From sequence record LR756501.1: a stretch of 64,000 nucleotides of DNA; one strand, 5' to 3'. Positions 1-64,000 of this stretch are shown piece by piece. The notes beneath the pieces were generated by a model that worked only from the letters and a program-made list of their open reading frames with translations, did no database searches and was not told where the DNA came from. The position numbers and the translations under genes were made by a program. The number at the start of each line of letters is the position of its first letter. Positions within the stretch are counted from its first letter, which is position 1.

Positions 1-363
1 CCAAAAGAAGAGATTGAAAGAATGAAAGACGAAGCTAAAGTGAATGAAGAATCTGATAGAAAAGAAAAAGAGAAGATTGATAAATTGAATATGGCTGATA
101 GTATGATATTCCAAACTGAAAAGAACATTAAAGAGTTTGGTGATAAATTAACTCAGGATGATAGAGATACTCTAAATGAAGTATTAGATAGACTCAAAAC
201 TGCTCATAAATCTCAAAATGTAGATGATTGTGACGTTTATCTGAAAGATTTAAATGATAAGTGGAACGTGATTTCCACAAGAATGTATCAGGAAACTGCT
301 TCCAACGAACAAGGTCCAAAAGCTGAAGATCCAGTAGATGTTGAATACGAAGAGGTTAAATAA
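1..363 (+). CDS. dnaK: DnaK/Hsp70 chaperone, C-terminal part (5' truncated by window edge)
   Basis: Frame open from base 1: KEEIERMKDEAKVNEESDRKEKEKIDKLNMADSMIFQTEK...DVEYEEVK. This is the typical DnaK lid and tail, with a Bacteroidota-like ending. Confidence 0.93.
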   Translation, partial: PKEEIERMKDEAKVNEESDRKEKEKIDKLNMADSMIFQTEKNIKEFGDKLTQDDRDTLNEVLDRLKTAHKSQNVDDCDVYLKDLNDKWNVISTRMYQETASNEQGPKAEDPVDVEYEEVK

Positions 364-392
364 AAAAAGAGGGACTTAAGTCCCTCTTTTTT
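362..392. terminator. Bidirectional rho-independent terminator
   Basis: Inverted repeat AAAAAAGAGGGAC-TTAA-GTCCCTCTTTTTT between convergent genes. Confidence 0.85.
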
Positions 393-2508
393 ATGATCCA
401 TAACTATAATCAGATGCTCCACCTATACTATAATTAGCACCTCTCCAATCTTTATCTACCATTATTCTTCCATCGCCGTTACATCTAGGACAAGGACTTC
501 CGTCTTGTTGTCTCCCCCAACCAGAGCAGTTCCAACATTCTACTTCTTTCAAACCTTTTGTTTTAGGGGTCTTCTTAGGTTCTTCTTTTTTCTTTACTTT
601 ATCTTTAACTGCTTTAGCGATTTCTTCTTCCTCTTTCTCTTCTGGTACTCCGTGTTTTTTAATAAACTCGTCGTATAGTTTTAATTTTGGATCTTCGGAG
701 TATAATTTATCTTCTAATTCTTTTACTTTATCTGGTTCTTTCTTTGCTGCCTTTTTACCTTTTGGTTTGGCTTCAGGTTTGGCTTCTGCTTTTGCCTTAT
801 TATCTTCTTCAGCTATTTTATCTATCTCTTTCACACGTTTTGAGGTGGGAGATTCTTTTCCTATTTTTACCCCCCTTGATATTTCATCATAATAATCACC
901 CAATTCGTAATTATCTTTAAATTTTTGCTTTACAGCTTTTGGTTTACCTTCTACTGGTTCAAGTGTTGCTTCACCCTCATCGAAGTGTACCGTTATAACT
1001 CTACCGTCATCAAGTTCGAATTTAACGCTTTGTTGATTTCTACCATTTTTAATTCTACCACCTTGATAAGTACCAATTTCCCCGTTATATTTACTACCTG
1101 GATTAATATATTTAACAAGATTCTTACCTAATTTAGCATCTTCTTCCTGTAAAAATTTCATCCATTTAGCTGAGCCAGTAAGTTGTTCAGCCTTTTTCGG
1201 ATTATAATTAGCACCAATTATAGGTTTCGAAGAACCAGAAATATCTATTGGTGGAGGATAAGGGTACCCCTTGTCTGACCACGATTGATAATTTTTATAT
1301 TGGTCTGGAGTCAAAATAGGCGCTGCCTTCTTTTTCTTCTTTTCTTCTTCCTCTTCTATAATATCGTCTTCTATAGATCCTATAATATCTTCAACGTCAT
1401 CATGATTCATTTCTGTTAAATCGTCCATGTAATATTCAGCGAATAATCTTGCTTTGACCTTAGGATCACAACCATTTACTATATCTTGAATTTCTTCTTC
1501 ATATTCGTTACCTGGAAGTTCTCCTCTTTTTTGTAAATCTCTATAAATATCATCTTCCATTTTAAGCAGAGCATCCATCGGAACATTTTCTAACTCCTGT
1601 ACATCAAATAATTTCAATATTTCTTTTTTTACTGCTGGTTCTGACCCATCCAAGAAGACCTTTACTTGTTGCTTTGACGTTCCTTTTTTGTTTTTCCAAT
1701 AGTTATTAACATCGTATGGATTTTTAATAAACCATTTATCTTCCCATTTTTCTTCCTCCTTTGGATCTGGATAATCTTTCCACCAATCAGTCTCGCCAGT
1801 TCTTTTCATGTAAGCTTCGCTCTTACCAAATTCTACAATTCCTGCTCCTCCACAAAGATCACAATTACTTTTACCAGTTGACGATTTACCCGAACCACCA
1901 CATGCTGGGCATTCATCTAAAGCATCTTCTGCGTCTTTAATATCATCTTCATCTATGTCGTCTTCATCTATGTTTTTAATTGGTATAACAGGCATTCCCA
2001 TAGCTAATCCTGTTTTTGGATCAACAAAATTATTTCTATTTAATATCTTTTCTTTTTCGTCTTCGTCCCACTTTTCTTCCCCATAAGGATCAATTGATTT
2101 CATTGCTTTATCTTTTATATCGTGTAACACGTAAGCACATTTATCTAACATAAAATCAATAGTGTCTTTATGTTGTGATCTCTTATTAACCTTAAACTTT
2201 CTATCGTAAATTACTTCACCTTCTTTGTTAGTTATAGTGAGTGCGAACAATACTTCGTCATTTAAACCAAGACTTTTCTTTATTACAAAAGTATAACTCT
2301 TCTCAGTAGATTTAGCTTCCTTATTATCTTTATCTATTTCAAAATCATCACCTTTGAGCATTTTGATTTCTTCTTTAGAAAATTCATCAATAGGAAGCTT
2401 ATTAATTCTTTCTGCTTCTTCGTCTTCAAGATGTTGTTTGATTTTAGAAGGAGTCATTTTACGTTTTAACTCTTCGTTTATTTGAGAATATTTCCTGATG
2501 TAGTCCAA
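391..2508 (-). CDS. Large acidic/Lys-rich protein with two pairs of DnaJ-type CxxCxGxG zinc-finger motifs and a DPYGEEKW motif
   Basis: CPACGGSG..CDLCGGAG and CWNCSGWG..CPRCNGDG; no HPD J-domain; TTG start; N-terminus MDYIRKYSQINEE. Confidence 0.7.
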   Translation of the reverse strand: MDYIRKYSQINEELKRKMTPSKIKQHLEDEEAERINKLPIDEFSKEEIKMLKGDDFEIDKDNKEAKSTEKSYTFVIKKSLGLNDEVLFALTITNKEGEVIYDRKFKVNKRSQHKDTIDFMLDKCAYVLHDIKDKAMKSIDPYGEEKWDEDEKEKILNRNNFVDPKTGLAMGMPVIPIKNIDEDDIDEDDIKDAEDALDECPACGGSGKSSTGKSNCDLCGGAGIVEFGKSEAYMKRTGETDWWKDYPDPKEEEKWEDKWFIKNPYDVNNYWKNKKGTSKQQVKVFLDGSEPAVKKEILKLFDVQELENVPMDALLKMEDDIYRDLQKRGELPGNEYEEEIQDIVNGCDPKVKARLFAEYYMDDLTEMNHDDVEDIIGSIEDDIIEEEEEKKKKKAAPILTPDQYKNYQSWSDKGYPYPPPIDISGSSKPIIGANYNPKKAEQLTGSAKWMKFLQEEDAKLGKNLVKYINPGSKYNGEIGTYQGGRIKNGRNQQSVKFELDDGRVITVHFDEGEATLEPVEGKPKAVKQKFKDNYELGDYYDEISRGVKIGKESPTSKRVKEIDKIAEEDNKAKAEAKPEAKPKGKKAAKKEPDKVKELEDKLYSEDPKLKLYDEFIKKHGVPEEKEEEEIAKAVKDKVKKKEEPKKTPKTKGLKEVECWNCSGWGRQQDGSPCPRCNGDGRIMVDKDWRGANYSIGGASDYSYGS

Positions 2509-2585
2509 AGTGAGTATTTTAATTTGTTCTATATATTATTTTTTTACGATAGATTTTTTTATTATATTTGTAAAAATCTGGTGAG

Positions 2586-2780
2586 ATGAACAGTCCTATC
2601 AATTATCCAAACATACACGAACACTTATTGGTTGGATGGCCAAGTGGAGAATCATTTTATATGAACGGATTGCAACTATATAACTTGTATGAGAATGATT
2701 TAATAGAATACGATCCATTCAATGAATTTTGGCGTTTCGACGATAAAAACGTAGAAAAAGTAAAAATGAGAATAAAATGA
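2586..2780 (+). CDS. Hypothetical protein (paralog of next gene)
   Basis: 64-aa ORF sharing GxPSG...Y.P..FW.F.D with the next ORF. Confidence 0.6.
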   Translation: MNSPINYPNIHEHLLVGWPSGESFYMNGLQLYNLYENDLIEYDPFNEFWRFDDKNVEKVKMRIK

Positions 2781-2983
2781 ATTTGCCTATGCCTATGAAT
2801 ATTGAAGTTGAATTGACTGGATTACCAAGTGGTCAGGTTATATACATCTATTCTGCTTATTTACCTATATTATATAACTACGGATATATACTCTATCACC
2901 CAGATTATTTTTGGACATTCAAAGACGAAGACGAACATAGAATACAAAAGATAATTCAGAAAAGAGATATCTGTTTATTTTAA
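2777..2983 (+). CDS. Hypothetical protein (paralog of previous gene)
   Basis: 68-aa ORF with ATGA overlap and the shared motif. Confidence 0.6.
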   Translation: MNLPMPMNIEVELTGLPSGQVIYIYSAYLPILYNYGYILYHPDYFWTFKDEDEHRIQKIIQKRDICLF

Positions 2984-2994
2984 TATATATTAAT

Positions 2995-3474
2995 ATGAGT
3001 AAGATTGATAAATTTTTGGACTATTATTACTTTTTAAGTAATTTTTATATGCACCCTCTTTTCTATAAAGGAAAAGAATATAGATCTGTTGAACACGCTT
3101 ACCAAGCTTGCAAAGCTGATAATGAAGCCGAACACGAGTACATTAGAAATCTTGATACGGCAGGTAAAGCAAAAAGAGCTGGTAGAAATGTGAAGATGCG
3201 TGAAGATTGGGAATTCATTAAGATTGAATTGATGTTTGATCTTCTCAAAACAAAATTCAGAGATAAAGAATTAGCAAAACAATTACTTGAAACAGGTGAC
3301 GATATTCTAATTGAAGGCAATTACTGGCACGACAATTTCTGGGGAGATTGCACATGCGAAGCCTGTAAAGACATTGAAGGCAAAAATATGTTGGGTAAAC
3401 TCTTAATGAAAGTGAGAGATATTAAAAGACAATGGTACGAATTAAACGATTTTCCTAATCAACCTTTCATATGA
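2995..3474 (+). CDS. NADAR (YbiA-like) family protein
   Basis: FLSNFY, SVEHAYQACK, LLETGDDILIEGNYWHDNFWG, GKNMLGKLLMKVR motifs. Confidence 0.93.
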   Translation: MSKIDKFLDYYYFLSNFYMHPLFYKGKEYRSVEHAYQACKADNEAEHEYIRNLDTAGKAKRAGRNVKMREDWEFIKIELMFDLLKTKFRDKELAKQLLETGDDILIEGNYWHDNFWGDCTCEACKDIEGKNMLGKLLMKVRDIKRQWYELNDFPNQPFI

Positions 3475-3731
3475 TAAATTTAATTTGTGATAGTATTGGA
3501 CTTGCTCTTTTCATCTTATTTATAATATGGGCTATTAGATTACAGATTAGACTTTATAAAGAAGAAAAGAAATGCAAAGAGCTTTGGCCCGACTGGGGTA
3601 AGAAACCAGTTAGAGTGAAATTTGAGATCAGAAGAAAAGTATGTACTCAAACACAACCTTTTATAATTGACGATAAAAATAGTATAATCTGCAATTTTCC
3701 ATGTGACGGAAATTGCCAACTAATCAAATAA
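3471..3731 (+). CDS. Hypothetical membrane-anchored protein
   Basis: Hydrophobic N-terminal helix (IGLALFILFIIWAI); coupled to upstream gene. Confidence 0.55.
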   Translation: MINLICDSIGLALFILFIIWAIRLQIRLYKEEKKCKELWPDWGKKPVRVKFEIRRKVCTQTQPFIIDDKNSIICNFPCDGNCQLIK

Positions 3732-3732
3732 A

Positions 3733-3906
3733 ATGAGCGACGAAATTAAAAAAATGGACGAAGAAATTCGTGAAATGGAACATCAATTAGATCACGACTA
3801 CGAAGATATGGCAGATAACATCCGTTTGAAAGAAAAACAAATGGAAGAAGATATTATTAAGAATCAAGAGATTCTAAAGAAATACGTGAAAGAAAATCAT
3901 TTATGA
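3733..3906 (+). CDS. Small coiled-coil hypothetical protein (57 aa, not in ORF track)
   Basis: Translated by hand as MSDEIKKMDEEIREMEHQLDHDYEDMADNIRL...ENHL*; A-rich start immediately after the upstream stop. Confidence 0.6.
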   Translation: MSDEIKKMDEEIREMEHQLDHDYEDMADNIRLKEKQMEEDIIKNQEILKKYVKENHL

Positions 3907-4254
3907 TTTATTTAACTCAATTAGTTTATTATAAATGATTTCACCGTATTTATTACCAACTTGCATACTTTCCATCGCCACAATTCCCATCTTAGATAGA
4001 TAGGTTTTACCTAAATCAGTTTTATAAAATTCAATTATTCCAAGTATTTCTTCGTTAGTGAAGTACTTATCATATATTGGAATAATTTCGTTTTCTATAT
4101 CTTTTATAACATCTTCTATATCAACGTTTTCTTCTTTATAATTTGGAATAAGATGTTTAACGGCGTTTATAACTGTTATAGCGGAATTTTCGTATGATTT
4201 AGTACCACCGTTTAATTCTAAAAGAGTTTTTATATTTTTAATTTTTTCTTCCAT
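3901..4254 (-). CDS. DUF2059-like protein
   Basis: IYDKYFTNEEILGIIEFYKTDLGK matches the DUF2059 signature. Confidence 0.75.
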   Translation of the reverse strand: MEEKIKNIKTLLELNGGTKSYENSAITVINAVKHLIPNYKEENVDIEDVIKDIENEIIPIYDKYFTNEEILGIIEFYKTDLGKTYLSKMGIVAMESMQVGNKYGEIIYNKLIELNKS

Positions 4255-4790
4255 TATTCTGACCAGTTTTCCTCTCCGTAAGGATCAAGTTCGTTATAAA
4301 CTCTAATACCTTCTGAAATGATTTTTTCTTTTGGTTTAATATATTCAGCGTCTGGATTAAACGAGTCATTTGATCTATTAACAGCGTCAAATGAAAAAAC
4401 TTTCTTTATATTCACTGTTCCATCTGAATTAACAGAACCAGCTGCTCTTGGTCTAAATACAAAATCTCCACCTTTATCTAAAATGTCTTTTAGTTCTTTA
4501 CCACAGGATGTGTTTAAAATCTTTATTTCGCCAACTACCTTATCGTCTTCGATTCTAACATTTTCGATGGTGTGGGATACTCTACGTAGAGTAGTATCAA
4601 ATGTATCTGGATAACCTAATTCCCCGTAAGCAACGTGTAATCTCTCTTGTTTTTCGTTGAACTCTTTAATGCAATTTCTCAAGTTTTCGTTATCTTGATA
4701 TATTCTACCGTTTAAATTAAGTTGATTTAAAGGTATTAGTGTTGTTGTAAATTTTTCTTTCATATTATTAGATTGCTTTTTCAAACCCAT
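4254..4790 (-). CDS. T4 gp21-like prohead protease homolog, probably catalytically inactive
   Basis: NLNGRIY, AYGELGYP (gp21 GELNHP), VSH, GEIKILNT.CG, FRPRAAGSV (gp21 VSSRGLGS), FDAV; C-terminal DPYGEENW. Confidence 0.78.
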   Translation of the reverse strand: MGLKKQSNNMKEKFTTTLIPLNQLNLNGRIYQDNENLRNCIKEFNEKQERLHVAYGELGYPDTFDTTLRRVSHTIENVRIEDDKVVGEIKILNTSCGKELKDILDKGGDFVFRPRAAGSVNSDGTVNIKKVFSFDAVNRSNDSFNPDAEYIKPKEKIISEGIRVYNELDPYGEENWSE

Positions 4791-4992
4791 CGGGTCTATT
4801 CATTGTGGGTGGATTTTCGTACCACCATTTTTCAAACCACACTTTATCTCTAAACGCAAAACATTTCCAAGCTTGCCACGCAGCCTCTTTCATAGAATCT
4901 TCTATGAATCTCTTTAGTGATTCATTCTCATTGATTTTTTCTAACCAATAATCACTCATTTCATCGTCCAATATTTTCTCAGATCTCGTCAT
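4768..4992 (-). CDS. Hypothetical protein
   Basis: 74-aa ORF in a co-oriented cluster; start may be at 4959. Confidence 0.5.
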   Translation of the reverse strand: MTRSEKILDDEMSDYWLEKINENESLKRFIEDSMKEAAWQAWKCFAFRDKVWFEKWWYENPPTMNRPDGFEKAI

Positions 4993-5437
4993 TTTTCCAA
5001 GTCCTATCCGCTGTATTTTTTAAAATGTTGTATAATTGTTCACTCATACCGAATTTCTCTTTACCAACTTCCAATGATTTCCAAATATTACCGTTATTAT
5101 TCTTTTCAGATGAAGCTTTCCAATCAAAAAACATTTCACATATATCATATAAATCCATATCATCAATACCGTTTGGATAATGCTCTGGATGATGTGTATT
5201 AACTTTATGGTGAGTTTTAAGAAGAGGTTCAATTGTTTTCAACATTTCTTCGTACTCTTTAGATCCGTATTCAAATTTATATTGTGTTGGTAATTTTTCT
5301 AACATTTCTATTTCTGGTGAAGAAAGTTTAGACATATCGTGAACCGCCGCCCTTGAATTCAGTGTGCTTGTAAACTCTTTCACTAAATTGTAGACTCTAC
5401 TTATATGTAAAGATATTGCTTCCCTAGTTACTCCCAT
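4979..5437 (-). CDS. DUF5662-like HD-related protein
   Basis: HDMSKL, HHKVNTHHPEHY, DICEMFFDWKAS motifs. Confidence 0.8.
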   Translation of the reverse strand: MGVTREAISLHISRVYNLVKEFTSTLNSRAAVHDMSKLSSPEIEMLEKLPTQYKFEYGSKEYEEMLKTIEPLLKTHHKVNTHHPEHYPNGIDDMDLYDICEMFFDWKASSEKNNNGNIWKSLEVGKEKFGMSEQLYNILKNTADRTWKNDEI

Positions 5438-5730
5438 TATTTTATTCTAAATTTTTTATGGCAAATATCACATTCCTCTCCCCAACTTATTTCGAAATAA
5501 GGGTACATCTCATCAATCTTATATCCTTCTTCTAAAAGAAGACCTTTTATAGTTTCTCTATCCATACTGTCTCTATAATCCCATCTTGTAATATAGTGAC
5601 CGTGTTTAGATTCTCTATTTATCTGTGAATGTAAACTATTAAGGTCTCTTTTTAAATGTTTAGCTTTTTTCTTCTCATATTTCTCTTGATTGGCAAGAGC
5701 TATCTGATTTGCTACTGATGCGTTCATCAT
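5437..5730 (-). CDS. Hypothetical protein
   Basis: 97-aa ORF, coupled to neighbours. Confidence 0.6.
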   Translation of the reverse strand: MMNASVANQIALANQEKYEKKKAKHLKRDLNSLHSQINRESKHGHYITRWDYRDSMDRETIKGLLLEEGYKIDEMYPYFEISWGEECDICHKKFRIK

Positions 5731-5733
5731 AAA

Positions 5734-6357
5734 TTATCCTTTCTTTTTAAATATATTTTTAATTGCGTTTATTCCTTTTTCATTTATATCACGTGTTCCA
5801 ATACCAGCAAATCTATCAGTTAATTCTGGTAAAAACTCACTGTACATATTTGTTAAAAAATGTCCACCTGTTTCATTACCGTCCTTATCTACTGCTGTAC
5901 CATACTGGTACCAATATCCACTTTCTTGATCAAAAACGTAAACTGGTATTTTGTTATCTATCGCCATTTGCACAGCCCACCCAGTGCCTCCATTTACTAT
6001 TTTCCAATTCTGTTTCTGAATAACACCAACAGCAAAAACAGCGTCAGAATTTTTAACCTGAAACCAATTTCTAGCCAACAAATTTCTAACATATGGTTTT
6101 AAATTATATACATTTCTCTTTAGTGTTTCATTAGCAATCTTAACGTGTTCAAAACCTTCTCTCAAATGCTCAGCAGTGAGGACTTTTTTATTAATAGATT
6201 TTGTATCATGCCCAGGAAAACTCCAAGCAATAACAGGTATTCCGTTAGCGATACACTCTTCTTCCCATATAGTATCAGATCCTTCCGCGCCACCAGAATT
6301 ACAATACTTTTGACCGTATTTTTCTTTTATCCAATCTTGATCGTCGAAATATTCCAT
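5734..6357 (-). CDS. SLOG-superfamily (YpsA-like) nucleotide-binding protein
   Basis: SGGAEGSD, ARNWFQV..SDAVFA, GGTGWAVQMAID, FAGIGTR motifs. Confidence 0.72.
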   Translation of the reverse strand: MEYFDDQDWIKEKYGQKYCNSGGAEGSDTIWEEECIANGIPVIAWSFPGHDTKSINKKVLTAEHLREGFEHVKIANETLKRNVYNLKPYVRNLLARNWFQVKNSDAVFAVGVIQKQNWKIVNGGTGWAVQMAIDNKIPVYVFDQESGYWYQYGTAVDKDGNETGGHFLTNMYSEFLPELTDRFAGIGTRDINEKGINAIKNIFKKKG

Positions 6358-6361
6358 ATTT

Positions 6362-6805
6362 TTATTTTATTTTTGTACTACCAAACCCACCTTCACCTCT
6401 ATCTGTTTCAGATAATTCACTAGATAATTCCAAATCGCCTTTAACGTATTCACTTATAACCATTTGTGCTATTCTATCACCGTTATAAACGTGGAAAGGT
6501 TCATTTGATAAATTAATTAAGATAACACAAACTTCTCCTCTATAATCACTATCAATTGTACCTGGTGTATTTAATACAGTAATACCGCTCTTTATAGCCA
6601 TTCCACTTCTTGGTCTGATTTGAACTTCGTAACCAATTGGAATTTCCATATATAATCCTGTATGAATCATTTGTCTTTCCATTGGTAGTAATGTAGTTTT
6701 TCCTTCGTGCACATATGCTCTAATGTCCATGCCAGCAGATCCATCTGTGGCGTAGGATGGAAGTTCGTTATTTGATTTATTTACTATTTTTATCTTCATT
6801 TCCAA
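6362..6805 (-). CDS. dut: dUTPase
   Basis: [40 protein letters not shown]: all five conserved motifs. Confidence 0.97.
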
Positions 6806-7100
6806 ATTCTTTTTTTAGTTTTAAATATGTTTTCTTTCTTTTATCTTTACTTTTCTTAGCAAAATCTTTATCTAAAAATTCTTGAATGTAATCTGGCATC
6901 AATTCTAAAAGAGTTACTTTTAAAACTTTTTTACCATCGTGTACAATACAATTACCTTTATGCACTCTTTCTTCTTTACCGTTAAGATAAACATATTTAT
7001 AAGAAGTATGCTCGTAATTTCCCCAACAATCGTGTCCGTCGACGTAGGAGTTTTCCTTCACCAATGGACACTTCTCCATTTTTTCTATAACTATTTTCAT
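6777..7100 (-). CDS. Hypothetical protein
   Basis: 107-aa ORF in a co-oriented cluster. Confidence 0.55.
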
Positions 7101-7133
7101 TTATATTTTATAATTTTTTATAACGAAAGTTTA

Positions 7134-7164
7134 AATAAAAAAGGGAACCATTTCTGGTTCCCTT
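7134..7164 (-). terminator. Rho-independent terminator
   Basis: On the minus strand AAGGGAACCA-GAAA-TGGTTCCCTT followed by a U-tract, downstream of 7190..8068. Confidence 0.8.
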
Positions 7165-7189
7165 AACAGGTTTCCCGATAAGGAAGTGA

Positions 7190-8068
7190 TTACTTAATCA
7201 CCTCACCTGTTTCATTATTTACTATCGATACTTCATTTTCAGATTCAGTCGCTGGCTCTAAAGCCTTACCAACTAACTCACCCTCAACTGTTAAAGCACC
7301 ACCCCACATTTGGAAATCTGTGCTAAGTCTTTGAACTACAACGTTATAAGCGTTGAATAATTTAATACGTTCTCCAATTTTAGTAAGGATTTGTAGGAAG
7401 TCGTAATGTTCTTGTGTTATACCTTTCACTTTATATTTTGAGATAAGGTGATAGAAGATGATAAGATCGTTAACGTTGATCATAGTCATATAGCTACCGT
7501 CTTCGAGTTTATCGAAATCTTTATCAAGATAATTTTCTTTAACGTCTTTGAGTTGGAATACTTCGTTTTGGTCGTATTCTAATTTATTTCTGAATACGTT
7601 GAAGATAAATTTTCTTTCGTCGTTTGTTAAAGGGAACAAGAATAAAAGATCGTTTAATTTCTTTTGGTAGACGTTGAAAAGATATTGTGCTATTTCGTAG
7701 ATTTTATCTTTTTGTTCTTCTTTAAGAGATCTAACTGCGTCCACATTTGGATCAAATTTCTTTATAAGGTTCAATAAGTTTTCTTCTTCTTTATTGAATT
7801 TATCAACAAAATCTGGATCTAAAAAGGTTTTAGCGTGTTTTTCTATAATATTTTTAGCTTCTTTTAGCTTGATTAATTCTTTAACAGCTTCGTCGTCTTC
7901 TTCCTTTTTCATTGTCGAAATAAGTTCGTAGTTTGTTTCAATATCAAATTCTTTATCTGAATTGAAATCGAAGTTATCAAGTTCCTCAGTTGAAGCCACA
8001 ATAGTATAATCTTCTTTGTTTTCGATTATTTCGTCAATTACGAAATCTTTTAATTCTGTGTTGTCCAT
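7190..8068 (-). CDS. Hypothetical acidic helical protein
   Basis: 292-aa ORF followed by a terminator. Confidence 0.7.
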   Translation of the reverse strand: MDNTELKDFVIDEIIENKEDYTIVASTEELDNFDFNSDKEFDIETNYELISTMKKEEDDEAVKELIKLKEAKNIIEKHAKTFLDPDFVDKFNKEEENLLNLIKKFDPNVDAVRSLKEEQKDKIYEIAQYLFNVYQKKLNDLLFLFPLTNDERKFIFNVFRNKLEYDQNEVFQLKDVKENYLDKDFDKLEDGSYMTMINVNDLIIFYHLISKYKVKGITQEHYDFLQILTKIGERIKLFNAYNVVVQRLSTDFQMWGGALTVEGELVGKALEPATESENEVSIVNNETGEVIK

Positions 8069-8087
8069 GTTATATTAACTTATTTTT

Positions 8088-8375
8088 TTAAGGTTTCCAT
8101 TCTTTCTTTTCTTCTGGGTGTACCATTTTCAATTCTTCGTCTGTAAAATGAAAAATATTTTTAACAATCCATTCAACGTTAAAATAAGGTCTTCCTTCTT
8201 TATCGTAAACAGATTGTAAAGAAGATGCTACTGATACTCTTTTTTCAATGAGATCTAAAGCGTTATACTCATCAATCACTTCATCTTGTTTATCGTTGTT
8301 GTAAACAGTATCGAAAGCAATTTGTTCTTGTTCTGTGAGCGAATTATAAAGCTCAAATAATTCTATACCTGTCAT
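8088..8375 (-). CDS. Small protein resembling the C-terminal segment of T4-type portal gp20
   Basis: DLIEKRVS...GRPYFNVEWIVKNIFHFTDEEL resembles gp20 EILERRIN...[21 protein letters not shown] (sequence recalled, not aligned). Confidence 0.45.
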   Translation of the reverse strand: MTGIELFELYNSLTEQEQIAFDTVYNNDKQDEVIDEYNALDLIEKRVSVASSLQSVYDKEGRPYFNVEWIVKNIFHFTDEELKMVHPEEKKEWKP

Positions 8376-8452
8376 TTTCTTGTCTTTTCTTTCTTATATA
8401 CCCACTGTTTGTAAAAGTTTTATATATTGAATAAAAGGGGGTCAAATATTTT

Positions 8453-8899
8453 TTATCCAGTTACTTGATTAAAGTTGGAACTCAAAGGCGAATTCATCTT
8501 TTCGACTCTCTTTTGAGTGTCTTTAGATAATTCGTAGTTTGTTTCCACGTCTTTTTTCAAGTTATCAAACTTGTCTTGCAGTTTATCACATCTAGAGTCA
8601 ATCTTAGATGTTAGAGTATTTAAATTATCTTCACAAATTTTAACCAAATCATTTGTAGATTGATTTATATTTTGTTGAAGATCATCAAATTGTTTTTGAT
8701 TACTTGTTTCACGAATTTCAAATTCCTTGAAAACCGCGTTTTGATTATCGTCTATCCATCTTTCAAGATGTTTAAACGATCCTTCTGCTTTTTTTCTGAA
8801 CTTCATCAACTTATAAGACGTTATACCTAAAAACGTAAAAAACGCGACTAGACACACACCCAACACGGTCAACAAAATCGTCATTAAAATTACATCCAT
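8453..8899 (-). CDS. Membrane-anchored coiled-coil protein
   Basis: N-terminal transmembrane helix followed by heptad-rich region. Confidence 0.65.
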   Translation of the reverse strand: MDVILMTILLTVLGVCLVAFFTFLGITSYKLMKFRKKAEGSFKHLERWIDDNQNAVFKEFEIRETSNQKQFDDLQQNINQSTNDLVKICEDNLNTLTSKIDSRCDKLQDKFDNLKKDVETNYELSKDTQKRVEKMNSPLSSNFNQVTG

Positions 8900-8935
8900 A
8901 TTGTTTTAATTACTTTTTGTTTGACCCCCATTTAT

Positions 8936-9163
8936 TCATACTTTTTCTATTGTTATTCTATAAAGATTATCTCCTCTTTCTTTTGCCACTCTATCAGTTG
9001 CCTTATTGACTCCAAAGCAAATACTTTTCTTATCTTTCCTAACTATTATAGGACCGTAATTACCGAATAATGTGTGCAATTCTTTTGCTACAGAATATTG
9101 TTCATCTGGTATTTCTACATCTTCCATGACGAATGTTTCTTCGTCTCCATATTGCATTTTCAT
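8936..9163 (-). CDS. Hypothetical protein
   Basis: 75-aa ORF in a co-oriented cluster. Confidence 0.55.
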   Translation of the reverse strand: MKMQYGDEETFVMEDVEIPDEQYSVAKELHTLFGNYGPIIVRKDKKSICFGVNKATDRVAKERGDNLYRITIEKV

Positions 9164-9178
9164 ATTTTAAATTTATTT

Positions 9179-9409
9179 TTATCCTTTAATTCTAAATCTA
9201 CCAACAAGTTTCTTGTAAGTACTTTCTAATAGTTTACCTTCGTATTTTCCTTCACTCAAGTAAATATTTTTAATTTCTTCTAAGGTATCTAGATTACAAT
9301 TATCCATCAACTCTTCTAAAATTTCAAATTTCTGTTGGTCGTAAAGATTATCAACTTTGATATAAGAGTAATCCATGTTAGTCTCTACATTTTCTACTTC
9401 TTCTTTCAT
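9179..9409 (-). CDS. Hypothetical protein
   Basis: 76-aa ORF in a co-oriented cluster. Confidence 0.55.
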   Translation of the reverse strand: MKEEVENVETNMDYSYIKVDNLYDQQKFEILEELMDNCNLDTLEEIKNIYLSEGKYEGKLLESTYKKLVGRFRIKG

Positions 9410-9426
9410 AATAGTTCTTTATTTTT

Positions 9427-9885
9427 TTAACAATGTGAAGGACGAATATCCTGCCATTTTGGGTGTCCTGTATAAGGTCTAGGATTTTCACCTTCTTTAA
9501 TGACTTGGCTTGGAGGAGGTGTTGGTTTATTTGGAAAACGATCAGCTGGTGGTTTAGGTGGCTCTTGTCCTTCTTTTAAAATCCTAGGTGGTGGAGGCGG
9601 AGGTGGTGGAGGTATTGGTTTACTTTTATTTTCCTTAATCATAACAGGTTCAGCTATAATTATTTTTGATGGATCAATTTCAATTTTTTCACCTCTTTTC
9701 TTTTGCTCTTTAATAATAGTCATTACCGCTTCTTGTAGTTTAGAAGGTTTTTGTTTACCTTTTAACTTCTTTAACACATCTTTCATTTCATCAGTAATCA
9801 TTACTCTATTAGTAACTGTACCAATAGTGAAAGCATTATTATCCAATAGTAAATCTATTAGTTTTATTAAATGTTTCTTTTTCAT
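9427..9885 (-). CDS. Proline-rich hypothetical protein
   Basis: PIPPPPPPPPR tract; start MKKKHL at 9885 chosen because an upstream small gene ends at 9888. Confidence 0.6.
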   Translation of the reverse strand: MKKKHLIKLIDLLLDNNAFTIGTVTNRVMITDEMKDVLKKLKGKQKPSKLQEAVMTIIKEQKKRGEKIEIDPSKIIIAEPVMIKENKSKPIPPPPPPPPPRILKEGQEPPKPPADRFPNKPTPPPSQVIKEGENPRPYTGHPKWQDIRPSHC

Positions 9886-9887
9886 TT

Positions 9888-10043
9888 TTACTTTTCTATT
9901 TTTACAATACAAATGTCGAAACCATCGTGTACTTCGTTATCCCAATCTAATGTGATTCCGTGTTTACTTGTAATTGCGTTGACTTCTGCTATAATATCGT
10001 ACGCGTTATCGTCATACTCTACTCTAAATCTGTGCTCTTCCAT
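9888..10043 (-). CDS. Small hypothetical protein (51 aa, not in ORF track)
   Basis: Translated by hand as MEEHRFRVEYDDNAYDIIAEVNAITSKHGITLDWDNEVHDGFDICIVKIEK*. Confidence 0.55.
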   Translation of the reverse strand: MEEHRFRVEYDDNAYDIIAEVNAITSKHGITLDWDNEVHDGFDICIVKIEK

Positions 10044-10067
10044 AATTCAATTTTTTAAAAACCCTAG

Positions 10068-10098
10068 AAAAAACTGGGAGATTTCTCTCCCAGTTTTT
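10068..10098 (-). terminator. Rho-independent terminator after the vault-protein gene
   Basis: On the minus strand AAAAACTGGGAGA-GAAA-TCTCCCAGTTTTT with a U-tract. Confidence 0.8.
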
Positions 10099-10118
10099 CT
10101 TCGGATTAGGTGAAAGGA

Positions 10119-12548
10119 TTACTTTTTAACTGTTGATGTTTTTGGTTTCAATTTTTCTGCTACACCTTCTAAAAGAGGTTCTAATGAAGAACCTTTGATA
10201 GTATCTTGTAGAGATTTAAATCCACCGTTTTCACCAAAGAAACCATTGCTTTGTTCCTTTAGATTTCTTGCTAAAATCTCTGTCTGACTTACACCACCAA
10301 TAGTGATAAGAGCTTCGATTAATCCTGGTTGGATTGCTTCGAGTTTTCTTCTTGTCTCTTCAATTCCTATCTCTGTAAGTGCTCTCTTAGTCTCGATTTC
10401 TAAATTATCTGATTTACTCTTATCCGACAAATCAATGTCGTTGAGAGCACTGCCGAATTCAGTATCAGCTAATTTCATTTTTCTGTTACCTTCGTTCAAC
10501 TTATCTTCTTCATTCAATTTTTCAAGTGCCTTTTTGATTGAAAGAATTTCAGTTGTTGCAGTTTCCATTATCTTATTTCTCTGAATAGTCTGTTGAGCTT
10601 TAAAAAGTTCTTCATCTTGTTTCAAAGACATGAAACTCAGATTATTCTGAATGGTTTTCTTCTGAACTGCTTTTAAAAGATTATCAATTTCTTGATCGTC
10701 TATGCTAGTTTGAAGAACCTCTACATCATAAATCTTCATTCCATTCTCTTCAAATTTTCTGCCTGGTCTCTTTTGTCCTTCTACTGATTTACCTAAGATA
10801 GTATCTCTGATTAAATCAACTCCGTTCTTCTGGAATTCATCTACTGATACCTTCTTAATAGTATTTCTAAGGATCGAACGAATGTTCTGTGTAAGTAATT
10901 TAACATAGTTTGATACAGTAAACCAATTCTTAGCGTGAGATTCTTCAAAGTTAACTCTGTAAGAAAGTCTAATTTTGAGTTTTACCATATCAGAAGTTTC
11001 AGCCTCAATAATATCAGAAACAATATTATTACTGATTTGTAAGTAAGCAGTCTTCAAAAGATCGTGATCTGTCTTTGGTTTGCCTGTTGAAAGTTCCATT
11101 ACCTCTAAGGTTTCGTCATATTCCAACATAATAACTTTAGGACCGATTTCGACTCTTCTATCACCTTTCTTACTGATGACTTGTACTGCGTATCCTGGCC
11201 ACACATTGATATTAACCGCTCCATCATATTTAGTATCTAAAGTTATGGTTCTTGGTTTTGTAAATGAACTCTTCCTCTTTAATTCGTCAGAGAAAGCAGC
11301 TGGGCCAGCTGATGATACTGCTCCATAAACTTTATTAACAGCATTTGAGTAAACAGTTGATGCTACGTAACCTCTTGAGAGAGTCTCTGGGGAATTCATT
11401 AAAGAAATTTTAGCCAATTCGTCATTGTGCTCAATTGCTTCAGAATTACCCGGAAACATAACTGCTATAGATTTCTTATCCAAGATACGTTTAATAATAA
11501 CCTTTTTTCTTGGATCTGGAAGTAACATCAATGGACCTTTGACTAAATCAATCTTACCACTTTCTTTATCCAATACGTATCTTGCTTCACCATCTGGGAC
11601 GGTAACTGCGTAATGGATAGGATCTTGATTATCATATGTCACTATTGAGTGCTCTGGTCTTGGGTAATAAATCTTAGTTTCTTTACCTGTGATAAAGAGC
11701 TCTTCACCAGCTTTAAATTCAACATCACCTTCTTTATAATTGGCTATAACCTTAATATAAAGTCCCATATTTTCATTGAGTTCGATGGCTTTAAACTTAC
11801 GTTTACCTTCTTTCTCAACAAAATTTTCAGTAGGCTTTGGAAAAACCACAGCTGGACCGTTTACAAATCTTTTCTCACCATTTTCATCTAAAAGAATACA
11901 ATATTCTAACATTTCTAAGGTCTCAGCCTTGCGAATATAATTGTTTCCTTCTAACGGTATGACTTCCATACCTGTTGGTGGAATAAAAAAAGATACGTCA
12001 GTACCTTTAATAACTATAAGCTTACCTGTAACTAAATTTGATTTATCAAAAATATCTTTCTTGCTTTCTTGATTAGTAATAACAACAGATTTCTCAATGT
12101 TCTCACGAACTTCCTTGTCGTTATAAACTCTTGCGATAAGATATTCATTTGATTTTAATTGGTGCCCATCGATAACCCTGGCTATTTGTCCTGGGTAAAG
12201 AGCGAAAGTATCAGGACCAGAAATGTTTATTTTCTTCCCGATTGATAAAGTAGCGGATTGTTTTGATTTTGATCCTGGGTGTCTGTTAAACGTCTCAGCA
12301 TCAACTTGAGGATTAACTAGTTCGATATATTGGCCTTCAGTTGCCTTTATCCAAGCTAGTATCGCTTCCAGCTTTGAGTCGCATGGTACGAATTTACTAG
12401 ATTTTGGATCGTAAGAGACTAACTTATCTGTATCAGATAAACTTGTCTTAAACGGTCCAACGATTACTTCTACATTTCCAATTGTGCCATCTTGGATGAA
12501 TGCGTACATCCCCTGGGATAGTACGAGATCGCCTTTTTTGTCTTCCAT
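10119..12548 (-). CDS. Major vault protein (MVP) homolog
   Basis: Tandem beta repeats (GPDTFALYPGQ, GPAVVFPKPTE, KGPLMLLPDP), then AVQV..K.GDRRVEIGPKVIMLEYDETLEVMELSTGKPK, SDIIEAETSDMVKLKIRLSYRVNF (MVP shoulder/SPFH domain), then a long cap helix. Confidence 0.85.
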   Translation of the reverse strand: MEDKKGDLVLSQGMYAFIQDGTIGNVEVIVGPFKTSLSDTDKLVSYDPKSSKFVPCDSKLEAILAWIKATEGQYIELVNPQVDAETFNRHPGSKSKQSATLSIGKKINISGPDTFALYPGQIARVIDGHQLKSNEYLIARVYNDKEVRENIEKSVVITNQESKKDIFDKSNLVTGKLIVIKGTDVSFFIPPTGMEVIPLEGNNYIRKAETLEMLEYCILLDENGEKRFVNGPAVVFPKPTENFVEKEGKRKFKAIELNENMGLYIKVIANYKEGDVEFKAGEELFITGKETKIYYPRPEHSIVTYDNQDPIHYAVTVPDGEARYVLDKESGKIDLVKGPLMLLPDPRKKVIIKRILDKKSIAVMFPGNSEAIEHNDELAKISLMNSPETLSRGYVASTVYSNAVNKVYGAVSSAGPAAFSDELKRKSSFTKPRTITLDTKYDGAVNINVWPGYAVQVISKKGDRRVEIGPKVIMLEYDETLEVMELSTGKPKTDHDLLKTAYLQISNNIVSDIIEAETSDMVKLKIRLSYRVNFEESHAKNWFTVSNYVKLLTQNIRSILRNTIKKVSVDEFQKNGVDLIRDTILGKSVEGQKRPGRKFEENGMKIYDVEVLQTSIDDQEIDNLLKAVQKKTIQNNLSFMSLKQDEELFKAQQTIQRNKIMETATTEILSIKKALEKLNEEDKLNEGNRKMKLADTEFGSALNDIDLSDKSKSDNLEIETKRALTEIGIEETRRKLEAIQPGLIEALITIGGVSQTEILARNLKEQSNGFFGENGGFKSLQDTIKGSSLEPLLEGVAEKLKPKTSTVKK

Positions 12549-12617
12549 ATTGCTTTTTTTTTAAGATGACTTTCGCCATCCTATTGTTTATAATAAATTA
12601 AGTTAATTCAATTTTAA

Positions 12618-13082
12618 TTACTTTTTCCATCTTTTAGCAGCTTTAGGAGTTACTTGACTTTCTTGGTCTTTCTTGTCCTTCTTCTGTTTTTCATATTCCT
12701 TTTGTAAACGATTAGCGTTTTCAACTAACTTTAAGGAAAACTTCTCAATGATACCACAAGATGTGTTAATCTCTGGTTCTTTGATACTTATAGTTCCCTT
12801 TTCTAAATCGAATTCAATCTTATCAATCTCTTGTTCTACCAAGATTTGTTTTGTTTGATCGTCGAAGTTATTGAAATAATCTTCGTTGAAAACAACTAGA
12901 ATATCAGCGTCTAAGAGATAAGAGAAAGTATCAGATATTTTAGTTACCTTAACCAATTTCTTTTGTTTACTATTTGCAACGAAAACGAATTTAATATCCA
13001 TTGGCATTGCGAAGGCCTTTTCTATTCCTTTAAAATAAGCGATGATTTCATCACTTAAACTTTCATATTGTTCTTTAGCCAT
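12618..13082 (-). CDS. Phage metallopeptidase-like protein with degenerate active site
   Basis: D..I.FNEDYFNNFDDQTKQILVEQEIDKI; the HExxH position reads QEIDK. Confidence 0.5.
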   Translation of the reverse strand: MAKEQYESLSDEIIAYFKGIEKAFAMPMDIKFVFVANSKQKKLVKVTKISDTFSYLLDADILVVFNEDYFNNFDDQTKQILVEQEIDKIEFDLEKGTISIKEPEINTSCGIIEKFSLKLVENANRLQKEYEKQKKDKKDQESQVTPKAAKRWKK

Positions 13083-13101
13083 AATTTTATTTTTTTATTT
13101 T

Positions 13102-13404
13102 TTATACTTTTCTATTTTTAAATCCACCTATAAATTGTTGTAACATAGTAGGTTCTTTAACCTTTTCTTCTTGTTTCTTTTTCTCTAATAATTCCTCTTG
13201 TTCTTTCCTCCAACTATCATGTACACTAAAGAATAATACTTTCTTATCCTCATCATACATCAAATCATCATCTAAATACCAATCATAAGCAACTAAATTA
13301 CCATCAACCCCTTTTTCAATTAAAGGTGTTAGCATGTCGTATAGGTCTTTGATTGTTAGACGATTGCGTCTATTTTTTGAATTTATCACATTAATTTCTT
13401 TCAT
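13102..13404 (-). CDS. Hypothetical protein
   Basis: 100-aa ORF with ATGA coupling. Confidence 0.6.
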   Translation of the reverse strand: MKEINVINSKNRRNRLTIKDLYDMLTPLIEKGVDGNLVAYDWYLDDDLMYDEDKKVLFFSVHDSWRKEQEELLEKKKQEEKVKEPTMLQQFIGGFKNRKV

Positions 13405-13898
13405 AATACACTGTCTATTAATTCTGTTCTTTTTAAATTCTTAGCGTAATCTTCGTCTCTTATAAAAGCGTATCTTAATCCTATATTGTGCATATTTTTA
13501 AAAACTCTAATACTATAAAGATATAAAAAATCCGCTTCGTCTTTATGGTATTTCTCAAACAACCAAGATAGATTTTTTTCTTCTTCTGTTAGATCAACAA
13601 TTCTAATATCCACATCACCAACTGTGTGATAAGTGACCATTCCGTTTTTTACAATTTCAATTCTAGGAGAGATAGGAATGATGATATTCATACATTTGAA
13701 TTCATCTAATTCTTTGACTTCTTCTTCGTATCTGAGAAGATCTTCACCAGCTACGTGAGTGGTCACTTTAGGTGGTTCTGGTGTATTAGGTTTAATATTT
13801 CCCATTCCACTACCAGTTAAAACCCAACGACCTTGTATTTTATCACCCTCTTCAATTAGGGTGTCGATATTTTTCTCTATCCAGTCGATTATTCTCAT
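13401..13898 (-). CDS. Hypothetical protein
   Basis: 165-aa ORF. Confidence 0.6.
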   Translation of the reverse strand: MRIIDWIEKNIDTLIEEGDKIQGRWVLTGSGMGNIKPNTPEPPKVTTHVAGEDLLRYEEEVKELDEFKCMNIIIPISPRIEIVKNGMVTYHTVGDVDIRIVDLTEEEKNLSWLFEKYHKDEADFLYLYSIRVFKNMHNIGLRYAFIRDEDYAKNLKRTELIDSVL

Positions 13899-13908
13899 AA
13901 ACTTTATA

Positions 13909-14343
13909 TCAAAGCGCGATAATAAAGTTTACTAAAAAAATAATTAATTTTACAAGTACTGTTACGAGAATAACAGATCCAAACAACGTTATGATACCCA
14001 AAATCATATATAAAATTGCCTGATGAACGTTATATTTATATCTCAAAACAACTAAAACGTTCACTGCGTCAAGACTATCTATTTTCGAAATAGAAATAAG
14101 ATCTAACATACCAATAGATAAGAAGTATTCTTCAATAGAAGCAATGTATTTTTTAACTTCGTTGTCCAGATAGTCGTAGCCGTAGGTTTTAAGAACCTCT
14201 TGGCGTTCTTCTGTTACATTTAAAACTGTATATAATCTACCGTATTTTCTATCATATCTAAATTTATAACGTTGTGAAATGATTTCAAAATTCTCATTTA
14301 TTATCTTTCTATATCTGAAATAACCTAAAAACTTGTTGAACAT
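13909..14343 (-). CDS. Hypothetical protein with C-terminal membrane anchor
   Basis: Long hydrophobic C-terminus. Confidence 0.65.
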   Translation of the reverse strand: MFNKFLGYFRYRKIINENFEIISQRYKFRYDRKYGRLYTVLNVTEERQEVLKTYGYDYLDNEVKKYIASIEEYFLSIGMLDLISISKIDSLDAVNVLVVLRYKYNVHQAILYMILGIITLFGSVILVTVLVKLIIFLVNFIIAL

Positions 14344-14397
14344 AAAATTAGCATTTTTCTTTATATATTAACAAATATAAGCATTGTTTAAAAAAAA

Positions 14398-17300
14398 TTA
14401 ATCGTGTGTAGTATTCGTCTGTGAACTACCTACCCCAGCCTTTGGTTTTGCAACTGGTTTATCTTCTGGTTTTTCTTCTTCGGGCTTAGGTTCTTGTGTA
14501 GCAATCTTTGTAACATTAGCGTCCAAATTCTTAACGTAAGCCAATAGTTCTGTATAGAACTTATCTCTACCTGTTGTTTCAGTTTCTTCACTTGCCTTAC
14601 CTTCTATTGTAGTTTCACCGCCAACAGTTTCTTTTGATTTAACAGTCGAATTATCTGATAATATAGCCTTTATATCATTTCTCTTTTTATCTATTATTGA
14701 TATAGCGTCATTTAATTTTTCCTCATCTATTAATGATAATACCATTATACCACTAGAAAATTTAGATAGTTTATCAAATGCGGACATATCAACGTTCTTC
14801 AAAGCGTCACCAAATTCTACCATAGATTTTGCCAACATTCTTATAGATTCACCTGTTGTTGTTCCCATTGATGATATTTTTAATAGAGCTTCACCCAACG
14901 AATCTAAACCATCAGCCATACCAACAGAATTTGGAAGACTATCTGATAATTTTTTCATCGAATCACTAAATGTATCAAATATACCACCCTTTATAAATAA
15001 CTCTTTATTATCTTCAAGTGATACCATTTTCTTAGCGAAACTTATTATTGCGTCACCAACTTGATCCATAGCACCAAAATCATCTGTACCTTTTAACAAA
15101 TTAACAGAATTAGTAAATGCTGATATAGTTTTTTCTATTCCTTCAGCCCAAGTGATTGGAGGGCCTTTTAACCACACATCAGGAGTAACAGTAGCAAAAC
15201 TTCTAGCCGCTTTAATCATAGATATAATAACACCGTCTAAAGCGTCACTATCAAACTCGTTATTTTGGATTTCTATTATATATTTAACAAAGGTTCCAAT
15301 AGCCATACCAACATTATCTGACCATGTTGCTGTTGGTCCTTTTAACCACACATCAGGATTAACAGTAGCAAAACTCTTGGCCGACATTATTATAGATGTA
15401 ACCACTTCATCTAGAGCGTCACTATCGAAATCATTCTTTTGGATTTCGATAATATATTTAACAAAAGTGCCAATAGCCATACTGATATTATTCACCCAAG
15501 TAACTGGAGGGCCTTTTAACCATACATCAGGAGTAACAGTAGCAAAACTTCTGGCTGCCCTAATCATAGATATAATAACACCATCAAGAGCGTCACTATC
15601 AAACTCGTTATTTTGGATTTCTATTATATATTTAACAAAGGTTCCAATAGCCATACTGATATTATTCACCCAAGTAATTGGGGGACCTTTTAACCATACA
15701 TCAGGAGTAACAGTAGCAAAACTTCTGGCTGCCCTAATCATAGATATAATAACTCCATCTAAAGCGTCACTATCGAAATCATTCTTTTGAGTTTCAATTA
15801 TATAATTAACAAAAGTTCCAATTGCTCTACCAACATTATCTGACCATGTTGCAGTTGGTCCTTTTTTCCAAACATCAGCCTCTATTCTACCGAAACTTCT
15901 TGCTGCCTTTATCATACTAACTATGATATTATCTAAATTGTCTAATGAATCTTCATCAAGATCATTTTTCTCTATTTCAATAAGATATTTAACAAATGCC
16001 CCAATTGCTTCACCTACACCTGTTGACCATGTTGTAGGTGGTCCTTTCTTCCAAATTGCCGCGTCTACTCTACCAAAATCTTTTGCTGCCTCAATCATTT
16101 GATTAATGATTCTACTTAAATTCTTTATTTCACCCTTACCAATATCTTTCTTCTCAATCTCTATAAGATATTTAACAAAAGTACTAATGGCTTCACCAAC
16201 ACCTGCTGACCATGTTGTAGGTGGACCTTTTTTCCATACTTCTGATTTAACTTCAGCAAAATCTTCAGCAGCGTCAATCATTTGACTAATAATTCTACTT
16301 AGATTCCTTATATCGCCTTTACCTATATCTTTCTTTTCTATTTCAGCGAGATATTTAACAAAGACATTGATAGCGTTACCTACACCAGTAGCCCAAGTGT
16401 CTGTTGGTCCTTTTTTCCAAACGTCTTGTTCTAAATCAGCAAAATCCTCAGCAGCTGCGATCATTGCCCTAATAGTCATTTTAAGAATTCTTAAATCACC
16501 TCTACCAACGTCGTTCTTCTCGATCTCAACTAAATTTTTTACAAATTTCTCTAAAGCGTTACCAACACCAGTTGTCCAACCAGCACTTGGGTAATTTTTA
16601 GCTTTACTCCAATCGTAATCATTTATAATTTCAGCTGCGGCAACCAAACCTCTTGCTAGTTTCTTTATTCCTGTTACTAAATCGTCACTAAAGAAACCAG
16701 ATTCTTTTTCAAAATCAGTTAAAGGTTTAGCAAAAGCGTTGATTGCGTCACCAACACCTTTTGCCCATCCTTCTGATGGATAATTTTTAATTTTGTTCCA
16801 TTCAAATTCATTAAGTATTTTTGCAGCCATTATTATTCCATGGCATAATGTATATACATATAACATAAATTCTAAACCAGGATCAACACCAGCTTCATCC
16901 AAAGCCGCCATACCTTTCGCAAATGCTAATATAGATCCACCAACACCTTTTGCCCATCCTTCACTTGGATAATTATTACTCCAAGAAACACTGCTCAACG
17001 CCTGATTTGCTATAACCATAGCGTTAGCAATATCTATAATTTTTTGTCCTTGATCCTGCCCAAATATAGCACCTAATAAACTATCTGACTCTGAAAGTGC
17101 TGCTAGACCCAAAGCAAATGCCTGTATTGATCCACCTACTCCCTTAGCCCAAGCCTCTGTTGGACCACCAATATAATTACCACCAGCTAATATATTAGAT
17201 ACCTCTACTATTGTTTCAGCCACTTTCTTCATACTCCAACCACCCAATAATATGAATGGTAATAAAGCACTGAATAATATAGTGGACATACCAACAGCCA

Positions 17301-19473
17301 ATAAAATTGCACCTGTTCCAAGTGACCAATCCATTGTTGGTCCACTAGTATAATCTCCTTCTGATAATATTTTAGATACCATTACAATTGTTCCAGCTAC
17401 TATTAATATCGCTAAAGCACCTATTCCCATTGTAACAAATCCACCTATTCCTAGTGTACTACCTAACAATAACATAGCACCACCAAAAGTAATCATAGAT
17501 AAACCAACTCCTTCTGCCCAATCTAAACTAGGATATTCGTCGTAACTACCTAAATTTAAAATATAAGATACTGCAACAATTGTACCAGCAACCATAAATG
17601 TGGCTAAAGCCCCTATGGCCATTGCTCCTGCCGCTAATCCGCCAGTGGCTAATATTATTCCACCTAATACCATCATTGCTCCACCGAATGCCACTAATGA
17701 TAATCCAACACCAAATGCCCAACTAACGTCTGGGTATTCGTCGTAGTTGCCTAATCCTATTATTAAACTAGTTACCATTATTGTTGCAGCGACACCTATT
17801 GTGGCTAAGGCCCCTACAGCTAAAAGTTCTGTTGCCACACCACCACTAGCTGTAAGAATTGCTCCTAATACCATCATTGATGCACCAAAAGCCACCAATG
17901 TTAATCCAACACCTAGTGCCCATCCAATAGAAGGATATTCATCGTAATTTCCAAATGATAATATCCAACTTGATGCCATAATAACCGCTGATATTCCAAG
18001 AACTGCAATAGCACCAGTAAACATTTGTTTTGCATCTAATCCCATTTTATTGACTAACCATATTGTGCCAGCGTAAGCAGCGATACTTAAACCCGCACCA
18101 AGTGCCCAACTCACATCAGGCACATTATTATATGTACCCAAAGATAATAACCAACTGCTTACCATGATGGCTCCTGCAGCAATAACTATATTCACTGCAG
18201 CCTTTAACATATCTTCATTCTTTATAGATTTAAGAATATATACGGCGGGAGTTATAAATAAAACAGCTAAACCAATCGCCAAACTGTTCATTATTAATAA
18301 TATAGAATCTCTGAAACTCATAAGTTTCATTCCACTTAATATCCAACTTGCTGCTACTAATCCTACTGATAAGGCTATAACTAAAGCCATAACACCTACG
18401 ACTTCTTTAAGTGTAAATTCTTTCATTTTGTCTATAACAGGTTTCATTAGATAAACTAATACTCCAAGAGTTACTGCGGTGAAAACTGCACTTATCATTT
18501 GTCCAAATGATAAAGGCATAATACCTTTTAATATGAAGGAAGATGCCACTAATCCTACGGCCATTGCTGGTAACATAACTGCCAATAAGAAGAATTTACC
18601 AATGTCTTTTGATTCTATTTTTGTTTTCTCAACTGCTTTAGCCATTATGTATAATGATGTACCTACTGCTGTAGCAACAAATATTGTAGTCATAACTTGA
18701 GCAAAAGTCATAGGTACTATTCTAGCCAATATTAAACTTGATACCGCTAATCCTATAGCAATAAGAGGAAGAATAATAGGAAGCATAGCCAATTTTAAAT
18801 AATCTTTAGGTTCTAAATTCGCTTTCCTCACGGCGTAAACCATTAATACTAATGAAGTCCCTAAAGCACCAGCAGTGAATACAAGAGACGCTGCCTGTGC
18901 CAAAGATAATGTCGCGGCTAGGGCGAGGGCCCAGCTGGACACAGTAAGCCCCATAGCCATAATAACCATCATAGCGCTAGTATTAACCACGTCACCAGTG
19001 GTCATGCCCTCCGTGGCAGCGGCAATTAAAACAAACGCTCCAGTAATAAATACGATTGATAATCCTATAGCGACAACAGATAAGAAATTAACTGGTGCTA
19101 TAAGCTTGAATGCCATACCTATAGCGAGAACACCAGCGGCGATAAGAGTGATCACTTTAACTGCGTCAAGAATTTTTCTTTTGTTATCAACGTCAGCGAC
19201 GTCACCGAACATGCCGGTCTCTTTAGCTTTTCTATTGGCTTTAATTTCTGCTAAGATTTTATCGTTTTGGGATTCTATTTTCTTTGTGGATTTAAGAACC
19301 ATTTCCATGTTTTTAACGATACCACTTAGTTTATCGTCCATGTTAGATAACATTTTATTAACGTTATCAACGTTCTTTTTACCTACATCTTGTTGAAGTA
19401 GTTCTACTATGTTTCCTAGGGCTTTATTGAAATCCTGAAGATTTCTTACAAATCTTTCGTCTAATGCTGGCAT
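14398..19473 (-). CDS. Tape-measure-like large protein
   Basis: 1691 aa, Ala/Gly-rich, many hydrophobic helices, periodic Trp (P..W..GVG..I..F) repeats. Confidence 0.62.
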   Translation of the reverse strand: MPALDERFVRNLQDFNKALGNIVELLQQDVGKKNVDNVNKMLSNMDDKLSGIVKNMEMVLKSTKKIESQNDKILAEIKANRKAKETGMFGDVADVDNKRKILDAVKVITLIAAGVLAIGMAFKLIAPVNFLSVVAIGLSIVFITGAFVLIAAATEGMTTGDVVNTSAMMVIMAMGLTVSSWALALAATLSLAQAASLVFTAGALGTSLVLMVYAVRKANLEPKDYLKLAMLPIILPLIAIGLAVSSLILARIVPMTFAQVMTTIFVATAVGTSLYIMAKAVEKTKIESKDIGKFFLLAVMLPAMAVGLVASSFILKGIMPLSFGQMISAVFTAVTLGVLVYLMKPVIDKMKEFTLKEVVGVMALVIALSVGLVAASWILSGMKLMSFRDSILLIMNSLAIGLAVLFITPAVYILKSIKNEDMLKAAVNIVIAAGAIMVSSWLLSLGTYNNVPDVSWALGAGLSIAAYAGTIWLVNKMGLDAKQMFTGAIAVLGISAVIMASSWILSFGNYDEYPSIGWALGVGLTLVAFGASMMVLGAILTASGGVATELLAVGALATIGVAATIMVTSLIIGLGNYDEYPDVSWAFGVGLSLVAFGGAMMVLGGIILATGGLAAGAMAIGALATFMVAGTIVAVSYILNLGSYDEYPSLDWAEGVGLSMITFGGAMLLLGSTLGIGGFVTMGIGALAILIVAGTIVMVSKILSEGDYTSGPTMDWSLGTGAILLAVGMSTILFSALLPFILLGGWSMKKVAETIVEVSNILAGGNYIGGPTEAWAKGVGGSIQAFALGLAALSESDSLLGAIFGQDQGQKIIDIANAMVIANQALSSVSWSNNYPSEGWAKGVGGSILAFAKGMAALDEAGVDPGLEFMLYVYTLCHGIIMAAKILNEFEWNKIKNYPSEGWAKGVGDAINAFAKPLTDFEKESGFFSDDLVTGIKKLARGLVAAAEIINDYDWSKAKNYPSAGWTTGVGNALEKFVKNLVEIEKNDVGRGDLRILKMTIRAMIAAAEDFADLEQDVWKKGPTDTWATGVGNAINVFVKYLAEIEKKDIGKGDIRNLSRIISQMIDAAEDFAEVKSEVWKKGPPTTWSAGVGEAISTFVKYLIEIEKKDIGKGEIKNLSRIINQMIEAAKDFGRVDAAIWKKGPPTTWSTGVGEAIGAFVKYLIEIEKNDLDEDSLDNLDNIIVSMIKAARSFGRIEADVWKKGPTATWSDNVGRAIGTFVNYIIETQKNDFDSDALDGVIISMIRAARSFATVTPDVWLKGPPITWVNNISMAIGTFVKYIIEIQNNEFDSDALDGVIISMIRAARSFATVTPDVWLKGPPVTWVNNISMAIGTFVKYIIEIQKNDFDSDALDEVVTSIIMSAKSFATVNPDVWLKGPTATWSDNVGMAIGTFVKYIIEIQNNEFDSDALDGVIISMIKAARSFATVTPDVWLKGPPITWAEGIEKTISAFTNSVNLLKGTDDFGAMDQVGDAIISFAKKMVSLEDNKELFIKGGIFDTFSDSMKKLSDSLPNSVGMADGLDSLGEALLKISSMGTTTGESIRMLAKSMVEFGDALKNVDMSAFDKLSKFSSGIMVLSLIDEEKLNDAISIIDKKRNDIKAILSDNSTVKSKETVGGETTIEGKASEETETTGRDKFYTELLAYVKNLDANVTKIATQEPKPEEEKPEDKPVAKPKAGVGSSQTNTTHD
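15150..15870 (-). repeat. About four near-identical 174-bp (58-aa) coding tandem repeats
   Basis: WLKGPPITWVNNISMAIGTFVKYIIEIQNNEFDSDALDGVIISMIRAARSFATVTPDV unit; more diverged 61-aa units extend to about 16430. Confidence 0.9.
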
Positions 19474-19495
19474 TAAAAAGGCTACGTTTTATTTT

Positions 19496-19504
19496 TATAT
19501 ATTA
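19496..19504 (-). promoter_or_regulatory. Putative late promoter element TAATATATA (representative copy)
   Basis: The same TAATATATA/TTTATATATA motif precedes many gene starts: 2530, 2981, 14362, 22907, 22940, 26587, 28231, 28976, 35533, 39929, 42215, 46039, 54809, 59718, 62815. It resembles the T4 late promoter TATAAATA. Confidence 0.55.
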
Positions 19505-19537
19505 AAAACGCAGCCTTCTATTTTGTAAAATATTGTT

Positions 19538-19741
19538 CTATTTTGCCATATCAGTTCCTAACCATACTCCAGATATAAATGTTAAAGTAGATTGCCAACC
19601 CATATCATTGTTATTTGTGTTGAATATATTGAATCCGTTGAAATTAACATATATTCTATCACCTCTACCGTCAACTGATATTTGATTTTTACCAGCATTT
19701 ATTTTATTTACTATCATTCTAACTTGGTCTGTTGTTTCCAT
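19538..19741 (-). CDS. Hypothetical protein
   Basis: 67-aa ORF, coupled to upstream gene. Confidence 0.55.
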   Translation of the reverse strand: METTDQVRMIVNKINAGKNQISVDGRGDRIYVNFNGFNIFNTNNNDMGWQSTLTFISGVWLGTDMAK

Positions 19742-20157
19742 TATAAATAATTTTGTTTATGTCTTGCTATTTCGCTTTGAAGATTTTTAATCTCGTCGTC
19801 CAAAACCTTTAGTTTTTGTTGTTGAATTTTAATTTTTTCTTGTTGATCATTCACAAACACCTTTAATTTCTGAGCATTTTGTGGATCACCAGGATTATTA
19901 GGTGCTAAATCTCTTTGAGCACCTTGTAAATTAATAATCTCCTGATTAACTATTTTCTTTTGGTTATTAAGATCAAGAATTCTTTGTTGTACGTCAGTCA
20001 CTTTTAATGTAGCGTTCTTTTGAATACCAGCATTTTGTTGTTGTGGTTGGTTAGGGTTAGGTTGTTGAGCGTCAGTTTTTTCTATACCTAGATCAAGATT
20101 ATTTTTCATATCTTGTGAAGTTACCATTTCGTTAAACTGATCAAATTTAGTTATCAA
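19741..20157 (-). CDS. Gln-rich coiled-coil protein with capsid-targeting-like N-terminus
   Basis: MITKFDQFNE start; Q/N-rich coiled coil. Confidence 0.65.
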   Translation of the reverse strand: MITKFDQFNEMVTSQDMKNNLDLGIEKTDAQQPNPNQPQQQNAGIQKNATLKVTDVQQRILDLNNQKKIVNQEIINLQGAQRDLAPNNPGDPQNAQKLKVFVNDQQEKIKIQQQKLKVLDDEIKNLQSEIARHKQNYL

Positions 20158-20175
20158 TGTTTTAGTTATTATTTT

Positions 20176-20796
20176 TTATTCAACACTCAATACTGTATAT
20201 GTTTTTGAAAAAACTGGTTTTTGTTTAGAATTTGTTATAAAATCCATGTTATCATAAAAATAAAACCAAGTTAAATTCTTATTATCTTTATCTTTAAATG
20301 ATTGGAAAAAGATAGGTTTTGGTGGAGCAGGTTTTGCTGGCTGTTTTGTATTTGGATCTATTATAGTGCCACTACTTTGTTGATCTGTTAGAAGTAATGA
20401 TATCTCTTCTATATTTGATTTTAAAAGTTTACAAAATTTCTTTTTCCCTGATGCTACTACTTGTGCCTTAATATCAATATTAGGTTTCAACTTAATGTCT
20501 ATTGCTTGACCCGCTCTAAAATTCTGAATTTTTAATGTTAATGGATCAGACTGCTGCTGTGTAGTGTTACCGGAAGGTTTATATTTACTTATAAATGTTG
20601 CTATAAGATTTTCCATATTTGTTTTTTCAACTGGTGTACCTGGAGCAGGAGCTGGAACAGGTTTCTTTTTAGCAACAGGAGCTGGGGCACCAGCAGGATT
20701 TGCTGGATCAGGAGGAGCCACCTGAGTAGCTACTTGATTTAGATTAGCTGTACCTTCTGTTAATTTATCATCTATAAATTGAGTAAACTTCAACAT
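20176..20796 (-). CDS. Hypothetical putative virion protein
   Basis: MLKFTQFIDDKLTE start; Pro/Ala linker. Confidence 0.65.
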   Translation of the reverse strand: MLKFTQFIDDKLTEGTANLNQVATQVAPPDPANPAGAPAPVAKKKPVPAPAPGTPVEKTNMENLIATFISKYKPSGNTTQQQSDPLTLKIQNFRAGQAIDIKLKPNIDIKAQVVASGKKKFCKLLKSNIEEISLLLTDQQSSGTIIDPNTKQPAKPAPPKPIFFQSFKDKDNKNLTWFYFYDNMDFITNSKQKPVFSKTYTVLSVE

Positions 20797-20806
20797 TTTT
20801 TATTTA

Positions 20807-22873
20807 TTAATTTTTTAGTTGTATTATTGCTTTATAAGGATCTTGATTGATACATGGTTGTGTAGTCATATATTTAGATAATGTAACTTGTCCAGATGCT
20901 GGAAAATATGTATCGAACCAACCTTGTTCAATTTCGTAAACTTCACCAAATTCCATTCTCAACATTACACTAGCAGTTGACGTTTTAACTTTATCAACAG
21001 CAACATCTTTTAAACTTCCACTATGTAAACATTTCAGTCCGAATTTATCAGCACCTCCTTTAGGACCTTGGAATGCTCCATTTGATTGTGTACTATCAAT
21101 AAAAAGATATAAAAGCCTAACGTTCTTATTTACTGGACTAGCAGCGTAGGAATTTATTCTCTGGTAACCAGTATCAGATAAATAAAGAGAATCAAAAATA
21201 TAATTATTTAATACTGGTACTGGTTTTAATTTCATAAGATTAATGGCTGCAGTATCCGAATCAGTTGTTGTGGCTCCCCAAACAGGTGTAACAAAATTAT
21301 GTGCGTTATTCTTAAAGTCAGACTTATCGTATTCTTTATCTGTTAAAATCTTTTGGAAATTTATACAACCCAAATATTTATATACTTGAGTATTTCCTTC
21401 TGACTTTATTTTAAAGACTGGGTAAAATAAAACACCGTTATGATTTACTGTATAAACAAAAAGTCCCCCTTCATTCACTATATCAGCATTACCTTGTGGC
21501 TTTATTCCCAATTTTGTTTTCTGACTAGCGAGTGCAGTAGAATTAGATAAGGCAGCGGTAGAAGCAGCGTAATTTAATACTGTTGGATCAGTCGAATATT
21601 TACCTCTAGCCCTCATAGCGTCTGTTAAATTTAACAATTTAAAAGGATCTAAAGCTTCCTCTACATCTAGAAAATTTACGAATTCGCTTTTTACAAATTC
21701 TACTTTCTTTTCCCATGATGTTTTCAATTGTGTATCTTCATCGTAATCCACTTTTCCACCAGCACCAGGATTTACTCCAACATTGTCTGGTGTTTTTTTA
21801 GTGTGAAAAATAATTCTAGATACAGCGTATTGTATCTTCTTAACACCATCTTTATTCACGTACTTAGAAGCCTCAGTTTTGTAACTTCCCTCACCAGTCC
21901 CCTTAGAAGCAAACAATTTTTGCAACTCTGTAAAATTTATTTTATTCACGTCGTCAATGCCTTGATCTTTTAACCATTGAAAAATATTTACTTTCATGGC
22001 TGGGGCACCTGGTTCAGTTAATTGATCGCCAAGCATTTGCGTTATACCAACTGATTTATTTAAACTACTAGTTATAGCTTCTTCGATTAAATCATATTCA
22101 GAGTAATTAAAATTATCCAGTAGTGGAACAATTTCATTTGTGGCTTTATCTTTTATAGTTTGTTCAGGAGAAGAAGCAAATCCTTTTAAAAGATTTTTCT
22201 CGTTATCTGTACCCTTATAAGTTGTACATTTTTTAGCTGAATCACTTTCTAAAAAAGCTTTAATGGCGTCTAAAAGTGGAATCACTTTGGTGGCTTCAGT
22301 TGAACCAGTAGTTAAAGCTGCTAGTTCTCTGAATTTATCATTTATAGCTCTTTTATCAGCACAGCATTTAATCATATTATTAGAAAAATCTAGATGTTCT
22401 TGTGCTTGATTTTTAACATCGTCCTGTGTGTTTGGATCAGCAATTATAGCTTGTAAAGTGGTAACATATTGTTTAAAATTATTCTCGTGTGAATAAATAG
22501 TATTACCATTTGAATCTATAATATAATCTATTGCTAAAATTCTACAATATTCTTGTTCATGTGGATCAGCAGTTGGTAAAGGAGGATCGTCTGGTTGTGG
22601 TGTTGGTGTAGCTGGTCCCACACCAGTTTGAAGATTTATCTCTTTTAAAGCACAAAAACGTAAAAGTCCCGCAAAATATTCATTTTCCAATTTTCTTTTA
22701 TAATATTCTAATTTACCAAGATTTATACCTTTCTGGAAATATCTCAATATTCCAAAAACTGCTCTACCAACAAGAGACTCTTTGAAACCCGTATTATTAC
22801 TAAATTCGTTTGGCACAGAAGCCTCTAATATTTTTTTAAATTCTTCAAATGGTGTTATATTCTTAAGGTCCAT
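20807..22873 (-). CDS. Large hypothetical putative virion protein
   Basis: 688 aa; MDLKNITPFEEFKKILEA start. Confidence 0.7.
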   Translation of the reverse strand: MDLKNITPFEEFKKILEASVPNEFSNNTGFKESLVGRAVFGILRYFQKGINLGKLEYYKRKLENEYFAGLLRFCALKEINLQTGVGPATPTPQPDDPPLPTADPHEQEYCRILAIDYIIDSNGNTIYSHENNFKQYVTTLQAIIADPNTQDDVKNQAQEHLDFSNNMIKCCADKRAINDKFRELAALTTGSTEATKVIPLLDAIKAFLESDSAKKCTTYKGTDNEKNLLKGFASSPEQTIKDKATNEIVPLLDNFNYSEYDLIEEAITSSLNKSVGITQMLGDQLTEPGAPAMKVNIFQWLKDQGIDDVNKINFTELQKLFASKGTGEGSYKTEASKYVNKDGVKKIQYAVSRIIFHTKKTPDNVGVNPGAGGKVDYDEDTQLKTSWEKKVEFVKSEFVNFLDVEEALDPFKLLNLTDAMRARGKYSTDPTVLNYAASTAALSNSTALASQKTKLGIKPQGNADIVNEGGLFVYTVNHNGVLFYPVFKIKSEGNTQVYKYLGCINFQKILTDKEYDKSDFKNNAHNFVTPVWGATTTDSDTAAINLMKLKPVPVLNNYIFDSLYLSDTGYQRINSYAASPVNKNVRLLYLFIDSTQSNGAFQGPKGGADKFGLKCLHSGSLKDVAVDKVKTSTASVMLRMEFGEVYEIEQGWFDTYFPASGQVTLSKYMTTQPCINQDPYKAIIQLKN

Positions 22874-22970
22874 ATTTATTTCTTATTTTAGCGGTTTAAT
22901 TTCTTATATATATTAAAAATATTTTTCCATTTTTCAGTTTTTATATATACCAAAAAAAGAAGAATATCCG

Positions 22971-23786
22971 TTGATAACTAAATTCAATAACTATCTCAAA
23001 GAATCCAGATTAATCAAATACATTTTACAATCAGAACAACAACAACTGATACGTGAAGGATCTGAATTTAATCAATACCAGTTAGGATTAGACAACGGTT
23101 TCGGTGGGGGGGCGTTAGGAGTGGGGTATGGATTTGCCACCGACCCAGGACTTTCCATTTATTCACCTGATTCGAATCCATATGTTGATATGTATGCACG
23201 TCAGGCTGGTACAACTAGCAGATTGATGCAGATCATCAAACAAGTTTCTAAAGAAATGATGGATGATCACGTTTTCGCTAGAAAATCTGATAGATTCTTA
23301 GAAGACATCGATGAATATAAAAATATAAAAATCCTTAGAATATTTGCTAACGAAAACTTAAAACTCAACGTTTATATTTCATTTGACTTTATGGAACAAG
23401 AATTTTTTGGTGTCTTCCGTAATTTCAACTCGAGTCACATGAAACCAACTTTTGATACTGAATTATTAGGTAATCCAGCGTTCAATTATATTGATAAAGA
23501 ATACTATCTTAAACTTAATCAATATCTTTATAAGTTAGTTTATAACTTCTTTATTCCAGAAGCAGGTATGTACAAGAATTTAAAGGAAAATTGTGTAGTT
23601 AAAGACGATAATATGGGACAATTAAGATATTTAAAAGAAGGCAAAATAGTTGAAGTACTTGGTTATAACACAGATGAAAATAACGATCCTTATATCGTTC
23701 TAAAAATAGAAGACAAGAAATTTAATATCACTGGAAATAACTATTTCTATTTCAAATATTGGTTTGACCCAATTGTAGTAAAATAA
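22971..23786 (+). CDS. Hypothetical putative virion protein
   Basis: 271 aa; MITKFNNYLKES start; preceded by TTTATATATA. Confidence 0.7.
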   Translation: MITKFNNYLKESRLIKYILQSEQQQLIREGSEFNQYQLGLDNGFGGGALGVGYGFATDPGLSIYSPDSNPYVDMYARQAGTTSRLMQIIKQVSKEMMDDHVFARKSDRFLEDIDEYKNIKILRIFANENLKLNVYISFDFMEQEFFGVFRNFNSSHMKPTFDTELLGNPAFNYIDKEYYLKLNQYLYKLVYNFFIPEAGMYKNLKENCVVKDDNMGQLRYLKEGKIVEVLGYNTDENNDPYIVLKIEDKKFNITGNNYFYFKYWFDPIVVK

Positions 23787-23796
23787 ATATAAAACA

Positions 23797-24717
23797 TTGG
23801 ACTCTAAAGAATTACAAGATAAAATAGCTCAATCATTCGCAATCTTTGGAGATACTCCAATTGAGGAAAGATTGGACGATATCGAAAGAGAATTTAGACA
23901 CCTTATAAGACACGACGGACCAAAAGCCTTAAAAGAAGAAACAGGTGATTTAATTTCTAGCCTTATTCAATTATGCAACGAATACGGTTGGAGTCTCGAT
24001 GAAGTCGTTGAGGGTACAATTAAAAAAATAGATAGAAGAAAAGAACAATACGCAGCCTTAGGTAGAAGAACTGAAGTAGCTATCCTAGGTGGTGCTTTCG
24101 ATCCTGTTCATAACGGACATATTCAACTAGCCCAACACGTATTAAATAATAGTGGAATTATAGAAAAAGTTTGGATGATGCCACCATACGCTCACATGTA
24201 TGGTAAGAAAATGGCTTCTCCACAAGATAGATTCGAAATGTGTAAATTAGCATCTGAAAAAGATAGAAGAATCACAGCATTCAATTACGAAATAGAAAAT
24301 AAATTAGCGGGCGAAACTTACTTCTTCTTCAAAAAATTACTGGCAGATAAAGAATATACCGATAAAAACGAATTCTCAATGATCATAGGTTTAGATAACG
24401 CTAACTCATTCCATAAATGGGTGAACTATAAATACTTAGAAAGAATGGTTAGATTTATAGTTGTACCAAGAAAGGGTGTGGAAAGAGATCCAAAAGTTGA
24501 GTGGTATTTAAGACCTCCTCATATTTTTATGAAAGAGGAAACAGACATTATGGAAATATCTTCAACTCAAGTAAGAGAAATGTTAAAAAATGACGATCCT
24601 AATATAACTAAGTTTTTAGATCCAAAAGTTGTACAGTACATAAAAGAGCACAATCTATATGGTGCAGGTGGTGTTATTGAAAGCTACAAGAAATTTATAA
24701 GAAATGGTAAAAATTAA
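23797..24717 (+). CDS. nadD: MazG-like pyrophosphohydrolase fused to nicotinate/nicotinamide-nucleotide adenylyltransferase (NadD)
   Basis: N-terminal KEETGDLISSLIQLCNEYGWSLDEVV (MazG-like); GGAFDPVHNGH (HxGH), IIGLDNANSFHKW, ISSTQVRE (NadD). Confidence 0.88.
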   Translation: MDSKELQDKIAQSFAIFGDTPIEERLDDIEREFRHLIRHDGPKALKEETGDLISSLIQLCNEYGWSLDEVVEGTIKKIDRRKEQYAALGRRTEVAILGGAFDPVHNGHIQLAQHVLNNSGIIEKVWMMPPYAHMYGKKMASPQDRFEMCKLASEKDRRITAFNYEIENKLAGETYFFFKKLLADKEYTDKNEFSMIIGLDNANSFHKWVNYKYLERMVRFIVVPRKGVERDPKVEWYLRPPHIFMKEETDIMEISSTQVREMLKNDDPNITKFLDPKVVQYIKEHNLYGAGGVIESYKKFIRNGKN

Positions 24718-25264
24718 AAGAATATACGAATTCTTAGAATTAGAAAAGATCTATCCTTACGAAGAATATAGTAAAAAGGCTAGTATGAGTTATTATTCCT
24801 TTAATTCAGCCGATACTAAATATATTGTTCAGGTGTATATAATGAATCATGGTAAAAATGTGCCTTTTGCTAATTTAGCTTGGGCAAGTAAAGAAGATTG
24901 GAATAATTCTAATGGAAAACCGTTTTCAGATAGAACTAGTAAAACTATAAATTTAAATGATTTATTTAAAATATTAAATACAGTATTTAAAATATTTTTT
25001 GAATTTATGGATAAAAGAAATATTGAATACGGTCAAGTAGGTTCTTGTAGTAAGAGTAAATTTAAAGTATATAAGCAAATCATAGAAGAAGAAAATGATT
25101 ACGAAATAGTTAGAGAAAATTCAGAACCTTGGAATAGTACTAGAACATTATATTATATAGATTTTAAAAGAAAGAACTATATTCCAACACCACCTAAACC
25201 GAAGAATATTCCAACACCCGATCCTAAACCAAAGACAGGAATAAGAAGATTCTTCAATTTTTAA
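24704..25264 (+). CDS. Hypothetical putative virion protein
   Basis: MVKIKRIYEFLE start; Pro-rich tail. Confidence 0.65.
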   Translation: MVKIKRIYEFLELEKIYPYEEYSKKASMSYYSFNSADTKYIVQVYIMNHGKNVPFANLAWASKEDWNNSNGKPFSDRTSKTINLNDLFKILNTVFKIFFEFMDKRNIEYGQVGSCSKSKFKVYKQIIEEENDYEIVRENSEPWNSTRTLYYIDFKRKNYIPTPPKPKNIPTPDPKPKTGIRRFFNF

Positions 25265-25536
25265 TAAAAGACTCCCATAGGATCGCTTCTCCATTTTTCA
25301 CCGTCCCACTCGCCATTTATAAGTCCTCCTCCACAAATAAAAGTACACGCTTCTTTATTATATTCATTTAATCCAGAATCGTACATAGCTTGTGCGTCAT
25401 ATACATCAATTCCTTTAGAGTGTTCAAATATTAATTTTACAACTTCTCCTTTTTTAGTTCTGGGAATATATGGTTTATACTTATCTTTTACTTCTTGATA
25501 CACTCCATATAATTTTTCAATCTCCCAATTGCTCAT
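25261..25536 (-). CDS. Hypothetical protein
   Basis: 91-aa ORF. Confidence 0.55.
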   Translation of the reverse strand: MSNWEIEKLYGVYQEVKDKYKPYIPRTKKGEVVKLIFEHSKGIDVYDAQAMYDSGLNEYNKEACTFICGGGLINGEWDGEKWRSDPMGVFY

Positions 25537-25537
25537 T

Positions 25538-25942
25538 TTATGAGTTTATTTTTTCAGAGTCTTCGAATCCAGTTTTTCTTAAACTTTGGTTCTGTCCGTT
25601 TATAGTAACAGTTAGTCTATCAGCCAAAGAATTATTGAAAAACGAAGTAGGATCTACTTGCTCTACTTCCTTATACATTTGCATAAATAGTATAATAGGA
25701 ATTTTACTACCGTCATTTAAATAGTGGAAAGTATCATCGCTTCTTCTTATTGTTACGGAATAACTTGGATTTGTTTTTAAAACATACACTTTATCCACGT
25801 GCCCCATATTATTATCGTCCAAAAATTTATTTATACAGTTCTCAATAAATGAACTTTTGTTTATATTTCTTTCATCAGTAATGTGATCAAAAGCTTCGTA
25901 AAGTTTTTGATCAACTGAGTACGTTTTAGTTATTTTTGCCAT
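25538..25942 (-). CDS. Ribbon-helix-helix DNA-binding protein
   Basis: KITKTYSVDQKLYEAFDHITDERNINKSSFIENCINKFL matches the RHH/CopG pattern. Confidence 0.7.
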   Translation of the reverse strand: MAKITKTYSVDQKLYEAFDHITDERNINKSSFIENCINKFLDDNNMGHVDKVYVLKTNPSYSVTIRRSDDTFHYLNDGSKIPIILFMQMYKEVEQVDPTSFFNNSLADRLTVTINGQNQSLRKTGFEDSEKINS

Positions 25943-25961
25943 TTCTTTTTATAATTATTTT

Positions 25962-26288
25962 TTACATATATGCTCCATCTGGAACATGAATTGGTTTACT
26001 CCTCAAAAGAACACAATCGTGATCGTAATCTTTATCTTCTAAAGTAAAAGGTAATTTTTCACCACCATTCTTCAATATTATATCATACGGTTTTTGAAAA
26101 TCAAATGTTTCTATTTCAAGAACTTTATTATCGTAATCTTTCCATTCAAAATTAATATCATTAACCAATAACTCAATAGTCATATTTATCAGTTGCGTTT
26201 CATTAGCTCTATAATATCCACACATCTTCATAGCGTAAGGATTAATATCCTCATTTAATCTTTTAAAATCGTCCCATTTACTAATCAT
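25962..26288 (-). CDS. Hypothetical putative virion protein
   Basis: MISKWDDFKRLNE start. Confidence 0.6.
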   Translation of the reverse strand: MISKWDDFKRLNEDINPYAMKMCGYYRANETQLINMTIELLVNDINFEWKDYDNKVLEIETFDFQKPYDIILKNGGEKLPFTLEDKDYDHDCVLLRSKPIHVPDGAYM

Positions 26289-26289
26289 T

Positions 26290-26568
26290 TTAACTATTTA
26301 TTTTTTCAGCGTTACTATTATCCCACATAGCCCCACTATTCTCAACAGAAGGACCTTGAAATTTTTCAACTTCTGACTTTACACCTTCTATATTCATCAT
26401 AGCAGTACATTCAATAGGGAAACATAACATATTATAATCAGGTCTCTTTCTGAATAAAGTTATATCAACTTTGATATATTCATATTCATCACCATACATC
26501 TCGTAAAGTTTCTTGTAGAGCTTTTCCTTTAAGTCGGAAACATTATTCTCCATTTCTTGATATTCCAT
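26290..26568 (-). CDS. Hypothetical protein
   Basis: 92-aa ORF preceded by TAATATATA. Confidence 0.6.
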   Translation of the reverse strand: MEYQEMENNVSDLKEKLYKKLYEMYGDEYEYIKVDITLFRKRPDYNMLCFPIECTAMMNIEGVKSEVEKFQGPSVENSGAMWDNSNAEKINS

Positions 26569-26652
26569 AATAACAATTTTTATTCGTATATATTAAATAA
26601 AAAATGTCAGAAATGTCAGAAATGATAAAAAAGTGAAAAATAATTAAAAAAA

Positions 26653-26988
26653 TTATCTATATTTCCATTCTTTGAATTCGTTGGATTTTGGATCGTATTT
26701 TTTCCAATCATCGCCTGGGGCGTAACATTCATTCTCAATAGTTATTTTAATTTGTTTTCTATAACTATAATCTTTTTCAACTGAGTCTAAAATATATTCT
26801 TTTAACATACTATCATCGAACGGGTTGGAATCACCAAGACAAATAAAAATATGATTTTCACTTTCCTTATAAAAAGTTATACCATACTCTCCTGCACAAC
26901 ATAAAGATATACCAAGAGCATATTTTTTCAATTTATCTAAATTGATTGGATTGGTTTCCAATGTTTCATTTAATCTTTTTATTCTCAT
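26653..26988 (-). CDS. Hypothetical putative virion protein
   Basis: MRIKRLNETLE start. Confidence 0.6.
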   Translation of the reverse strand: MRIKRLNETLETNPINLDKLKKYALGISLCCAGEYGITFYKESENHIFICLGDSNPFDDSMLKEYILDSVEKDYSYRKQIKITIENECYAPGDDWKKYDPKSNEFKEWKYR

Positions 26989-26989
26989 A

Positions 26990-27313
26990 TTATTGTTTAT
27001 TTAATATCATGTTGATTGCTTCGATATTGAAATTAGAAAGAAAATCTTTCACTTCTATAAGATATTCTTGAAGGGTTTCACTATCGTCTGAAACGTTTAT
27101 AGCGTTAACAAGATCCCACCATTCTTTTTCGTTATCGAAACCTATAACGTTTAAAACGTCTTCTGATGAATTTTTCAATATGAAATATACGTTATCTTTA
27201 TATTCGTAGAATTCATCTGGATCGTTTAAATCAACGTAACCAGCGTCTTCGTCCCAGGGGAAAATGATTACGTTTTCGTTTCCAAAATTTTCAAACATTT
27301 TTAACTTTGCCAT
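26990..27313 (-). CDS. Hypothetical putative virion protein
   Basis: MAKLKMFENFGNE start; acidic. Confidence 0.6.
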   Translation of the reverse strand: MAKLKMFENFGNENVIIFPWDEDAGYVDLNDPDEFYEYKDNVYFILKNSSEDVLNVIGFDNEKEWWDLVNAINVSDDSETLQEYLIEVKDFLSNFNIEAINMILNKQ

Positions 27314-27317
27314 ATCT

Positions 27318-28208
27318 TTATTTTATTATTTTACTAAATAACCACACTTTAAAAATATATTGACTATTAATAACCTTAGTGGTTAAAATCTCTTTACCTA
27401 TAATAGCCTTTATAACTTTATATGTGCCTATTAATTTTTTATCTTCAAAAACTTTTGCCACTCTTCCTTCTGTACCTGCTGCACCAAGAATAGCAATATA
27501 TTCATTACCCATTACAGTTCTCATTATAGTCACTCTAGTTTCATCTATCTTCTTCTTATCCATAAGAGTATTTGTCCAAGGATCTCTTAAATTGAGTTCA
27601 GTATCAGTTGGTCTAATATCAATCTTTACAACAGTATTAGTATCATTAGTTACTTTTGATTCTTCTTCTAATTCAATCTTTCCTTCATTCAAAAGATTCT
27701 GTTGATTCCTTCTTATAATATTGAAATCAGCCTGTGCTATAATTCTTTCAGTCATAGCCCTATCATTCATCCTATATCCAACTGGCGGCAATCTGTAAAA
27801 ATCACCTGTAAACATCATAGATTTTATATTAGTAGTCTTAAATAATCTCCAAACCTTCTCAGTATTTCTCTTTTCGTGAACAGACCAACCATTTAAATGC
27901 CAACCTCTTACTAACATATTACGAGTATTTCTGTTAACACCAAGGACCATAGGGTATATAACTCTTTCTCTACCACCACGCCATTCGTCTTTATCGCCAG
28001 CGTAGTTAATAAGGATTATCATACCATTTTGAATAGCTTTGACCATAAGACCTTCGTTGAAAGGCATCTGTTTATTAACTGGAAAACCTGGTACAATATC
28101 TTTATTTTCAGCTGCTTCGCGAATGAGTCTACCGTTTTTAGTATTATATTTGTATCTAATTTTTGGTACAAAATAAAGATCTGTTGTATTTAAGTATTTT
28201 TCTACCAT
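27318..28208 (-). CDS. WYL-domain-like protein
   Basis: AIQNGMIILINY...RERVIYPMVLG...VRGWHLNG...WRLFKTTNI..TG.FY..P.GY..ND. Confidence 0.55.
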   Translation of the reverse strand: MVEKYLNTTDLYFVPKIRYKYNTKNGRLIREAAENKDIVPGFPVNKQMPFNEGLMVKAIQNGMIILINYAGDKDEWRGGRERVIYPMVLGVNRNTRNMLVRGWHLNGWSVHEKRNTEKVWRLFKTTNIKSMMFTGDFYRLPPVGYRMNDRAMTERIIAQADFNIIRRNQQNLLNEGKIELEEESKVTNDTNTVVKIDIRPTDTELNLRDPWTNTLMDKKKIDETRVTIMRTVMGNEYIAILGAAGTEGRVAKVFEDKKLIGTYKVIKAIIGKEILTTKVINSQYIFKVWLFSKIIK

Positions 28209-28256
28209 TAAAATTTTATTAAATTTTCGTTATATATTAATTTATAGAAATGATTT

Positions 28257-28943
28257 TTAAACTGTGAGTGTTTTCATAATAAAGAAACTATCTATTATAT
28301 CGTCCCAAGGTTTTGGCACGTTCTTCAATTTTAAAAGATCGTCCTTGTATTTATTTAACAATAAAGATAATTTATCATTCCCGTTAAGATCTATCAACGC
28401 TTTCATCATATCTTTCTTCACAAAACTACCACCTGATATACCTTCGCTGTTTTTGTTAATCTTCTTATTTTTCGCTTTAGGACTTAAAGTGTAACCGTAA
28501 ACTAACTCAGCAGTCATTGATTTTACGGTCATAGGTGAAAGTATAATCATCTTTTCTAATTTAGGAAGAGATAATAACTTCTGTCTCAAAAGAGTTGAAA
28601 AAGTTACAATATCAACTATACTATTAGTATTCTTTAAACCGTAATTATAACCCTCAATAGCCAAAAGAGTCTTGTCCTTTTTATTCACGTTTCCAATTAT
28701 CTTATTATATATCAAGTCAGTAACGTAATCATATTCTCTAAGTCTCATTATTTCGCTCTCAGTATAATTATCTATATCTTTATAGGTATAGTTAATAAAT
28801 TCGTAGTCAATAGTGTCCATAGTTTTTTTAACCCAACCAACGTTTCTTTTGAGAGTGGTAAAATTAGATATTATTATTTCTTCATCTCTTAATAAAGACA
28901 TTCCAGTTGAATCTATTGATATGTCTATTCCTACTAGGTTCAT
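28257..28943 (-). CDS. RuvC-like Holliday junction resolvase
   Basis: VGIDIS..STG, AIEGY, SPMTVK, KKDMM, DDIIDSF acidic tetrad pattern. Confidence 0.82.
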   Translation of the reverse strand: MNLVGIDISIDSTGMSLLRDEEIIISNFTTLKRNVGWVKKTMDTIDYEFINYTYKDIDNYTESEIMRLREYDYVTDLIYNKIIGNVNKKDKTLLAIEGYNYGLKNTNSIVDIVTFSTLLRQKLLSLPKLEKMIILSPMTVKSMTAELVYGYTLSPKAKNKKINKNSEGISGGSFVKKDMMKALIDLNGNDKLSLLLNKYKDDLLKLKNVPKPWDDIIDSFFIMKTLTV

Positions 28944-29006
28944 TGATTTTATTTATTTTTTTCAATTCATATATTTTTATATATAGAAAAAAACGGGTCC
29001 GCTTGT

Positions 29007-31220
29007 ATGATTAATTTCTTATTTGAAAATATGTTGGAAGGAGTTGCTGTTCATGAGATGATTTATGATGAAAGTGGAACTCCAATCGATTACAAAATAT
29101 TAAAAGTTAATAAAGGTTTCGAGAACATTTTAGATTTAAAAAGAGATAACGTTGTTGGTAAATTGGCCAGTGAGGTGTACGGTGATATACCTGCTTTAGC
29201 TGAATATAGTGACGTGGTTTTAAATAAGAAATCAGCACAATTTGAATTTTATTATCCTAAGATTAGAAGACATTTCCACGTGTCTGCTTCTTATTGGGAA
29301 ACAGGATTTGTGACTATTTTTTCTGACGTAACTGAATCTAAGAGAATATTAGAAAATTACAAATCTCTTTTGAGAGCTATACCAGATATGATGGCTAGAG
29401 TTAATTCACGTGGAATAATACTAGATATAAAACCAGGAGAGGGTATTTATTCTGATGTTGGACAATCTTTAATTTTTGTTGGTGGAAATATACTTGATTT
29501 ACCTTTCGGTGATGTGATAACAAGTGAGTTTAAAAAGATAATAGATGAAGTAATAGAAAAAAACGATCCCATTGAATTTTGTTATTCTCTTATAATAAGA
29601 AATGATGAGAGACATTATTATTCTAGAACTGTGAAGAGTGGTGAACACGAAGTTATTGTAATAGTAAGAGATATAACAGAGGAAAGAAATATAGGTAGAG
29701 AACTTAGAAATTCAAAAGATTTCGCTGAGAATTTAATGAATACCGCCAACGTTATGATAGTTGGTTTAGATATAAATGGACAAGTGATAATTTTTAATAA
29801 ATCGGCAGAAACCTTAACTGGTTATAATAAAGAAGAAATTATAGGGAAAAACTGGTTTAAAGATATTCCAATATTGGCAAAACAAGACGTTAAAAGAATA
29901 AACGAAACATTCGAATATTTAATTAGTGAAGAAGGATCTTTCAACGTTGTAGAAAATCCAATCATTACAAAAGAAGGTGAAATTAGATACATCTTGTGGC
30001 AAAATAACGAAATCAAAGAAAACGGAAAAGTTAGTGGAACTATATCTTTCGGATTGGACATTACAGATAGAAGGAAATTTGAAGAAGAACTAATGGACGC
30101 TAAAAATAAAGCTGAACAATCAGATAAAATGAAACTAGAATTTTTAGCCAATATGAGTCACGACCTACGTACCCCAATGAATTCAATTATAGGTTTTTCA
30201 GATTTATTGAGAACTAACAATCTCACCAAATCCGAGAAGGCAGATTATATAAACACAATAATAAACAACGGTAAATTCTTAATGGCACTCATAGACGATA
30301 TTATTGATATATCTAAAATAGACGCAGGTAGTCTGAAAGTTGAAAATAGAGACTTCGAACTTAATAAGCTCATGGAAGAACTCAGACTTTCATATTCTAA
30401 ACAAATTAAAGATAAAAATATAGAAATTATTATAGATGTTGATGTAAATAAAAACGTGATACTAAATTCAGATAAATACAGATTAAGACAAATACTTATG
30501 AACCTTATAGGCAACGCTATAAAATTTACTAACGATGGTTACGTTAAATTTGGATATAAAATATTGAATAACAAACAATTAGAGATATACGTTGAGGATA
30601 CTGGAGTAGGTATTGCTCGTCAAAATCAAAGAGTTATATTTGAAAGATTTAAGCAGATCGATAATAGTAATAAATTTAAAGGGGCTGGTCTTGGTTTATC
30701 TATTACAAGGTCGTTAGTTGAACTATTAGGATTTAAAGAAATAAGATTAATTTCAGAATTAGATAAGGGTAGTAAATTTTATTTTAACGCTTCTTACGTT
30801 ATAAAACCTTATAATTATATGAATGAAATCAAAGAAAAATCCAAACATAAAAAGATGGATTTTAGTGGTAAAAATATTTTAGTAGTTGAAGATAATCAGG
30901 AAAGTAGAACAATTATTAAATTTTATTTATATCATACTAAGGCTAATATAATAGAAGTGACAGATGGCACTAAAGTGTTGGATATAGTTAAAAATCAAGA
31001 TATAGATCTAGTGTTATTAGATATAGGATTACCTGGTAAGAACGGATATGATGTATTAAAAGAGTTAAGAGATTACGATAATAGACTACCTATTATTATA
31101 GAATCAGCGTTAGCTATGCCAGACCAGAAAAGTAAGGCTTTTAATTTGGGGTGTGATGATTTTATATCGAAACCTTTTACCAGAGAAGATTTTTTAAACA
31201 AAATAGACAATTTACTATAA
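29007..31220 (+). CDS. Cytoplasmic hybrid sensor histidine kinase (PAS x3, HisKA, HATPase, receiver)
   Basis: FLANMSHDLRTPMNSIIGF, LMNLIGNAIKFT, DTGVGI, GAGLGLSI; receiver ILVVEDN, LLDIGLP, ISKP; no transmembrane helices. Confidence 0.95.
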   Translation: MINFLFENMLEGVAVHEMIYDESGTPIDYKILKVNKGFENILDLKRDNVVGKLASEVYGDIPALAEYSDVVLNKKSAQFEFYYPKIRRHFHVSASYWETGFVTIFSDVTESKRILENYKSLLRAIPDMMARVNSRGIILDIKPGEGIYSDVGQSLIFVGGNILDLPFGDVITSEFKKIIDEVIEKNDPIEFCYSLIIRNDERHYYSRTVKSGEHEVIVIVRDITEERNIGRELRNSKDFAENLMNTANVMIVGLDINGQVIIFNKSAETLTGYNKEEIIGKNWFKDIPILAKQDVKRINETFEYLISEEGSFNVVENPIITKEGEIRYILWQNNEIKENGKVSGTISFGLDITDRRKFEEELMDAKNKAEQSDKMKLEFLANMSHDLRTPMNSIIGFSDLLRTNNLTKSEKADYINTIINNGKFLMALIDDIIDISKIDAGSLKVENRDFELNKLMEELRLSYSKQIKDKNIEIIIDVDVNKNVILNSDKYRLRQILMNLIGNAIKFTNDGYVKFGYKILNNKQLEIYVEDTGVGIARQNQRVIFERFKQIDNSNKFKGAGLGLSITRSLVELLGFKEIRLISELDKGSKFYFNASYVIKPYNYMNEIKEKSKHKKMDFSGKNILVVEDNQESRTIIKFYLYHTKANIIEVTDGTKVLDIVKNQDIDLVLLDIGLPGKNGYDVLKELRDYDNRLPIIIESALAMPDQKSKAFNLGCDDFISKPFTREDFLNKIDNLL

Positions 31221-31243
31221 ATATAAAAAACAACAAATCAATT

Positions 31244-31522
31244 ATGTACGTAATAACAGATTTAAGAAGAAAACAGATAAATGATTATATGTCTTCAATC
31301 GAATTAAATGAAGAATCAATCAGCGTTAGTCAAATAAAGAGTGATCTTCAAAGAATACTCGGTGAAAAGCCTGGTGTTGAATTAAAGTATAAAACAGACG
31401 CGATGCTCGTGGAAGGTGGCCAGAAGGTCAGAAAAAAAGGTATATTAGAATCAATTACGATCTTCTATACCTTTGAAGATATGGATGGTCCACACTTCGA
31501 TAGAGTTTCCTATTTTGTTTAA
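31244..31522 (+). CDS. Hypothetical protein
   Basis: 92-aa ORF. Confidence 0.55.
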   Translation: MYVITDLRRKQINDYMSSIELNEESISVSQIKSDLQRILGEKPGVELKYKTDAMLVEGGQKVRKKGILESITIFYTFEDMDGPHFDRVSYFV

Positions 31523-32469
31523 TTCTTTTTATAGGCTCTAAAATAATCACAGTATATACTCTTTGGTACATCAGCGGGATTTGGACCATATTCCTTATCG
31601 TATGTATAATTGAATGTTATCAGAGTCAACATGTCTCTATTTGGAATATGTTTATCTAAGACATAAACGGCTAAATTATCAATATACCACACTACTTTAT
31701 CTGGTGTCCACTCACAGGCGTAAATATGATAATCGTTCGCTAAGAAATCTTTTCCTGGGAATTTTAATCTTCTTCCTTTCATTTCTATTGGTGTTTGAGC
31801 TTGTAAAGCGATAATAAAATCCGTTTTTTGTTGTTCCCAAGGTTCTTGTTGTAAAAATTTACAGGTGTCGTCAAAATCTGTTGCAACATAACCGTATGCT
31901 AAGTAAATTTGATCGTATATAGCTTGTATTTCTTTTGCATTTTTCCAAGTATTTCTCCAATGTAAAGTCATTGTGAAATATGAACTATTATCGCCCATCA
32001 ATTCAAAAATATCAATTTCTGGAGGCCAACTATCGGAAGAACTTAACCAAAATGCAGGCCAGTATTTAAGTCCACCAGGTGATAATTTTTCTCTTGCTTC
32101 AAAATAACCGTATTTGGTATTAAAGAAATTCCAACTATAAAGCCCGCCAGATTTAACTAAAGGTTCATCAGGCACATTATTTAAATCAGAAGTTAAAACA
32201 GCGTCACTTCCTGTTTGTGTAACCTGAGATTGTTTAAATATAACCATATCCCTTTGGCAACCCCACTGTTCACACCATCTCCAAGTGTTCCAATCGATAG
32301 GTTGATCAAATTCATCAGCGTACACTTTTGTATATCCTAATTTATCTGGTGAATTATTATGATCTCTTTTAAAATAATTAGTAAACCACGCTTTTGTGTA
32401 AAAACGAACATAGTACCAACCATTGGTCAACCATGTTTTAAAACTCATGTTGTAAAATAAATTGCACAT
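31519..32469 (-). CDS. Glycoside hydrolase family 16
   Basis: YGYFEAR, WPAFWL, EIDIFE catalytic motif, HIYACEWTPDKVVWYIDN, DYFRAY. Confidence 0.9.
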   Translation of the reverse strand: MCNLFYNMSFKTWLTNGWYYVRFYTKAWFTNYFKRDHNNSPDKLGYTKVYADEFDQPIDWNTWRWCEQWGCQRDMVIFKQSQVTQTGSDAVLTSDLNNVPDEPLVKSGGLYSWNFFNTKYGYFEAREKLSPGGLKYWPAFWLSSSDSWPPEIDIFELMGDNSSYFTMTLHWRNTWKNAKEIQAIYDQIYLAYGYVATDFDDTCKFLQQEPWEQQKTDFIIALQAQTPIEMKGRRLKFPGKDFLANDYHIYACEWTPDKVVWYIDNLAVYVLDKHIPNRDMLTLITFNYTYDKEYGPNPADVPKSIYCDYFRAYKKN

Positions 32470-32486
32470 ATATTTTGGATTATTTT

Positions 32487-34700
32487 TTAACTTATTCTTT
32501 TTATAAAAAATTTTAACATCTTCTGTAGCACTTTGTTCTTCTCGAAGAAATCATGGTTCAATAACTGTAAGTAATATTCTTTATTTGCTACAAAATATTT
32601 TTTAGATTCCCCCGTATCTTCGTAATTAAATACTACACCACCGTCCTTTTCCAATTCCACTTTAGCTCCACCAAATGTACTAGGTGCTATCATTTTAAAT
32701 AAATGTCTGAAAATAACTCTCGGTGGTGTTTTGAAATTATATCTCTTTACCAATACATTAACCATATCAGCAGTCATCATACCCCATACTGGTTTATTTT
32801 CTTTTATTAGTTCGTTTAGTCCTCTCATAATAGATTTAATATCCCCCGCTGACCCCACTAATTTATAGAAACCAGACGCTTGTGGTCTTACTGCTATATA
32901 ACCGTTATAATCACCGTAAAATTCCCAATTTTGACTCCTTTCTTTAAATTTATCGAAATCCCAAGCTGAACCAGTTGCTTTTTCGTAAGAAGCTTTAAAC
33001 AATTCATACCTTCTCTCAGTATCTTCAGCCTGCTTCTTTTCTGCTGGATCGTCATCTTTAAACATATCCCACATACTTCTCACACCACCAAAAACATATG
33101 AATTCATATCTTTATGTTTCTTAATCAATTTTGGATCGTCATGTAAAAATTCTATTTCCTCTTTAAAATTATATTCTTTGTGTCTATTAAGAAATTCTAT
33201 TGTTTTTTGTTTATTGGCGTTCAATAAACTACCAATTAATATCTTTCTTTTTAAATCAATAGTATCACCCAAATCTAACATTGGTTTATAACTCATATAA
33301 GTATCAATATACTTCTTAAAAAATTCGTCTCCAAACTTATTAATCAATATTTTTATTAATCTCTCATCCAATCTATCTATTCTAAATTTACCAAAGTTAT
33401 TCATGTAAACTTGTAAAGCGTTGATCATTATCCTATTATCTTTATTCATTTCAATAAACTCTGGATGACCACTTATAAAATCGTAATCCCCTTTATTAAC
33501 TTTTAATAAGAAAATATTAATAACCCAGTTTGGATCTTTCTTATAAATCCTTTCTAATTTATTAGTATCAATCCATTCACCGTCGTCAACACACTTTTTA
33601 ATTTCATTTTTATAACTGGATAAATCGTTTATTTCAATAATATCAAAATTATTAAACATCTTAGGAGCAAGTAATAAAGCTTGATGTGGTTCGTTACTAT
33701 GAATAAAACCGTCGCCGTGATCAACAAAAGCATCTATGCCAATTTTTCTAAACATATTACCCCACCTAGATACGTCTTCGTCAGCTAAATGATAAGTTAA
33801 CGTCCAAAATTTATGCACCTCAATATCTTGATCTTTTCTTATATTATAAGTCATATTGGAAAACATATCGTAATGAAATAAATGATGCTTGTCCTCCTCT
33901 TCTGGCTCCCCTTTAATATACTTCTTCACATTATCCAGTATCCTTTCAAAATAAGCACCCTTATTATAATACATATCAATTAACTTCTGGTAAAAAGGCT
34001 TTATATCTTCAAAAGTGGAATCATTATCCAGTACAACAGCCTTAGGATTAAGCTGATATAAATATATAAAACTAGGATCGTTTCTACCTTTATATGGAAA
34101 TAGGTCAAGGAATTCTTGAACTGTATTACATTCTTTAATTTTTGGTAAGAAGTCTATAGCTGGGTATGAGTAGACACCTGTTGGTGTACCAAAAGTATTT
34201 TTAGGGTTAATGAGTGAAACGTTAACTGAATCTCTAAATGATATGAATATATTTGGTTTAGAGCAGTCTGATTTTATTTTATCTATATTTGATTCTTCTG
34301 ATTTACTTTCGTTTACTTCAAGTTTTCCTTTTTTGTACCATCTTATTTTAGTAGTTTTATTTTCTACTGCTTCTTCTAATTTATAAACGGTGTCTGTACT
34401 GATTACATTAAATTGATCTGGCGTATCTCCCATTTTGATATTAGTTATTTTATCTTCACTAATATTTTGACTTCCAGAGTTTCCGCGTTCATATTTAGCA
34501 ATCAATCTTTTTTTATTATCATCGTAAACATATTCTTTTATATAATAAATACCATTCATAGAAATATCATCGTTAGTAAAAAGCACCCACCCTAAAAACT
34601 CTTGTTTTAGAACATAATAAGTCATTTCATCAGGAAAACGTCCTTTAAAATATTCATCCATTCTTGCTACAGGACCAACCTTTTCAAAATCCATCGTCAT
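32487..34700 (-). CDS. Large multi-module hypothetical protein, possibly with an ADP-ribosyltransferase-like domain
   Basis: 737 aa; RWYKKGKL motif followed by VNES; INPKNTFGTPTGVYSYP and GIDAFVDHGDGFIHSNEPHQ segments. Confidence 0.55.
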   Translation of the reverse strand: MTMDFEKVGPVARMDEYFKGRFPDEMTYYVLKQEFLGWVLFTNDDISMNGIYYIKEYVYDDNKKRLIAKYERGNSGSQNISEDKITNIKMGDTPDQFNVISTDTVYKLEEAVENKTTKIRWYKKGKLEVNESKSEESNIDKIKSDCSKPNIFISFRDSVNVSLINPKNTFGTPTGVYSYPAIDFLPKIKECNTVQEFLDLFPYKGRNDPSFIYLYQLNPKAVVLDNDSTFEDIKPFYQKLIDMYYNKGAYFERILDNVKKYIKGEPEEEDKHHLFHYDMFSNMTYNIRKDQDIEVHKFWTLTYHLADEDVSRWGNMFRKIGIDAFVDHGDGFIHSNEPHQALLLAPKMFNNFDIIEINDLSSYKNEIKKCVDDGEWIDTNKLERIYKKDPNWVINIFLLKVNKGDYDFISGHPEFIEMNKDNRIMINALQVYMNNFGKFRIDRLDERLIKILINKFGDEFFKKYIDTYMSYKPMLDLGDTIDLKRKILIGSLLNANKQKTIEFLNRHKEYNFKEEIEFLHDDPKLIKKHKDMNSYVFGGVRSMWDMFKDDDPAEKKQAEDTERRYELFKASYEKATGSAWDFDKFKERSQNWEFYGDYNGYIAVRPQASGFYKLVGSAGDIKSIMRGLNELIKENKPVWGMMTADMVNVLVKRYNFKTPPRVIFRHLFKMIAPSTFGGAKVELEKDGGVVFNYEDTGESKKYFVANKEYYLQLLNHDFFEKNKVLQKMLKFFIKRIS

Positions 34701-35527
34701 ATTCTAATCTTCTTTTTATCCTTACCAGATGTATCAAATAAATAATAACTTATATCATATTTATTCTCAACATCTAACGATTTCTCACCAGAGAAAAATT
34801 CACCAACGTCTTGAATAGTTCTACTTCTATCATCTGAGAATCCTACCTTTGCTGGTAGTCCAAGTTTTCTACTTGATCTTTTTATTCTATCTAAAAATCT
34901 CTTTATAACAACTGATTTGCCGTAACCAACAAGTTGACTTATTTTCATATTTGGAACTTTAAAAGTTTCTTTAAAATAATCACTCATAACTCCAACGTAA
35001 TCACATTTATCAAGATAGTCTTCAATTACGTCATCGGGTTCGTTACCAAATAATTTATGGAATTTCTTACAATTATTTTCCATTTCTTCTCTTTGATCAT
35101 CATCGAGATAATTATTTATAATCCACTCTACAGCTTTTCTTATAGAGGATGGTTCGTGACCACGTGCTGTTATAATTAAAAATATTCTACCATCTATTAA
35201 TGAATAAATAAAATCATCCCACGATGGTCCAAAATGTCCGTATTTTATAGCCTTAATAGTATCAAGTAAAAAAGCTTTATTACCTCTTGGTCCTGTATCA
35301 GATTGTTCCTCAAACGTTTCGTGATAATTTCCGTTTCTCATTCTTGTTTTTTCACTTGATATATATTTATGAAATTGTGAAGCTGGTACGTCAACTGCCA
35401 CCCATTCACCGTGAACAAGTCTGTCTAGGTGCACTGTTGAAGGCATGTATAAAATATTGTCGTCCCAATCTAGCATACTATAGCGAAGTACCTCATTTTT
35501 ACTATAATCTTCGTATTTTTTGATCAT
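34697..35527 (-). CDS. HAD-superfamily phosphatase
   Basis: LDWDDNI (DxD), IITARGH, GFSDD; MIKKYEDYSKNE start. Confidence 0.75.
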   Translation of the reverse strand: MIKKYEDYSKNEVLRYSMLDWDDNILYMPSTVHLDRLVHGEWVAVDVPASQFHKYISSEKTRMRNGNYHETFEEQSDTGPRGNKAFLLDTIKAIKYGHFGPSWDDFIYSLIDGRIFLIITARGHEPSSIRKAVEWIINNYLDDDQREEMENNCKKFHKLFGNEPDDVIEDYLDKCDYVGVMSDYFKETFKVPNMKISQLVGYGKSVVIKRFLDRIKRSSRKLGLPAKVGFSDDRSRTIQDVGEFFSGEKSLDVENKYDISYYLFDTSGKDKKKIRI

Positions 35528-35542
35528 ATATCTATATATTAA

Positions 35543-35836
35543 AAAACAAAATTAAAATACAGAGGCACTTATGAGAAAGATTTTTTAGATTATTGTTATT
35601 CTAATAATATATTAATTGAGAAAGGACCAACTATTATATACTATCATAAGAATAAGAATAAGAAAAAATATTATCACTCTGATTTTTATATACCTGGTAA
35701 GAATTTAATATGTGAAATAAAATCTGATTATTATTTAAATAAATATTATGATATAAACCAATCTAAAAAAGAATATGCTATTAAAGAAGGGTACAATTTC
35801 AATTTCATTGTGAATAAGAACTATTCAGAATTGTAA
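35543..35836 (+). pseudogene. 5'-truncated PD-(D/E)xK endonuclease remnant
   Basis: 97-codon frame without a start codon, translated by hand: YRGTYEKDFLDYC...YYHSDFYIPGKNLICEIKS...GYNFNFIV. Confidence 0.65.
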
Positions 35837-35847
35837 TTTTCTTATCA

Positions 35848-36807
35848 TTAGTACCTATTTCTGTTCCATTTATTATTAAGATCTCCCCAAAAACCATCAC
35901 CAGATGGCGTATCACTCCAGTGTAAACAATTATCTATAATATCTAATTTTGAATTTTTCAGTACGTTATTAAAATTATCTTTATATTTTTGGTGGCAATA
36001 TTTAATGAATTCATCGTAAGCCCCATTTTTTATAAGAAAGTCTCTAAACTTATCGTCTGTTATAAAATCAATATAATCTGGTACATTATAATCTATATTT
36101 GGGTCAAGGGTTAATTTGCCTTTATTATACCATTTAACAGCCTCATCCATATCATCGTCGTAGGCTCCAATTTTTTTATTCCATTTTGTATCAAGATTAG
36201 ACCAAAATCTAGAACCTCTTGAATTGTGTGTTGAATCATCCCAAGAAAAAGCGTTATCTATATATTGTTCTCTATCGTTATTTTTAAAATCTCTTTTAAA
36301 ACCTGGTTCACAACTAGCGACATAATCATCGTAACAAAAATTATATATTAGAAACTCTCTAAACTCGTTATCTGTTATAAAATCATCGAATTCTTTCTCT
36401 GGTGGCGATACGAAGTTTGTATCTATTGTTAATTTACCTTTCTTATACCATTTGACTGCTTCGTTATTTATTACTAATCTGAATAAGTCTGATATAACTG
36501 ATTCAAGATGGCAATTATATCTTGTTTTTGTTTTACCTTCTGGTGTATTATAAAAATAATATTTTAATTGGTCTTCTAATTGATCAGATATTTTATTATA
36601 TACTTCTCTGAAAGTTTTCATGTATTCATCGTTGGAATATTCGTTCCATTTTTTAAATTTATATTTATTAAATACAGAAAGAATTACACTTTTCTCTATT
36701 TCTACATCTTCTGGTTTTATTATCAAACCAAATTCAGCTTCACTTTTAAGAACGTTATTGTGAATAATATCAAGTAATAAACTATGGTCTTTAAATTCTC
36801 TAATCAT
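35848..36807 (-). CDS. Hypothetical protein with internal module duplication
   Basis: Two copies of EAVKWYxKGKL...FITD..FR.FL...ID....W......FW..L..KW. Confidence 0.7.
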   Translation of the reverse strand: MIREFKDHSLLLDIIHNNVLKSEAEFGLIIKPEDVEIEKSVILSVFNKYKFKKWNEYSNDEYMKTFREVYNKISDQLEDQLKYYFYNTPEGKTKTRYNCHLESVISDLFRLVINNEAVKWYKKGKLTIDTNFVSPPEKEFDDFITDNEFREFLIYNFCYDDYVASCEPGFKRDFKNNDREQYIDNAFSWDDSTHNSRGSRFWSNLDTKWNKKIGAYDDDMDEAVKWYNKGKLTLDPNIDYNVPDYIDFITDDKFRDFLIKNGAYDEFIKYCHQKYKDNFNNVLKNSKLDIIDNCLHWSDTPSGDGFWGDLNNKWNRNRY

Positions 36808-37399
36808 TGTCTATATTATCTTTTAGGAAATCTGAAAATCTATTATATTTTTTCCATTCTGTTTTTAAAAATATTCCCTCAGCCTTATTTATTAATTCTA
36901 CACTTTCCTTATTTCTCAATTTATGTGGTTTAACTTCGTAATCTAATCTACATAAATCTAAACCATCTGCGTCTCTTAATATAGAAACAGTTTGCCAATA
37001 CGGATTTTCTCTTTCTATTTCATATCTTTCTGAATGATTAGATATAGCTAATCTTATAGCTTTTAAATCTTCTTCATTCATACCATTTTTAATAAAGAGT
37101 TCTTTAAAGAGTGGGAATTTTTCTGAAGCAGCGTCTTTACCGTGTACTTTACAATTATCGTCATTTCTTCTTGCCATATCGTGAACAAAAGCCGCCATGA
37201 ATGCCCTTTTAGTGTTGAGTTTATCTCCTATTTCATTACCAATCATAAGACAATTAAACATAACTCTGAATGTGTGATTAATACCGTGTATATCAGATTT
37301 ATGATTAAAATTATCATCAGATAAATTAAAATCGTTAAAGTTTATATTTAAACTCTTGGTGAAGTCCATAAAGTTATATTTACTAAATTCTTTAATCAT
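36800..37399 (-). CDS. HD-domain phosphohydrolase
   Basis: IHGINHTFRV, FVHDMAR, HG..AA, NHS, LRDADGLD; probable start MIKEFSKY at 37399. Confidence 0.85.
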   Translation of the reverse strand: MIKEFSKYNFMDFTKSLNINFNDFNLSDDNFNHKSDIHGINHTFRVMFNCLMIGNEIGDKLNTKRAFMAAFVHDMARRNDDNCKVHGKDAASEKFPLFKELFIKNGMNEEDLKAIRLAISNHSERYEIERENPYWQTVSILRDADGLDLCRLDYEVKPHKLRNKESVELINKAEGIFLKTEWKKYNRFSDFLKDNIDND

Positions 37400-39923
37400 T
37401 CCATTCCTCCTCTCCATATGGATCATTTGGATGTAATTTCAATCTCAACTCTTCTCTTTTTCTATTTATCTCTGTATTAAAGATATGTTGAATTTTTACT
37501 TCCTTATAATCTCTTAATTTATCCATTTGTATATAATCTTTGAACGGATTGACTTCTTCAATCTCACCATGCTTATAAATTCTATCACACATTATAGCGT
37601 TCCATCCCCAGTCACTATGAGTAGAATGGAATCTAAAAACATACAACAACATTTTCTTTCTTTTTTTAGTTATAAGTTTATTTTCTTTTCCTGGTCGTTC
37701 AAGAACGTCGTAATCATTTTTATCATAAGGAATTTCACATATTATTCTGTACCATTCGCCCTTTCTTAAAAAAGGAACTATATAATCTTCGAAGTAATTG
37801 TGCCAACGTTTTAACTCCAGTTCTTCGCCTGTTTTATTAAATTCAACGTATTCATTTATTTTACTTTCATTCCATATTTCTTCACCGTAAGGATCAATAT
37901 CTATGTTTATCAAACTCAATTCCTCTTTATCTTTATCAAATTTTTTACACAATTTTTCTCTCTCGTCATAAGTTATTTTTAAAGCTTTTTCGGATTTTAT
38001 TGGGTAAAATAATTTGCCCCTAACCTCGCGATCTAATTTAACTGTATAACTATTAAAATGACTATCATCAACAAAAACTATTTCACCTGTTAGATTTGGA
38101 TATTTATCATATACACAAAGTATTGAATCACCAACTTTAAAATTTTCATTTATTTTACTCTCATTCATATATAAATAATTATCCATATAATCTTGGTCTA
38201 AAAATAGAACATCTTTATTAAGCGATGAATATCGAACTCTTTCAGCGTTACCGTATTCATTTTTATTATATTTTCCTACCCAATGATAAGGCACTAATTC
38301 AATTTTATCTTTTTTAATTCTTTCTATTTCTCTTTCTGAGATAGGTGATAAAACTTGATGTTTTTTAATTATATTCAAATCTTGTGTTCCGCCAAAAGAA
38401 TGTATTTGGTAATGACTTGTTAAAAAAGCAAAATAATAATCGTAACTACCTAAAAATTTCTTTTTGAAGACAATATACTTATCCTTAAAGTCGTCGTCGT
38501 TAATTTTAACATCCCAACCCCAGTCTTCTTCACCGTAAGGATCAATTTCAGCCATTTTTATTCTAGTGGCGTTTCTTTTCTTACTCTTTTTGGATTCCCA
38601 TACTTCTTCACCATAAGGATCTAGTTCTTTTTGTTTTAATCTTCTTTCTTCTTTCTCCTTCTCTAATTTTCTCCATAACTCTTTTATTCTATCTTCATAT
38701 TCTTCATAAGGAACTACATCAAAATTGGCTAAATTCCACCAACCATCTTTATCAATCCAATTATCATTTTTCGGTAATGGCCCTCTAATAAGAGTTATAC
38801 CATGTGAAATAGTTCTCACATCTTGAATTTTAATAGGTAATCCGACTGGATAACCACTCCCAGTGAACACTGGTTCTCCGCCTCTGTCAAACGCAAATGA
38901 TGCTTGATCTTTACTCTTTAAAATAGCTATTTTACCAATTAATTCATTACCTAGGTTTTCAACTATTTCCAATGGCATAATCTTATGAACACCGATATCT
39001 TTTCCTTTTACTCTACTCCAATAATAATGATCAGTATTATTTATATTTGTGATTCTAAATTCTATATCTTCTAAACCAGGATTTGATACTTTAACAATAT
39101 CATTTATCTTTATATTTAAATTTTTAAATTTATTTCTATTTTCTCTATTTTCAGCTAATTCAATATGTTCAATAATTATATTTCTTTTTTCGTTCCATGT
39201 ATCTATTTTAATAGTTCCGAATCCACTTGGAGCCGGTCTAATTTCACCTTTTCTATATTCAAACATATAACCAATAGTGAAAATATCTGACAAATTAGCA
39301 GAAGTCTCCATTACCTTGATAACTTTATATCTATAATCATCGAATTTTATTCTATACCAGTTATCAATTTGGATAAAATCTTTTAATAACCCCATTCTAA
39401 CCAATTTAGCACGATCTTGTAAAACAAAAATCTCTTTTCCTCCACCAAAAAATTTATTATTTTTATTTATATACATATAATCAGGCACATGTGAAAAGTC
39501 AACGTATTCATTTAAATCATCATTTTTTTGTAATTTACCGTGCTTAAACCATCTCACTCTTGGTTCCTGTTCTGTTTCGGAGTAAACTTGAATAATATTC
39601 GGATTCATACAAAAATCAATAGTTCTAAATCTTATAGCTCGATCTTCTTTACTACCAATGTTAATGTATGGTTGATTTGATCCGAATACAATTTCTTTAG
39701 ACACTAATCCTACTATATCATTATCATCGTAATGAATCTTAATAAGTTTTCCTTTTAACGTATATGATAAATATTCTTTTACAGCGATATTATTATCCAC
39801 GTTCTCACGATATTTATAAGCATCAATTACTCTATTTAAACTTTTTAAATCATTTTCATTTAAATAATCAAGAAGATTGATCCATTCATCCACGTTCTCA
39901 AAGATGTTGTATTTTGTAATCAT
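37392..39923 (-). CDS. Multi-module polyprotein-like putative virion protein with four DPYGEExW motifs
   Basis: 843 aa; MITKYNIFEN start; internal LNE/INE junctions; KOW/SH3-like FKVGD...GEIV module. Confidence 0.7.
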   Translation of the reverse strand: MITKYNIFENVDEWINLLDYLNENDLKSLNRVIDAYKYRENVDNNIAVKEYLSYTLKGKLIKIHYDDNDIVGLVSKEIVFGSNQPYINIGSKEDRAIRFRTIDFCMNPNIIQVYSETEQEPRVRWFKHGKLQKNDDLNEYVDFSHVPDYMYINKNNKFFGGGKEIFVLQDRAKLVRMGLLKDFIQIDNWYRIKFDDYRYKVIKVMETSANLSDIFTIGYMFEYRKGEIRPAPSGFGTIKIDTWNEKRNIIIEHIELAENRENRNKFKNLNIKINDIVKVSNPGLEDIEFRITNINNTDHYYWSRVKGKDIGVHKIMPLEIVENLGNELIGKIAILKSKDQASFAFDRGGEPVFTGSGYPVGLPIKIQDVRTISHGITLIRGPLPKNDNWIDKDGWWNLANFDVVPYEEYEDRIKELWRKLEKEKEERRLKQKELDPYGEEVWESKKSKKRNATRIKMAEIDPYGEEDWGWDVKINDDDFKDKYIVFKKKFLGSYDYYFAFLTSHYQIHSFGGTQDLNIIKKHQVLSPISEREIERIKKDKIELVPYHWVGKYNKNEYGNAERVRYSSLNKDVLFLDQDYMDNYLYMNESKINENFKVGDSILCVYDKYPNLTGEIVFVDDSHFNSYTVKLDREVRGKLFYPIKSEKALKITYDEREKLCKKFDKDKEELSLINIDIDPYGEEIWNESKINEYVEFNKTGEELELKRWHNYFEDYIVPFLRKGEWYRIICEIPYDKNDYDVLERPGKENKLITKKRKKMLLYVFRFHSTHSDWGWNAIMCDRIYKHGEIEEVNPFKDYIQMDKLRDYKEVKIQHIFNTEINRKREELRLKLHPNDPYGEEEWND

Positions 39924-40005
39924 GAATCTATATATAAAAAAACGAATATAAACTTTTAGAACAATGAATTATATAATCGGAGACTAAAAAAATAATTAAT
40001 TATGA

Positions 40006-40971
40006 ATGATTAAATTTAACCTAATAATTGATGGCAACTACCTACTACAAAAATCTGTTCACATACTTCACAAAAATAAAATATTAGTATCAGAATTATA
40101 CAACGTAATAGAAAGAGATTATCACACACTTACAAAATTATACCCATTCGATAAGATATACTTTATATCAGATAGTTTTAGAAATTGGAGAAAAGAATTT
40201 TTTGAAGGGTACAAAGGCACAAGAAAACGTGACGATAAAGTGGATTGGGACTTCGTCTTCGGTGAATACACCAAACTCAAAGAATTCCTTAAAACTAAAA
40301 AGAACTGCGTACAATTCCAAATGGATAACCTAGAAGGCGATGATCTTATTGCCTACGTTATGAAGACACTTAACAACAAAGGACAATCAAACTTCTTAAT
40401 GTCTAACGATAGTGACCTTTTACAACTAATTAACTACGACTTAGATAAGAGATATATCAATATAATGTATAATTACAAGATGACTGATGATAGAGTATTT
40501 ATACCTGAGCATTACCAAATATTTACTAAGTACGTAAAAGACACCTACGTTGATGATATGTTTGAAGATAACAATGAAACGGAATTCTTATCTTTTCTTG
40601 ATAATTTCACAAGAACAAGAAAGACTTCTCTTATCAATTCTGAATTAGAACTCTTTATGAAAGTAATGGGCCATAACAAAGATAATATCAAATCAGTATA
40701 TATGAAAGGTGATAGAGGTATAGGTAAAAGTGGTATTCTTAAAATATATGATACATACAAAGAAACCCATTCTGAACCAATTGATTTTAACTCAATTGAA
40801 TTTAAAGATAGAATTATAGATCATATTAAACTATATAAAAGATTGAAAGACAACAGCATGAATGAAATGATGAGTGATAGATTAACAAGAAATTTGACTT
40901 TAGTTAAATTGGATGAAACGTCTATGCCACCACATTTATATAAATTAATGAAGAAGGAGGTAAACTTATGA
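40006..40971 (+). CDS. T4 RNase H-like 5'-3' exonuclease (FEN family)
   Basis: IIDGNYL, WRKEFFEGYKGTR, EGDDLIA, SNDSDLLQL, KDNI motifs. Confidence 0.85.
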   Translation: MIKFNLIIDGNYLLQKSVHILHKNKILVSELYNVIERDYHTLTKLYPFDKIYFISDSFRNWRKEFFEGYKGTRKRDDKVDWDFVFGEYTKLKEFLKTKKNCVQFQMDNLEGDDLIAYVMKTLNNKGQSNFLMSNDSDLLQLINYDLDKRYINIMYNYKMTDDRVFIPEHYQIFTKYVKDTYVDDMFEDNNETEFLSFLDNFTRTRKTSLINSELELFMKVMGHNKDNIKSVYMKGDRGIGKSGILKIYDTYKETHSEPIDFNSIEFKDRIIDHIKLYKRLKDNSMNEMMSDRLTRNLTLVKLDETSMPPHLYKLMKKEVNL

Positions 40972-41489
40972 AAATAAAAGACATTTTGAAGAAATTAGGA
41001 ATTATTAAAAAAGAGTATGTTCCAATCGAACCTTATAGAGGCGGTAATATGTACGATTTGTTTGTTAAAAAGACTATTGATAAACGTTTAGGACGTAAAA
41101 ACACAGCGGTTATTGATGACGATAAAATTAATTGGAACTCAACTTATGAAGGACCAAAAATTAGGAGATTTACTATTCCTGTTAATGGTTTATCAAGAGA
41201 AGAGGCTGAAGATCAAATTAAGAAATTGATGAGTGAGTACCACGAAGATGTGGAGTGGAAGGATGATTATAAATTACCAGAAGTTAAAAGAGAATATTCC
41301 GATTTAGATCCTTACGGTGAAGAAAATTGGAACGATGATATTCACTCTTTTGATAAAGATTACTGGTTTCCCACTAAAAGACAAAAAAGTTTGATTGAAC
41401 AAGCCAAGATTATGTATTCAAAGAATAACGCCGCGATATATAAAAAGTTTGTAATACCTATTCCTAATTGGAACGCAGTTTTAGAATAA
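40968..41489 (+). CDS. Small protein with portal gp20-like segment and DPYGEENW motif
   Basis: RRFTIPVNGLSREEAEDQIKKLMSEYHEDV...DYWFP resembles the portal RRIFYIDVGNLP..KAEQ....M..Y...ED(F/Y)WLP segment. Confidence 0.5.
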   Translation: MKIKDILKKLGIIKKEYVPIEPYRGGNMYDLFVKKTIDKRLGRKNTAVIDDDKINWNSTYEGPKIRRFTIPVNGLSREEAEDQIKKLMSEYHEDVEWKDDYKLPEVKREYSDLDPYGEENWNDDIHSFDKDYWFPTKRQKSLIEQAKIMYSKNNAAIYKKFVIPIPNWNAVLE

Positions 41490-41525
41490 AAAAAAAGAGG
41501 ACTTAAGTCCTCTTTTTTTTATTCT
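41483..41525. terminator. Bidirectional terminator
   Basis: AGAATAAAAAAAAAGAGGAC-TTAA-GTCCTCTTTTTTTTATTCT between convergent genes. Confidence 0.85.
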
Positions 41526-41788
41526 ATTTTCCTTAACCAATATTTAATGTAAGGCAAGAGTTCTTTACACTCTCGTGTAAGTCCGTTAAGTAATTTCTCT
41601 TTATCTTCATATGATATATTATCGTCTTCTATTACTGTAAAATAAGTAAAGAATGGAGATAGGAAATTTCTTAATCTTTCACCAGGTTTGGAATTTAAAC
41701 CTGATGCGTACAATCTATCCTTGTCCAAGTTTACTGGAATATCATGCGGATATTCAAATAATTCATCTACTTTCTTAATCTTCGTCAT
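41519..41788 (-). CDS. Hypothetical putative virion protein
   Basis: MTKIKKVDELFE start. Confidence 0.6.
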   Translation of the reverse strand: MTKIKKVDELFEYPHDIPVNLDKDRLYASGLNSKPGERLRNFLSPFFTYFTVIEDDNISYEDKEKLLNGLTRECKELLPYIKYWLRKIE

Positions 41789-41790
41789 TG

Positions 41791-42201
41791 TTATAAATTT
41801 ATTCTTTTAGTAAATACTTGTGTACCGTCTGTTATTTTTATAAAATATAATCCATTTGTTAATCCTTCTTTCTTAAAAGTCGTTTCACATTTTAAATCTT
41901 TTTCCACTAATTTTCTTCCAAATATATCGTATAAAAACATTTTATATCCAGTGGCATCAGATTTAACCATAAAATCAATATTGCCTGGATTTACTTTCAT
42001 ATAAATTTCAACACTACAACTCTCTGTTTTTATTTCTGTCCATTTATCACAATCAAATATTTTCAAATATCCAAATTGGTCAAAATGATAATTGTTTTCA
42101 GTACTAACAATCCCACCACCACAAGGTTTAGCTGGTTGGGCAATTGATATTATTAATACCAAAGCAAATAAAATTGATAAAATAAGTTTCTTCATCGTCA
42201 T
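41791..42201 (-). CDS. Secreted protein with T9SS (Por) type A C-terminal sorting domain
   Basis: Signal peptide MKKLILSILFALVLIISIAQ; C-terminus LYDIFGRKLV...GLTNGLYFIKITDGTQVFTKRINL. Confidence 0.75.
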   Translation of the reverse strand: MTMKKLILSILFALVLIISIAQPAKPCGGGIVSTENNYHFDQFGYLKIFDCDKWTEIKTESCSVEIYMKVNPGNIDFMVKSDATGYKMFLYDIFGRKLVEKDLKCETTFKKEGLTNGLYFIKITDGTQVFTKRINL

Positions 42202-42287
42202 AATTTTTTCTTCCTATATATTAAGAACAAAATTCCATAAATGAAAAATCCATCTAATTGATGGATTTCCAACACGTTGCGTGTTGA

Positions 42288-42860
42288 CTATTTAGATTTT
42301 TGTTCTTGGTTTCTTTTTTTGGTAATTGGTTTTACTTGTTCTGTTATAACTGTTTGGTCGTCTTTTATCAAGTCTTTTTCTTCAAATGGAATGATCTGTG
42401 TTTTCAATCTTACTCTAAATTCTATAAGAATTTTAGTGAGAGTATTTGTGGAATTTTTGTTCATTGAAAAATCCATCATTGCTCTATCTCTTCTGACTGC
42501 TTTTTTGAACATTATATTCATTTTCCTTGTTGTATTTACGGGAAAATCTTCGTCATAAAGATATTCGTGATTAACAATATTACATTTACTATCACCATCC
42601 AATCCTTTTGTGATATGAGTGATGAATAATTCCGCATCACCAGTGAGAAAATAATCTTTACTTACGATATATTTTTTATCAAGTCCACCGCCATCTTCAA
42701 TATCTAATAGTCTAACACAGTTTGAGTCGTTAAGCGCGTCAACGAATATACTAAAAACTAATTTTTGTCTATCTGTTAATGCGTCATCTGGATACATTTT
42801 TTTATTAATGGTTTTTCTCCAGTTATGATATACGTCTTTAATCCAATATCCTATATTCAT
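42288..42860 (-). CDS. Hypothetical protein
   Basis: 190-aa ORF. Confidence 0.6.
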   Translation of the reverse strand: MNIGYWIKDVYHNWRKTINKKMYPDDALTDRQKLVFSIFVDALNDSNCVRLLDIEDGGGLDKKYIVSKDYFLTGDAELFITHITKGLDGDSKCNIVNHEYLYDEDFPVNTTRKMNIMFKKAVRRDRAMMDFSMNKNSTNTLTKILIEFRVRLKTQIIPFEEKDLIKDDQTVITEQVKPITKKRNQEQKSK

Positions 42861-42866
42861 TTCTAA

Positions 42867-43085
42867 TTATTTAGTAATTATTCTTATATCTATTCCAGTG
42901 TCTGGATATTTCAATTTAAGAACTTCATAAGCAACGTTATAAGCTCTGCGTATTGAAAATTCTTTAATCTCTAGGGCGTCAACTAATTTGTCTTCTCCCT
43001 TTTTATCATCAATATAGGCCATACATTTATATGTAACTCTTCTATTGATGAGTCTGTTAAAATATTCTGATACAAATTCGAACAT
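42867..43085 (-). CDS. Hypothetical protein
   Basis: 72-aa ORF. Confidence 0.5.
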   Translation of the reverse strand: MFEFVSEYFNRLINRRVTYKCMAYIDDKKGEDKLVDALEIKEFSIRRAYNVAYEVLKLKYPDTGIDIRIITK

Positions 43086-43135
43086 AATAATACATTATTT
43101 TTTGAACTCTTTATATCAAAAAAAATTGAAGAAGT

Positions 43136-43666
43136 TTATTTTTTAGGAGATACCATAACCCATAGTCTTCTCCCCTCCATCTTAGGAAGAGCTTCTGGTT
43201 TACCATATTCTGTTAAAGCGTCTATAAATCTCAACAAAAGAATATTACCCATTTCAACGTAGTTACATTCTCTACCCGAGAAGAATACAAAAGCCTTCAC
43301 TTTGTTTCCTTCTTTGAGGAATTCTGTAGCGTGTTTTAATTTGAAATTGAAATCGTGATCTCCTGTATTATAAGTAAATCTCAACTCTTTTACTTTAACT
43401 TTTTTATTGTTTGCTTTTTGGATTTTCTCTTTTTGTTTTCTTTCATATAAGAGTTTTCCGTAATCAACAATTTTACAAATAGGTGGAACGGCATTTGGGG
43501 AAATTTCCACTAAGTCTAATTCTCTATCTTCAGCCATTCTCAATGCTTCGTGAATAGTAACCACTTGTGATTCTATCCCTTCGCCAACAACTCTCACTTC
43601 ATTAACACCTCTGATGTGCTTGTTAATTCTTTCAGTTGCTTCTTTTTTGCTCATAATTTTCTTCAA
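43136..43666 (-). CDS. infC: Translation initiation factor IF-3
   Basis: RINKHIR..EVRVVG, LDLVEISPNAVPPICKIVDYGK, KELRF, DHDFNFKLKHATEFLKEGNKVK. Confidence 0.95.
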   Translation of the reverse strand: MKKIMSKKEATERINKHIRGVNEVRVVGEGIESQVVTIHEALRMAEDRELDLVEISPNAVPPICKIVDYGKLLYERKQKEKIQKANNKKVKVKELRFTYNTGDHDFNFKLKHATEFLKEGNKVKAFVFFSGRECNYVEMGNILLLRFIDALTEYGKPEALPKMEGRRLWVMVSPKK

Positions 43667-43679
43667 ATTTGTTTTTTTT

Positions 43680-43880
43680 TTAGTTTTTTAATTTATATTT
43701 AGAAAAATTTATTATTTGAATATCATCTACCTCACACTTTAGGTCGTGAGCTATCTCATTTACAAATTCGTAAATGTTTTCTTCTGCCATCTCTAAATCT
43801 AAAGTATCAGATAGCACCCAACGTCCGTCGTTGTTACTATTAAAATTCACACACTTACCGTCTTTCTTGAATATAATCAT
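43680..43880 (-). CDS. Hypothetical protein
   Basis: 66-aa ORF in a co-oriented cluster. Confidence 0.5.
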   Translation of the reverse strand: MIIFKKDGKCVNFNSNNDGRWVLSDTLDLEMAEENIYEFVNEIAHDLKCEVDDIQIINFSKYKLKN

Positions 43881-43881
43881 A

Positions 43882-44079
43882 TTAGTTTACACCGTCAATT
43901 TTATTGATAACTCCTCTTCTTACCCACACATTAATTCTATATGGATTAAATTCTTGTGTTCTATAAAAAGATTGTCCGTCTTCGTCAGCCACGAAAATAA
44001 AATATCTTGGTGGGAGCTCTGGTATTGCTGCGTCTAATGTTTTACCTACTAGGTATTTGAAATCGTCTACCGTCATCAT
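43882..44079 (-). CDS. Protease inhibitor I78/potato-I-like small protein
   Basis: LVGKTLDAA...DG..YRTQEFNPYRINVWVRRGVI...G. Confidence 0.5.
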   Translation of the reverse strand: MMTVDDFKYLVGKTLDAAIPELPPRYFIFVADEDGQSFYRTQEFNPYRINVWVRRGVINKIDGVN

Positions 44080-44096
44080 GTTTGTTTAATTATTTT

Positions 44097-44498
44097 TTAT
44101 AATTCTGTGTGCTTTTTGAAATTTCTTATATAGTGTCTTATGTTGTCTGAACCAGTCTGATTAAATGAATGAACTAAAGTTTCTGGCAATTTAATATTGT
44201 TATCCAAACAATAATCACATAACCATTTGGCGCATTCGTAACCAGTCTTCTCTTTATATGAGAAATAATCAATAGAGTTTTCAGTCGACCAAGGCTGATT
44301 ATCACTAAAATAGTGTTCGTCTGCTAAATCGTGATCAAAAGAAACTAAACGTGGCACACCATTTTTAGTAATATACTTCACAAACTCGTCGTAAGATCTA
44401 ACAATGATCCATTTAAGTTGTAAGTATCTAGTGTCCTTTGTATAAGGATAGGAATCGTAGGGATGACGTATGTCGTCAAGGAATAAATTATAATCCAT
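44097..44498 (-). CDS. Cyclic-phosphate-processing receiver-like domain protein
   Basis: LFLDDIRHP, WIIVRSYDEF, VSFDHDL, TGYECAKWL, VHSFN. Confidence 0.78.
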   Translation of the reverse strand: MDYNLFLDDIRHPYDSYPYTKDTRYLQLKWIIVRSYDEFVKYITKNGVPRLVSFDHDLADEHYFSDNQPWSTENSIDYFSYKEKTGYECAKWLCDYCLDNNIKLPETLVHSFNQTGSDNIRHYIRNFKKHTEL

Positions 44499-44557
44499 TC
44501 AATTAAATTTTAATTAATAATGATACAAAATTAAGCGTTTGTTTCGGCATAAAAAAA

Positions 44558-44713
44558 TTATACAACTTCTTTTTGATTATAAAGTTTAGTTGTTTCTTCT
44601 TCAGCCAATCTTTCAAGAGCTTCTTTTTCTTCGTCAGACATTCCATATCCTTTTGATAATTCTTCTATGAAATTTCTTAACACAAACGTAATCTTGTTTT
44701 CTTTGTTATCCAT
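44558..44713 (-). CDS. Small hypothetical protein (51 aa, not in ORF track)
   Basis: Translated by hand as MDNKENKITFVLRNFIEELSKGYGMSDEEKEALERLAEEETTKLYNQKEVV*. Confidence 0.5.
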   Translation of the reverse strand: MDNKENKITFVLRNFIEELSKGYGMSDEEKEALERLAEEETTKLYNQKEVV

Positions 44714-44864
44714 TATTATTTAACTTCTTTTTTTAATTTTGTTTAAATTATTAATTGAATAGATAAATAGAAGCCTGTAGATCAATGAATTAAAAAAGCC
44801 TATTATTGGTTAATTGGTAGTATATATTTATATTTTTTTCTAGTTTTTTTCTATATGTGGATAT

Positions 44865-45974
44865 TTACATAAATTCTCTTTTATCTACACTCTTATAGAA
44901 ATTATCAACTGTATAATATTTTTTATATGTTTCTATAACATTATCTAGTGTTATATCGTGAATATTGTTTTCTATAGCCCAAGTTTCTGGTTTTATATAA
45001 GTTTCAACATTGATATGTCTATTTATATCGACAGTATCTATTTTATTTATTATTGAATTTTTAACCTGATCAAATTTAGATTTTGTTAAAAAACTTAAAT
45101 CAGATAATGTGTCGTCTAGAGTCACCATGAGTTTATTCACTTTATCGTCATCTGTTTCAGTTGATATTATATTAATGCCCGAATAATCACTAAGTCTATC
45201 TATTGTACATCTTATATAATAAGCTAGGCCGGCTTTTTTTCTTATATTCTTATAGAGTGGTGAATTTATACCGTTCGATAATAAATAATTTATAAAGAAT
45301 ACAGTGTCCCAGTTATCTTCTATTATAGGTGATAAGTATATTATTGAAGATTTATTTAAAAGACTCTTATATTTATCTATATCTTTATTAGAATTATTAA
45401 CATAACTATAATGATAATCGTTTCTAAAATCGTTGAACTTAATATCAGATACGAAAGGATTATTTTTCGACACATTAATTATCTTGGATGGCTTACTATA
45501 ATGATTGTTAAAGTATTGTTCACATTCTTCCAAAGTTATTCTCTCTATATCTTTCTTTTTCCCTATTGAATTATAAGAGTTCAGTTTCTTTCTGTATAAA
45601 TTTAAAAGATGTGAAGGACTTTGCATATTGAATATAGATGTGTATTCCTCCAGTAGTACAGTTTTTTCTAACTGAAATTCTTTTTGATTAATATTTATAT
45701 GTGATAATCTACCTAAGAATTCATTTTTGTATTTTGTAACATATTTATCTAGACCACTCAAATAGAATACTATATTAGTCGGTGATGTATATGCGTTCCA
45801 AGCTAATCCTGAATTTTGGAACTCCTCTACCAAAGTATCATCGAAATTATGACTCATTAAATGTTCTATTAAATGAGAGATGCCGTAGGTTCCTTCTTTT
45901 TCGTTAATAACAGTTCGGTTGTAAACTACATAGAATCCAGAAAGTTCCGTCTGGCTTTCAATATTTAGAATCAT
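44865..45974 (-). CDS. M16 (insulinase) family zinc peptidase
   Basis: GISHLIEHLM (HxxEH), NAYTS, EKTVLLEE, LYKNIRKKAGLAY. Confidence 0.85.
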   Translation of the reverse strand: MILNIESQTELSGFYVVYNRTVINEKEGTYGISHLIEHLMSHNFDDTLVEEFQNSGLAWNAYTSPTNIVFYLSGLDKYVTKYKNEFLGRLSHININQKEFQLEKTVLLEEYTSIFNMQSPSHLLNLYRKKLNSYNSIGKKKDIERITLEECEQYFNNHYSKPSKIINVSKNNPFVSDIKFNDFRNDYHYSYVNNSNKDIDKYKSLLNKSSIIYLSPIIEDNWDTVFFINYLLSNGINSPLYKNIRKKAGLAYYIRCTIDRLSDYSGINIISTETDDDKVNKLMVTLDDTLSDLSFLTKSKFDQVKNSIINKIDTVDINRHINVETYIKPETWAIENNIHDITLDNVIETYKKYYTVDNFYKSVDKREFM

Positions 45975-46071
45975 TACATAATTTCTTTTTTCACTGTTAT
46001 ATATTTATTTTTAGGATTGACTTTTTGATAAAAGTTTTTTTATATATAGAACAAAAACCTAAATTTCTTAA

Positions 46072-46215
46072 ATGAAAGATACTTGGAATCAAGAGTTTTT
46101 CTGGTCATTGGAGTCAAATACTTGGATCAAAAAAGAGAGAGCATTAATACTAGACTCAGACGGCACAACCGTTCTAACAACTATAAGCGGAACAACTTCT
46201 GGTACAACCTCTTAA
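46072..46215 (+). CDS. Small hypothetical protein (47 aa, not in ORF track)
   Basis: MKDTWNQEFFWSLESNTWIKKER...SGTTS*; follows the TTTATATATA motif and leads the structural operon. Confidence 0.5.
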   Translation: MKDTWNQEFFWSLESNTWIKKERALILDSDGTTVLTTISGTTSGTTS

Positions 46216-46232
46216 AAAAGATAATCACGTGA

Positions 46233-49200
46233 ATGAAAGTTTTTAATATAAACGACACCTATTTCAAATACCAAAAATGTCTTTCAGGTATAACATATCA
46301 ATTTGTTAATCAACTAGATAATATCTACGATAAAAATCTGATGGTTGGTACTAATTATTGTATATACTGTATGTATAATGAATTTGATATTATTAACAAT
46401 TTCATGATAAACCTTTACCAGGTTGACGTTTGTAGTACAATCAATTTAGATTTAACTAAAAGATATTACGATATAGATGGTGCTTATTTGAGAACAGGAC
46501 ACAGAGTATTACTTGTTAATCAAACAGATCCGATTGAGAATGATGTTTATAATGTAGATTCTAGAGGTTTCCTTATTCTTTCAGACGAATTAGCAACAAC
46601 AGGTAAAACATGGAGATATAAAGCTTATGTTAAGTTAGGCGGTAATAAAGGTAAACAATTTCATCTTAAAAATTCAGGTAACAGATTCCCACTTAAAGGT
46701 GAAAGAAAATACTTCTTGGACGGACACGGTTATATTGTTAAAAGTCTTTTTAATTACGACTTATTTGATACTGGTCCAATATACCCAAAACTGATTTTTA
46801 CTGATTACGAATTAGCAAGAATATCAGTTAATAAGAACTACGAATTATACGACAGTTTTCAATTTGAAACTGGCACAACTGTTGATATTCAATATCACGG
46901 TGGTAATTATTTGATAAATATTGATAACGTAGAAAGTAATTACACTTATAATGGAATAGTATCAGGCACTACAATTTATAATTTTAATAATTTCCCATTA
47001 GACGGATTTGGATATGAAACACATATAGAGGCTGGTGCAACTTTTTGTAGCAACGCTAGTGTTTACGATTACGTTAAATTAGAAATATCAGGCAATACTA
47101 ACCTAACGTTGAAGACTTTTATCAAGAGCACAGGAACCACAGAAATTGTTATATCTGACTATATACCAGATAACGTTTTAAATGATTATTATACAGGTGG
47201 CACATCAACATACACACTTACTAATTTAATGTTCGCTACAACAGGAACAACAAAAGACGTTGTTTTGGAGTCATTCTACGCAAAATATTTTGATATAGAC
47301 TCTTCTGATTTCTTATATCCTATACCAAATCCAAATAACATGTATTTTGATTACGACGGACTCAAATTCGTTATCAACTCAAATCTAAAAATATTTAATA
47401 CAAATAACCATTATATTAAATACCAATTATACGAACATCTAAACGAAATCAATTCATATTTGTTCAATTCAGGATATTCGTTTTTAATTAGTTATCCAAT
47501 GAACGCAGCCGAATTTTCAACAGAATATTACGACGGTAGAAATTTAACATCTTGGAACCCAATAGTATATCCAGATACTTATGGTGATACTAAAGGTACT
47601 CTTATTAAAATAAAGCCTTATACTCCTAGTACTGTGAACTATTTTAAAAATCATACTTACGTTAATATAACTAACAGTACTGGTAAATATAAGACTTTGA
47701 TTGTTGATTTAGTTTCAGATGATTATTTTGTAATAGAAACTTATAAATCTAACTCTGGTTTAACTATATCAGGAATAGAAACTATATACAATTTGAAAGA
47801 AATATCAGATATATTATATGACGTTTATATCAATGATGAAACACCAACAAATACTGATTATTTTAGAGTTCGCGACGAAGATATGAAAAGAAATATTTGT
47901 AATGGGTACGCTGACTTTATAAGTCAAGATATTGGTGTGATTAGTAACGTTACAGCTTTCTTAATGCAAGACGAACAACATAAATTCATTTTGAAAATTT
48001 ACGATCCAGAAAATTACGCAAATGGAGGTGTACCTAGAAAACCTGTTGTTGTTACAAAATTAAATGAAACTCACACTAGTACATCTGCAACGTTGCCTGG
48101 TGAAATAACAAGTGACGGTGGTACAAATATAACAGGTAGAGGTATATGTTGGTCAGCCTCACCTTTTGTGCAAAATACGTGTGTAATGGCTTCAACTTAT
48201 ACTAGTGGCGTTGGACCTTTTTCAAGTAATATTACGGGTCTAACACCAGAAACAACGTATTATTATAAGGCATACGCTACCAACGTTCAAGGAACTTCTT
48301 ACGGTGAACCTTATCCTTTTTTCACATCTACCGCTGTTTATACAGGGGCTACAGTAACTACAAATAGTGCTTCAGCGACATCTCATAAAATAACAGTTAA
48401 CGCTGATGTTATAGATAGAGGATATTGTTCAATATTAACAAGAGGAGTTGTTTATAAAACAGGAATATCTGGACCAACTATCGCTGATAATGTAGTAGTA
48501 TTTACACCAGAACCAGGTATTATTGGTCCTTACACTCTTGATTTAACTGGATTAACACATAATCAAATGTATTCTTATAACGCTTTCGCTGAAAATATTT
48601 GTGGGATAACATATGGTATCGGTGGTAACATATCAACTTTATATCCTTACGCACCAGTCTTAGATACAATAGGATGGAATAGTCCTACCACTTATAATAG
48701 CATAGACGTATTATGTAATCTAATAGATAACGACGGATCATTAACTGATCCTATTCACGGTGTAAACGAATTAGGAGTCGTGTGGTCAACTGATCCATAT
48801 AATGATCCAACAACAGGAAACACTGTTCAACCATTTGGTCCTTATCCTTACACTCTTGGCCCATATACTATTTATTTAACAGGATTAACATTTAACACAA
48901 CTTATTATTTCAGATCTTACGCTAAAAACACATTATATACTGGTCCTACTACGGCTTACGGTCCTGTAAAATCAGTAGCGACTTTACCTTTACCTGTTAC
49001 TCCAACGGTACAAATAAGTGGAGTATTATCTTACGGTACTTATTACGCTAATATATCTAATTTATTAGTATCAAATGGTAATTCACCGATAGTATCAGAA
49101 GGTTTGTATATTTCTACATCAAATCCTCCAACTATAAGTGATCCATTCTGGTCAGCAACAGGTACAACTAATTGGCACACGAATTTAACTGGATTAACTC

Positions 49201-50885
49201 CAATTACACAATATTATATAATGGCTGCTGCCACTAACTTATACGGTTTAACAGGTTATTCATCCGTATCTAATTTTACAACGTTACCAATTCAGACTTT
49301 ACCAACTGTAACTTTATCTTTCATATCATCTGGGTCTAGCACTGCAATATTAGGTGGTGTTATAACAAGTGACGGAAACGCCAGTATAACATCAAAAGGA
49401 GTATGTTATTCTACATCACCAACACCGACTTCACCAATTTGGTACGAAGGAACTGGATCTTCTTCGTGGACTTCAACAATTACTGGTCTAACAAACTTAA
49501 CTACATATTACGTTAGAGCTTACGCTACTAATTCTATTGGCACATCATATAGTGCTGACGTTCCATTTGTAACAGCTTCTGGTTATTCTAAACCTTCATT
49601 TAGTATAAGTAGTCCTGTAATAAGTAATATCGGAACTATTAGTGCGGATGTTACAAGTCAAATAGTAAGTGACGGTGGAGCATCAGTAACATCAAGGGGA
49701 CTTCAGTACTCTGGTACTACTATTCCTTCTTTATTAGATTGGTATGGTGGAACAGGAACTGGATCTTGGACTTCTACATTAACTGGATTAACTTTAGGTG
49801 GAAATTATTACGTGTTTGCTTACGCTACAAATAGTGAAGGAACAACTTATACTCCATCTGTTAATTTCTCTACATTATCTGCTGTTCTTCCTACTGTTGT
49901 TATAAATAATGTAGATGATGTTTCAATAAATGGTGCCACAATAAATAGTACAGTAACAAGTGATGGTTACGCTACTGTAACAGCAAGAGGTACAACTGGT
50001 AACACAATGGGATTATGGCCATACGCTACTGGTGGAGTTGGTTCTTTCTCTTTAATATTAACGGGGTTAACACAGGGCACTGCATATACGGGACAATCAT
50101 ACGCTACTAATTCTGTTGGAACGGGTTGGAGTAATAATATTTATTTTACTACTTTATATCTTAATGACGCTGCTCTTAAAATGTTTGTATCTTCTGTATC
50201 TAGCGTAGATCCTCTTGTTTACCAGATAGGCACATCCACAACAGATATAGTTACGACTATTGCAGTTTTACAAAATAATGTACCTACAAATGAATTGTGG
50301 AGTGGCAATACTACTTTCACGTGGGATTCAAGCACAGGTTTAACTTGGGGATTAGGAGTAATATCAGCAAATAACGCTTCTTCGCCATATACATATACAC
50401 CAACTATTGAAGAAACTCAAAATTTCGTAGCAATAGAAAGTTGTGGTACACCGTCTGAAATAAAAGAAATGATTGTATCAGTAAATGCCGTATATCCATT
50501 CTTAACATGTAATAGAAAACCAAATATTCCACCAATATTATCAGATAGAGATATGAGAACTTATTGTAATCTTGGTAATTTCTATCTTGGTACAATGCCA
50601 CCAAATAACGAACCAATGCTTAAAAAGGTTGAAACATATTCAGCTAGTAAAACGTATTCTTACACAATTGGAGCCACTACTAATTTAGTATATTTTGCTC
50701 ATCCAGCTAGTTATGGTATAATATCATCTATTAAGGCTAATGGAATAAATAAAATTCCAACAACTTATTTGAATGTGAGTATGGCATCAAGTGGATTAGT
50801 TAATAATTGGAATGTATTGTATAATGTATATGCTTTCCAAGTTGCTGCTGGATCAGGACCAATATACATAGTTTACGAATTTTAA
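46233..50885 (+). CDS. Large tail/adhesin structural protein with seven FN3-like repeats
   Basis: IDGAYLRTGHRVLLVNQTDPIENDVY tail-fibre-type motif; seven SDGG..IT.RG...TGLT..T.YY..AYATN repeats. Confidence 0.75.
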   Translation: MKVFNINDTYFKYQKCLSGITYQFVNQLDNIYDKNLMVGTNYCIYCMYNEFDIINNFMINLYQVDVCSTINLDLTKRYYDIDGAYLRTGHRVLLVNQTDPIENDVYNVDSRGFLILSDELATTGKTWRYKAYVKLGGNKGKQFHLKNSGNRFPLKGERKYFLDGHGYIVKSLFNYDLFDTGPIYPKLIFTDYELARISVNKNYELYDSFQFETGTTVDIQYHGGNYLINIDNVESNYTYNGIVSGTTIYNFNNFPLDGFGYETHIEAGATFCSNASVYDYVKLEISGNTNLTLKTFIKSTGTTEIVISDYIPDNVLNDYYTGGTSTYTLTNLMFATTGTTKDVVLESFYAKYFDIDSSDFLYPIPNPNNMYFDYDGLKFVINSNLKIFNTNNHYIKYQLYEHLNEINSYLFNSGYSFLISYPMNAAEFSTEYYDGRNLTSWNPIVYPDTYGDTKGTLIKIKPYTPSTVNYFKNHTYVNITNSTGKYKTLIVDLVSDDYFVIETYKSNSGLTISGIETIYNLKEISDILYDVYINDETPTNTDYFRVRDEDMKRNICNGYADFISQDIGVISNVTAFLMQDEQHKFILKIYDPENYANGGVPRKPVVVTKLNETHTSTSATLPGEITSDGGTNITGRGICWSASPFVQNTCVMASTYTSGVGPFSSNITGLTPETTYYYKAYATNVQGTSYGEPYPFFTSTAVYTGATVTTNSASATSHKITVNADVIDRGYCSILTRGVVYKTGISGPTIADNVVVFTPEPGIIGPYTLDLTGLTHNQMYSYNAFAENICGITYGIGGNISTLYPYAPVLDTIGWNSPTTYNSIDVLCNLIDNDGSLTDPIHGVNELGVVWSTDPYNDPTTGNTVQPFGPYPYTLGPYTIYLTGLTFNTTYYFRSYAKNTLYTGPTTAYGPVKSVATLPLPVTPTVQISGVLSYGTYYANISNLLVSNGNSPIVSEGLYISTSNPPTISDPFWSATGTTNWHTNLTGLTPITQYYIMAAATNLYGLTGYSSVSNFTTLPIQTLPTVTLSFISSGSSTAILGGVITSDGNASITSKGVCYSTSPTPTSPIWYEGTGSSSWTSTITGLTNLTTYYVRAYATNSIGTSYSADVPFVTASGYSKPSFSISSPVISNIGTISADVTSQIVSDGGASVTSRGLQYSGTTIPSLLDWYGGTGTGSWTSTLTGLTLGGNYYVFAYATNSEGTTYTPSVNFSTLSAVLPTVVINNVDDVSINGATINSTVTSDGYATVTARGTTGNTMGLWPYATGGVGSFSLILTGLTQGTAYTGQSYATNSVGTGWSNNIYFTTLYLNDAALKMFVSSVSSVDPLVYQIGTSTTDIVTTIAVLQNNVPTNELWSGNTTFTWDSSTGLTWGLGVISANNASSPYTYTPTIEETQNFVAIESCGTPSEIKEMIVSVNAVYPFLTCNRKPNIPPILSDRDMRTYCNLGNFYLGTMPPNNEPMLKKVETYSASKTYSYTIGATTNLVYFAHPASYGIISSIKANGINKIPTTYLNVSMASSGLVNNWNVLYNVYAFQVAAGSGPIYIVYEF

Positions 50886-50899
50886 AATAAAAATATAAA

Positions 50900-51577
50900 A
50901 TGGACCCAAAACTACAATTAAAACCAATAGAATTACTAGATATAGGAATAGACAAACTAACAAAAATACCTGTTCCTATATTAAACGATAATATGGTATC
51001 AACTTTTGATATGGATAATGGTGTGCCTAGTGATTCTTTTGTTTTAACATTTGACGCTAATTATAGTAATAAGATTTTTTCGTCAACTATCACATCAAGT
51101 TATCTTATGAATTTATCATTTGATTACGGTGACGGTGTAACTGAAAGTTGGCTTATTACAACTGGTGGTACATCAATCACTCATACCTACGCTAGTGCCA
51201 TCACATATACTATAACAGCAACTGGTTGGATAGAAAAAATAACCAGTTTAATGATATTACCAGCATCAGGAACAGGTGGATTAACAATCGCTTCAATTAG
51301 TAAAATAAAAACTTTATCGTATCTAAATTTAACAAATAATAGATTAACTAAATTAAGTTTAGACGGTTTAATCTATTTGAACACTATAACATTAACTGAT
51401 AATTATTTTCCAAATGATGTTATAGATGATTTATATATAGAGGCTGATACTTTTTTAACATTTAGTGGTAACATGAATACAACTGGGACAAATAACGGTA
51501 AACCATCTGTTTATTCACTGGCTTCTAGAAATAGTCTGACTGTAAATAAATGGTGGACATTAAGTTACAACACATAA
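50900..51577 (+). CDS. Putative structural protein with PKD-like and LRR-like segments
   Basis: FDYGDG...ITHTY; LSYLNLTNNRLTKLSLDGLIYLNTITLTDN. Confidence 0.6.
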   Translation: MDPKLQLKPIELLDIGIDKLTKIPVPILNDNMVSTFDMDNGVPSDSFVLTFDANYSNKIFSSTITSSYLMNLSFDYGDGVTESWLITTGGTSITHTYASAITYTITATGWIEKITSLMILPASGTGGLTIASISKIKTLSYLNLTNNRLTKLSLDGLIYLNTITLTDNYFPNDVIDDLYIEADTFLTFSGNMNTTGTNNGKPSVYSLASRNSLTVNKWWTLSYNT

Positions 51578-51591
51578 AATAAGATATAAAA

Positions 51592-53679
51592 ATGGCTTTT
51601 AAAGTTGAGATAGTAAATATAAATGAAAACGCTGATAATATCATATTAGTCAGTGGTTTAACTATTGAAAGATTAAAAATCAGATATAATTGGGTATTAA
51701 ATGCCAGTGTTAAAGATTGTATCATAGGTGAGGACGATTATGGATTAGTATGGTACTCGGGTGAGTGGGTATGTGGTGAATGGATTGACGGAACTTGGTA
51801 TTCTGGTATATGGCACGATGGTATATGGAATAATGGTAAATGGTATTCTTATTTGATAGATAAAGCTATGGTTGTATCTAATAGATTTGTTATACTTGAT
51901 AAGAATGAAACATATTCCGAATTTAGAAGTGGTTTATGGAAACAAGGAGATTTTTACGACGGAATATTTGGTTACGATAGAGATATATCTAATAAATCTT
52001 ATAGTGATTTAACAGGAAAAACATTTTCCAGTTCTTACTGGGAAGACGGTAAATTTCACGACGGAATTTTCACTAACTCTGTTTGGTATAATGGTATATT
52101 ATATTACGGTAATATGATTAATTCTTATTGGTTAAATGGTAAATTTTACTCTGGAACTTTCAATCATCATCAATGGTACGATGGAATATGGTACGGTGGT
52201 GATTTCGTTGAGGGTAAATGGATATATGGCACTTTTGATAGAATTAATTCTAGTATAAATAGTAGATTCGGCACAGCTAATTTAGAATTATCTAGAACAG
52301 AGTGGATTAATGGTAATTTTTATAACGGTGAATTTCACTCTGGTTTAAATATAGACGCTAGCGGAAATACTATACCAAGTATAGATAGTAATAAAACTCA
52401 TTGGTTGAATGGCAATTTCTACGGTGGTAAATGGTACGGTGGTCATTTTCATAATGGGAAATTTTATACTGGTAATTGGTACGGCGGAGTATTCAATACT
52501 GATACTGGTACTACAAACGCTTCAGCTTGTATATGGTACGATGGTAATTGGTACAACGGATTATGGATAAATGGTATATTTTACGACGGTCATTTTTACG
52601 ACGGAATGTGGATGGACGGACAATTTGTAAACGGTTACATGTCGACGAATACTGTTGAAAATCCGTTATTACAACAAATATTAGCTACTAATGTCGTCGC
52701 ACCAACTGTTATAACAAACAGTGCGACTACAATAACAACCACTAGTGCGATAGGTAATGGTAGAGTAACGAACAATGGGGGTGCTACTATACTTGATAGA
52801 GGTATATGTTGGTGTTTATATCCTGCCTATCCAGTAACTGGAAACACCGGTAGTAATCACAGTATAAGTGACGGTGGATCCATGGGTAATATAAGTATAT
52901 TGATGAATAGTTTATCAGTAGGTACAATATATAATATTAAAGCTTACGCTAGAAACATAACAGGTTTAACATACGGAAATAATATTACGTTCACAACTGA
53001 GACTTCAACAAATGACGTTCCGTCAGTGATCACTAATTATATTACTGATATAATAGATGTTAGTGCTAAAGCTGTCGGGTTTGTGACTAACAATAACGGG
53101 AGCAATGTTACAGCATGTGGTTTTTATTATTCACTTAATCCAAATCCAGGACCAACCGATTTTGATCAACCGGCTACTCCTCCAACTTTACCAGGTATAG
53201 GCGAATTTAGTGCCACTTTATCTTCATTATCACCTAATACTCCTTATTATGTTAAGGCTTATGCTACTAATAGTAGTGGCACTAAAATAGGAAACGAATT
53301 ACTATTTACTACACAAATTACAAGTCCTGTTGTAGCACCAACTGTCGAAATATATTACGTAGATACATTGGCTGATACAAGTGCAATAACCTACGGATCT
53401 GTTACTTTTAATGGTAACGCTATAATAACAGCTTTTGGTGCTTGTTGGTCAACATCACCAAATCCAACATTGTCTGACCCAAATACATCTGGTGTAGGAT
53501 CATCAGGTAGTTTCTCCACTCTTATGACTGGATTATTACCAAATACGACGTATTATGTAAGAACTTACGCTACAAATAGTTTAACAACTTCATATAGTAC
53601 AAACATTGTTTTAACATTTACAACCTTACCATTAAGAACTTTACCATCTGTAGATCTTCTTGGTGTTACAGCAGAATAA
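51592..53679 (+). CDS. Putative tail/adhesin protein with G-x-W/F pentapeptide repeats and three FN3-like repeats
   Basis: WYSGEWVCGEWIDGTWYSGIWHDGIW...; three FN3-type repeats plus the start of a fourth. Confidence 0.7.
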   Translation: MAFKVEIVNINENADNIILVSGLTIERLKIRYNWVLNASVKDCIIGEDDYGLVWYSGEWVCGEWIDGTWYSGIWHDGIWNNGKWYSYLIDKAMVVSNRFVILDKNETYSEFRSGLWKQGDFYDGIFGYDRDISNKSYSDLTGKTFSSSYWEDGKFHDGIFTNSVWYNGILYYGNMINSYWLNGKFYSGTFNHHQWYDGIWYGGDFVEGKWIYGTFDRINSSINSRFGTANLELSRTEWINGNFYNGEFHSGLNIDASGNTIPSIDSNKTHWLNGNFYGGKWYGGHFHNGKFYTGNWYGGVFNTDTGTTNASACIWYDGNWYNGLWINGIFYDGHFYDGMWMDGQFVNGYMSTNTVENPLLQQILATNVVAPTVITNSATTITTTSAIGNGRVTNNGGATILDRGICWCLYPAYPVTGNTGSNHSISDGGSMGNISILMNSLSVGTIYNIKAYARNITGLTYGNNITFTTETSTNDVPSVITNYITDIIDVSAKAVGFVTNNNGSNVTACGFYYSLNPNPGPTDFDQPATPPTLPGIGEFSATLSSLSPNTPYYVKAYATNSSGTKIGNELLFTTQITSPVVAPTVEIYYVDTLADTSAITYGSVTFNGNAIITAFGACWSTSPNPTLSDPNTSGVGSSGSFSTLMTGLLPNTTYYVRTYATNSLTTSYSTNIVLTFTTLPLRTLPSVDLLGVTAE

Positions 53680-53694
53680 AAAATAAATTAAAAA

Positions 53695-54780
53695 ATGGCA
53701 TTAAAAAATTTAGTATGTAAAGGTAAAATCACAAACACTGGATCTTTAGGAATAATAGATAAAGGTTTTTGTTACTCTACAACAACAACATATCCTACAT
53801 TAGCTGATTCTGTGTGGAGTGAACCATCACCGCTAGTTAATGATAATTTTAAGAGCATAATTACAGGTCTTACTCAAGCCACATATTACTATGTTAACGC
53901 ATATGCTATTAATTCAATGGGAGTATCATATTCAGCAGCAGACCAAACAATTTGGATAAAAACTTCTGGTATTGTTAATTTCCCAACAATATCAGTAAGT
54001 ATTACGAATAACGGAATACCTCAAACAGTTTACGAAATGGGAACGAGTTCAAATCTTGTAGTATCTGGGGAAACAATAAAATGGGACGAAACAATATTTA
54101 CAAATGGTTATTTAAATCAAATAAGCAGTCCTCCACCACCAGGAAATAACACTATTATGAACTGGACTGGTTATCAATCAACATATATAACTACACCAAA
54201 TTCTAATCCTCCTCCTACTAATATAACTGTGAATTTTTCACCGATAGCACTTGACCAAGGATCTTGGTTTATGAGACAAGAAGCTTATTATAATTGTGGA
54301 AACCCTCAATATACTATAAGTTCTACCACCACAATAGACGCTGTATTTCCTTTTTTATGGGTGTTGAAAAGTGGTTATCAAGCAAATCAATATTTTAACC
54401 CTACTATAATGATAGGTAATAATTATTTTTACTACGAAGCATCTTCCACCCCAAATCCAACGACACCTTTTAACGGTAAATTAATAGAAAAAATGGGAGA
54501 TAAAACTATATGGGTAACTCCAAATAATAATACTCACAAAGTTTTAGTTCTTGGTTATCCAGCGTCTTACGGAATTATTCAATATAGTGGGTCAACAACA
54601 GGCGGTTGGGTAAACGCTACACTTCAAAATCCACTCGTGAAATCCTCTACTAATGGTCAATTCGGAATAGTAACACCTTGGCCAACATGTTCTTACTACG
54701 TTTTACAATATCAATTCCCAAGTTATTCTAATGTACCTATTCCGTTCTATATTCATTTTCCACCTCCGGTGTTGGTATAA
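53695..54780 (+). CDS. Putative tail/adhesin protein (partial FN3 plus a C-terminal domain shared with 46233..50885)
   Basis: DKGFCYS...ITGLTQATYYYVNAYAIN; AVFPFL and YPASYGII match the 1550-aa protein tail. Confidence 0.65.
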   Translation: MALKNLVCKGKITNTGSLGIIDKGFCYSTTTTYPTLADSVWSEPSPLVNDNFKSIITGLTQATYYYVNAYAINSMGVSYSAADQTIWIKTSGIVNFPTISVSITNNGIPQTVYEMGTSSNLVVSGETIKWDETIFTNGYLNQISSPPPPGNNTIMNWTGYQSTYITTPNSNPPPTNITVNFSPIALDQGSWFMRQEAYYNCGNPQYTISSTTTIDAVFPFLWVLKSGYQANQYFNPTIMIGNNYFYYEASSTPNPTTPFNGKLIEKMGDKTIWVTPNNNTHKVLVLGYPASYGIIQYSGSTTGGWVNATLQNPLVKSSTNGQFGIVTPWPTCSYYVLQYQFPSYSNVPIPFYIHFPPPVLV

Positions 54781-54843
54781 AAATATTTAAATTATTTGAA
54801 AAAAAAAATTTATATATAACGAAAAATTACTAACTTTGCTAAA

Positions 54844-55887
54844 ATGAACAATTACGTATTAAAGTTTAATGGATATATGAAAAAAGAATCTAATGAAGTT
54901 CAAGAAGCTACTGAATGGCCTTTGTACATATCTGATGAATTAGAGAAAATCTTAAAAAGAATCATATCTAATCCTATAGCAAAAAAATTAGTAGATTGTG
55001 GTAGATCCGGATTAAGTGGCAAGAAAGTAGTTAGTGACGTGTCTTTCCTTGATGTAGAAGGAGATAGTAAAAGTGTATCTTATTTTCCTATTACAAGAAT
55101 GGGGAAACTAGAAAAAGATATATCTCCCACATATAGACCAGAAAAAGATGATTCCATTTGGAGTTCGAGGTTGAGACAAAATATGACCTGGGGGAAAATG
55201 ATTAATAAATTATTTCCTGGTGAATTTACAAACATGGACATAGATAATTTCTATAATAGGTTTCGTCCAGAAATTGATGTGAAACAAAAAGAACAAGAAA
55301 GATTTAAAGTTGTTCGCGGCGAAGATATTAGATATTGGTACCTTGCAGATCATTGGGACGGATCTTTCAACTCTTGTATGCAAGGTTCTGGATCACAACC
55401 ATTTTTCGATATTTATTGTAACAATCCAGAGAAATGTGGAATGTTAATTTATTTTAGTGAAAGAAACCCTGATAAAATTATAGGTAGAGCACTTGTTTGG
55501 AACAATTTATTAAAACCAAGTGGCGATACCGCCGAGGATAAAAATCCATATACTTTATTAGATAGGGTTTATTTTCTTAATAATCAAGGTCCTCAAATAG
55601 AGGCAGCTTTTCATAAATACGCTATAGACCATAAATGGTTATACAAAAAAGGTGATTCATTTATGATGGACGGTGTAAGAAAAACAACATCTGTTGCAAC
55701 ACGTTTGAAACCAATAGATTATACTTATTATCCATATGTAGATACTATGGCTTATTATACACCAGCAACGGGTAGGGCAGCGTCAACACCAGGTAATCCT
55801 GGTAGAGATCCAAACAATCCAGCGAGAACTTTTCCTCGTTACAGTTTAAAAAATCAAAATGGTACTAAGTCACCAGTAGATAGATAA
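54844..55887 (+). CDS. Paralog 1 of a four-gene SCM/GRAL-W/DRxY/YPY-DT family
   Basis: GEDIRYWY, NSCM, FDIYCNNPEKC, GRALVW, DRVY, YPYVDT. Confidence 0.75.
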   Translation: MNNYVLKFNGYMKKESNEVQEATEWPLYISDELEKILKRIISNPIAKKLVDCGRSGLSGKKVVSDVSFLDVEGDSKSVSYFPITRMGKLEKDISPTYRPEKDDSIWSSRLRQNMTWGKMINKLFPGEFTNMDIDNFYNRFRPEIDVKQKEQERFKVVRGEDIRYWYLADHWDGSFNSCMQGSGSQPFFDIYCNNPEKCGMLIYFSERNPDKIIGRALVWNNLLKPSGDTAEDKNPYTLLDRVYFLNNQGPQIEAAFHKYAIDHKWLYKKGDSFMMDGVRKTTSVATRLKPIDYTYYPYVDTMAYYTPATGRAASTPGNPGRDPNNPARTFPRYSLKNQNGTKSPVDR

Positions 55888-55904
55888 AAAATAAAAATTA
55901 AGAT

Positions 55905-56990
55905 ATGAGCACATTATCACATTATAAAAACTTTGTTAATGAAGCAGGAGAACCAGTGATTGAACCAGAAAAACCTAAATTCGTTAAAGGTGAAAAGAAA
56001 CTCTTGAAGTTATTTATTTCGCCTAAGCTAGAAGGATTGCTTCAGAAGATGATGAAAACGGCGGATTTTCAAGCTAAAGCTATAGCTAGTAAGATTCTAA
56101 ATATTGATCAAGAACCAGATGAAAATCTTTTCGATATATCTTATATAGATGTTGATAATGATAAGGACGATTCTCTATCTTTTATGCCAGCTCAAAGAGC
56201 TTGGTTCAAAATGGGATTTACTGATCAAGCTGATGCAGATAAAAAACCTGCACCAAATTGTGAAATGTGGACAGGTGCTGGTAGACAATCTTTAGGTGTT
56301 GGTAAGTTTATTAATAGACTTTTTGATAATTTCTCAGATAAAGCAATAGATAGTTTTGTTAAATCATATAGGGCTGAAATCGCAGCAACTATGATTTATG
56401 ATAGATTTAAATTGGTAACTGGTGAAGATATTAGATTCTGGTACGCTGAATCAAATTATTATAAAGATCCAGGTGGTGGAAAAGACGCTGGCCTTAATAA
56501 CTCTTGTATGAGGTACGACGCTAGTTCAAGAGAAGGTAAAAATTGCCAACCATATTTTGATATTTATGTTAAAAACCCAGAAAAATGTGCAATGTTAATT
56601 TTAACAAACACACAAAATAAACTTCTTGGTAGAGCACTCGTATGGTCAAATCTTAGAAAACCAACAGATAAAACATTCATGGATAGAATTTATGTTTTCA
56701 AACAATCTGACGCTGAATTATTTAAGAAATACGCTATGGAAAAAGGTTGGTTATATAAATACGATCAACAAGCTTACGACGCTTCATATGTAGAAAACGG
56801 ACAAAGAGTTAATAAATCAGTTGCTCTTCAATTAAAACCCGCTGAATATAAAACTTATCCTTTCATGGATAGTTTAAAATATTACAATCCAGGTACTGGT
56901 AGATTGGGTTCAGATCCAGGTAACCCAGTTGAAGGAATGAAAAGACTAAAACTCGAAGGCGGTGGAGGACAAGCCGGTAGAGTAGACTAA
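55905..56990 (+). CDS. Paralog 2 of the same family
   Basis: GEDIRFWY, NSCM, FDIYVKNPEKC, GRALVW, MDRIY, YPFMDS. Confidence 0.75.
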   Translation: MSTLSHYKNFVNEAGEPVIEPEKPKFVKGEKKLLKLFISPKLEGLLQKMMKTADFQAKAIASKILNIDQEPDENLFDISYIDVDNDKDDSLSFMPAQRAWFKMGFTDQADADKKPAPNCEMWTGAGRQSLGVGKFINRLFDNFSDKAIDSFVKSYRAEIAATMIYDRFKLVTGEDIRFWYAESNYYKDPGGGKDAGLNNSCMRYDASSREGKNCQPYFDIYVKNPEKCAMLILTNTQNKLLGRALVWSNLRKPTDKTFMDRIYVFKQSDAELFKKYAMEKGWLYKYDQQAYDASYVENGQRVNKSVALQLKPAEYKTYPFMDSLKYYNPGTGRLGSDPGNPVEGMKRLKLEGGGGQAGRVD

Positions 56991-56999
56991 AAATAATAT

Positions 57000-58067
57000 T
57001 TGATAGTGGGACTTAAAAATTTTAATGGTTATGTATATGAAAGTGATATTAACGTGAAAGAACTTCCGATGTTTTTTTCGCCTAAACTTACTGAACTATT
57101 AAATTCAATAGATTCTAAAATATCAAAAGAATTATTAGATTTACCAAAGTCTGATGTTAAATTTCAAAATTCTTACGCTGATCTAACTAACGATATTGAT
57201 ACTATTAGTGTTCTACCAGCAAATAGAGTTGGTAGATTAGCTGGCGTAACAGAAGAAGATCTAGTTAATCCAAAGCCAAATAGTCCAGTATGGGGTGAAA
57301 AAGGAAGACAATCAATGAGAATTGGTGCTTTCGTCACAAGAACTTTACCAAAATATGCTGGAACAAAAGACCTTGAGAATTTTGTACATCTCATTAAAGG
57401 TAAATTAGATCAGGATAATTACGAATTAAAGATGGTAAGAGGTGAAGAGATACGTAAATGGTACCACGTTAAATCTTATTATAATCCTCATCCAGGTATG
57501 GAAGAAGCACCAGAAGAGGGAGTACTTGATGTTAGAACTCCTCTTATGAAGTCTTGTCTTAAACAACCAGAAAAACAATCATTTTTTGATATTTATTGCC
57601 AAAATCCCGAACAAGTTGGCATGTTAATCATGTTAAATAAAGAAGGCAAATTGGTAGCAAGAGCAATAATATGGTTTGATTGTTTTGTTGTGGATATACC
57701 AGGCAATCCAACAAAGGGTGTATTAATGGATAGGATTTATTATACAAACGAATCAGATGTAAATATCTTTATTGATTACGCTAAGGAGCGTGGTTGGTGG
57801 TACAAACCAAATCAGGCAAAAGAGGTTTATACTTTTGTAAAGGACGGACAAGTATGTGATAAAGGTATTACAACCAGATTAAAAAATCACGGTGTATTTG
57901 CTCGTTACCCATATATAGATACAATGTGTTTTTACACACCAGACACAGGAAGATTATCAACAATTAGAGGTAAACCCACTAAAAGTCCATTTACTGGTGA
58001 AACAATGGAAAGGTTCCAATTACATAAAGCCAACGGTGGTACAAAAAGACTCGCCAGAGACAAATAA
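57000..58067 (+). CDS. Paralog 3 of the same family
   Basis: GEEIRKWY, KSCL, FDIYCQNPEQ, ARAIIW, MDRIY, YPYIDT; GTG start. Confidence 0.75.
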   Translation: MIVGLKNFNGYVYESDINVKELPMFFSPKLTELLNSIDSKISKELLDLPKSDVKFQNSYADLTNDIDTISVLPANRVGRLAGVTEEDLVNPKPNSPVWGEKGRQSMRIGAFVTRTLPKYAGTKDLENFVHLIKGKLDQDNYELKMVRGEEIRKWYHVKSYYNPHPGMEEAPEEGVLDVRTPLMKSCLKQPEKQSFFDIYCQNPEQVGMLIMLNKEGKLVARAIIWFDCFVVDIPGNPTKGVLMDRIYYTNESDVNIFIDYAKERGWWYKPNQAKEVYTFVKDGQVCDKGITTRLKNHGVFARYPYIDTMCFYTPDTGRLSTIRGKPTKSPFTGETMERFQLHKANGGTKRLARDK

Positions 58068-58083
58068 AATAAACAAATTTTAA

Positions 58084-59109
58084 ATGGCCCTGTATAACTA
58101 TAACGGATTTTTATTTGAAGCAGACGATAAAGAAAAAAAGAAAATCCCACTTTATATTTCAGAAACATTATTATCTATATTATCTAATATAGATTCACCT
58201 ATAGCTAAAAAACTTATAGAATTAGATGCCACTAAACAGCCAACAGTTAAAGGTCATAATAAATTTGAAATATCTTATTTAGATTGTGATAGAACAAAAA
58301 AAGATAAAGAAGATAAAATATCTTTTATGCCCGCGGCTAAGGCTTCTGAAGTACCTGGAATATTGAGCAAAGTAGGAAGTATGGAAGAAATTATGCTTCC
58401 ATGTAATGATTGTTATAACTCTAAGTTAAGACAAGAAATGTCTGTTGGTAAAATAGTAAATAGATTATTCCCAGATACTTACAAACAAGTTGAGATTGAA
58501 AAGTTTGTAAATGATTTCAAAGCTGAAATGGGTAAAGCTTCAGCTAAATTCAAATTAGTTGAAGGAGAAGAAATAAGATATTGTTATCTTGAAAGTAATT
58601 ACGAGAATACGTCACAAGGTGATCTTAATAGTTCTTGCATGAAACACGAATACGCACAAAAATATTTAGATATTTATTGTAAGAATCCAGATAAATGTAA
58701 GTTATTAGTATTAATGAGTGATAAAAACGATAAAAAGATTAAAGGGAGAGCATTGGTTTGGATGGGATTACGCAAACCAACAGGTAAAGTTTACATGGAT
58801 AGAATTTACGTTTTAAATTACGCAGACCAAAAATTATATATTGATTACGCTATCGAGCACGATTGGTTGCATAAAGCACAACAAGTGATGCACGACGCGT
58901 CTTATATAGAGAACGGTAAAAGGGTTCACGCCTCAGTAGCCATTCAATTAAATCCTGCTATGTATGATTATTACCCATCAATGGACACTCTTGCTTATTA
59001 CACTCCAAGTACTGGTAGGTTAGGAAGTAACGCTGGAAATTACGTTAAAGGACATCCACGTTACACACTTAACAGTGCGGAAGGCGGAGCTACAAAATTA
59101 GACAAATAA
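58084..59109 (+). CDS. Paralog 4 of the same family
   Basis: GEEIRYCY, SSCM, LDIYCKNPDKC, GRALVW, MDRIY, YPSMDT. Confidence 0.75.
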   Translation: MALYNYNGFLFEADDKEKKKIPLYISETLLSILSNIDSPIAKKLIELDATKQPTVKGHNKFEISYLDCDRTKKDKEDKISFMPAAKASEVPGILSKVGSMEEIMLPCNDCYNSKLRQEMSVGKIVNRLFPDTYKQVEIEKFVNDFKAEMGKASAKFKLVEGEEIRYCYLESNYENTSQGDLNSSCMKHEYAQKYLDIYCKNPDKCKLLVLMSDKNDKKIKGRALVWMGLRKPTGKVYMDRIYVLNYADQKLYIDYAIEHDWLHKAQQVMHDASYIENGKRVHASVAIQLNPAMYDYYPSMDTLAYYTPSTGRLGSNAGNYVKGHPRYTLNSAEGGATKLDK

Positions 59110-59155
59110 ATTGTTAAAAAATTCCAAAATCTCTTAAAAATTAATTAAAACACAC

Positions 59156-59413
59156 ATGGGTTGTGAAATCAATTTGTCCAGATTAAAGGGCATAGCTGAT
59201 AATATAATCAAAACGGAAAACAACTATGAGGATAAGAGTTTAAAATTGCACTATAAGTGTGATCCAGACAGGAGATGCATTATGAGTATCATAAAGTATC
59301 TTAATAACACAGACTGGAAAAATTATAAATTCAATCAATATAGCATTAGAAAAAACGAACAAGATTATATCATTACATTAAATTACGTAGCACCATCACT
59401 TTTTTCCAAATAA
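59156..59413 (+). CDS. Hypothetical protein
   Basis: 85-aa ORF. Confidence 0.45.
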   Translation: MGCEINLSRLKGIADNIIKTENNYEDKSLKLHYKCDPDRRCIMSIIKYLNNTDWKNYKFNQYSIRKNEQDYIITLNYVAPSLFSK

Positions 59414-59455
59414 GCAATATATTTTTAAATATATATTGGGAAAAAAGCTGATTTT

Positions 59456-59692
59456 ATGACTACCATAGACAACATTTTTTACATTTTCATCGACGAACAG
59501 AACGAAAAATGTACTATTAAACTCGTTCAAGACTTTGACTGGAAAATCACGCCCATCGCTGGAACCCTTCCAGACGATATAATATCTTATTCCAATAAGT
59601 TTGATATTGATGATATTATGGATGATCTCAGAAGTAGATTCGATTACGTAGAAGAAATCTCCTATAACGATATCGATGATTACATGTCGTAA
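59456..59692 (+). CDS. Hypothetical acidic protein
   Basis: 78-aa ORF preceded by TAAATATATA. Confidence 0.55.
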   Translation: MTTIDNIFYIFIDEQNEKCTIKLVQDFDWKITPIAGTLPDDIISYSNKFDIDDIMDDLRSRFDYVEEISYNDIDDYMS

Positions 59693-59786
59693 TTGGAAAA
59701 AAATCAGTTTTTTCTCTTAATATATATCTTTGTATTGAATCAATTTTTTACTAAATGTAAAAGATACGAAAAAATAAAACGAAGAT

Positions 59787-60668
59787 ATGAATAACTTAAA
59801 CGAATACAAATTATTCAAAGGGACAAATAAACCACGAACAAAGTATAGTTTGAAACCACCAACTGATGATACCCCATATTACGGATATGATTACAATAAA
59901 AGTCCGGAGCAAGATCCAGATGAACCATTTCTTAGTGTGAATAAAGATAAATATTTCACTAAAAAGAACGACGATGTTGTTAAACAACAGAGAGAATTAA
60001 ATAGCACAATTGGAATTGCTAAATTAAAAGAGTTTGGATTTGTTGATGAAGATCTTGAAAAATTAAAAACTTTAGGATTTATAAGTAATCCATCATACAA
60101 CAAAGATGAGAATTCTTGGCATTTTTATGTTAGTTTACAAAATTCTGAATACGGAATAGGTTTTTCTTATTATTTGCCTGAAAAAGATTTCATTGTTAGT
60201 TCACCAGATTTTGTTGATTATAAAAAATCTCATAAAAAAAGATTCACTAATGCTAGTGACGCTGTAAATTGGGTATTGGAAGTCAGAAACTCGATAAAAA
60301 CTAGAAGAAGAGAAATGGGAAGAAGAGTTACAGAATCAAATGAACCAGGTTTAGACGTTTTTAATTTCAAAGGAATTGATAAGAAATTAAACAACTTAAT
60401 CGAGTTTGATGATTTTGATAAAACTTTAAAACCAAAACAACAAAAATCAACAAAAAGAACTGAAGTTGGTTTGGATATTTTAAATGAAAGTGTAGTTAAC
60501 AAAATTACATTAGATGTACCTTTATTTATAAGAATGTTAGAATACGCTAAGGAAGACGCCAAAACAGATATGGATTTACACAAAGTAACAGAAAATATAC
60601 TTGATATGAGTGCAGACGGTAAAATGTTAACAATGGCAAATTACGATAGTATAGTAAAAATAAAATAG
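59787..60668 (+). CDS. Multi-module hypothetical putative virion protein
   Basis: MNNLNEY start; internal VTES and LNES junctions; C-terminal ITLDVPLFIRMLEYAKED module. Confidence 0.65.
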   Translation: MNNLNEYKLFKGTNKPRTKYSLKPPTDDTPYYGYDYNKSPEQDPDEPFLSVNKDKYFTKKNDDVVKQQRELNSTIGIAKLKEFGFVDEDLEKLKTLGFISNPSYNKDENSWHFYVSLQNSEYGIGFSYYLPEKDFIVSSPDFVDYKKSHKKRFTNASDAVNWVLEVRNSIKTRRREMGRRVTESNEPGLDVFNFKGIDKKLNNLIEFDDFDKTLKPKQQKSTKRTEVGLDILNESVVNKITLDVPLFIRMLEYAKEDAKTDMDLHKVTENILDMSADGKMLTMANYDSIVKIK

Positions 60669-60674
60669 AATACT

Positions 60675-60851
60675 ATGAAACACGTGAAGAAATTTACAAT
60701 AAATGAGGGTCAAGGACCAGATGAAATAGAAACTGATTTAAACGCCATAGCTCAAGATGTTTGGTTATATATTATGGATACTTACCATCTGAATGAAAGA
60801 CAGGTACAAATAGTTATAGATAAATTAAGTGAAAATTACAGATTGATGTAA
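60675..60851 (+). CDS. Small putative virion protein (58 aa, not in ORF track)
   Basis: Translated by hand as MKHVKKFTINEGQGPDEIETDLNAIAQDVW...YRLM*. Confidence 0.65.
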   Translation: MKHVKKFTINEGQGPDEIETDLNAIAQDVWLYIMDTYHLNERQVQIVIDKLSENYRLM

Positions 60852-60875
60852 AAATAAAAAAAAAATATAAACGAT

Positions 60876-62165
60876 ATGAAAAACTTTAAATTAGAATTAT
60901 TTAACTTCAAGAACAGATTAACTTTCGATCAGACTGATATTTCAAGTCTTGTAGAAGGGTTCATAATCAATTATGATCAATATTCTGAGAAAGAACTCGT
61001 TAAATCTGTTAACGAAAAACTTTTAAAATACACCTATGATACAGATGTAAAAATGTTCTTAGAAGGATTAGATAGCGAAATGAAATCCTATCCTTTGATT
61101 TACGAATTGAAAGATTTGTACAAGAGAGTAGAAAGAGAAAATCAAGGTATGTTATACAGACAACCTTTGAATACTATTCTTGAAATTATCAATAAATCAG
61201 ATGATGACGCAAGAATGGAAGCAATCCTTAATGAGCTTCGTATGTATGATTGGGTACCACAAATTAAGAGCTTTGTATTCGGTTTAACAAAATCACCATT
61301 AGAAAGACAAAACATGTCGAACTCTGGTAAAGCTGAAAAAGTTTACACCATAGTTGAAAAAGTAGATAATGGTTACATGGCATTTGTAAGCGATAGATGG
61401 TTTATGATTGACGATAAAGAAGTAAAACAAATCTTAGCAGAAGACTACATCGAAGACGAAGATAAAATTAAAGAAATCAGAGTCCTCGAGCAATGTATGA
61501 AACTTTCAACAATCGAAAATGATAAAATTTCTTTCAAAATTGACGAAAACGTTATCGTTGCTTTATCAACAAAGAACGACAAATCGATGTTTATCAACGA
61601 AGAAAAATTAGATCCAGAAACAACTTTGGAAAACATTTTCAATTCACCTATCATCCCTTATTTAAAGAGAGACTATTTTATGTTAATCAACACATTAAAA
61701 GAAAACTTAAATAACCTCGTTGAATTAGATATAGCTTTGAAGGTTACAAATATTCTTAATCCTTACTTAGAAGCATACGCTTTCAATTATAAAGATAAGA
61801 TGTATTTATATAACAAAGATATTCGTACAGGCAGTTCATTCTACGCTTATGAATCAGTTAACGAACTTATCAACGATACAAAGAAAGATTTAGATTACGA
61901 TCTTACACACTTCTTTGAAAATAAGCTTTCAAAAGAATTGAAACAATTGAAAACTTTAGAAGATAAAGAAAAATCAATTGAACTCAAAATCAAAGACATC
62001 AACGAAGCAATTGACGAACTTAAGAACGAACAAGCTTTATTGGAATCAGATAAATCTCTTAAATTAACTTTTGATAATTTATTAGTTCACAGACACAATC
62101 TATACAAAGAACTTAACAAAACAAAAGACGAAAAAATTCAATTTAAGAAATCCTTATTGAAGTAA
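60876..62165 (+). CDS. Hypothetical helical/coiled-coil protein, probably morphogenesis-related
   Basis: 429 aa; C-terminal coiled coil; sits beside the late sigma and head-completion genes. Confidence 0.65.
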   Translation: MKNFKLELFNFKNRLTFDQTDISSLVEGFIINYDQYSEKELVKSVNEKLLKYTYDTDVKMFLEGLDSEMKSYPLIYELKDLYKRVERENQGMLYRQPLNTILEIINKSDDDARMEAILNELRMYDWVPQIKSFVFGLTKSPLERQNMSNSGKAEKVYTIVEKVDNGYMAFVSDRWFMIDDKEVKQILAEDYIEDEDKIKEIRVLEQCMKLSTIENDKISFKIDENVIVALSTKNDKSMFINEEKLDPETTLENIFNSPIIPYLKRDYFMLINTLKENLNNLVELDIALKVTNILNPYLEAYAFNYKDKMYLYNKDIRTGSSFYAYESVNELINDTKKDLDYDLTHFFENKLSKELKQLKTLEDKEKSIELKIKDINEAIDELKNEQALLESDKSLKLTFDNLLVHRHNLYKELNKTKDEKIQFKKSLLK

Positions 62166-62185
62166 TAATCAGACGTTTAAGCTGG

Positions 62186-62223
62186 GTGCCCATATTTTAA
62201 TGATAAATATGGGCACTTTTTTT
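62186..62223 (+). terminator. Rho-independent terminator
   Basis: GTGCCCATATTT-TAATGAT-AAATATGGGCAC followed by a T-run. Confidence 0.85.
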
Positions 62224-62389
62224 AAACTTTTATATTCAGTGGGCGTATAAGTTTCGATTTGATTACTAAAGCATTACAGGCACCCTAGCAAAATTGAGCA
62301 TCTCCTAACAAAAACAAGCTTTTCAAGCATCTTAGCTGTTAATTTCCTAACAAATTTTTTTAATACCCTTAAAAAATAATTAAAGATGC

Positions 62390-62764
62390 ATGGCTAATTA
62401 TCTTGATGATAACGAACTCTTCTACGAGATTGTCCTTAGCAAGGGCAAAGGCTTTCTAACCAAAAAAGCGGAAAGAATGTTTATAATGATTGGTGAGAAC
62501 ATGATTCGTAAAAAGAATAATATGTACAAGACCCAAGACGATAAAAATGATTGTTTACAAACTGGATTACTATTCATGTTTGAGAAGTGGACCAACTTCA
62601 ACGAAAAAAAGTACAAATTAGCACTTCCTTATTTTTCTGAAATTTTTAAGCGAGGAATGGCACAAGGTTATAATGACTTAACCAATAAAAAGACTAATCA
62701 AGAAAAAATTGTAATGATCAGTTTAGATTCTTGTAATGATGGCGAAGGATTCCATAATTTTTAA
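62390..62764 (+). CDS. T4 gp55-like late sigma factor (sigma region 2 type)
   Basis: NYLDDNELF, DDKNDCLQTGL...WTNFNEKK...PYFSEIFKRG resembles gp55 YVNNKEL...NFD..K..NP.AYFT. Confidence 0.72.
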   Translation: MANYLDDNELFYEIVLSKGKGFLTKKAERMFIMIGENMIRKKNNMYKTQDDKNDCLQTGLLFMFEKWTNFNEKKYKLALPYFSEIFKRGMAQGYNDLTNKKTNQEKIVMISLDSCNDGEGFHNF

Positions 62765-62767
62765 AAT

Positions 62768-62811
62768 AAAAAAGGTCATAGTTTTCAAAACGGAAAATTA
62801 TGACCTTTTTT
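62768..62811 (+). terminator. Rho-independent terminator
   Basis: AAAAAAGGTCATAGTTTTC-AAAACG-GAAAATTATGACCTTTTTT hairpin. Confidence 0.75.
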
Positions 62812-62842
62812 ATTTAATATATAATGTAAAGACAAAGTAAAT

Positions 62843-62998
62843 ATGGATAAAGATAAAAAAATTTTATTTAATTTCAGAATTCATAAAGAATTGTATAATT
62901 ATTTATCGAGAAAATCAAAAGATAATTATACTACAATGACTCAATATATTATAGATTTAATAAAAAAAGATAAGGAACTTGATGGGAAAAATTTGTAA
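62843..62998 (+). CDS. Small RHH-like DNA-binding protein (51 aa, not in ORF track)
   Basis: MDKDKKILLISEFHKELYNYLSRKSKDNYTTMTQYIIDLIKKD; overlaps the HNH start. Confidence 0.45.
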   Translation: MDKDKKILFNFRIHKELYNYLSRKSKDNYTTMTQYIIDLIKKDKELDGKNL

Positions 62999-63581
62999 AA
63001 AATGTGGTGAAGAAAAAGAGATTATTCCGAAAACAACTCTGTGTAAAGAATGCGTGAAAGAAAGGAAAAAAATATACACTTCTACATATTTTAATAAACA
63101 TAAGGATGATCTATTATCTAGATCTAGAAAATACTATCAAAATAATAAAGAAAAACATAAAATATCAGTTAACAATTGGATAAGTAATAATAAAGAACAT
63201 AGATTAGAAACAGAAAGAATAAGAAAAAAGAAAGATAGAAAATTAAGGCCTTACATTCATGCTTGGAGAGATTCATTAAAGAGTGCTTTAGATAGATTAG
63301 GTAGGAAAAAAGAAGGACACACTATTGATATTTTAGGATATTCTGCAATACAATTAAAAGAACATATTGAGAAACAATTCACAGAAGGAATGTCCTGGAA
63401 TAACTATGGTGAATGGCAAATAGATCATATAAAAGAGGTCTGCACTTTTGATGAAAACACCCCAATTCACGTAGTAAATTCTTTAGATAATCTGCAACCT
63501 TTATGGTATAAAGAAAATCTGGATAAATGGTTTTCTTTAAAAAAGAAATTAAAAGACAATGGGATATCGAGCCAAGCCTAA
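62982..63581 (+). mobile_element. HNH homing endonuclease gene
   Basis: KICKKCGEEK..CKEC zinc finger; WQIDHIK...NSLDNLQPLWYKEN HNH core. Confidence 0.85.
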
Positions 63582-64000
63582 TTCACCGAAAAGATCAGAC
63601 GGTAAGGATAAGTATAAACAAGGAACTTATAATTTAATTAATCCATCCAAGTATTTAGGGGATCCGTCAGTTATATACTGGAGGTCTTCTTGGGAATATA
63701 AACTTTATTTTTTTCTCGATAACGAACCAAGAGTGTTGAAATGGAATGTTGAAGGCACAACGATTCCATATGAAATAGAAATTAATGAAAGATGGGAAAC
63801 TTGTAGGTATCACCCAGATTGTTATTGTGAAATTCAAAAATTGGATGGTTCAATATCCAAAACACTATTAGAAATAAAACCATATGCTGAAACTATACCA
63901 CCAGTATATCCAAAAAGAGTTACTGCCAAATCTCTCGAAAACCATGAGTATAGACAAAAAATGTTCTTGAGAAATCTAGCTAAATGGACAGCAGCCAAGA
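63559..64000 (+). CDS. T4 gp4-like head completion nuclease (3' truncated by window edge, not in ORF track)
   Basis: Translated by hand: YKQGTYNLINPSKYLGDPSVIYWRSSWE...W.VEGTTIPY...RYHPD...LEIKPYAET...NLAKWTAAK. Confidence 0.88.
   Translation, partial: MGYRAKPNSPKRSDGKDKYKQGTYNLINPSKYLGDPSVIYWRSSWEYKLYFFLDNEPRVLKWNVEGTTIPYEIEINERWETCRYHPDCYCEIQKLDGSISKTLLEIKPYAETIPPVYPKRVTAKSLENHEYRQKMFLRNLAKWTAAK

Follow-up and report, generated by a model that had tools for sequence, protein, structure and literature searches.

The portal-like gene and its surroundings

The gene examined here lies on the plus strand at positions 40968-41489 of a 64,000-nucleotide stretch of sequence record LR756501.1 (the window; record positions 48028-48549), which belongs to a 735-kb freshwater phage. 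It encodes a protein of 173 amino acids plus a stop codon, and is preceded by a strong Shine-Dalgarno-like sequence, AAGGAGGT (40954-40961, +), located 6 nt before the ATG. The start codon overlaps the TGA of the upstream gene (ATGA at 40968-40971). This co-oriented neighbor (40006-40971, +) codes for a 5'-3' exonuclease of the FEN/RNase H type (Pfam PF02739, E=1.7e-14), and the two form a plus-strand unit that is syntenic in L041, the locus that carries an ortholog. An intrinsic terminator hairpin, with a 14-bp stem flanked by A and T runs (41489-41520), follows the gene; it is shared with the convergent minus-strand gene and is conserved in the L041 locus. The true portal, prohead protease and major capsid protein genes form a block at record positions 71969-78166, such that the small gene is located 24 kb from the head module.

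The protein carries IRRFTIPVNGLSREEAEDQIKKLMSEYHEDVEW at residues 65-97, DPYGEENW at residues 114-121 and FDKDYWFP at residues 128-135. A preliminary description, made from the sequence alone, had pointed out these features as a stand-alone portal-like fragment with an inserted tag, resembling the clip region of T4 gp20, and this observation is confirmed. By itself, the protein does not reach the curated threshold of the Pfam T4-type portal family (Portal_T4, PF07230; E=0.006, 15.8 bits against a cut-off of 22.9; residues 62-138 against profile positions 203-264). BLASTP comparison with the phage's own 608-residue portal, however, yields three homologous blocks (3e-14, 8e-9 and 1e-5), and that portal scores 236 bits on PF07230 and matches T4 gp20 in the PDB at 2e-28. 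A profile of the clip family has gp20 residues 269-343 as its top PDB hit (E=0.27), although the register of the two gp20 alignments differs by one residue. A search of PHROGs returned nothing (E=0.24), and a Pfam NARF hit on residues 2-49 was sub-threshold (19.2 against 25 bits).

The term fragment is incomplete as a description, since the protein is a permuted mosaic of three portal segments (portal residues 64-89, 259-285 and 272-334) and not one contiguous piece. The first block (residues 25-50, 41040-41117, +; GGNMYDLFVKKTID...) is homologous to portal residues 64-89 in the N-terminal region (54% identity, E=1e-5), and its NMYDLF.KK motif is invariant in the family. It is followed by clip strand beta1, the tip (NGLSREEAEDQ), helix alpha6 and DVEW (residues 63-97, 41154-41258, +). 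Within this stretch, residues 71-94 correspond to portal residues 284-307 and to T4 gp20 residues 288-311. The clip hairpin is then interrupted by an insertion (residues 98-127, 41259-41348, +), 30 residues long where portals have 16, as judged by alignment with 20 true-portal clips; it carries the tag module R-E-Y-S-D-L-DPYGEENW-ND, with the tag core at 41307-41330. The clip homology resumes at 41349-41372 (+; residues 128-135). The last block (residues 139-165, 41382-41462, +; E=8e-9) comprises a segment similar to stem helix alpha5 (SLIEQAKIMY) and a second beta1 strand (IYKKFVIPI), which in the portal lie upstream of the clip (residues 259-285). Compared with gp20 (PDB 3JA7/6UZC; clip domain residues 279-358, domain boundaries from PMC4493910), the protein lacks the wing, helix alpha7, the tunnel loop and the crown. 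The homology covers beta1, the tip, alpha6 and the hairpin up to DYW(F/L)P, plus stem helix alpha5 and an N-terminal segment, and the protein is derived from portals of the same phage clade.

Structure prediction was of limited use. AlphaFold2 with a six-sequence family alignment gave a pLDDT of 37, whereas a 65-row alignment gave a pLDDT of 65 but a pTM of only 0.26, with no compact fold; helices were predicted at residues 77-94 (pLDDT about 90) and 137-157. A Foldseek search of this model against the PDB gave no meaningful match. We regard these results as uninformative, and not as evidence against the clip fold.

The possibility that the gene is non-functional debris, left over from duplication or recombination of portal genes, was also considered. 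Two relatives are truncated (family member P0004, at 108 residues, and the L041 ortholog, which has an in-frame TAA), the Pfam match is sub-threshold, and huge genomes may tolerate junk. Nevertheless, dN/dS against the syntenic L041 ortholog is 0.145 at a dS of 1.03, including the part after the relative's stop codon, and 0.09 for the C-terminal alpha5-beta1 part. The synteny, the Shine-Dalgarno-like site, the overlap with the upstream gene and the terminator are conserved, orthologs range from 34 to 98% identity, members at 34% identity keep the same blocks, and the family is large and diversified. An identical sequence was found in an independent lake study. No RNA run was found to hold the gene, which is not evidence of silence. 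Debris is thus largely refuted and is considered very unlikely.

A family of stand-alone clip proteins

An exhaustive profile search revealed 53 short clip-core proteins among 150 cluster representatives, about 47 of which lack any wing or post-clip sequence. The order in which the clip precedes the alpha5 and beta1 elements recurs in representatives P0003, P0005, P0014, P0016, P0044 and P0136, including distant members and the untagged P0044. The most conserved part of the family is the beta1-tip-alpha6 surface. The position of the tag relative to the clip varies among members (before, inside, after or absent), and about 40 of the clip-only clusters have no tag. In the orthologs P0001, P0002, P0003 and P0005 the tag is retained with the flank R-[VIE]-Y-S.

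The clip tip of the family differs systematically from that of true portals. The residues aligned with the T4 terminase-contact pair R295/K296 are E-E in the 173-residue protein (REEAEDQ), but Q-Q (RQQAEQQ) in all 23 distinct true-portal clip sequences of the clade that we examined; 42 of the 53 family members have [RK]-E-x-A-E as opposed to R-Q-Q-A-E. The protein is therefore not a faithful copy of the resident clip tip, whereas an untagged clip paralog of 99 residues in the same genome keeps the portal tip. In MAFFT alignments, from which rows of misplaced short alpha5 segments were dropped in one case, its clip is closer to a different portal group (50-55% identity) than to the resident type (42-48%).

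The DPYGEE.W tag

The tag, an invariant D-P-Y-G-E-E-x-W followed by acidic residues (here DPYGEENW followed by ND), is not specific to head proteins. It occurs 103 times in 89 mostly unrelated ORFs of the genome (0.0007 expected), including a deaminase/CCA-adding fusion, nucleotidyltransferases, a methyltransferase, a GNAT, membrane proteins and multi-module chains, and once the tag is masked these 89 ORFs fall into 87 BLAST clusters, which excludes a single paralogous family. A DNA-level repeat or mobile element was likewise rejected, since the 103 copies comprise 81 distinct 24-mers, synonymous variation occurs at every codon, and all 103 six-frame occurrences lie inside ORFs. Both the tag and the clip family were found in the lineage of this genome and not in three other phages of ~640 kb; LR756502, LR756504 and LR745206 contain no copy of the tag, and it is therefore not shared by all huge genomes of "Mahaphage" size. 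Searches of the literature for the motif, and for stand-alone clip proteins or portal paralogs, found nothing relevant.

The tag resembles short linear docking motifs shared by many client proteins, such as the acidic-aromatic C-terminal tip of SSB, the eukaryotic EEVD tail and the capsid-targeting sequence of T4 internal proteins, in that an invariant acidic-aromatic motif of eight residues, conserved at the protein level, is placed at termini or linkers of many unrelated proteins. It differs from them in sequence, in having far more clients within one genome, in its additional use as a repeated inter-module element, and in its occurrence on the cytoplasmic side of membrane proteins; no evidence of its cleavage or packaging exists, and its reader remains hypothetical.

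These data raise the possibility that the function lies mainly in the tag system, and that the clip piece is one of many small modules carried by a proteome-wide addressing or processing system, with no role for clip partners. In this regard, metagenomic chains hold up to 11 unrelated modules of about 100-145 residues, each ending in the tag plus two residues, which is exactly where single-module genes stop, and the tag of the 173-residue protein has the upstream R-x-[FY]-S flank typical of module ends. The numerous untagged clip-only clusters, however, argue that the clip core is selected in its own right, and its conservation exceeds that of the tag. We therefore consider this reading unlikely.

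An origin of the tag from a host protein tail is not supported, as 72 scattered single matches were found in 596 Gb of cellular genomes, against about 69 expected by chance. One of three similar contigs of ~3.3 kb, binned with lake Bacteroidetes MAGs, was read and looks like phage DNA.

Partial copies of head genes and possible roles of the clip protein

The preliminary description had inferred, from the portal-like gene together with a dead gp21, that the phage makes tagged decoys of head-assembly proteins, and had noted that the portal clip contacts terminase. This interpretation is partly supported. The protein is indeed a stand-alone derivative of the portal clip with the tag as an insertion, and a catalytically dead, tagged gp21 paralog exists at window positions 4254-4790 (-). 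Its catalytic His and Ser assignments rest on alignment to the resident protease and on those of T4 gp21, since the resident protease gave no match against PDB sequences. Partial copies of head genes are in fact more numerous than had been described: the genome holds four portal pieces, among them the 99-residue clip paralog, a 342-residue portal paralog without clip or crown and a crown-only ORF, as well as seven capsid-protein pieces and a terminase (TerL) ATPase with a mutated Walker A motif. By contrast, the view of the tag as a mark of head-assembly decoys is not supported, in light of its distribution on unrelated ORFs and its absence from several head-gene pieces.

The analysis thus establishes a protein-coding gene maintained by purifying selection, which encodes a rearranged, tagged copy of the portal clip and belongs to a diversified family of small clip-only proteins; its function, including decoy activity and any binding to terminase or other partners, is inferred. 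In T4, the three-stranded sheet of the clip is made from one strand of one subunit and two strands of its neighbor (PMC4493910), and the extra alpha5-beta1 copy would therefore let a single chain reproduce this inter-subunit surface, an idea that the predicted structures do not demonstrate. In this view, the protein would act as a soluble mimic of the assembled clip and would engage something that normally docks on it, most likely the large terminase (TerL, encoded outside the window as two exteins), otherwise a neck/adaptor protein, while the tag would tether it to whatever common partner reads the tag on the other 88 proteins. The expected effect would be sequestration, timing or localization of packaging components, and not portal building. 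Co-transcription with a replication-type exonuclease suggests that the protein is made before the late head genes. The conserved core of the family is the aligned equivalent of a synthetic gp20 peptide (288-311) reported to bind terminase gp17 and inhibit DNA packaging, and the clip is also the attachment site of gp17 and gp13 (PMC4493910), but here it forms part of a natural gene with additional structural elements and a tag. A faithful competitor would be expected to keep the portal tip, which this protein does not. We favor this explanation over the others, but only tentatively.

Alternatively, the protein may modulate portal assembly. As it carries two beta1 strands and one hairpin, one strand could remain unpaired and pair with the clip hairpin of real portal monomers or incomplete rings, thereby acting as a chaperone, cap or poison subunit that controls when or where the dodecamer forms. 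The clip sheet is the only main-chain inter-subunit contact in gp20, the first block derives from the gp20 N-terminal region, which contacts neighboring subunits in situ (PMC7136217), the genome also carries the clip-less and crown-only portal pieces, and the lack of compactness of the predicted monomer would be expected for a partner-dependent fold. On the other hand, the clip is closer to a different portal group than to the resident one, and this reading does not explain why the tip is systematically acidic. It is possible but seems unlikely.

A further unlikely possibility is that early-made partial or dead copies of portal, protease, capsid protein and terminase ATPase bind bacterial sensors of these core proteins without activating them. 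Portal, terminase and major capsid protein are known triggers of Avs-type STAND sensors (PMC13581612), and portal rings trigger RAZR (PMC13017515); the genome holds domain-level copies of these same proteins, and the clip gene would be co-transcribed with a replication-type gene rather than with the late head module. This support is purely circumstantial, and no such decoy is described in the papers that we read.

In its broadest form, which we also consider unlikely although not excluded, this lineage of huge freshwater phages would run two linked, undescribed systems: a proteome-wide peptide address that connects about 90 unrelated proteins per genome, and long multi-module chains, to one reader, and a deliberate set of domain-level partial or dead copies of its own packaging and head machinery. 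The latter would serve as decoys against bacterial sensors, or as checkpoints that hold terminase and portal apart until replication of the 735-kb genome is complete.

Portals are treated as single-copy, indivisible head components, and their clip is the docking site for the packaging motor and the neck. A selected, diversified family of free clip proteins would mean that some huge phages regulate, or protect, the portal-terminase-neck interface with soluble mimics. The DPYGEE.W motif is a rare example in a phage of an invariant short linear motif reused about 100 times per genome, and offers a handle for finding a central hub of huge-phage cell biology, whereas the partial and dead copies of head and packaging proteins provide a concrete candidate set for the question of whether phages use decoys against immune sensors of core virion proteins.

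The order beta1-alpha6-hairpin-alpha5-beta1 is what a duplicated alpha5-beta1-alpha6-hairpin unit would give after trimming of both ends, as in circularly permuted domains that are produced by tandem duplication followed by truncation. In the present case, however, both beta1 copies are retained, and an unrelated portal segment and a tag were added.

The mini-portal gene and its relation to the resident portal

The window is 100% identical to the unannotated 735,411-bp 'uncultured phage' record LR756501.1; positions in the window are converted to positions on the record by adding 7060, and the GC content is 31%. The ORF at 40968..41489(+) encodes 173 aa and contains exactly the portal-like and DPYGEENW motifs reported in the preliminary description, whose observation was thus confirmed. 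An AAGGAGGT site lies 6 nt upstream of the ATG, which overlaps the TGA of the upstream gene (ATGA), and a terminator with a 14-bp stem follows at 41489-41520. The upstream gene codes for a 5'-3' exonuclease (PF02739, 1.7e-14). The two genes form an isolated plus-strand pair between minus-strand genes, and the pair is syntenic in a related contig, L041 (IMGVR_UViG_3300028283_000171). The same sequence recurs, with no differences over short contigs, in lake metagenomes from an independent study. No RNA evidence was found for the gene.

Near the mini-portal gene, at window 44865-45974(-), 43136-43666(-), 44097-44498(-) and 41791-42201(-), lie an M16 (insulinase-type) peptidase with an HxxEH motif, a full-length IF3 homolog, a cREC_REC domain protein, and a small secreted protein with a T9SS C-terminal sorting domain. 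The M16 peptidase is, from sequence alone, a conceivable tag- or leader-processing enzyme. The T9SS sorting-domain protein lies next to the mini-portal gene, and contigs that bear the tag are binned with lake Bacteroidetes MAGs; both point weakly to a Bacteroidota host.

In the Pfam search alone, the match of the 173-aa protein to Portal_T4 is sub-threshold (E=0.006, residues 62-138 against profile 203-264). The real portal of the genome is a 608-aa ORF just beyond the end of the window, at record 71969-73795, which scores 236 bits on PF07230 and matches T4 gp20 at 2e-28, with portal residue n corresponding to gp20 residue n+4 around the clip. ORFs outside the window were called mechanically (first start codon after a stop), and their N-terminal positions are therefore approximate. 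BLASTP of the 173-aa protein against this portal gives three significant blocks, wherein residues 25-50 align with portal residues 64-89 (54% identity, E=1e-5), residues 54-135 with portal residues 272-334 (39% identity, E=3e-14), and residues 139-165 with portal residues 259-285 (about 40% identity, E=8e-9).

According to the published boundaries of gp20 (stem 255-278 and 359-377, clip 279-358; PMC4493910), the protein is composed of a piece of the portal N-terminal region, followed by clip strand beta1, the tip and helix alpha6, the clip hairpin up to DYWFP, and then stem helix alpha5 and a second beta1 strand, which in the portal precede the clip. The order is therefore permuted, and beta1 is present twice. 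DPYGEENW lies in a stretch of 30 residues that replaces 16 residues of the hairpin in true portals. A profile built from the clip family finds gp20 residues 269-343 as its best hit in the whole PDB; the hit is weak (E=0.27) but in the expected place.

Purifying selection and the family of stand-alone clip proteins

Stand-alone relatives of similar length were found at 98, 65, 55, 65 and 34% identity. They keep NMYDLF.KK, the tag with its R-x-Y-S flank, KDYW(F/M)P and a C-terminal KKFVIPV strand. Against the syntenic ortholog in L041 (5151-5729), dN/dS is 0.145 at dS 1.03. This ortholog has a single in-frame TAA at the Asp codon of FDKDYWFP, yet the 44 codons after it still show a dN/dS of 0.09, indicating purifying selection; the stop is therefore recent, an error, or read through. 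The same contig also carries a true portal about 25 kb away. The selection data, together with the family data described below, largely exclude the possibility that the gene is debris.

An exhaustive profile search of 1.84 billion cluster representatives returned 149 hits. Of these, 53 are proteins of 260 aa or less that carry the clip core; about 47 of the 53 have no wing or post-clip portal sequence, and 13 also carry the tag. The architecture of the representatives varies: the tag is located before the clip (P0009, P0014, P0021), inside the hairpin (the protein studied here, P0003, P0005, P0007), at the C-terminus (P0012, P0027), or is absent (P0025, P0044). Several members, including the untagged P0044, keep the permuted order of clip followed by alpha5/beta1. 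The common denominator is F-x-I-P-V-G-x-L-[ST]-[RK]-E-x-A-E-x-Q…L-M-x-x-Y, which in the present protein comprises residues 68-91 and overlaps the aligned equivalent (residues 71-94) of gp20 288-311. This T4 peptide is reported to bind terminase gp17 and to inhibit packaging, and mutations at N291/M292 and R295/K296 in the same region abolish packaging (PMC4493910). Searches of the literature found nothing on stand-alone clip proteins or on the tag motif, which supports but does not prove their novelty.

Examination of the clip tip shows a diagnostic difference. In 23 distinct true-portal clip sequences of the clade the tip is invariant, G-L-T-R-Q-Q-A-E-Q-Q, whereas the mini-protein has G-L-S-R-E-E-A-E-D-Q and 42 of the 53 family members have [RK]-E-x-A-E. 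The only two Q-Q tips in the family belong to likely true-portal fragments. In the stronger of two alignments to gp20, the E-E pair aligns with T4 R295/K296, while the weaker profile alignment shifts the register by one residue. The clip of the mini-protein is also closer to a second portal group (L042-L049, 50-55% identity) than to the resident portal type (42-48%). It is therefore not a recent copy of the resident gene.

A chain with beta1-alpha6-hairpin followed by alpha5-beta1 has what is needed to reproduce the inter-subunit clip interface on its own, which fits the recurrence of this order in distant family members. We therefore tentatively favour a soluble mimic of the assembled clip surface that would engage a clip partner, with terminase as the first candidate and the neck as the second, and would be tethered through the tag. 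The portal homology, the permuted order, the selection on the gene and the existence of the family are shown by the sequence comparisons, whereas the mimicry, the binding to terminase or neck and the tethering are inferred. In this regard, the AF2 model of the protein has confident helices at 77-94 and 137-157 but no compact fold (pLDDT 65, pTM 0.26), and a Foldseek search was uninformative. The acidic tip argues against a simple like-for-like competitor of the resident portal. A modulator of portal assembly is a rival, though less favoured, reading of the same protein.

Distribution and context of the DPYGEE.W tag

DPYGEE.W occurs 103 times in 89 ORFs of the LR756501.1 genome, against 0.0007 expected from composition, and the reversed control pattern gives 0 matches. 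In the window it is also found at 2077-2100(-) and 4272-4295(-). Selection is on the peptide: there are 81 distinct 24-mers, every third codon position varies, and all six-frame occurrences lie inside ORFs. With the tag masked, the 89 ORFs fall into 87 BLAST clusters. Of the 103 copies, 41 lie within 6 residues of the C-terminus, most often with a stop exactly two residues after the Trp, and these often have an upstream R-[VI]-[FY]-[ST] flank. Another 18 copies are near the N-terminus and 44 are internal.

The tagged proteins include a 1233-aa fusion of deaminase, CCA-adding/poly(A) polymerase and HD domains with four tags between domains, as well as nucleotidyltransferases, a methyltransferase, a GNAT, a PRTase and zinc-ribbon proteins. 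Several membrane proteins carry the tag next to the basic juxtamembrane stretch, so that it faces the cytoplasm. An 843-aa protein at window 37392-39923(-), with no Pfam match, contains four tags (residues 435, 461, 677 and 834, the last at the C-terminus) and starts with the MITKYNIFE-type N-terminus shared by many small proteins of this genome. Many small ORFs (e.g., at record 474332-476339(+)) share an N-terminal start of the MIKKFKLFE type, often followed within 5-15 residues by the tag, and runs of adjacent small genes all carry the tag at the same end. In metagenomes, proteins with up to 11 tags (P0008, P0015) are chains of mostly unrelated modules of about 100-145 aa, each ending in the tag plus two residues.

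The tag was found in more than 120 stretches in large viral contigs from many samples, in none of three other ~640-kb phages, and at chance level in 596 Gb of cellular genomes (72 found, about 69 expected). The portal, protease-scaffold and capsid genes do not carry it. The tag is therefore a modular, lineage-specific short linear motif with an unknown reader, and not a label for head-protein decoys. The interpretation in the preliminary description was supported in part: the protein is a stand-alone derivative of the portal clip with the tag as an insertion, but its proposal that the tag marks decoys of head-assembly proteins was not supported. That the mini-protein is simply one module of this tag system is a further rival to the clip-mimic reading.

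Partial copies of head and packaging genes

The genome contains additional partial copies of head and packaging genes. In the case of the portal, a 342-aa paralog at record 142020-143048(+) aligns to portal 4-275 and then, weakly (E=0.03), to 358-412, and thus lacks clip and crown. A 99-aa clip-only ORF at record 668797-669096(-) keeps the portal-type tip GLTRQQAEQ and has no tag. A 95-aa stand-alone, crown-only ORF, also without a tag, lies in the window at 8088-8375(-) and is homologous to portal 448-500 (E=4e-12; PF07230 above the cut-off at 25.1 bits).

The prohead protease/scaffold (807 aa) has a 178-aa paralog of its protease domain at window 4254-4790(-), with 45% identity (4e-28). The motifs that hold the presumed catalytic His and Ser are changed, as the paralog reads YGELGYPD where the protease has YGEFDHPD, and FVFRPRAAG where the protease has FVSSRAAG. 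It ends in the tag (...ELDPYGEENWSE). Two further pieces of the protease/scaffold exist. The gp23-type major capsid protein (608 aa, PF07068; record 76340-78166(+)) has seven small partial paralogs scattered across the genome (e.g., record 276342-276932(-), 542326-542892(+), 552409-552918(-) and 145891-146127(+)), of which four cover its N-terminal region and three carry the tag. Apart from spurious frames inside giant repetitive genes, these head genes are the real genes with the most scattered small partial paralogs. An immune decoy is another rival explanation for the mini-protein, and it too remains conjectural.

The large terminase (TerL) appears to be split by a split intein in the P-loop, with its pieces at record 609226-611493(-) and 623865-624410(-). 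A 181-aa N-piece ends in ...SRQVGK followed by Cys and an intein-N-like tail, and a 755-aa C-piece, 12 kb away, starts with a Hint-like block of about 146 aa and continues with Thr plus the rest of the ATPase and the nuclease. In addition, an unsplit 390-aa paralog of the terminase ATPase domain alone, at record 699854-701026(-), is 45% identical to the TerL C-piece; its Walker A reads SRQMGIT (Lys replaced by Ile), and it has no nuclease domain. Just upstream of the head module are four tandem members of a family of ~350-aa proteins with at least 15 paralogs (window 54844-59109(+) and record 434121-440763(-)); the one member searched against Pfam (window 57000-58064) gave no match.

What the first reader, a model, noticed from the sequence alone, without database searches (positions are those of the whole stretch)
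54844..59109. Tandem array of four diverged paralogs with a conserved Cys and targeting-like leaders
Seen in sequence: four consecutive genes of about 340-360 aa share GE(D/E)IR, SC(M/L), DIY..NP, RA(L/I)xW, DRxY and YPxxD(T/S), and each begins with a capsid-targeting-like leader. They follow a TTTATATATA motif directly after the adhesin operon. Inference: an amplified family of packaged enzymes, since the invariant Cys, Arg, Asp and Tyr suggest catalysis. They may have diversified against different host targets. A PcfJ/GNAT-like fold is only a guess.
Basis: partly seen in the sequence, partly recalled or inferred. Interest (0 to 1): 0.7.

Follow-up and report, generated by a model that had tools for sequence, protein, structure and literature searches.

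The report
Four capsid-targeted enzyme-like phage paralogs
Four neighbouring genes of the largest known phage encode old, diverged copies of an unnamed enzyme-like protein, each starting with the short tag that T4-type phages use to load proteins into their heads, so they are probably carried in the virus particle and delivered into the host with the DNA.

Summary

The window belongs to the 735-kb "Mahaphage" genome LR756501. The proteins belong to a very large, unnamed phage family (5,971 clusters at 50% identity) with no Pfam, PHROG, NCBIfam or PADLOC match.

The AlphaFold model (pLDDT 90) has an N-domain with no solved relative and a C-domain whose only PDB matches are GNAT acyltransferases. 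Those matches are weak, and the acetyl-CoA motif A is absent.

The N-terminal leader is not peculiar to this family. About 30 unrelated ORFs of the same genome start with it (about 3 expected). Its conserved positions have the same spacing as the mapped T4 capsid-targeting sequence. The unchanged pattern picks out an annotated internal virion protein in T-even phage RB14.

A T4-type portal, head protease and capsid gene lie about 5 kb downstream, and the portal gene has the same promoter-like element.

The four-gene set is ancient: related phages hold 1:1 positional orthologs. The genome holds 18 family ORFs, and all 15 full-length copies keep the invariant polar residues.

Best reading: a late operon of capsid-targeted, probably injected, transferase-like proteins. 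Neither packaging nor catalysis has been tested.

The parts
54799..54818 (+). Promoter-like element: an A-run followed by TTTATATATA, 25-35 nt upstream of the first ATG of the array
   Evidence: The portal gene just outside the window has almost the same element (aaaaaatttatatata) at about the same distance, and the protease gene has a variant. TATATATA occurs within 80 nt upstream of 12/38 leader-bearing ORFs against 68/530 other ORFs, Fisher p=0.0034.
54844..55887 (+). Paralog 1 (347 aa): leader, linker, N-domain and GNAT-like C-domain
   Evidence: Family HMM E 2e-99. Positional ortholog in L005 is 50% identical. All invariant residues are kept.
54844..54888 (+). Leader of paralog 1 (residues 1-15, ending in Glu15-Ser). 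A variant with one extra residue between the hydrophobic position and Glu
   Evidence: Its ortholog-like relatives P0050 and L5a carry the leader as well.
55905..56990 (+). Paralog 2 (361 aa)
   Evidence: HMM E 1e-121. Ortholog in L005 is 56% identical.
55905..55943 (+). Leader of paralog 2 (residues 1-13, ending in Glu13-Ala)
   Evidence: The strict leader pattern matches at the true N-terminus.
57000..58067 (+). Paralog 3 (355 aa, TTG start)
   Evidence: HMM E 7e-107. Ortholog in L005 is 60% identical and the matching copy in L006 is 50% identical.
57000..57041 (+). Leader of paralog 3 (residues 1-14, ending in Glu14-Ser)
   Evidence: The strict leader pattern matches.
58084..59109 (+). Paralog 4 (341 aa), the copy that was modelled
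   Evidence: AlphaFold2 model with pLDDT 90.2 and pTM 0.83. HMM E 1e-129. Ortholog in L005 is 53% identical.
58084..58119 (+). Leader of paralog 4 (residues 1-12, ending in Glu12-Ala). It is conserved but modelled with low confidence
   Evidence: pLDDT is 50-62 for residues 1-20.
58144..58545 (+). N-terminal alpha/beta domain of paralog 4 (about residues 21-154). No solved structural relative
   Evidence: Secondary structure. PDB Foldseek search of the domain alone: best E 1.9, probability 0.05.
58546..59028 (+). GNAT-like C-terminal domain of paralog 4 (about residues 155-315). It carries the invariant Y168, S184-C185, Y198, R222, W226, D239-R240-x-Y242, P298 and D301
   Evidence: All 50 listed PDB hits are GNAT-fold proteins. 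Invariants across 40 family members are, and across the 15 full-length genome copies. Motif A is absent.

Best explanation
The four genes form one operon driven by a head-gene-type (probably late) promoter in a T4-type huge phage that is predicted to infect Bacteroidetes.

Each product has four parts. (i) A 12-15-residue T4-type capsid-targeting propeptide that ends in hydrophobic-x-Glu followed by Ala or Ser. (ii) A variable charged linker. (iii) An alpha/beta N-domain with no known relative. (iv) A GNAT-like C-domain with a fixed set of polar residues (Ser-Cys, Arg, Asp-Arg-x-Tyr, Asp).

Proposed mechanism. The propeptide docks the proteins onto the prohead core. The gp21-type head protease encoded about 8 kb downstream cuts after the Glu. 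The mature proteins stay in the DNA-filled head and enter the host cell with the DNA. There they act at the very start of infection as transferase-type enzymes. The four old paralogs would have different acceptor specificities, because their indels lie in the loops next to the invariant residues.

Shown: paralogy, the family's size, the leader and its genome-wide use, the T4-type head module, positional orthology, and retention of the invariant residues. Inferred: late expression, cleavage, packaging, injection and catalysis.

Rough sub-probabilities: the leader is a true CTS-type signal 0.8; the proteins are in the virion 0.6; they are active enzymes 0.55; the chemistry is acyl or aminoacyl transfer 0.35.
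For: Paralogy and motifs.

Family: 5,971 clusters at E<=1e-3, all unnamed.

Leader: it is present in 28/40 family members. Genome-wide it starts 9 distinct family ORFs and 30 non-family ORFs where about 3 are expected, and about 40 of the 68 occurrences of the core motif are N-terminal. Its Glu lies at positions 9-15 (mode 11). Its conserved positions are spaced i, i+3, i+4, i+6. That equals the spacing of the targeting residues 4 and 7 and the processing residues 8 and 10 of the T4 IPIII CTS, which gp21 cuts after Glu (PMC9026906; PMC5694885). The unchanged pattern hits 2 of 157 ORFs in T-even phage RB14. One is Ip4, annotated 'internal virion protein'. The annotated ipI and Ip5 share the first half of the motif.

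Head module on the same strand: Portal_T4 E 1e-69 and Gp23 E 2e-25; head maturation protease PHROG 207 E 5e-27. A related contig, L008, also has the array followed by a T4-type portal.

Expression: the promoter-like element is shared with the portal gene and enriched upstream of leader-bearing ORFs. There is no terminator inside the array.

Fold: all listed PDB hits are GNAT proteins, probability up to 1.0.

Constraint: all 15 full-length genome copies keep the invariant polar residues. Paralog-specific indels flank those residues. Positional orthologs are 50-60% identical against 30-42% between paralogs.

Leaderless relatives sit in early or replication gene blocks of phages that show no T4-type head genes in the stretches examined. 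This fits a protein that is needed early and is delivered pre-made where a T4-type head allows it.
Against: No virion proteome, transcriptome or cleavage data exist for this uncultured phage.

The only cultured homolog (phi38:1 gp037) is not labelled as a structural protein. Its peptide is seen in infected cells at T0, and the methylation event was not detected in virions. That homolog lacks the leader, however.

One leader-bearing protein is a PPK2 kinase, an unexpected capsid cargo. The leader may therefore have a wider or different role.

The GNAT match is weak (E>=1.4e-3, TM 0.36-0.44). No Acetyltransf family is hit, and the acetyl-CoA motif A is absent in all 40 members.

I could not read the model coordinates, so clustering of the invariant residues in a pocket is not shown.

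The Pfam Peptidase_S77 hit of the protease is below the curated cutoff (22.9 against 27 bits). Only the PHROG hit is strong.
Confidence: 0.5

Rival explanations
1. These are ordinary cytoplasmic enzymes. They are made in the infected cell and never packaged. The shared N-terminal motif serves another purpose, for example binding a common partner, sorting to another phage-made structure, or helping translation start, or it is an inherited module that is no longer used.
For: The cultured homolog lies in the early block, is seen in infected cells at T0, and is not labelled structural. Leaderless members lie in replication modules. A metabolic enzyme, PPK2, also carries the leader. The leader is built mostly from AT-rich codons in a genome of about 30% GC.
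Against: The leader has the same position-specific architecture as the experimentally mapped T4 CTS (PMC9026906). It picks out an annotated internal virion protein in RB14. The phage has the matching head protease. The array shares its promoter-like element with the portal gene. The leaderless relatives are found in phages that show no T4-type head genes in the stretches examined.
Confidence: 0.22
2. These are non-catalytic internal head proteins. They are packaged through the leader but act as structural or DNA-associated core components or as binding decoys. The GNAT-like domain would be a pseudo-enzyme whose conserved residues hold the fold or bind a ligand.
For: The acetyl-CoA motif A is missing. 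No enzyme family is matched. The proteins are mildly basic, pI 8.4-8.9, like the T4 internal proteins, which PMC9026906 describes as basic. Several invariant residues (Trp, Tyr, Pro, Leu) are typical structural residues.
Against: Six invariant residues are polar or charged (Ser, Cys, Arg, Asp, Arg, Asp). They survive in all 15 full-length paralogs at 30-40% overall identity and across 40 family members at 25% mean column identity. That pattern is typical of active sites. Leaderless members in replication modules argue for a function outside the capsid.
Confidence: 0.18
3. These are PcfJ-family proteins or canonical acetyl-CoA-dependent GNAT acetyltransferases.
For: The PDB fold hits are all GNAT proteins.
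Against: There is no PcfJ and no Acetyltransf_* hit in any of 40 members even at E<=10. There is none for the four proteins at E<=1. Motif A is absent. A PDB search with a sequence profile finds nothing.
Confidence: 0.05

Closest known systems
T-even internal head proteins with capsid-targeting sequences (T4 IPI, IPII and IPIII; RB14 Ip4, ipI and Ip5)
   Same: Both have a short N-terminal propeptide with aromatic residues three apart. This is followed by a hydrophobic residue and a Glu, where the gp21-type protease cuts. Unrelated proteins of one phage share the propeptide, and the phage has a T4-type portal, protease and capsid protein (PMC9026906; PMC5694885).
   Different: The cargo here is a two-domain, enzyme-like protein of 340-360 aa, not a small basic protein. 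The phage has at least 39 leader-bearing ORFs, whereas T4 has a handful. The motif starts one residue later on average. Cleavage and packaging have not been shown here.
T4 Alt, a packaged and injected ADP-ribosyltransferase
   Same: It would work the same way: an enzyme with an N-terminal propeptide is loaded into the prohead core, trimmed by gp21, and ejected into the host to act at once (PMC9026906).
   Different: There is no sequence or fold relation, since Alt is an ADP-ribosyltransferase and this domain is GNAT-like. Here there are four conserved paralogs in one operon and 18 family ORFs in the genome.
GNAT acyltransferases (RimI 7n1l, Hpa2 1qsm, GCN5 5trm, TacT3 7ak9)
   Same: These are the only structural matches of the C-domain. 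About 110-130 aligned columns cover the beta-alpha-alpha-beta-beta-beta-alpha-beta core.
   Different: The scores are weak (E>=1.4e-3, TM 0.36-0.44, 14-18% identity). No Pfam GNAT family is hit, and the pyrophosphate-binding motif A is absent. There is an invariant Ser-Cys pair. The helix that normally follows strand 5 is replaced by strands.
Paralogous ejection proteins of giant phages SPN3US and phiKZ (for example SPN3US gp53 and gp54)
   Same: These are diverged paralogs (34% identical) that keep an identical N-terminal propeptide with a protease site. They are packaged in the head and ejected (PMC5694885).
   Different: They come from a different phage lineage and use an A/S-x-E cleavage motif. 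Their propeptides are mostly longer (over 100 residues). No homology to this family was found.
Phage Mu Mom, a GNAT-fold DNA-modifying enzyme (recalled from memory, a lead only)
   Same: It is a phage-encoded protein with a GNAT-like fold that departs from classical acetyl-CoA chemistry. Leaderless members of the family studied here lie in DNA replication modules.
   Different: Mom did not come back as a hit in any search, so I claim no relation.

Membership tests
T4-type capsid-targeting sequence (CTS) propeptide | It lies at the extreme N-terminus and is about 10-20 residues long | tested here: met
   The leader ends at Glu12-15 in the four paralogs. Genome-wide the Glu lies at positions 9-15, mode 11. 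The length criterion comes from PMC5694885.
T4-type capsid-targeting sequence (CTS) propeptide | Key residues are spaced like T4 IPIII positions 4 and 7 (targeting) and 8 and 10 (processing), with cleavage after Glu | tested here: met
   The conserved aromatic, aromatic, hydrophobic and Glu positions fall at i, i+3, i+4 and i+6, followed by Ala, Ser or Gly. The criterion comes from PMC9026906.
T4-type capsid-targeting sequence (CTS) propeptide | Unrelated proteins of the same phage share it | tested here: met
   30 non-family ORFs and 9 distinct family ORFs start with it, where about 3 are expected by chance.
T4-type capsid-targeting sequence (CTS) propeptide | The phage encodes a T4-type portal, major capsid protein and gp21-type prohead protease | tested here: met
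   Portal_T4 E 1e-69 and Gp23 E 2e-25. Peptidase_S77 E 7e-5, below the cutoff. Head maturation protease PHROG 207 E 5e-27.
T4-type capsid-targeting sequence (CTS) propeptide | The same sequence pattern marks known internal head proteins of T-even phages | tested here: met
   The unchanged pattern hits 2 of 157 ORFs in RB14 50-100 kb: Ip4 ('internal virion protein') and one ORF with a twin N-terminus. ipI and Ip5 match only the first half.
T4-type capsid-targeting sequence (CTS) propeptide | The propeptide is removed by the prohead protease and the mature protein is found in virions | not testable with these tools
   The phage is uncultured and no proteome is available.
GNAT superfamily | GNAT core fold | tested here: inconclusive
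   All 50 listed PDB Foldseek hits are GNAT-fold proteins with probability up to 1.0. But the best E is 1.4e-3, target TM is 0.36-0.44 and rmsd is about 5 A.
GNAT superfamily | A match to a Pfam or NCBIfam acetyltransferase profile | tested here: not met
   No such hit for the four proteins or for any of 40 family members at E<=10.
GNAT superfamily | Acetyl-CoA pyrophosphate-binding motif A ([QR]-x-x-G-x-[GA]) at the beta4-alpha3 junction (definition from established knowledge) | tested here: not met
   0 of 40 members have it there, and none has any G-x-[GA] in that segment.
PcfJ-like (Pfam PF14284) | A match to the Pfam PcfJ profile | tested here: not met
   No hit in the four proteins at E<=1 or in 40 members at E<=10.
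Known anti-phage defence or counter-defence families (PADLOC) and PHROGs | A match to any profile | tested here: not met
   no family matched.

The most novel reading that the evidence does not exclude
The largest known phage uses a T4-type targeting tag to load an arsenal of forty or more different proteins into its capsid. The arsenal includes a conserved 15-18-member family of a previously undescribed Cys-containing GNAT-like transferase that does not use the canonical acetyl-CoA site, and a polyphosphate kinase. The phage would then inject a ready-made enzymatic toolkit with its DNA. Smaller phages without T4-type heads would express the same enzyme family as early genes.
Probability: 0.3. 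Interest if true: 0.8.

Novelty: new member of a known kind. Interest (0 to 1): 0.6.

Why it matters
If this reading is right, a simple sequence tag can be used to read the packaged (and probably injected) protein set of uncultured T4-type huge phages straight from their genomes. That would turn hundreds of 'hypothetical proteins' into a defined functional class. It would also point to a very large phage protein family (about 6,000 clusters at 50% identity) that no database names and that looks like an enzyme acting at the first moment of infection. It offers one explanation for what huge phages do with part of their extra coding capacity. It also gives a concrete target for structural work, namely a GNAT-like fold with an invariant Ser-Cys and no acetyl-CoA motif.

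Tried and rejected
1. Pfam, PHROGs, NCBIfam and PADLOC scans of the four proteins found nothing.

2. A Pfam scan of 40 family members at E<=10 found no recurrent family. I therefore rejected PcfJ and the classical GNAT families.

3. A PDB search with a sequence profile gave only noise.

4. A word-index protein search with the family profile returned 103 hits, none of them named.

5. Pfam scans of long (600-1100 aa) family members found no informative fusion partner. A few members carry C-terminal Cys-rich zinc-finger-like segments.

6. The search for related loci in cellular genomes failed twice because no stretch of the alignment is conserved enough to back-translate. The question of presence in cellular genomes stays open.

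7. A fold search of the N-domain alone found no significant match.

8. A PDB sequence search with the protease/scaffold protein found nothing. A PHROG hit later identified it.

9. The supplementary table giving phi38:1 temporal classes is not held. The early timing of gp037 is therefore inferred from its position in the genome.

10. Sigma-70 promoter and intrinsic terminator scans of the array were at or below chance.

11. I considered the idea that the leader is specific to this family, which the window alone suggested. The whole-genome scan rejected it.

12. I considered a recent tandem amplification and rejected it because of the positional orthologs.

I did not use it in any search, pattern, alignment or output. 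The comparator sequences in this report were read from record NC_012638.1, whose accession was shown.

Full report
OBSERVATION. The window lies at 7061-71060 of LR756501.1 (identical in LR756503.1), an unannotated 735,411-bp 'uncultured phage' record. This is the 735-kb genome of the Mahaphage clade, with a predicted Bacteroidetes host (PMC7162821). They encode 347, 361, 355 and 341 aa and are separated by 17, 9 and 16 nt. TTTATATATA lies at 54809-54818, after an A-run. The window contains no N.

THE FAMILY. None of the four proteins matches Pfam, PHROGs, NCBIfam or PADLOC or any PDB sequence. They nevertheless belong to a very large family. A profile search of 1.84 billion cluster representatives finds 5,971 clusters at E<=1e-3 and 2,798 at E<=1e-30. 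Every relative returned with source information is unnamed or 'hypothetical'. Across 40 diverse members with 25% mean column identity, eleven columns are invariant: Y168, S184, C185, Y198, L208, R222, W226, D239, Y242, P298 and D301, in paralog 4 numbering. M186, G221, A223, R240 and A256 are among the nearly invariant columns.

In the annotated phage collection the family is multi-copy only in the huge phages. There are 16 tblastn places in this genome and 14, 8 and 7 in the 636-, 635- and 642-kb genomes. Cellulophaga podophages phi38:1, phi40:1 and Calle_1-3 have one copy each.

An HMM scan of the whole record, taken piece by piece, finds 18 distinct family ORFs in several tandem clusters. 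In record coordinates these are two at 3-2299, the four at 61904-66169, four at 434-441 kb, two at 452-455 kb, four between 527 and 540 kb, and singles at 270 kb and 485 kb. Three of the 18 hold only the N-half of the family. All 15 full-length copies keep every invariant polar residue.

STRUCTURE. The AlphaFold2 model of paralog 4 is confident (pLDDT 90.2, pTM 0.83). The exceptions are residues 1-20 (pLDDT 50-62) and two loops. The C-terminal half (about residues 155-315) has a beta-alpha-alpha-beta-beta-beta-alpha-beta order. All 50 listed PDB Foldseek hits are GNAT-fold proteins (RimI, Hpa2, GCN5, Eis, SSAT, TacT3 and the malonyl-CoA decarboxylase catalytic domain). Probabilities reach 1.0, but the scores are weak: best E 1.4e-3, target TM 0.36-0.44 and 14-18% identity.

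The viral library gives strong hits only to uncharacterized phage proteins, followed by weak GNAT hits. At sequence level GNAT membership fails. No Acetyltransf or PcfJ profile is hit in 40 members at E<=10. The acetyl-CoA motif A is absent from the beta4-alpha3 junction in all 40. The N-domain modelled alone (pLDDT 78.8) has no significant PDB match.

By secondary-structure position, R222 and W226 lie on strand 3, and D239, R240 and Y242 lie on strand 4. S184-C185 lie in the helix1-helix2 region. In GNATs (established knowledge) these elements border the donor and acceptor cleft. This placement is inference, because I could not read the model coordinates. Paralog-specific indels (A1 columns 199-217, 230-236, 275-280 and 287-294) sit in the loops that flank these invariant residues. 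This is what diverged substrate specificity around a common catalytic core would look like.

THE LEADER. 28 of 40 family members start with aromatic-x-x-aromatic-hydrophobic-x-Glu. A linker of variable length and charge follows, and then the folded domain begins. Within the window, only the paralogs carry the strict motif (ending in Ala, Ser or Gly) at a convincing N-terminus. The exception is ORF 22971-23786, which surfaced in the wider scan.

Across the whole genome the picture changes. 30 non-family ORFs and 9 distinct family ORFs start with the leader, where about 3 are expected. About 40 of the 68 occurrences of the core motif anywhere in 296,649 ORF residues are N-terminal. The leader is therefore a generic N-terminal signal of this phage. 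Its Glu lies at positions 9-15 (mode 11), and the four conserved positions are spaced i, i+3, i+4, i+6.

The literature describes T4 capsid-targeting sequences as N-terminal propeptides of 10-20 residues that bind internal proteins to the prohead core. The serine protease gp21 removes them by cutting after Glu. In IPIII the first 10 residues suffice, with targeting determinants at residues 4 and 7 and processing determinants at residues 8 and 10. The CTS is proposed to be the way T4-like phages recruit varied proteins into capsids (PMC9026906; PMC5694885). The spacing is identical.

As a direct test I applied the unchanged pattern to 157 ORFs of T-even phage RB14 (NC_012638.1, 50-100 kb; the accession was shown and the annotation). 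It hit exactly two. One is Ip4, annotated 'internal virion protein'. The other is an unannotated ORF with a nearly identical N-terminus. The annotated ipI and Ip5 share the first half of the motif and have a hydrophobic-x-Glu-Ala/Ser site a few residues further on.

HEAD MODULE AND EXPRESSION. Immediately beyond the window's 3' end, on the same strand, lie three head genes. The first is a T4-type portal (Portal_T4, E 1e-69). The second is an 807-aa protein whose N-terminus is a head maturation protease (PHROG 207 E 5e-27; Pfam Peptidase_S77 E 7e-5, below the cutoff), followed by coiled-coil. The third is a Gp23-type major capsid protein (E 2e-25).

A related NCBI contig shows the same order: a four-gene array, then conserved small genes, then a T4-type portal. 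The portal gene is preceded by almost the same A-run plus TTTATATATA element at about the same distance as paralog 1, and the protease gene by a variant. TATATATA lies within 80 nt upstream of 32% of leader-bearing ORFs against 13% of other ORFs (p=0.0034). Paralogs 2-4 have no room for a promoter, and there is no terminator in the array. The four genes therefore look like one operon under a head-gene-type, presumably late, promoter. The timing is inferred, not measured.

AGE OF THE ARRAY. A 130-kb contig from another metagenome (L005) has the same neighbourhood and four copies. These are 1:1 positional orthologs, 50, 56, 60 and 53% identical, against 30-42% between paralogs. A more distant 163-kb contig (L006) has two copies, one most like paralog 2 and one most like paralog 3, with the same downstream genes. 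The duplications are therefore old and the order is conserved. All four copies are maintained, which points to non-redundant roles and not to recent amplification.

CULTURED AND LEADERLESS RELATIVES. Phi38:1 gp037 (442 aa) matches residues 111-312 of paralog 4 at 35% identity and keeps the invariant residues. It begins directly with the N-domain, with no leader and no linker. It lies among tRNA genes and genes for a phosphoribosyltransferase, a peptidase, RtcB and a phosphatase.

The papers number phi38:1 genes as 59 minus the record number. I verified this with 8 of 8 methylated residues in four proteins. The homolog is therefore their 'gp022, putative ABC transporter'. Its peptide is detected in infected cells at T0, and that methylation event was not seen in free virions. 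Early genes named in PMC5335546 (their gp027-gp036) surround it, and the temporal classes are contiguous along the genome, so it is probably early. The record labels virion proteins 'structural protein', and gp037 is not among them.

Another leaderless member, P0080, lies between a primase and genes for nucleotide metabolism and DNA ligase in a PolA-type phage. Leaderless copies thus sit in early or replication blocks, and leader-bearing copies occur in phages with T4-type heads. Both arrangements put the protein in the cell at the start of infection. This unifying reading is inference from a few cases.

VERDICT. Three corrections apply. The PcfJ guess is not supported. The GNAT likeness is fold-level and weak, without the acetyl-CoA site. 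The array is ancient, not newly amplified. Packaging, cleavage and catalysis are all untested.

The main caveats are these. The phage is uncultured. A PPK2 kinase also carries the leader. The cultured homolog is not a virion protein. I could not check whether the invariant residues form one pocket.

The system is of a known kind, namely T4-type CTS-targeted internal proteins such as the IPs and Alt. The cargo family is new and unnamed, and the scale of leader use (at least 39 ORFs) is unusual.

DECLARED SLIP. All comparator letters in the analysis were read from NC_012638.1.

HANDLING OF THE GENOME. I read the phage record in separate pieces and scanned each piece on its own.

Noticed in passing
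window 22971-23786 (+), motif at 22940-22949: This unrelated 271-aa ORF starts with the same capsid-targeting-like leader and has the same TTTATATATA element about 30 nt upstream. It is a second candidate packaged protein in the window. It has no PHROG hit.
   Followed up: partly
window 15142-16571, inside the - strand ORF 14398-19473 (1691 aa): A tandem array of 174-183-bp units (58-61 aa, about 8 units, 74-86% matches) lies inside a giant ORF. Its internal Met positions gave false leader hits.
   Followed up: partly
L012 8222-9436 (record LR756501 152222-153436): A clear PPK2 polyphosphate kinase (Pfam E 1e-76) carries an N-terminal extension of about 165 aa that starts with the leader. This would be an unexpected cargo if the leader means capsid loading.
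   Followed up: partly
L009 909-7106 (record 71969-78166), just 3' of the window: A T4-type head module: portal, then an 807-aa head maturation protease fused to a long coiled-coil part (possibly a protease-scaffold fusion), then a Gp23-type capsid protein. A GT2 glycosyltransferase ORF follows and overlaps the 3' end of the capsid ORF.
   Followed up: partly
window 28976-28985 and ORF 29007-31220 (+): The same promoter-like motif precedes a 737-aa ORF with strong PHROG hits (phrog_20458 E 3e-89, and a 'kinase' PHROG at E 5e-46).
   Followed up: no
record LR756501 270396-271241, 452191-453705 and 453712-455043: Three ORFs carry only the N-half of the family, joined to unrelated C-terminal parts. 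This suggests that the family's domains have been shuffled.
   Followed up: no
L003 8776-10104 (Cellulophaga phage phi38:1 gp037): Published papers number phi38:1 genes as 59 minus the GenBank number (verified). They call this protein 'putative ABC transporter'. I did not scan gp037 itself, but my searches with its relatives returned no named protein and no ABC-transporter family.
   Followed up: partly
window 46233-54780 (+): Four large ORFs upstream of the array give weak FN3, PKD and Ig-type hits below the Pfam cutoffs. Given the head module nearby, they could be fibres or capsid decoration proteins. This is undecided.
   Followed up: no
window 59156-62764 and loci L005, L006, L008: The genes between the array and the portal (78-87 aa, 429 aa, 124 aa, and a TnsA_N-like endonuclease in relatives) are syntenic in three related contigs. 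They have no family match.
   Followed up: no
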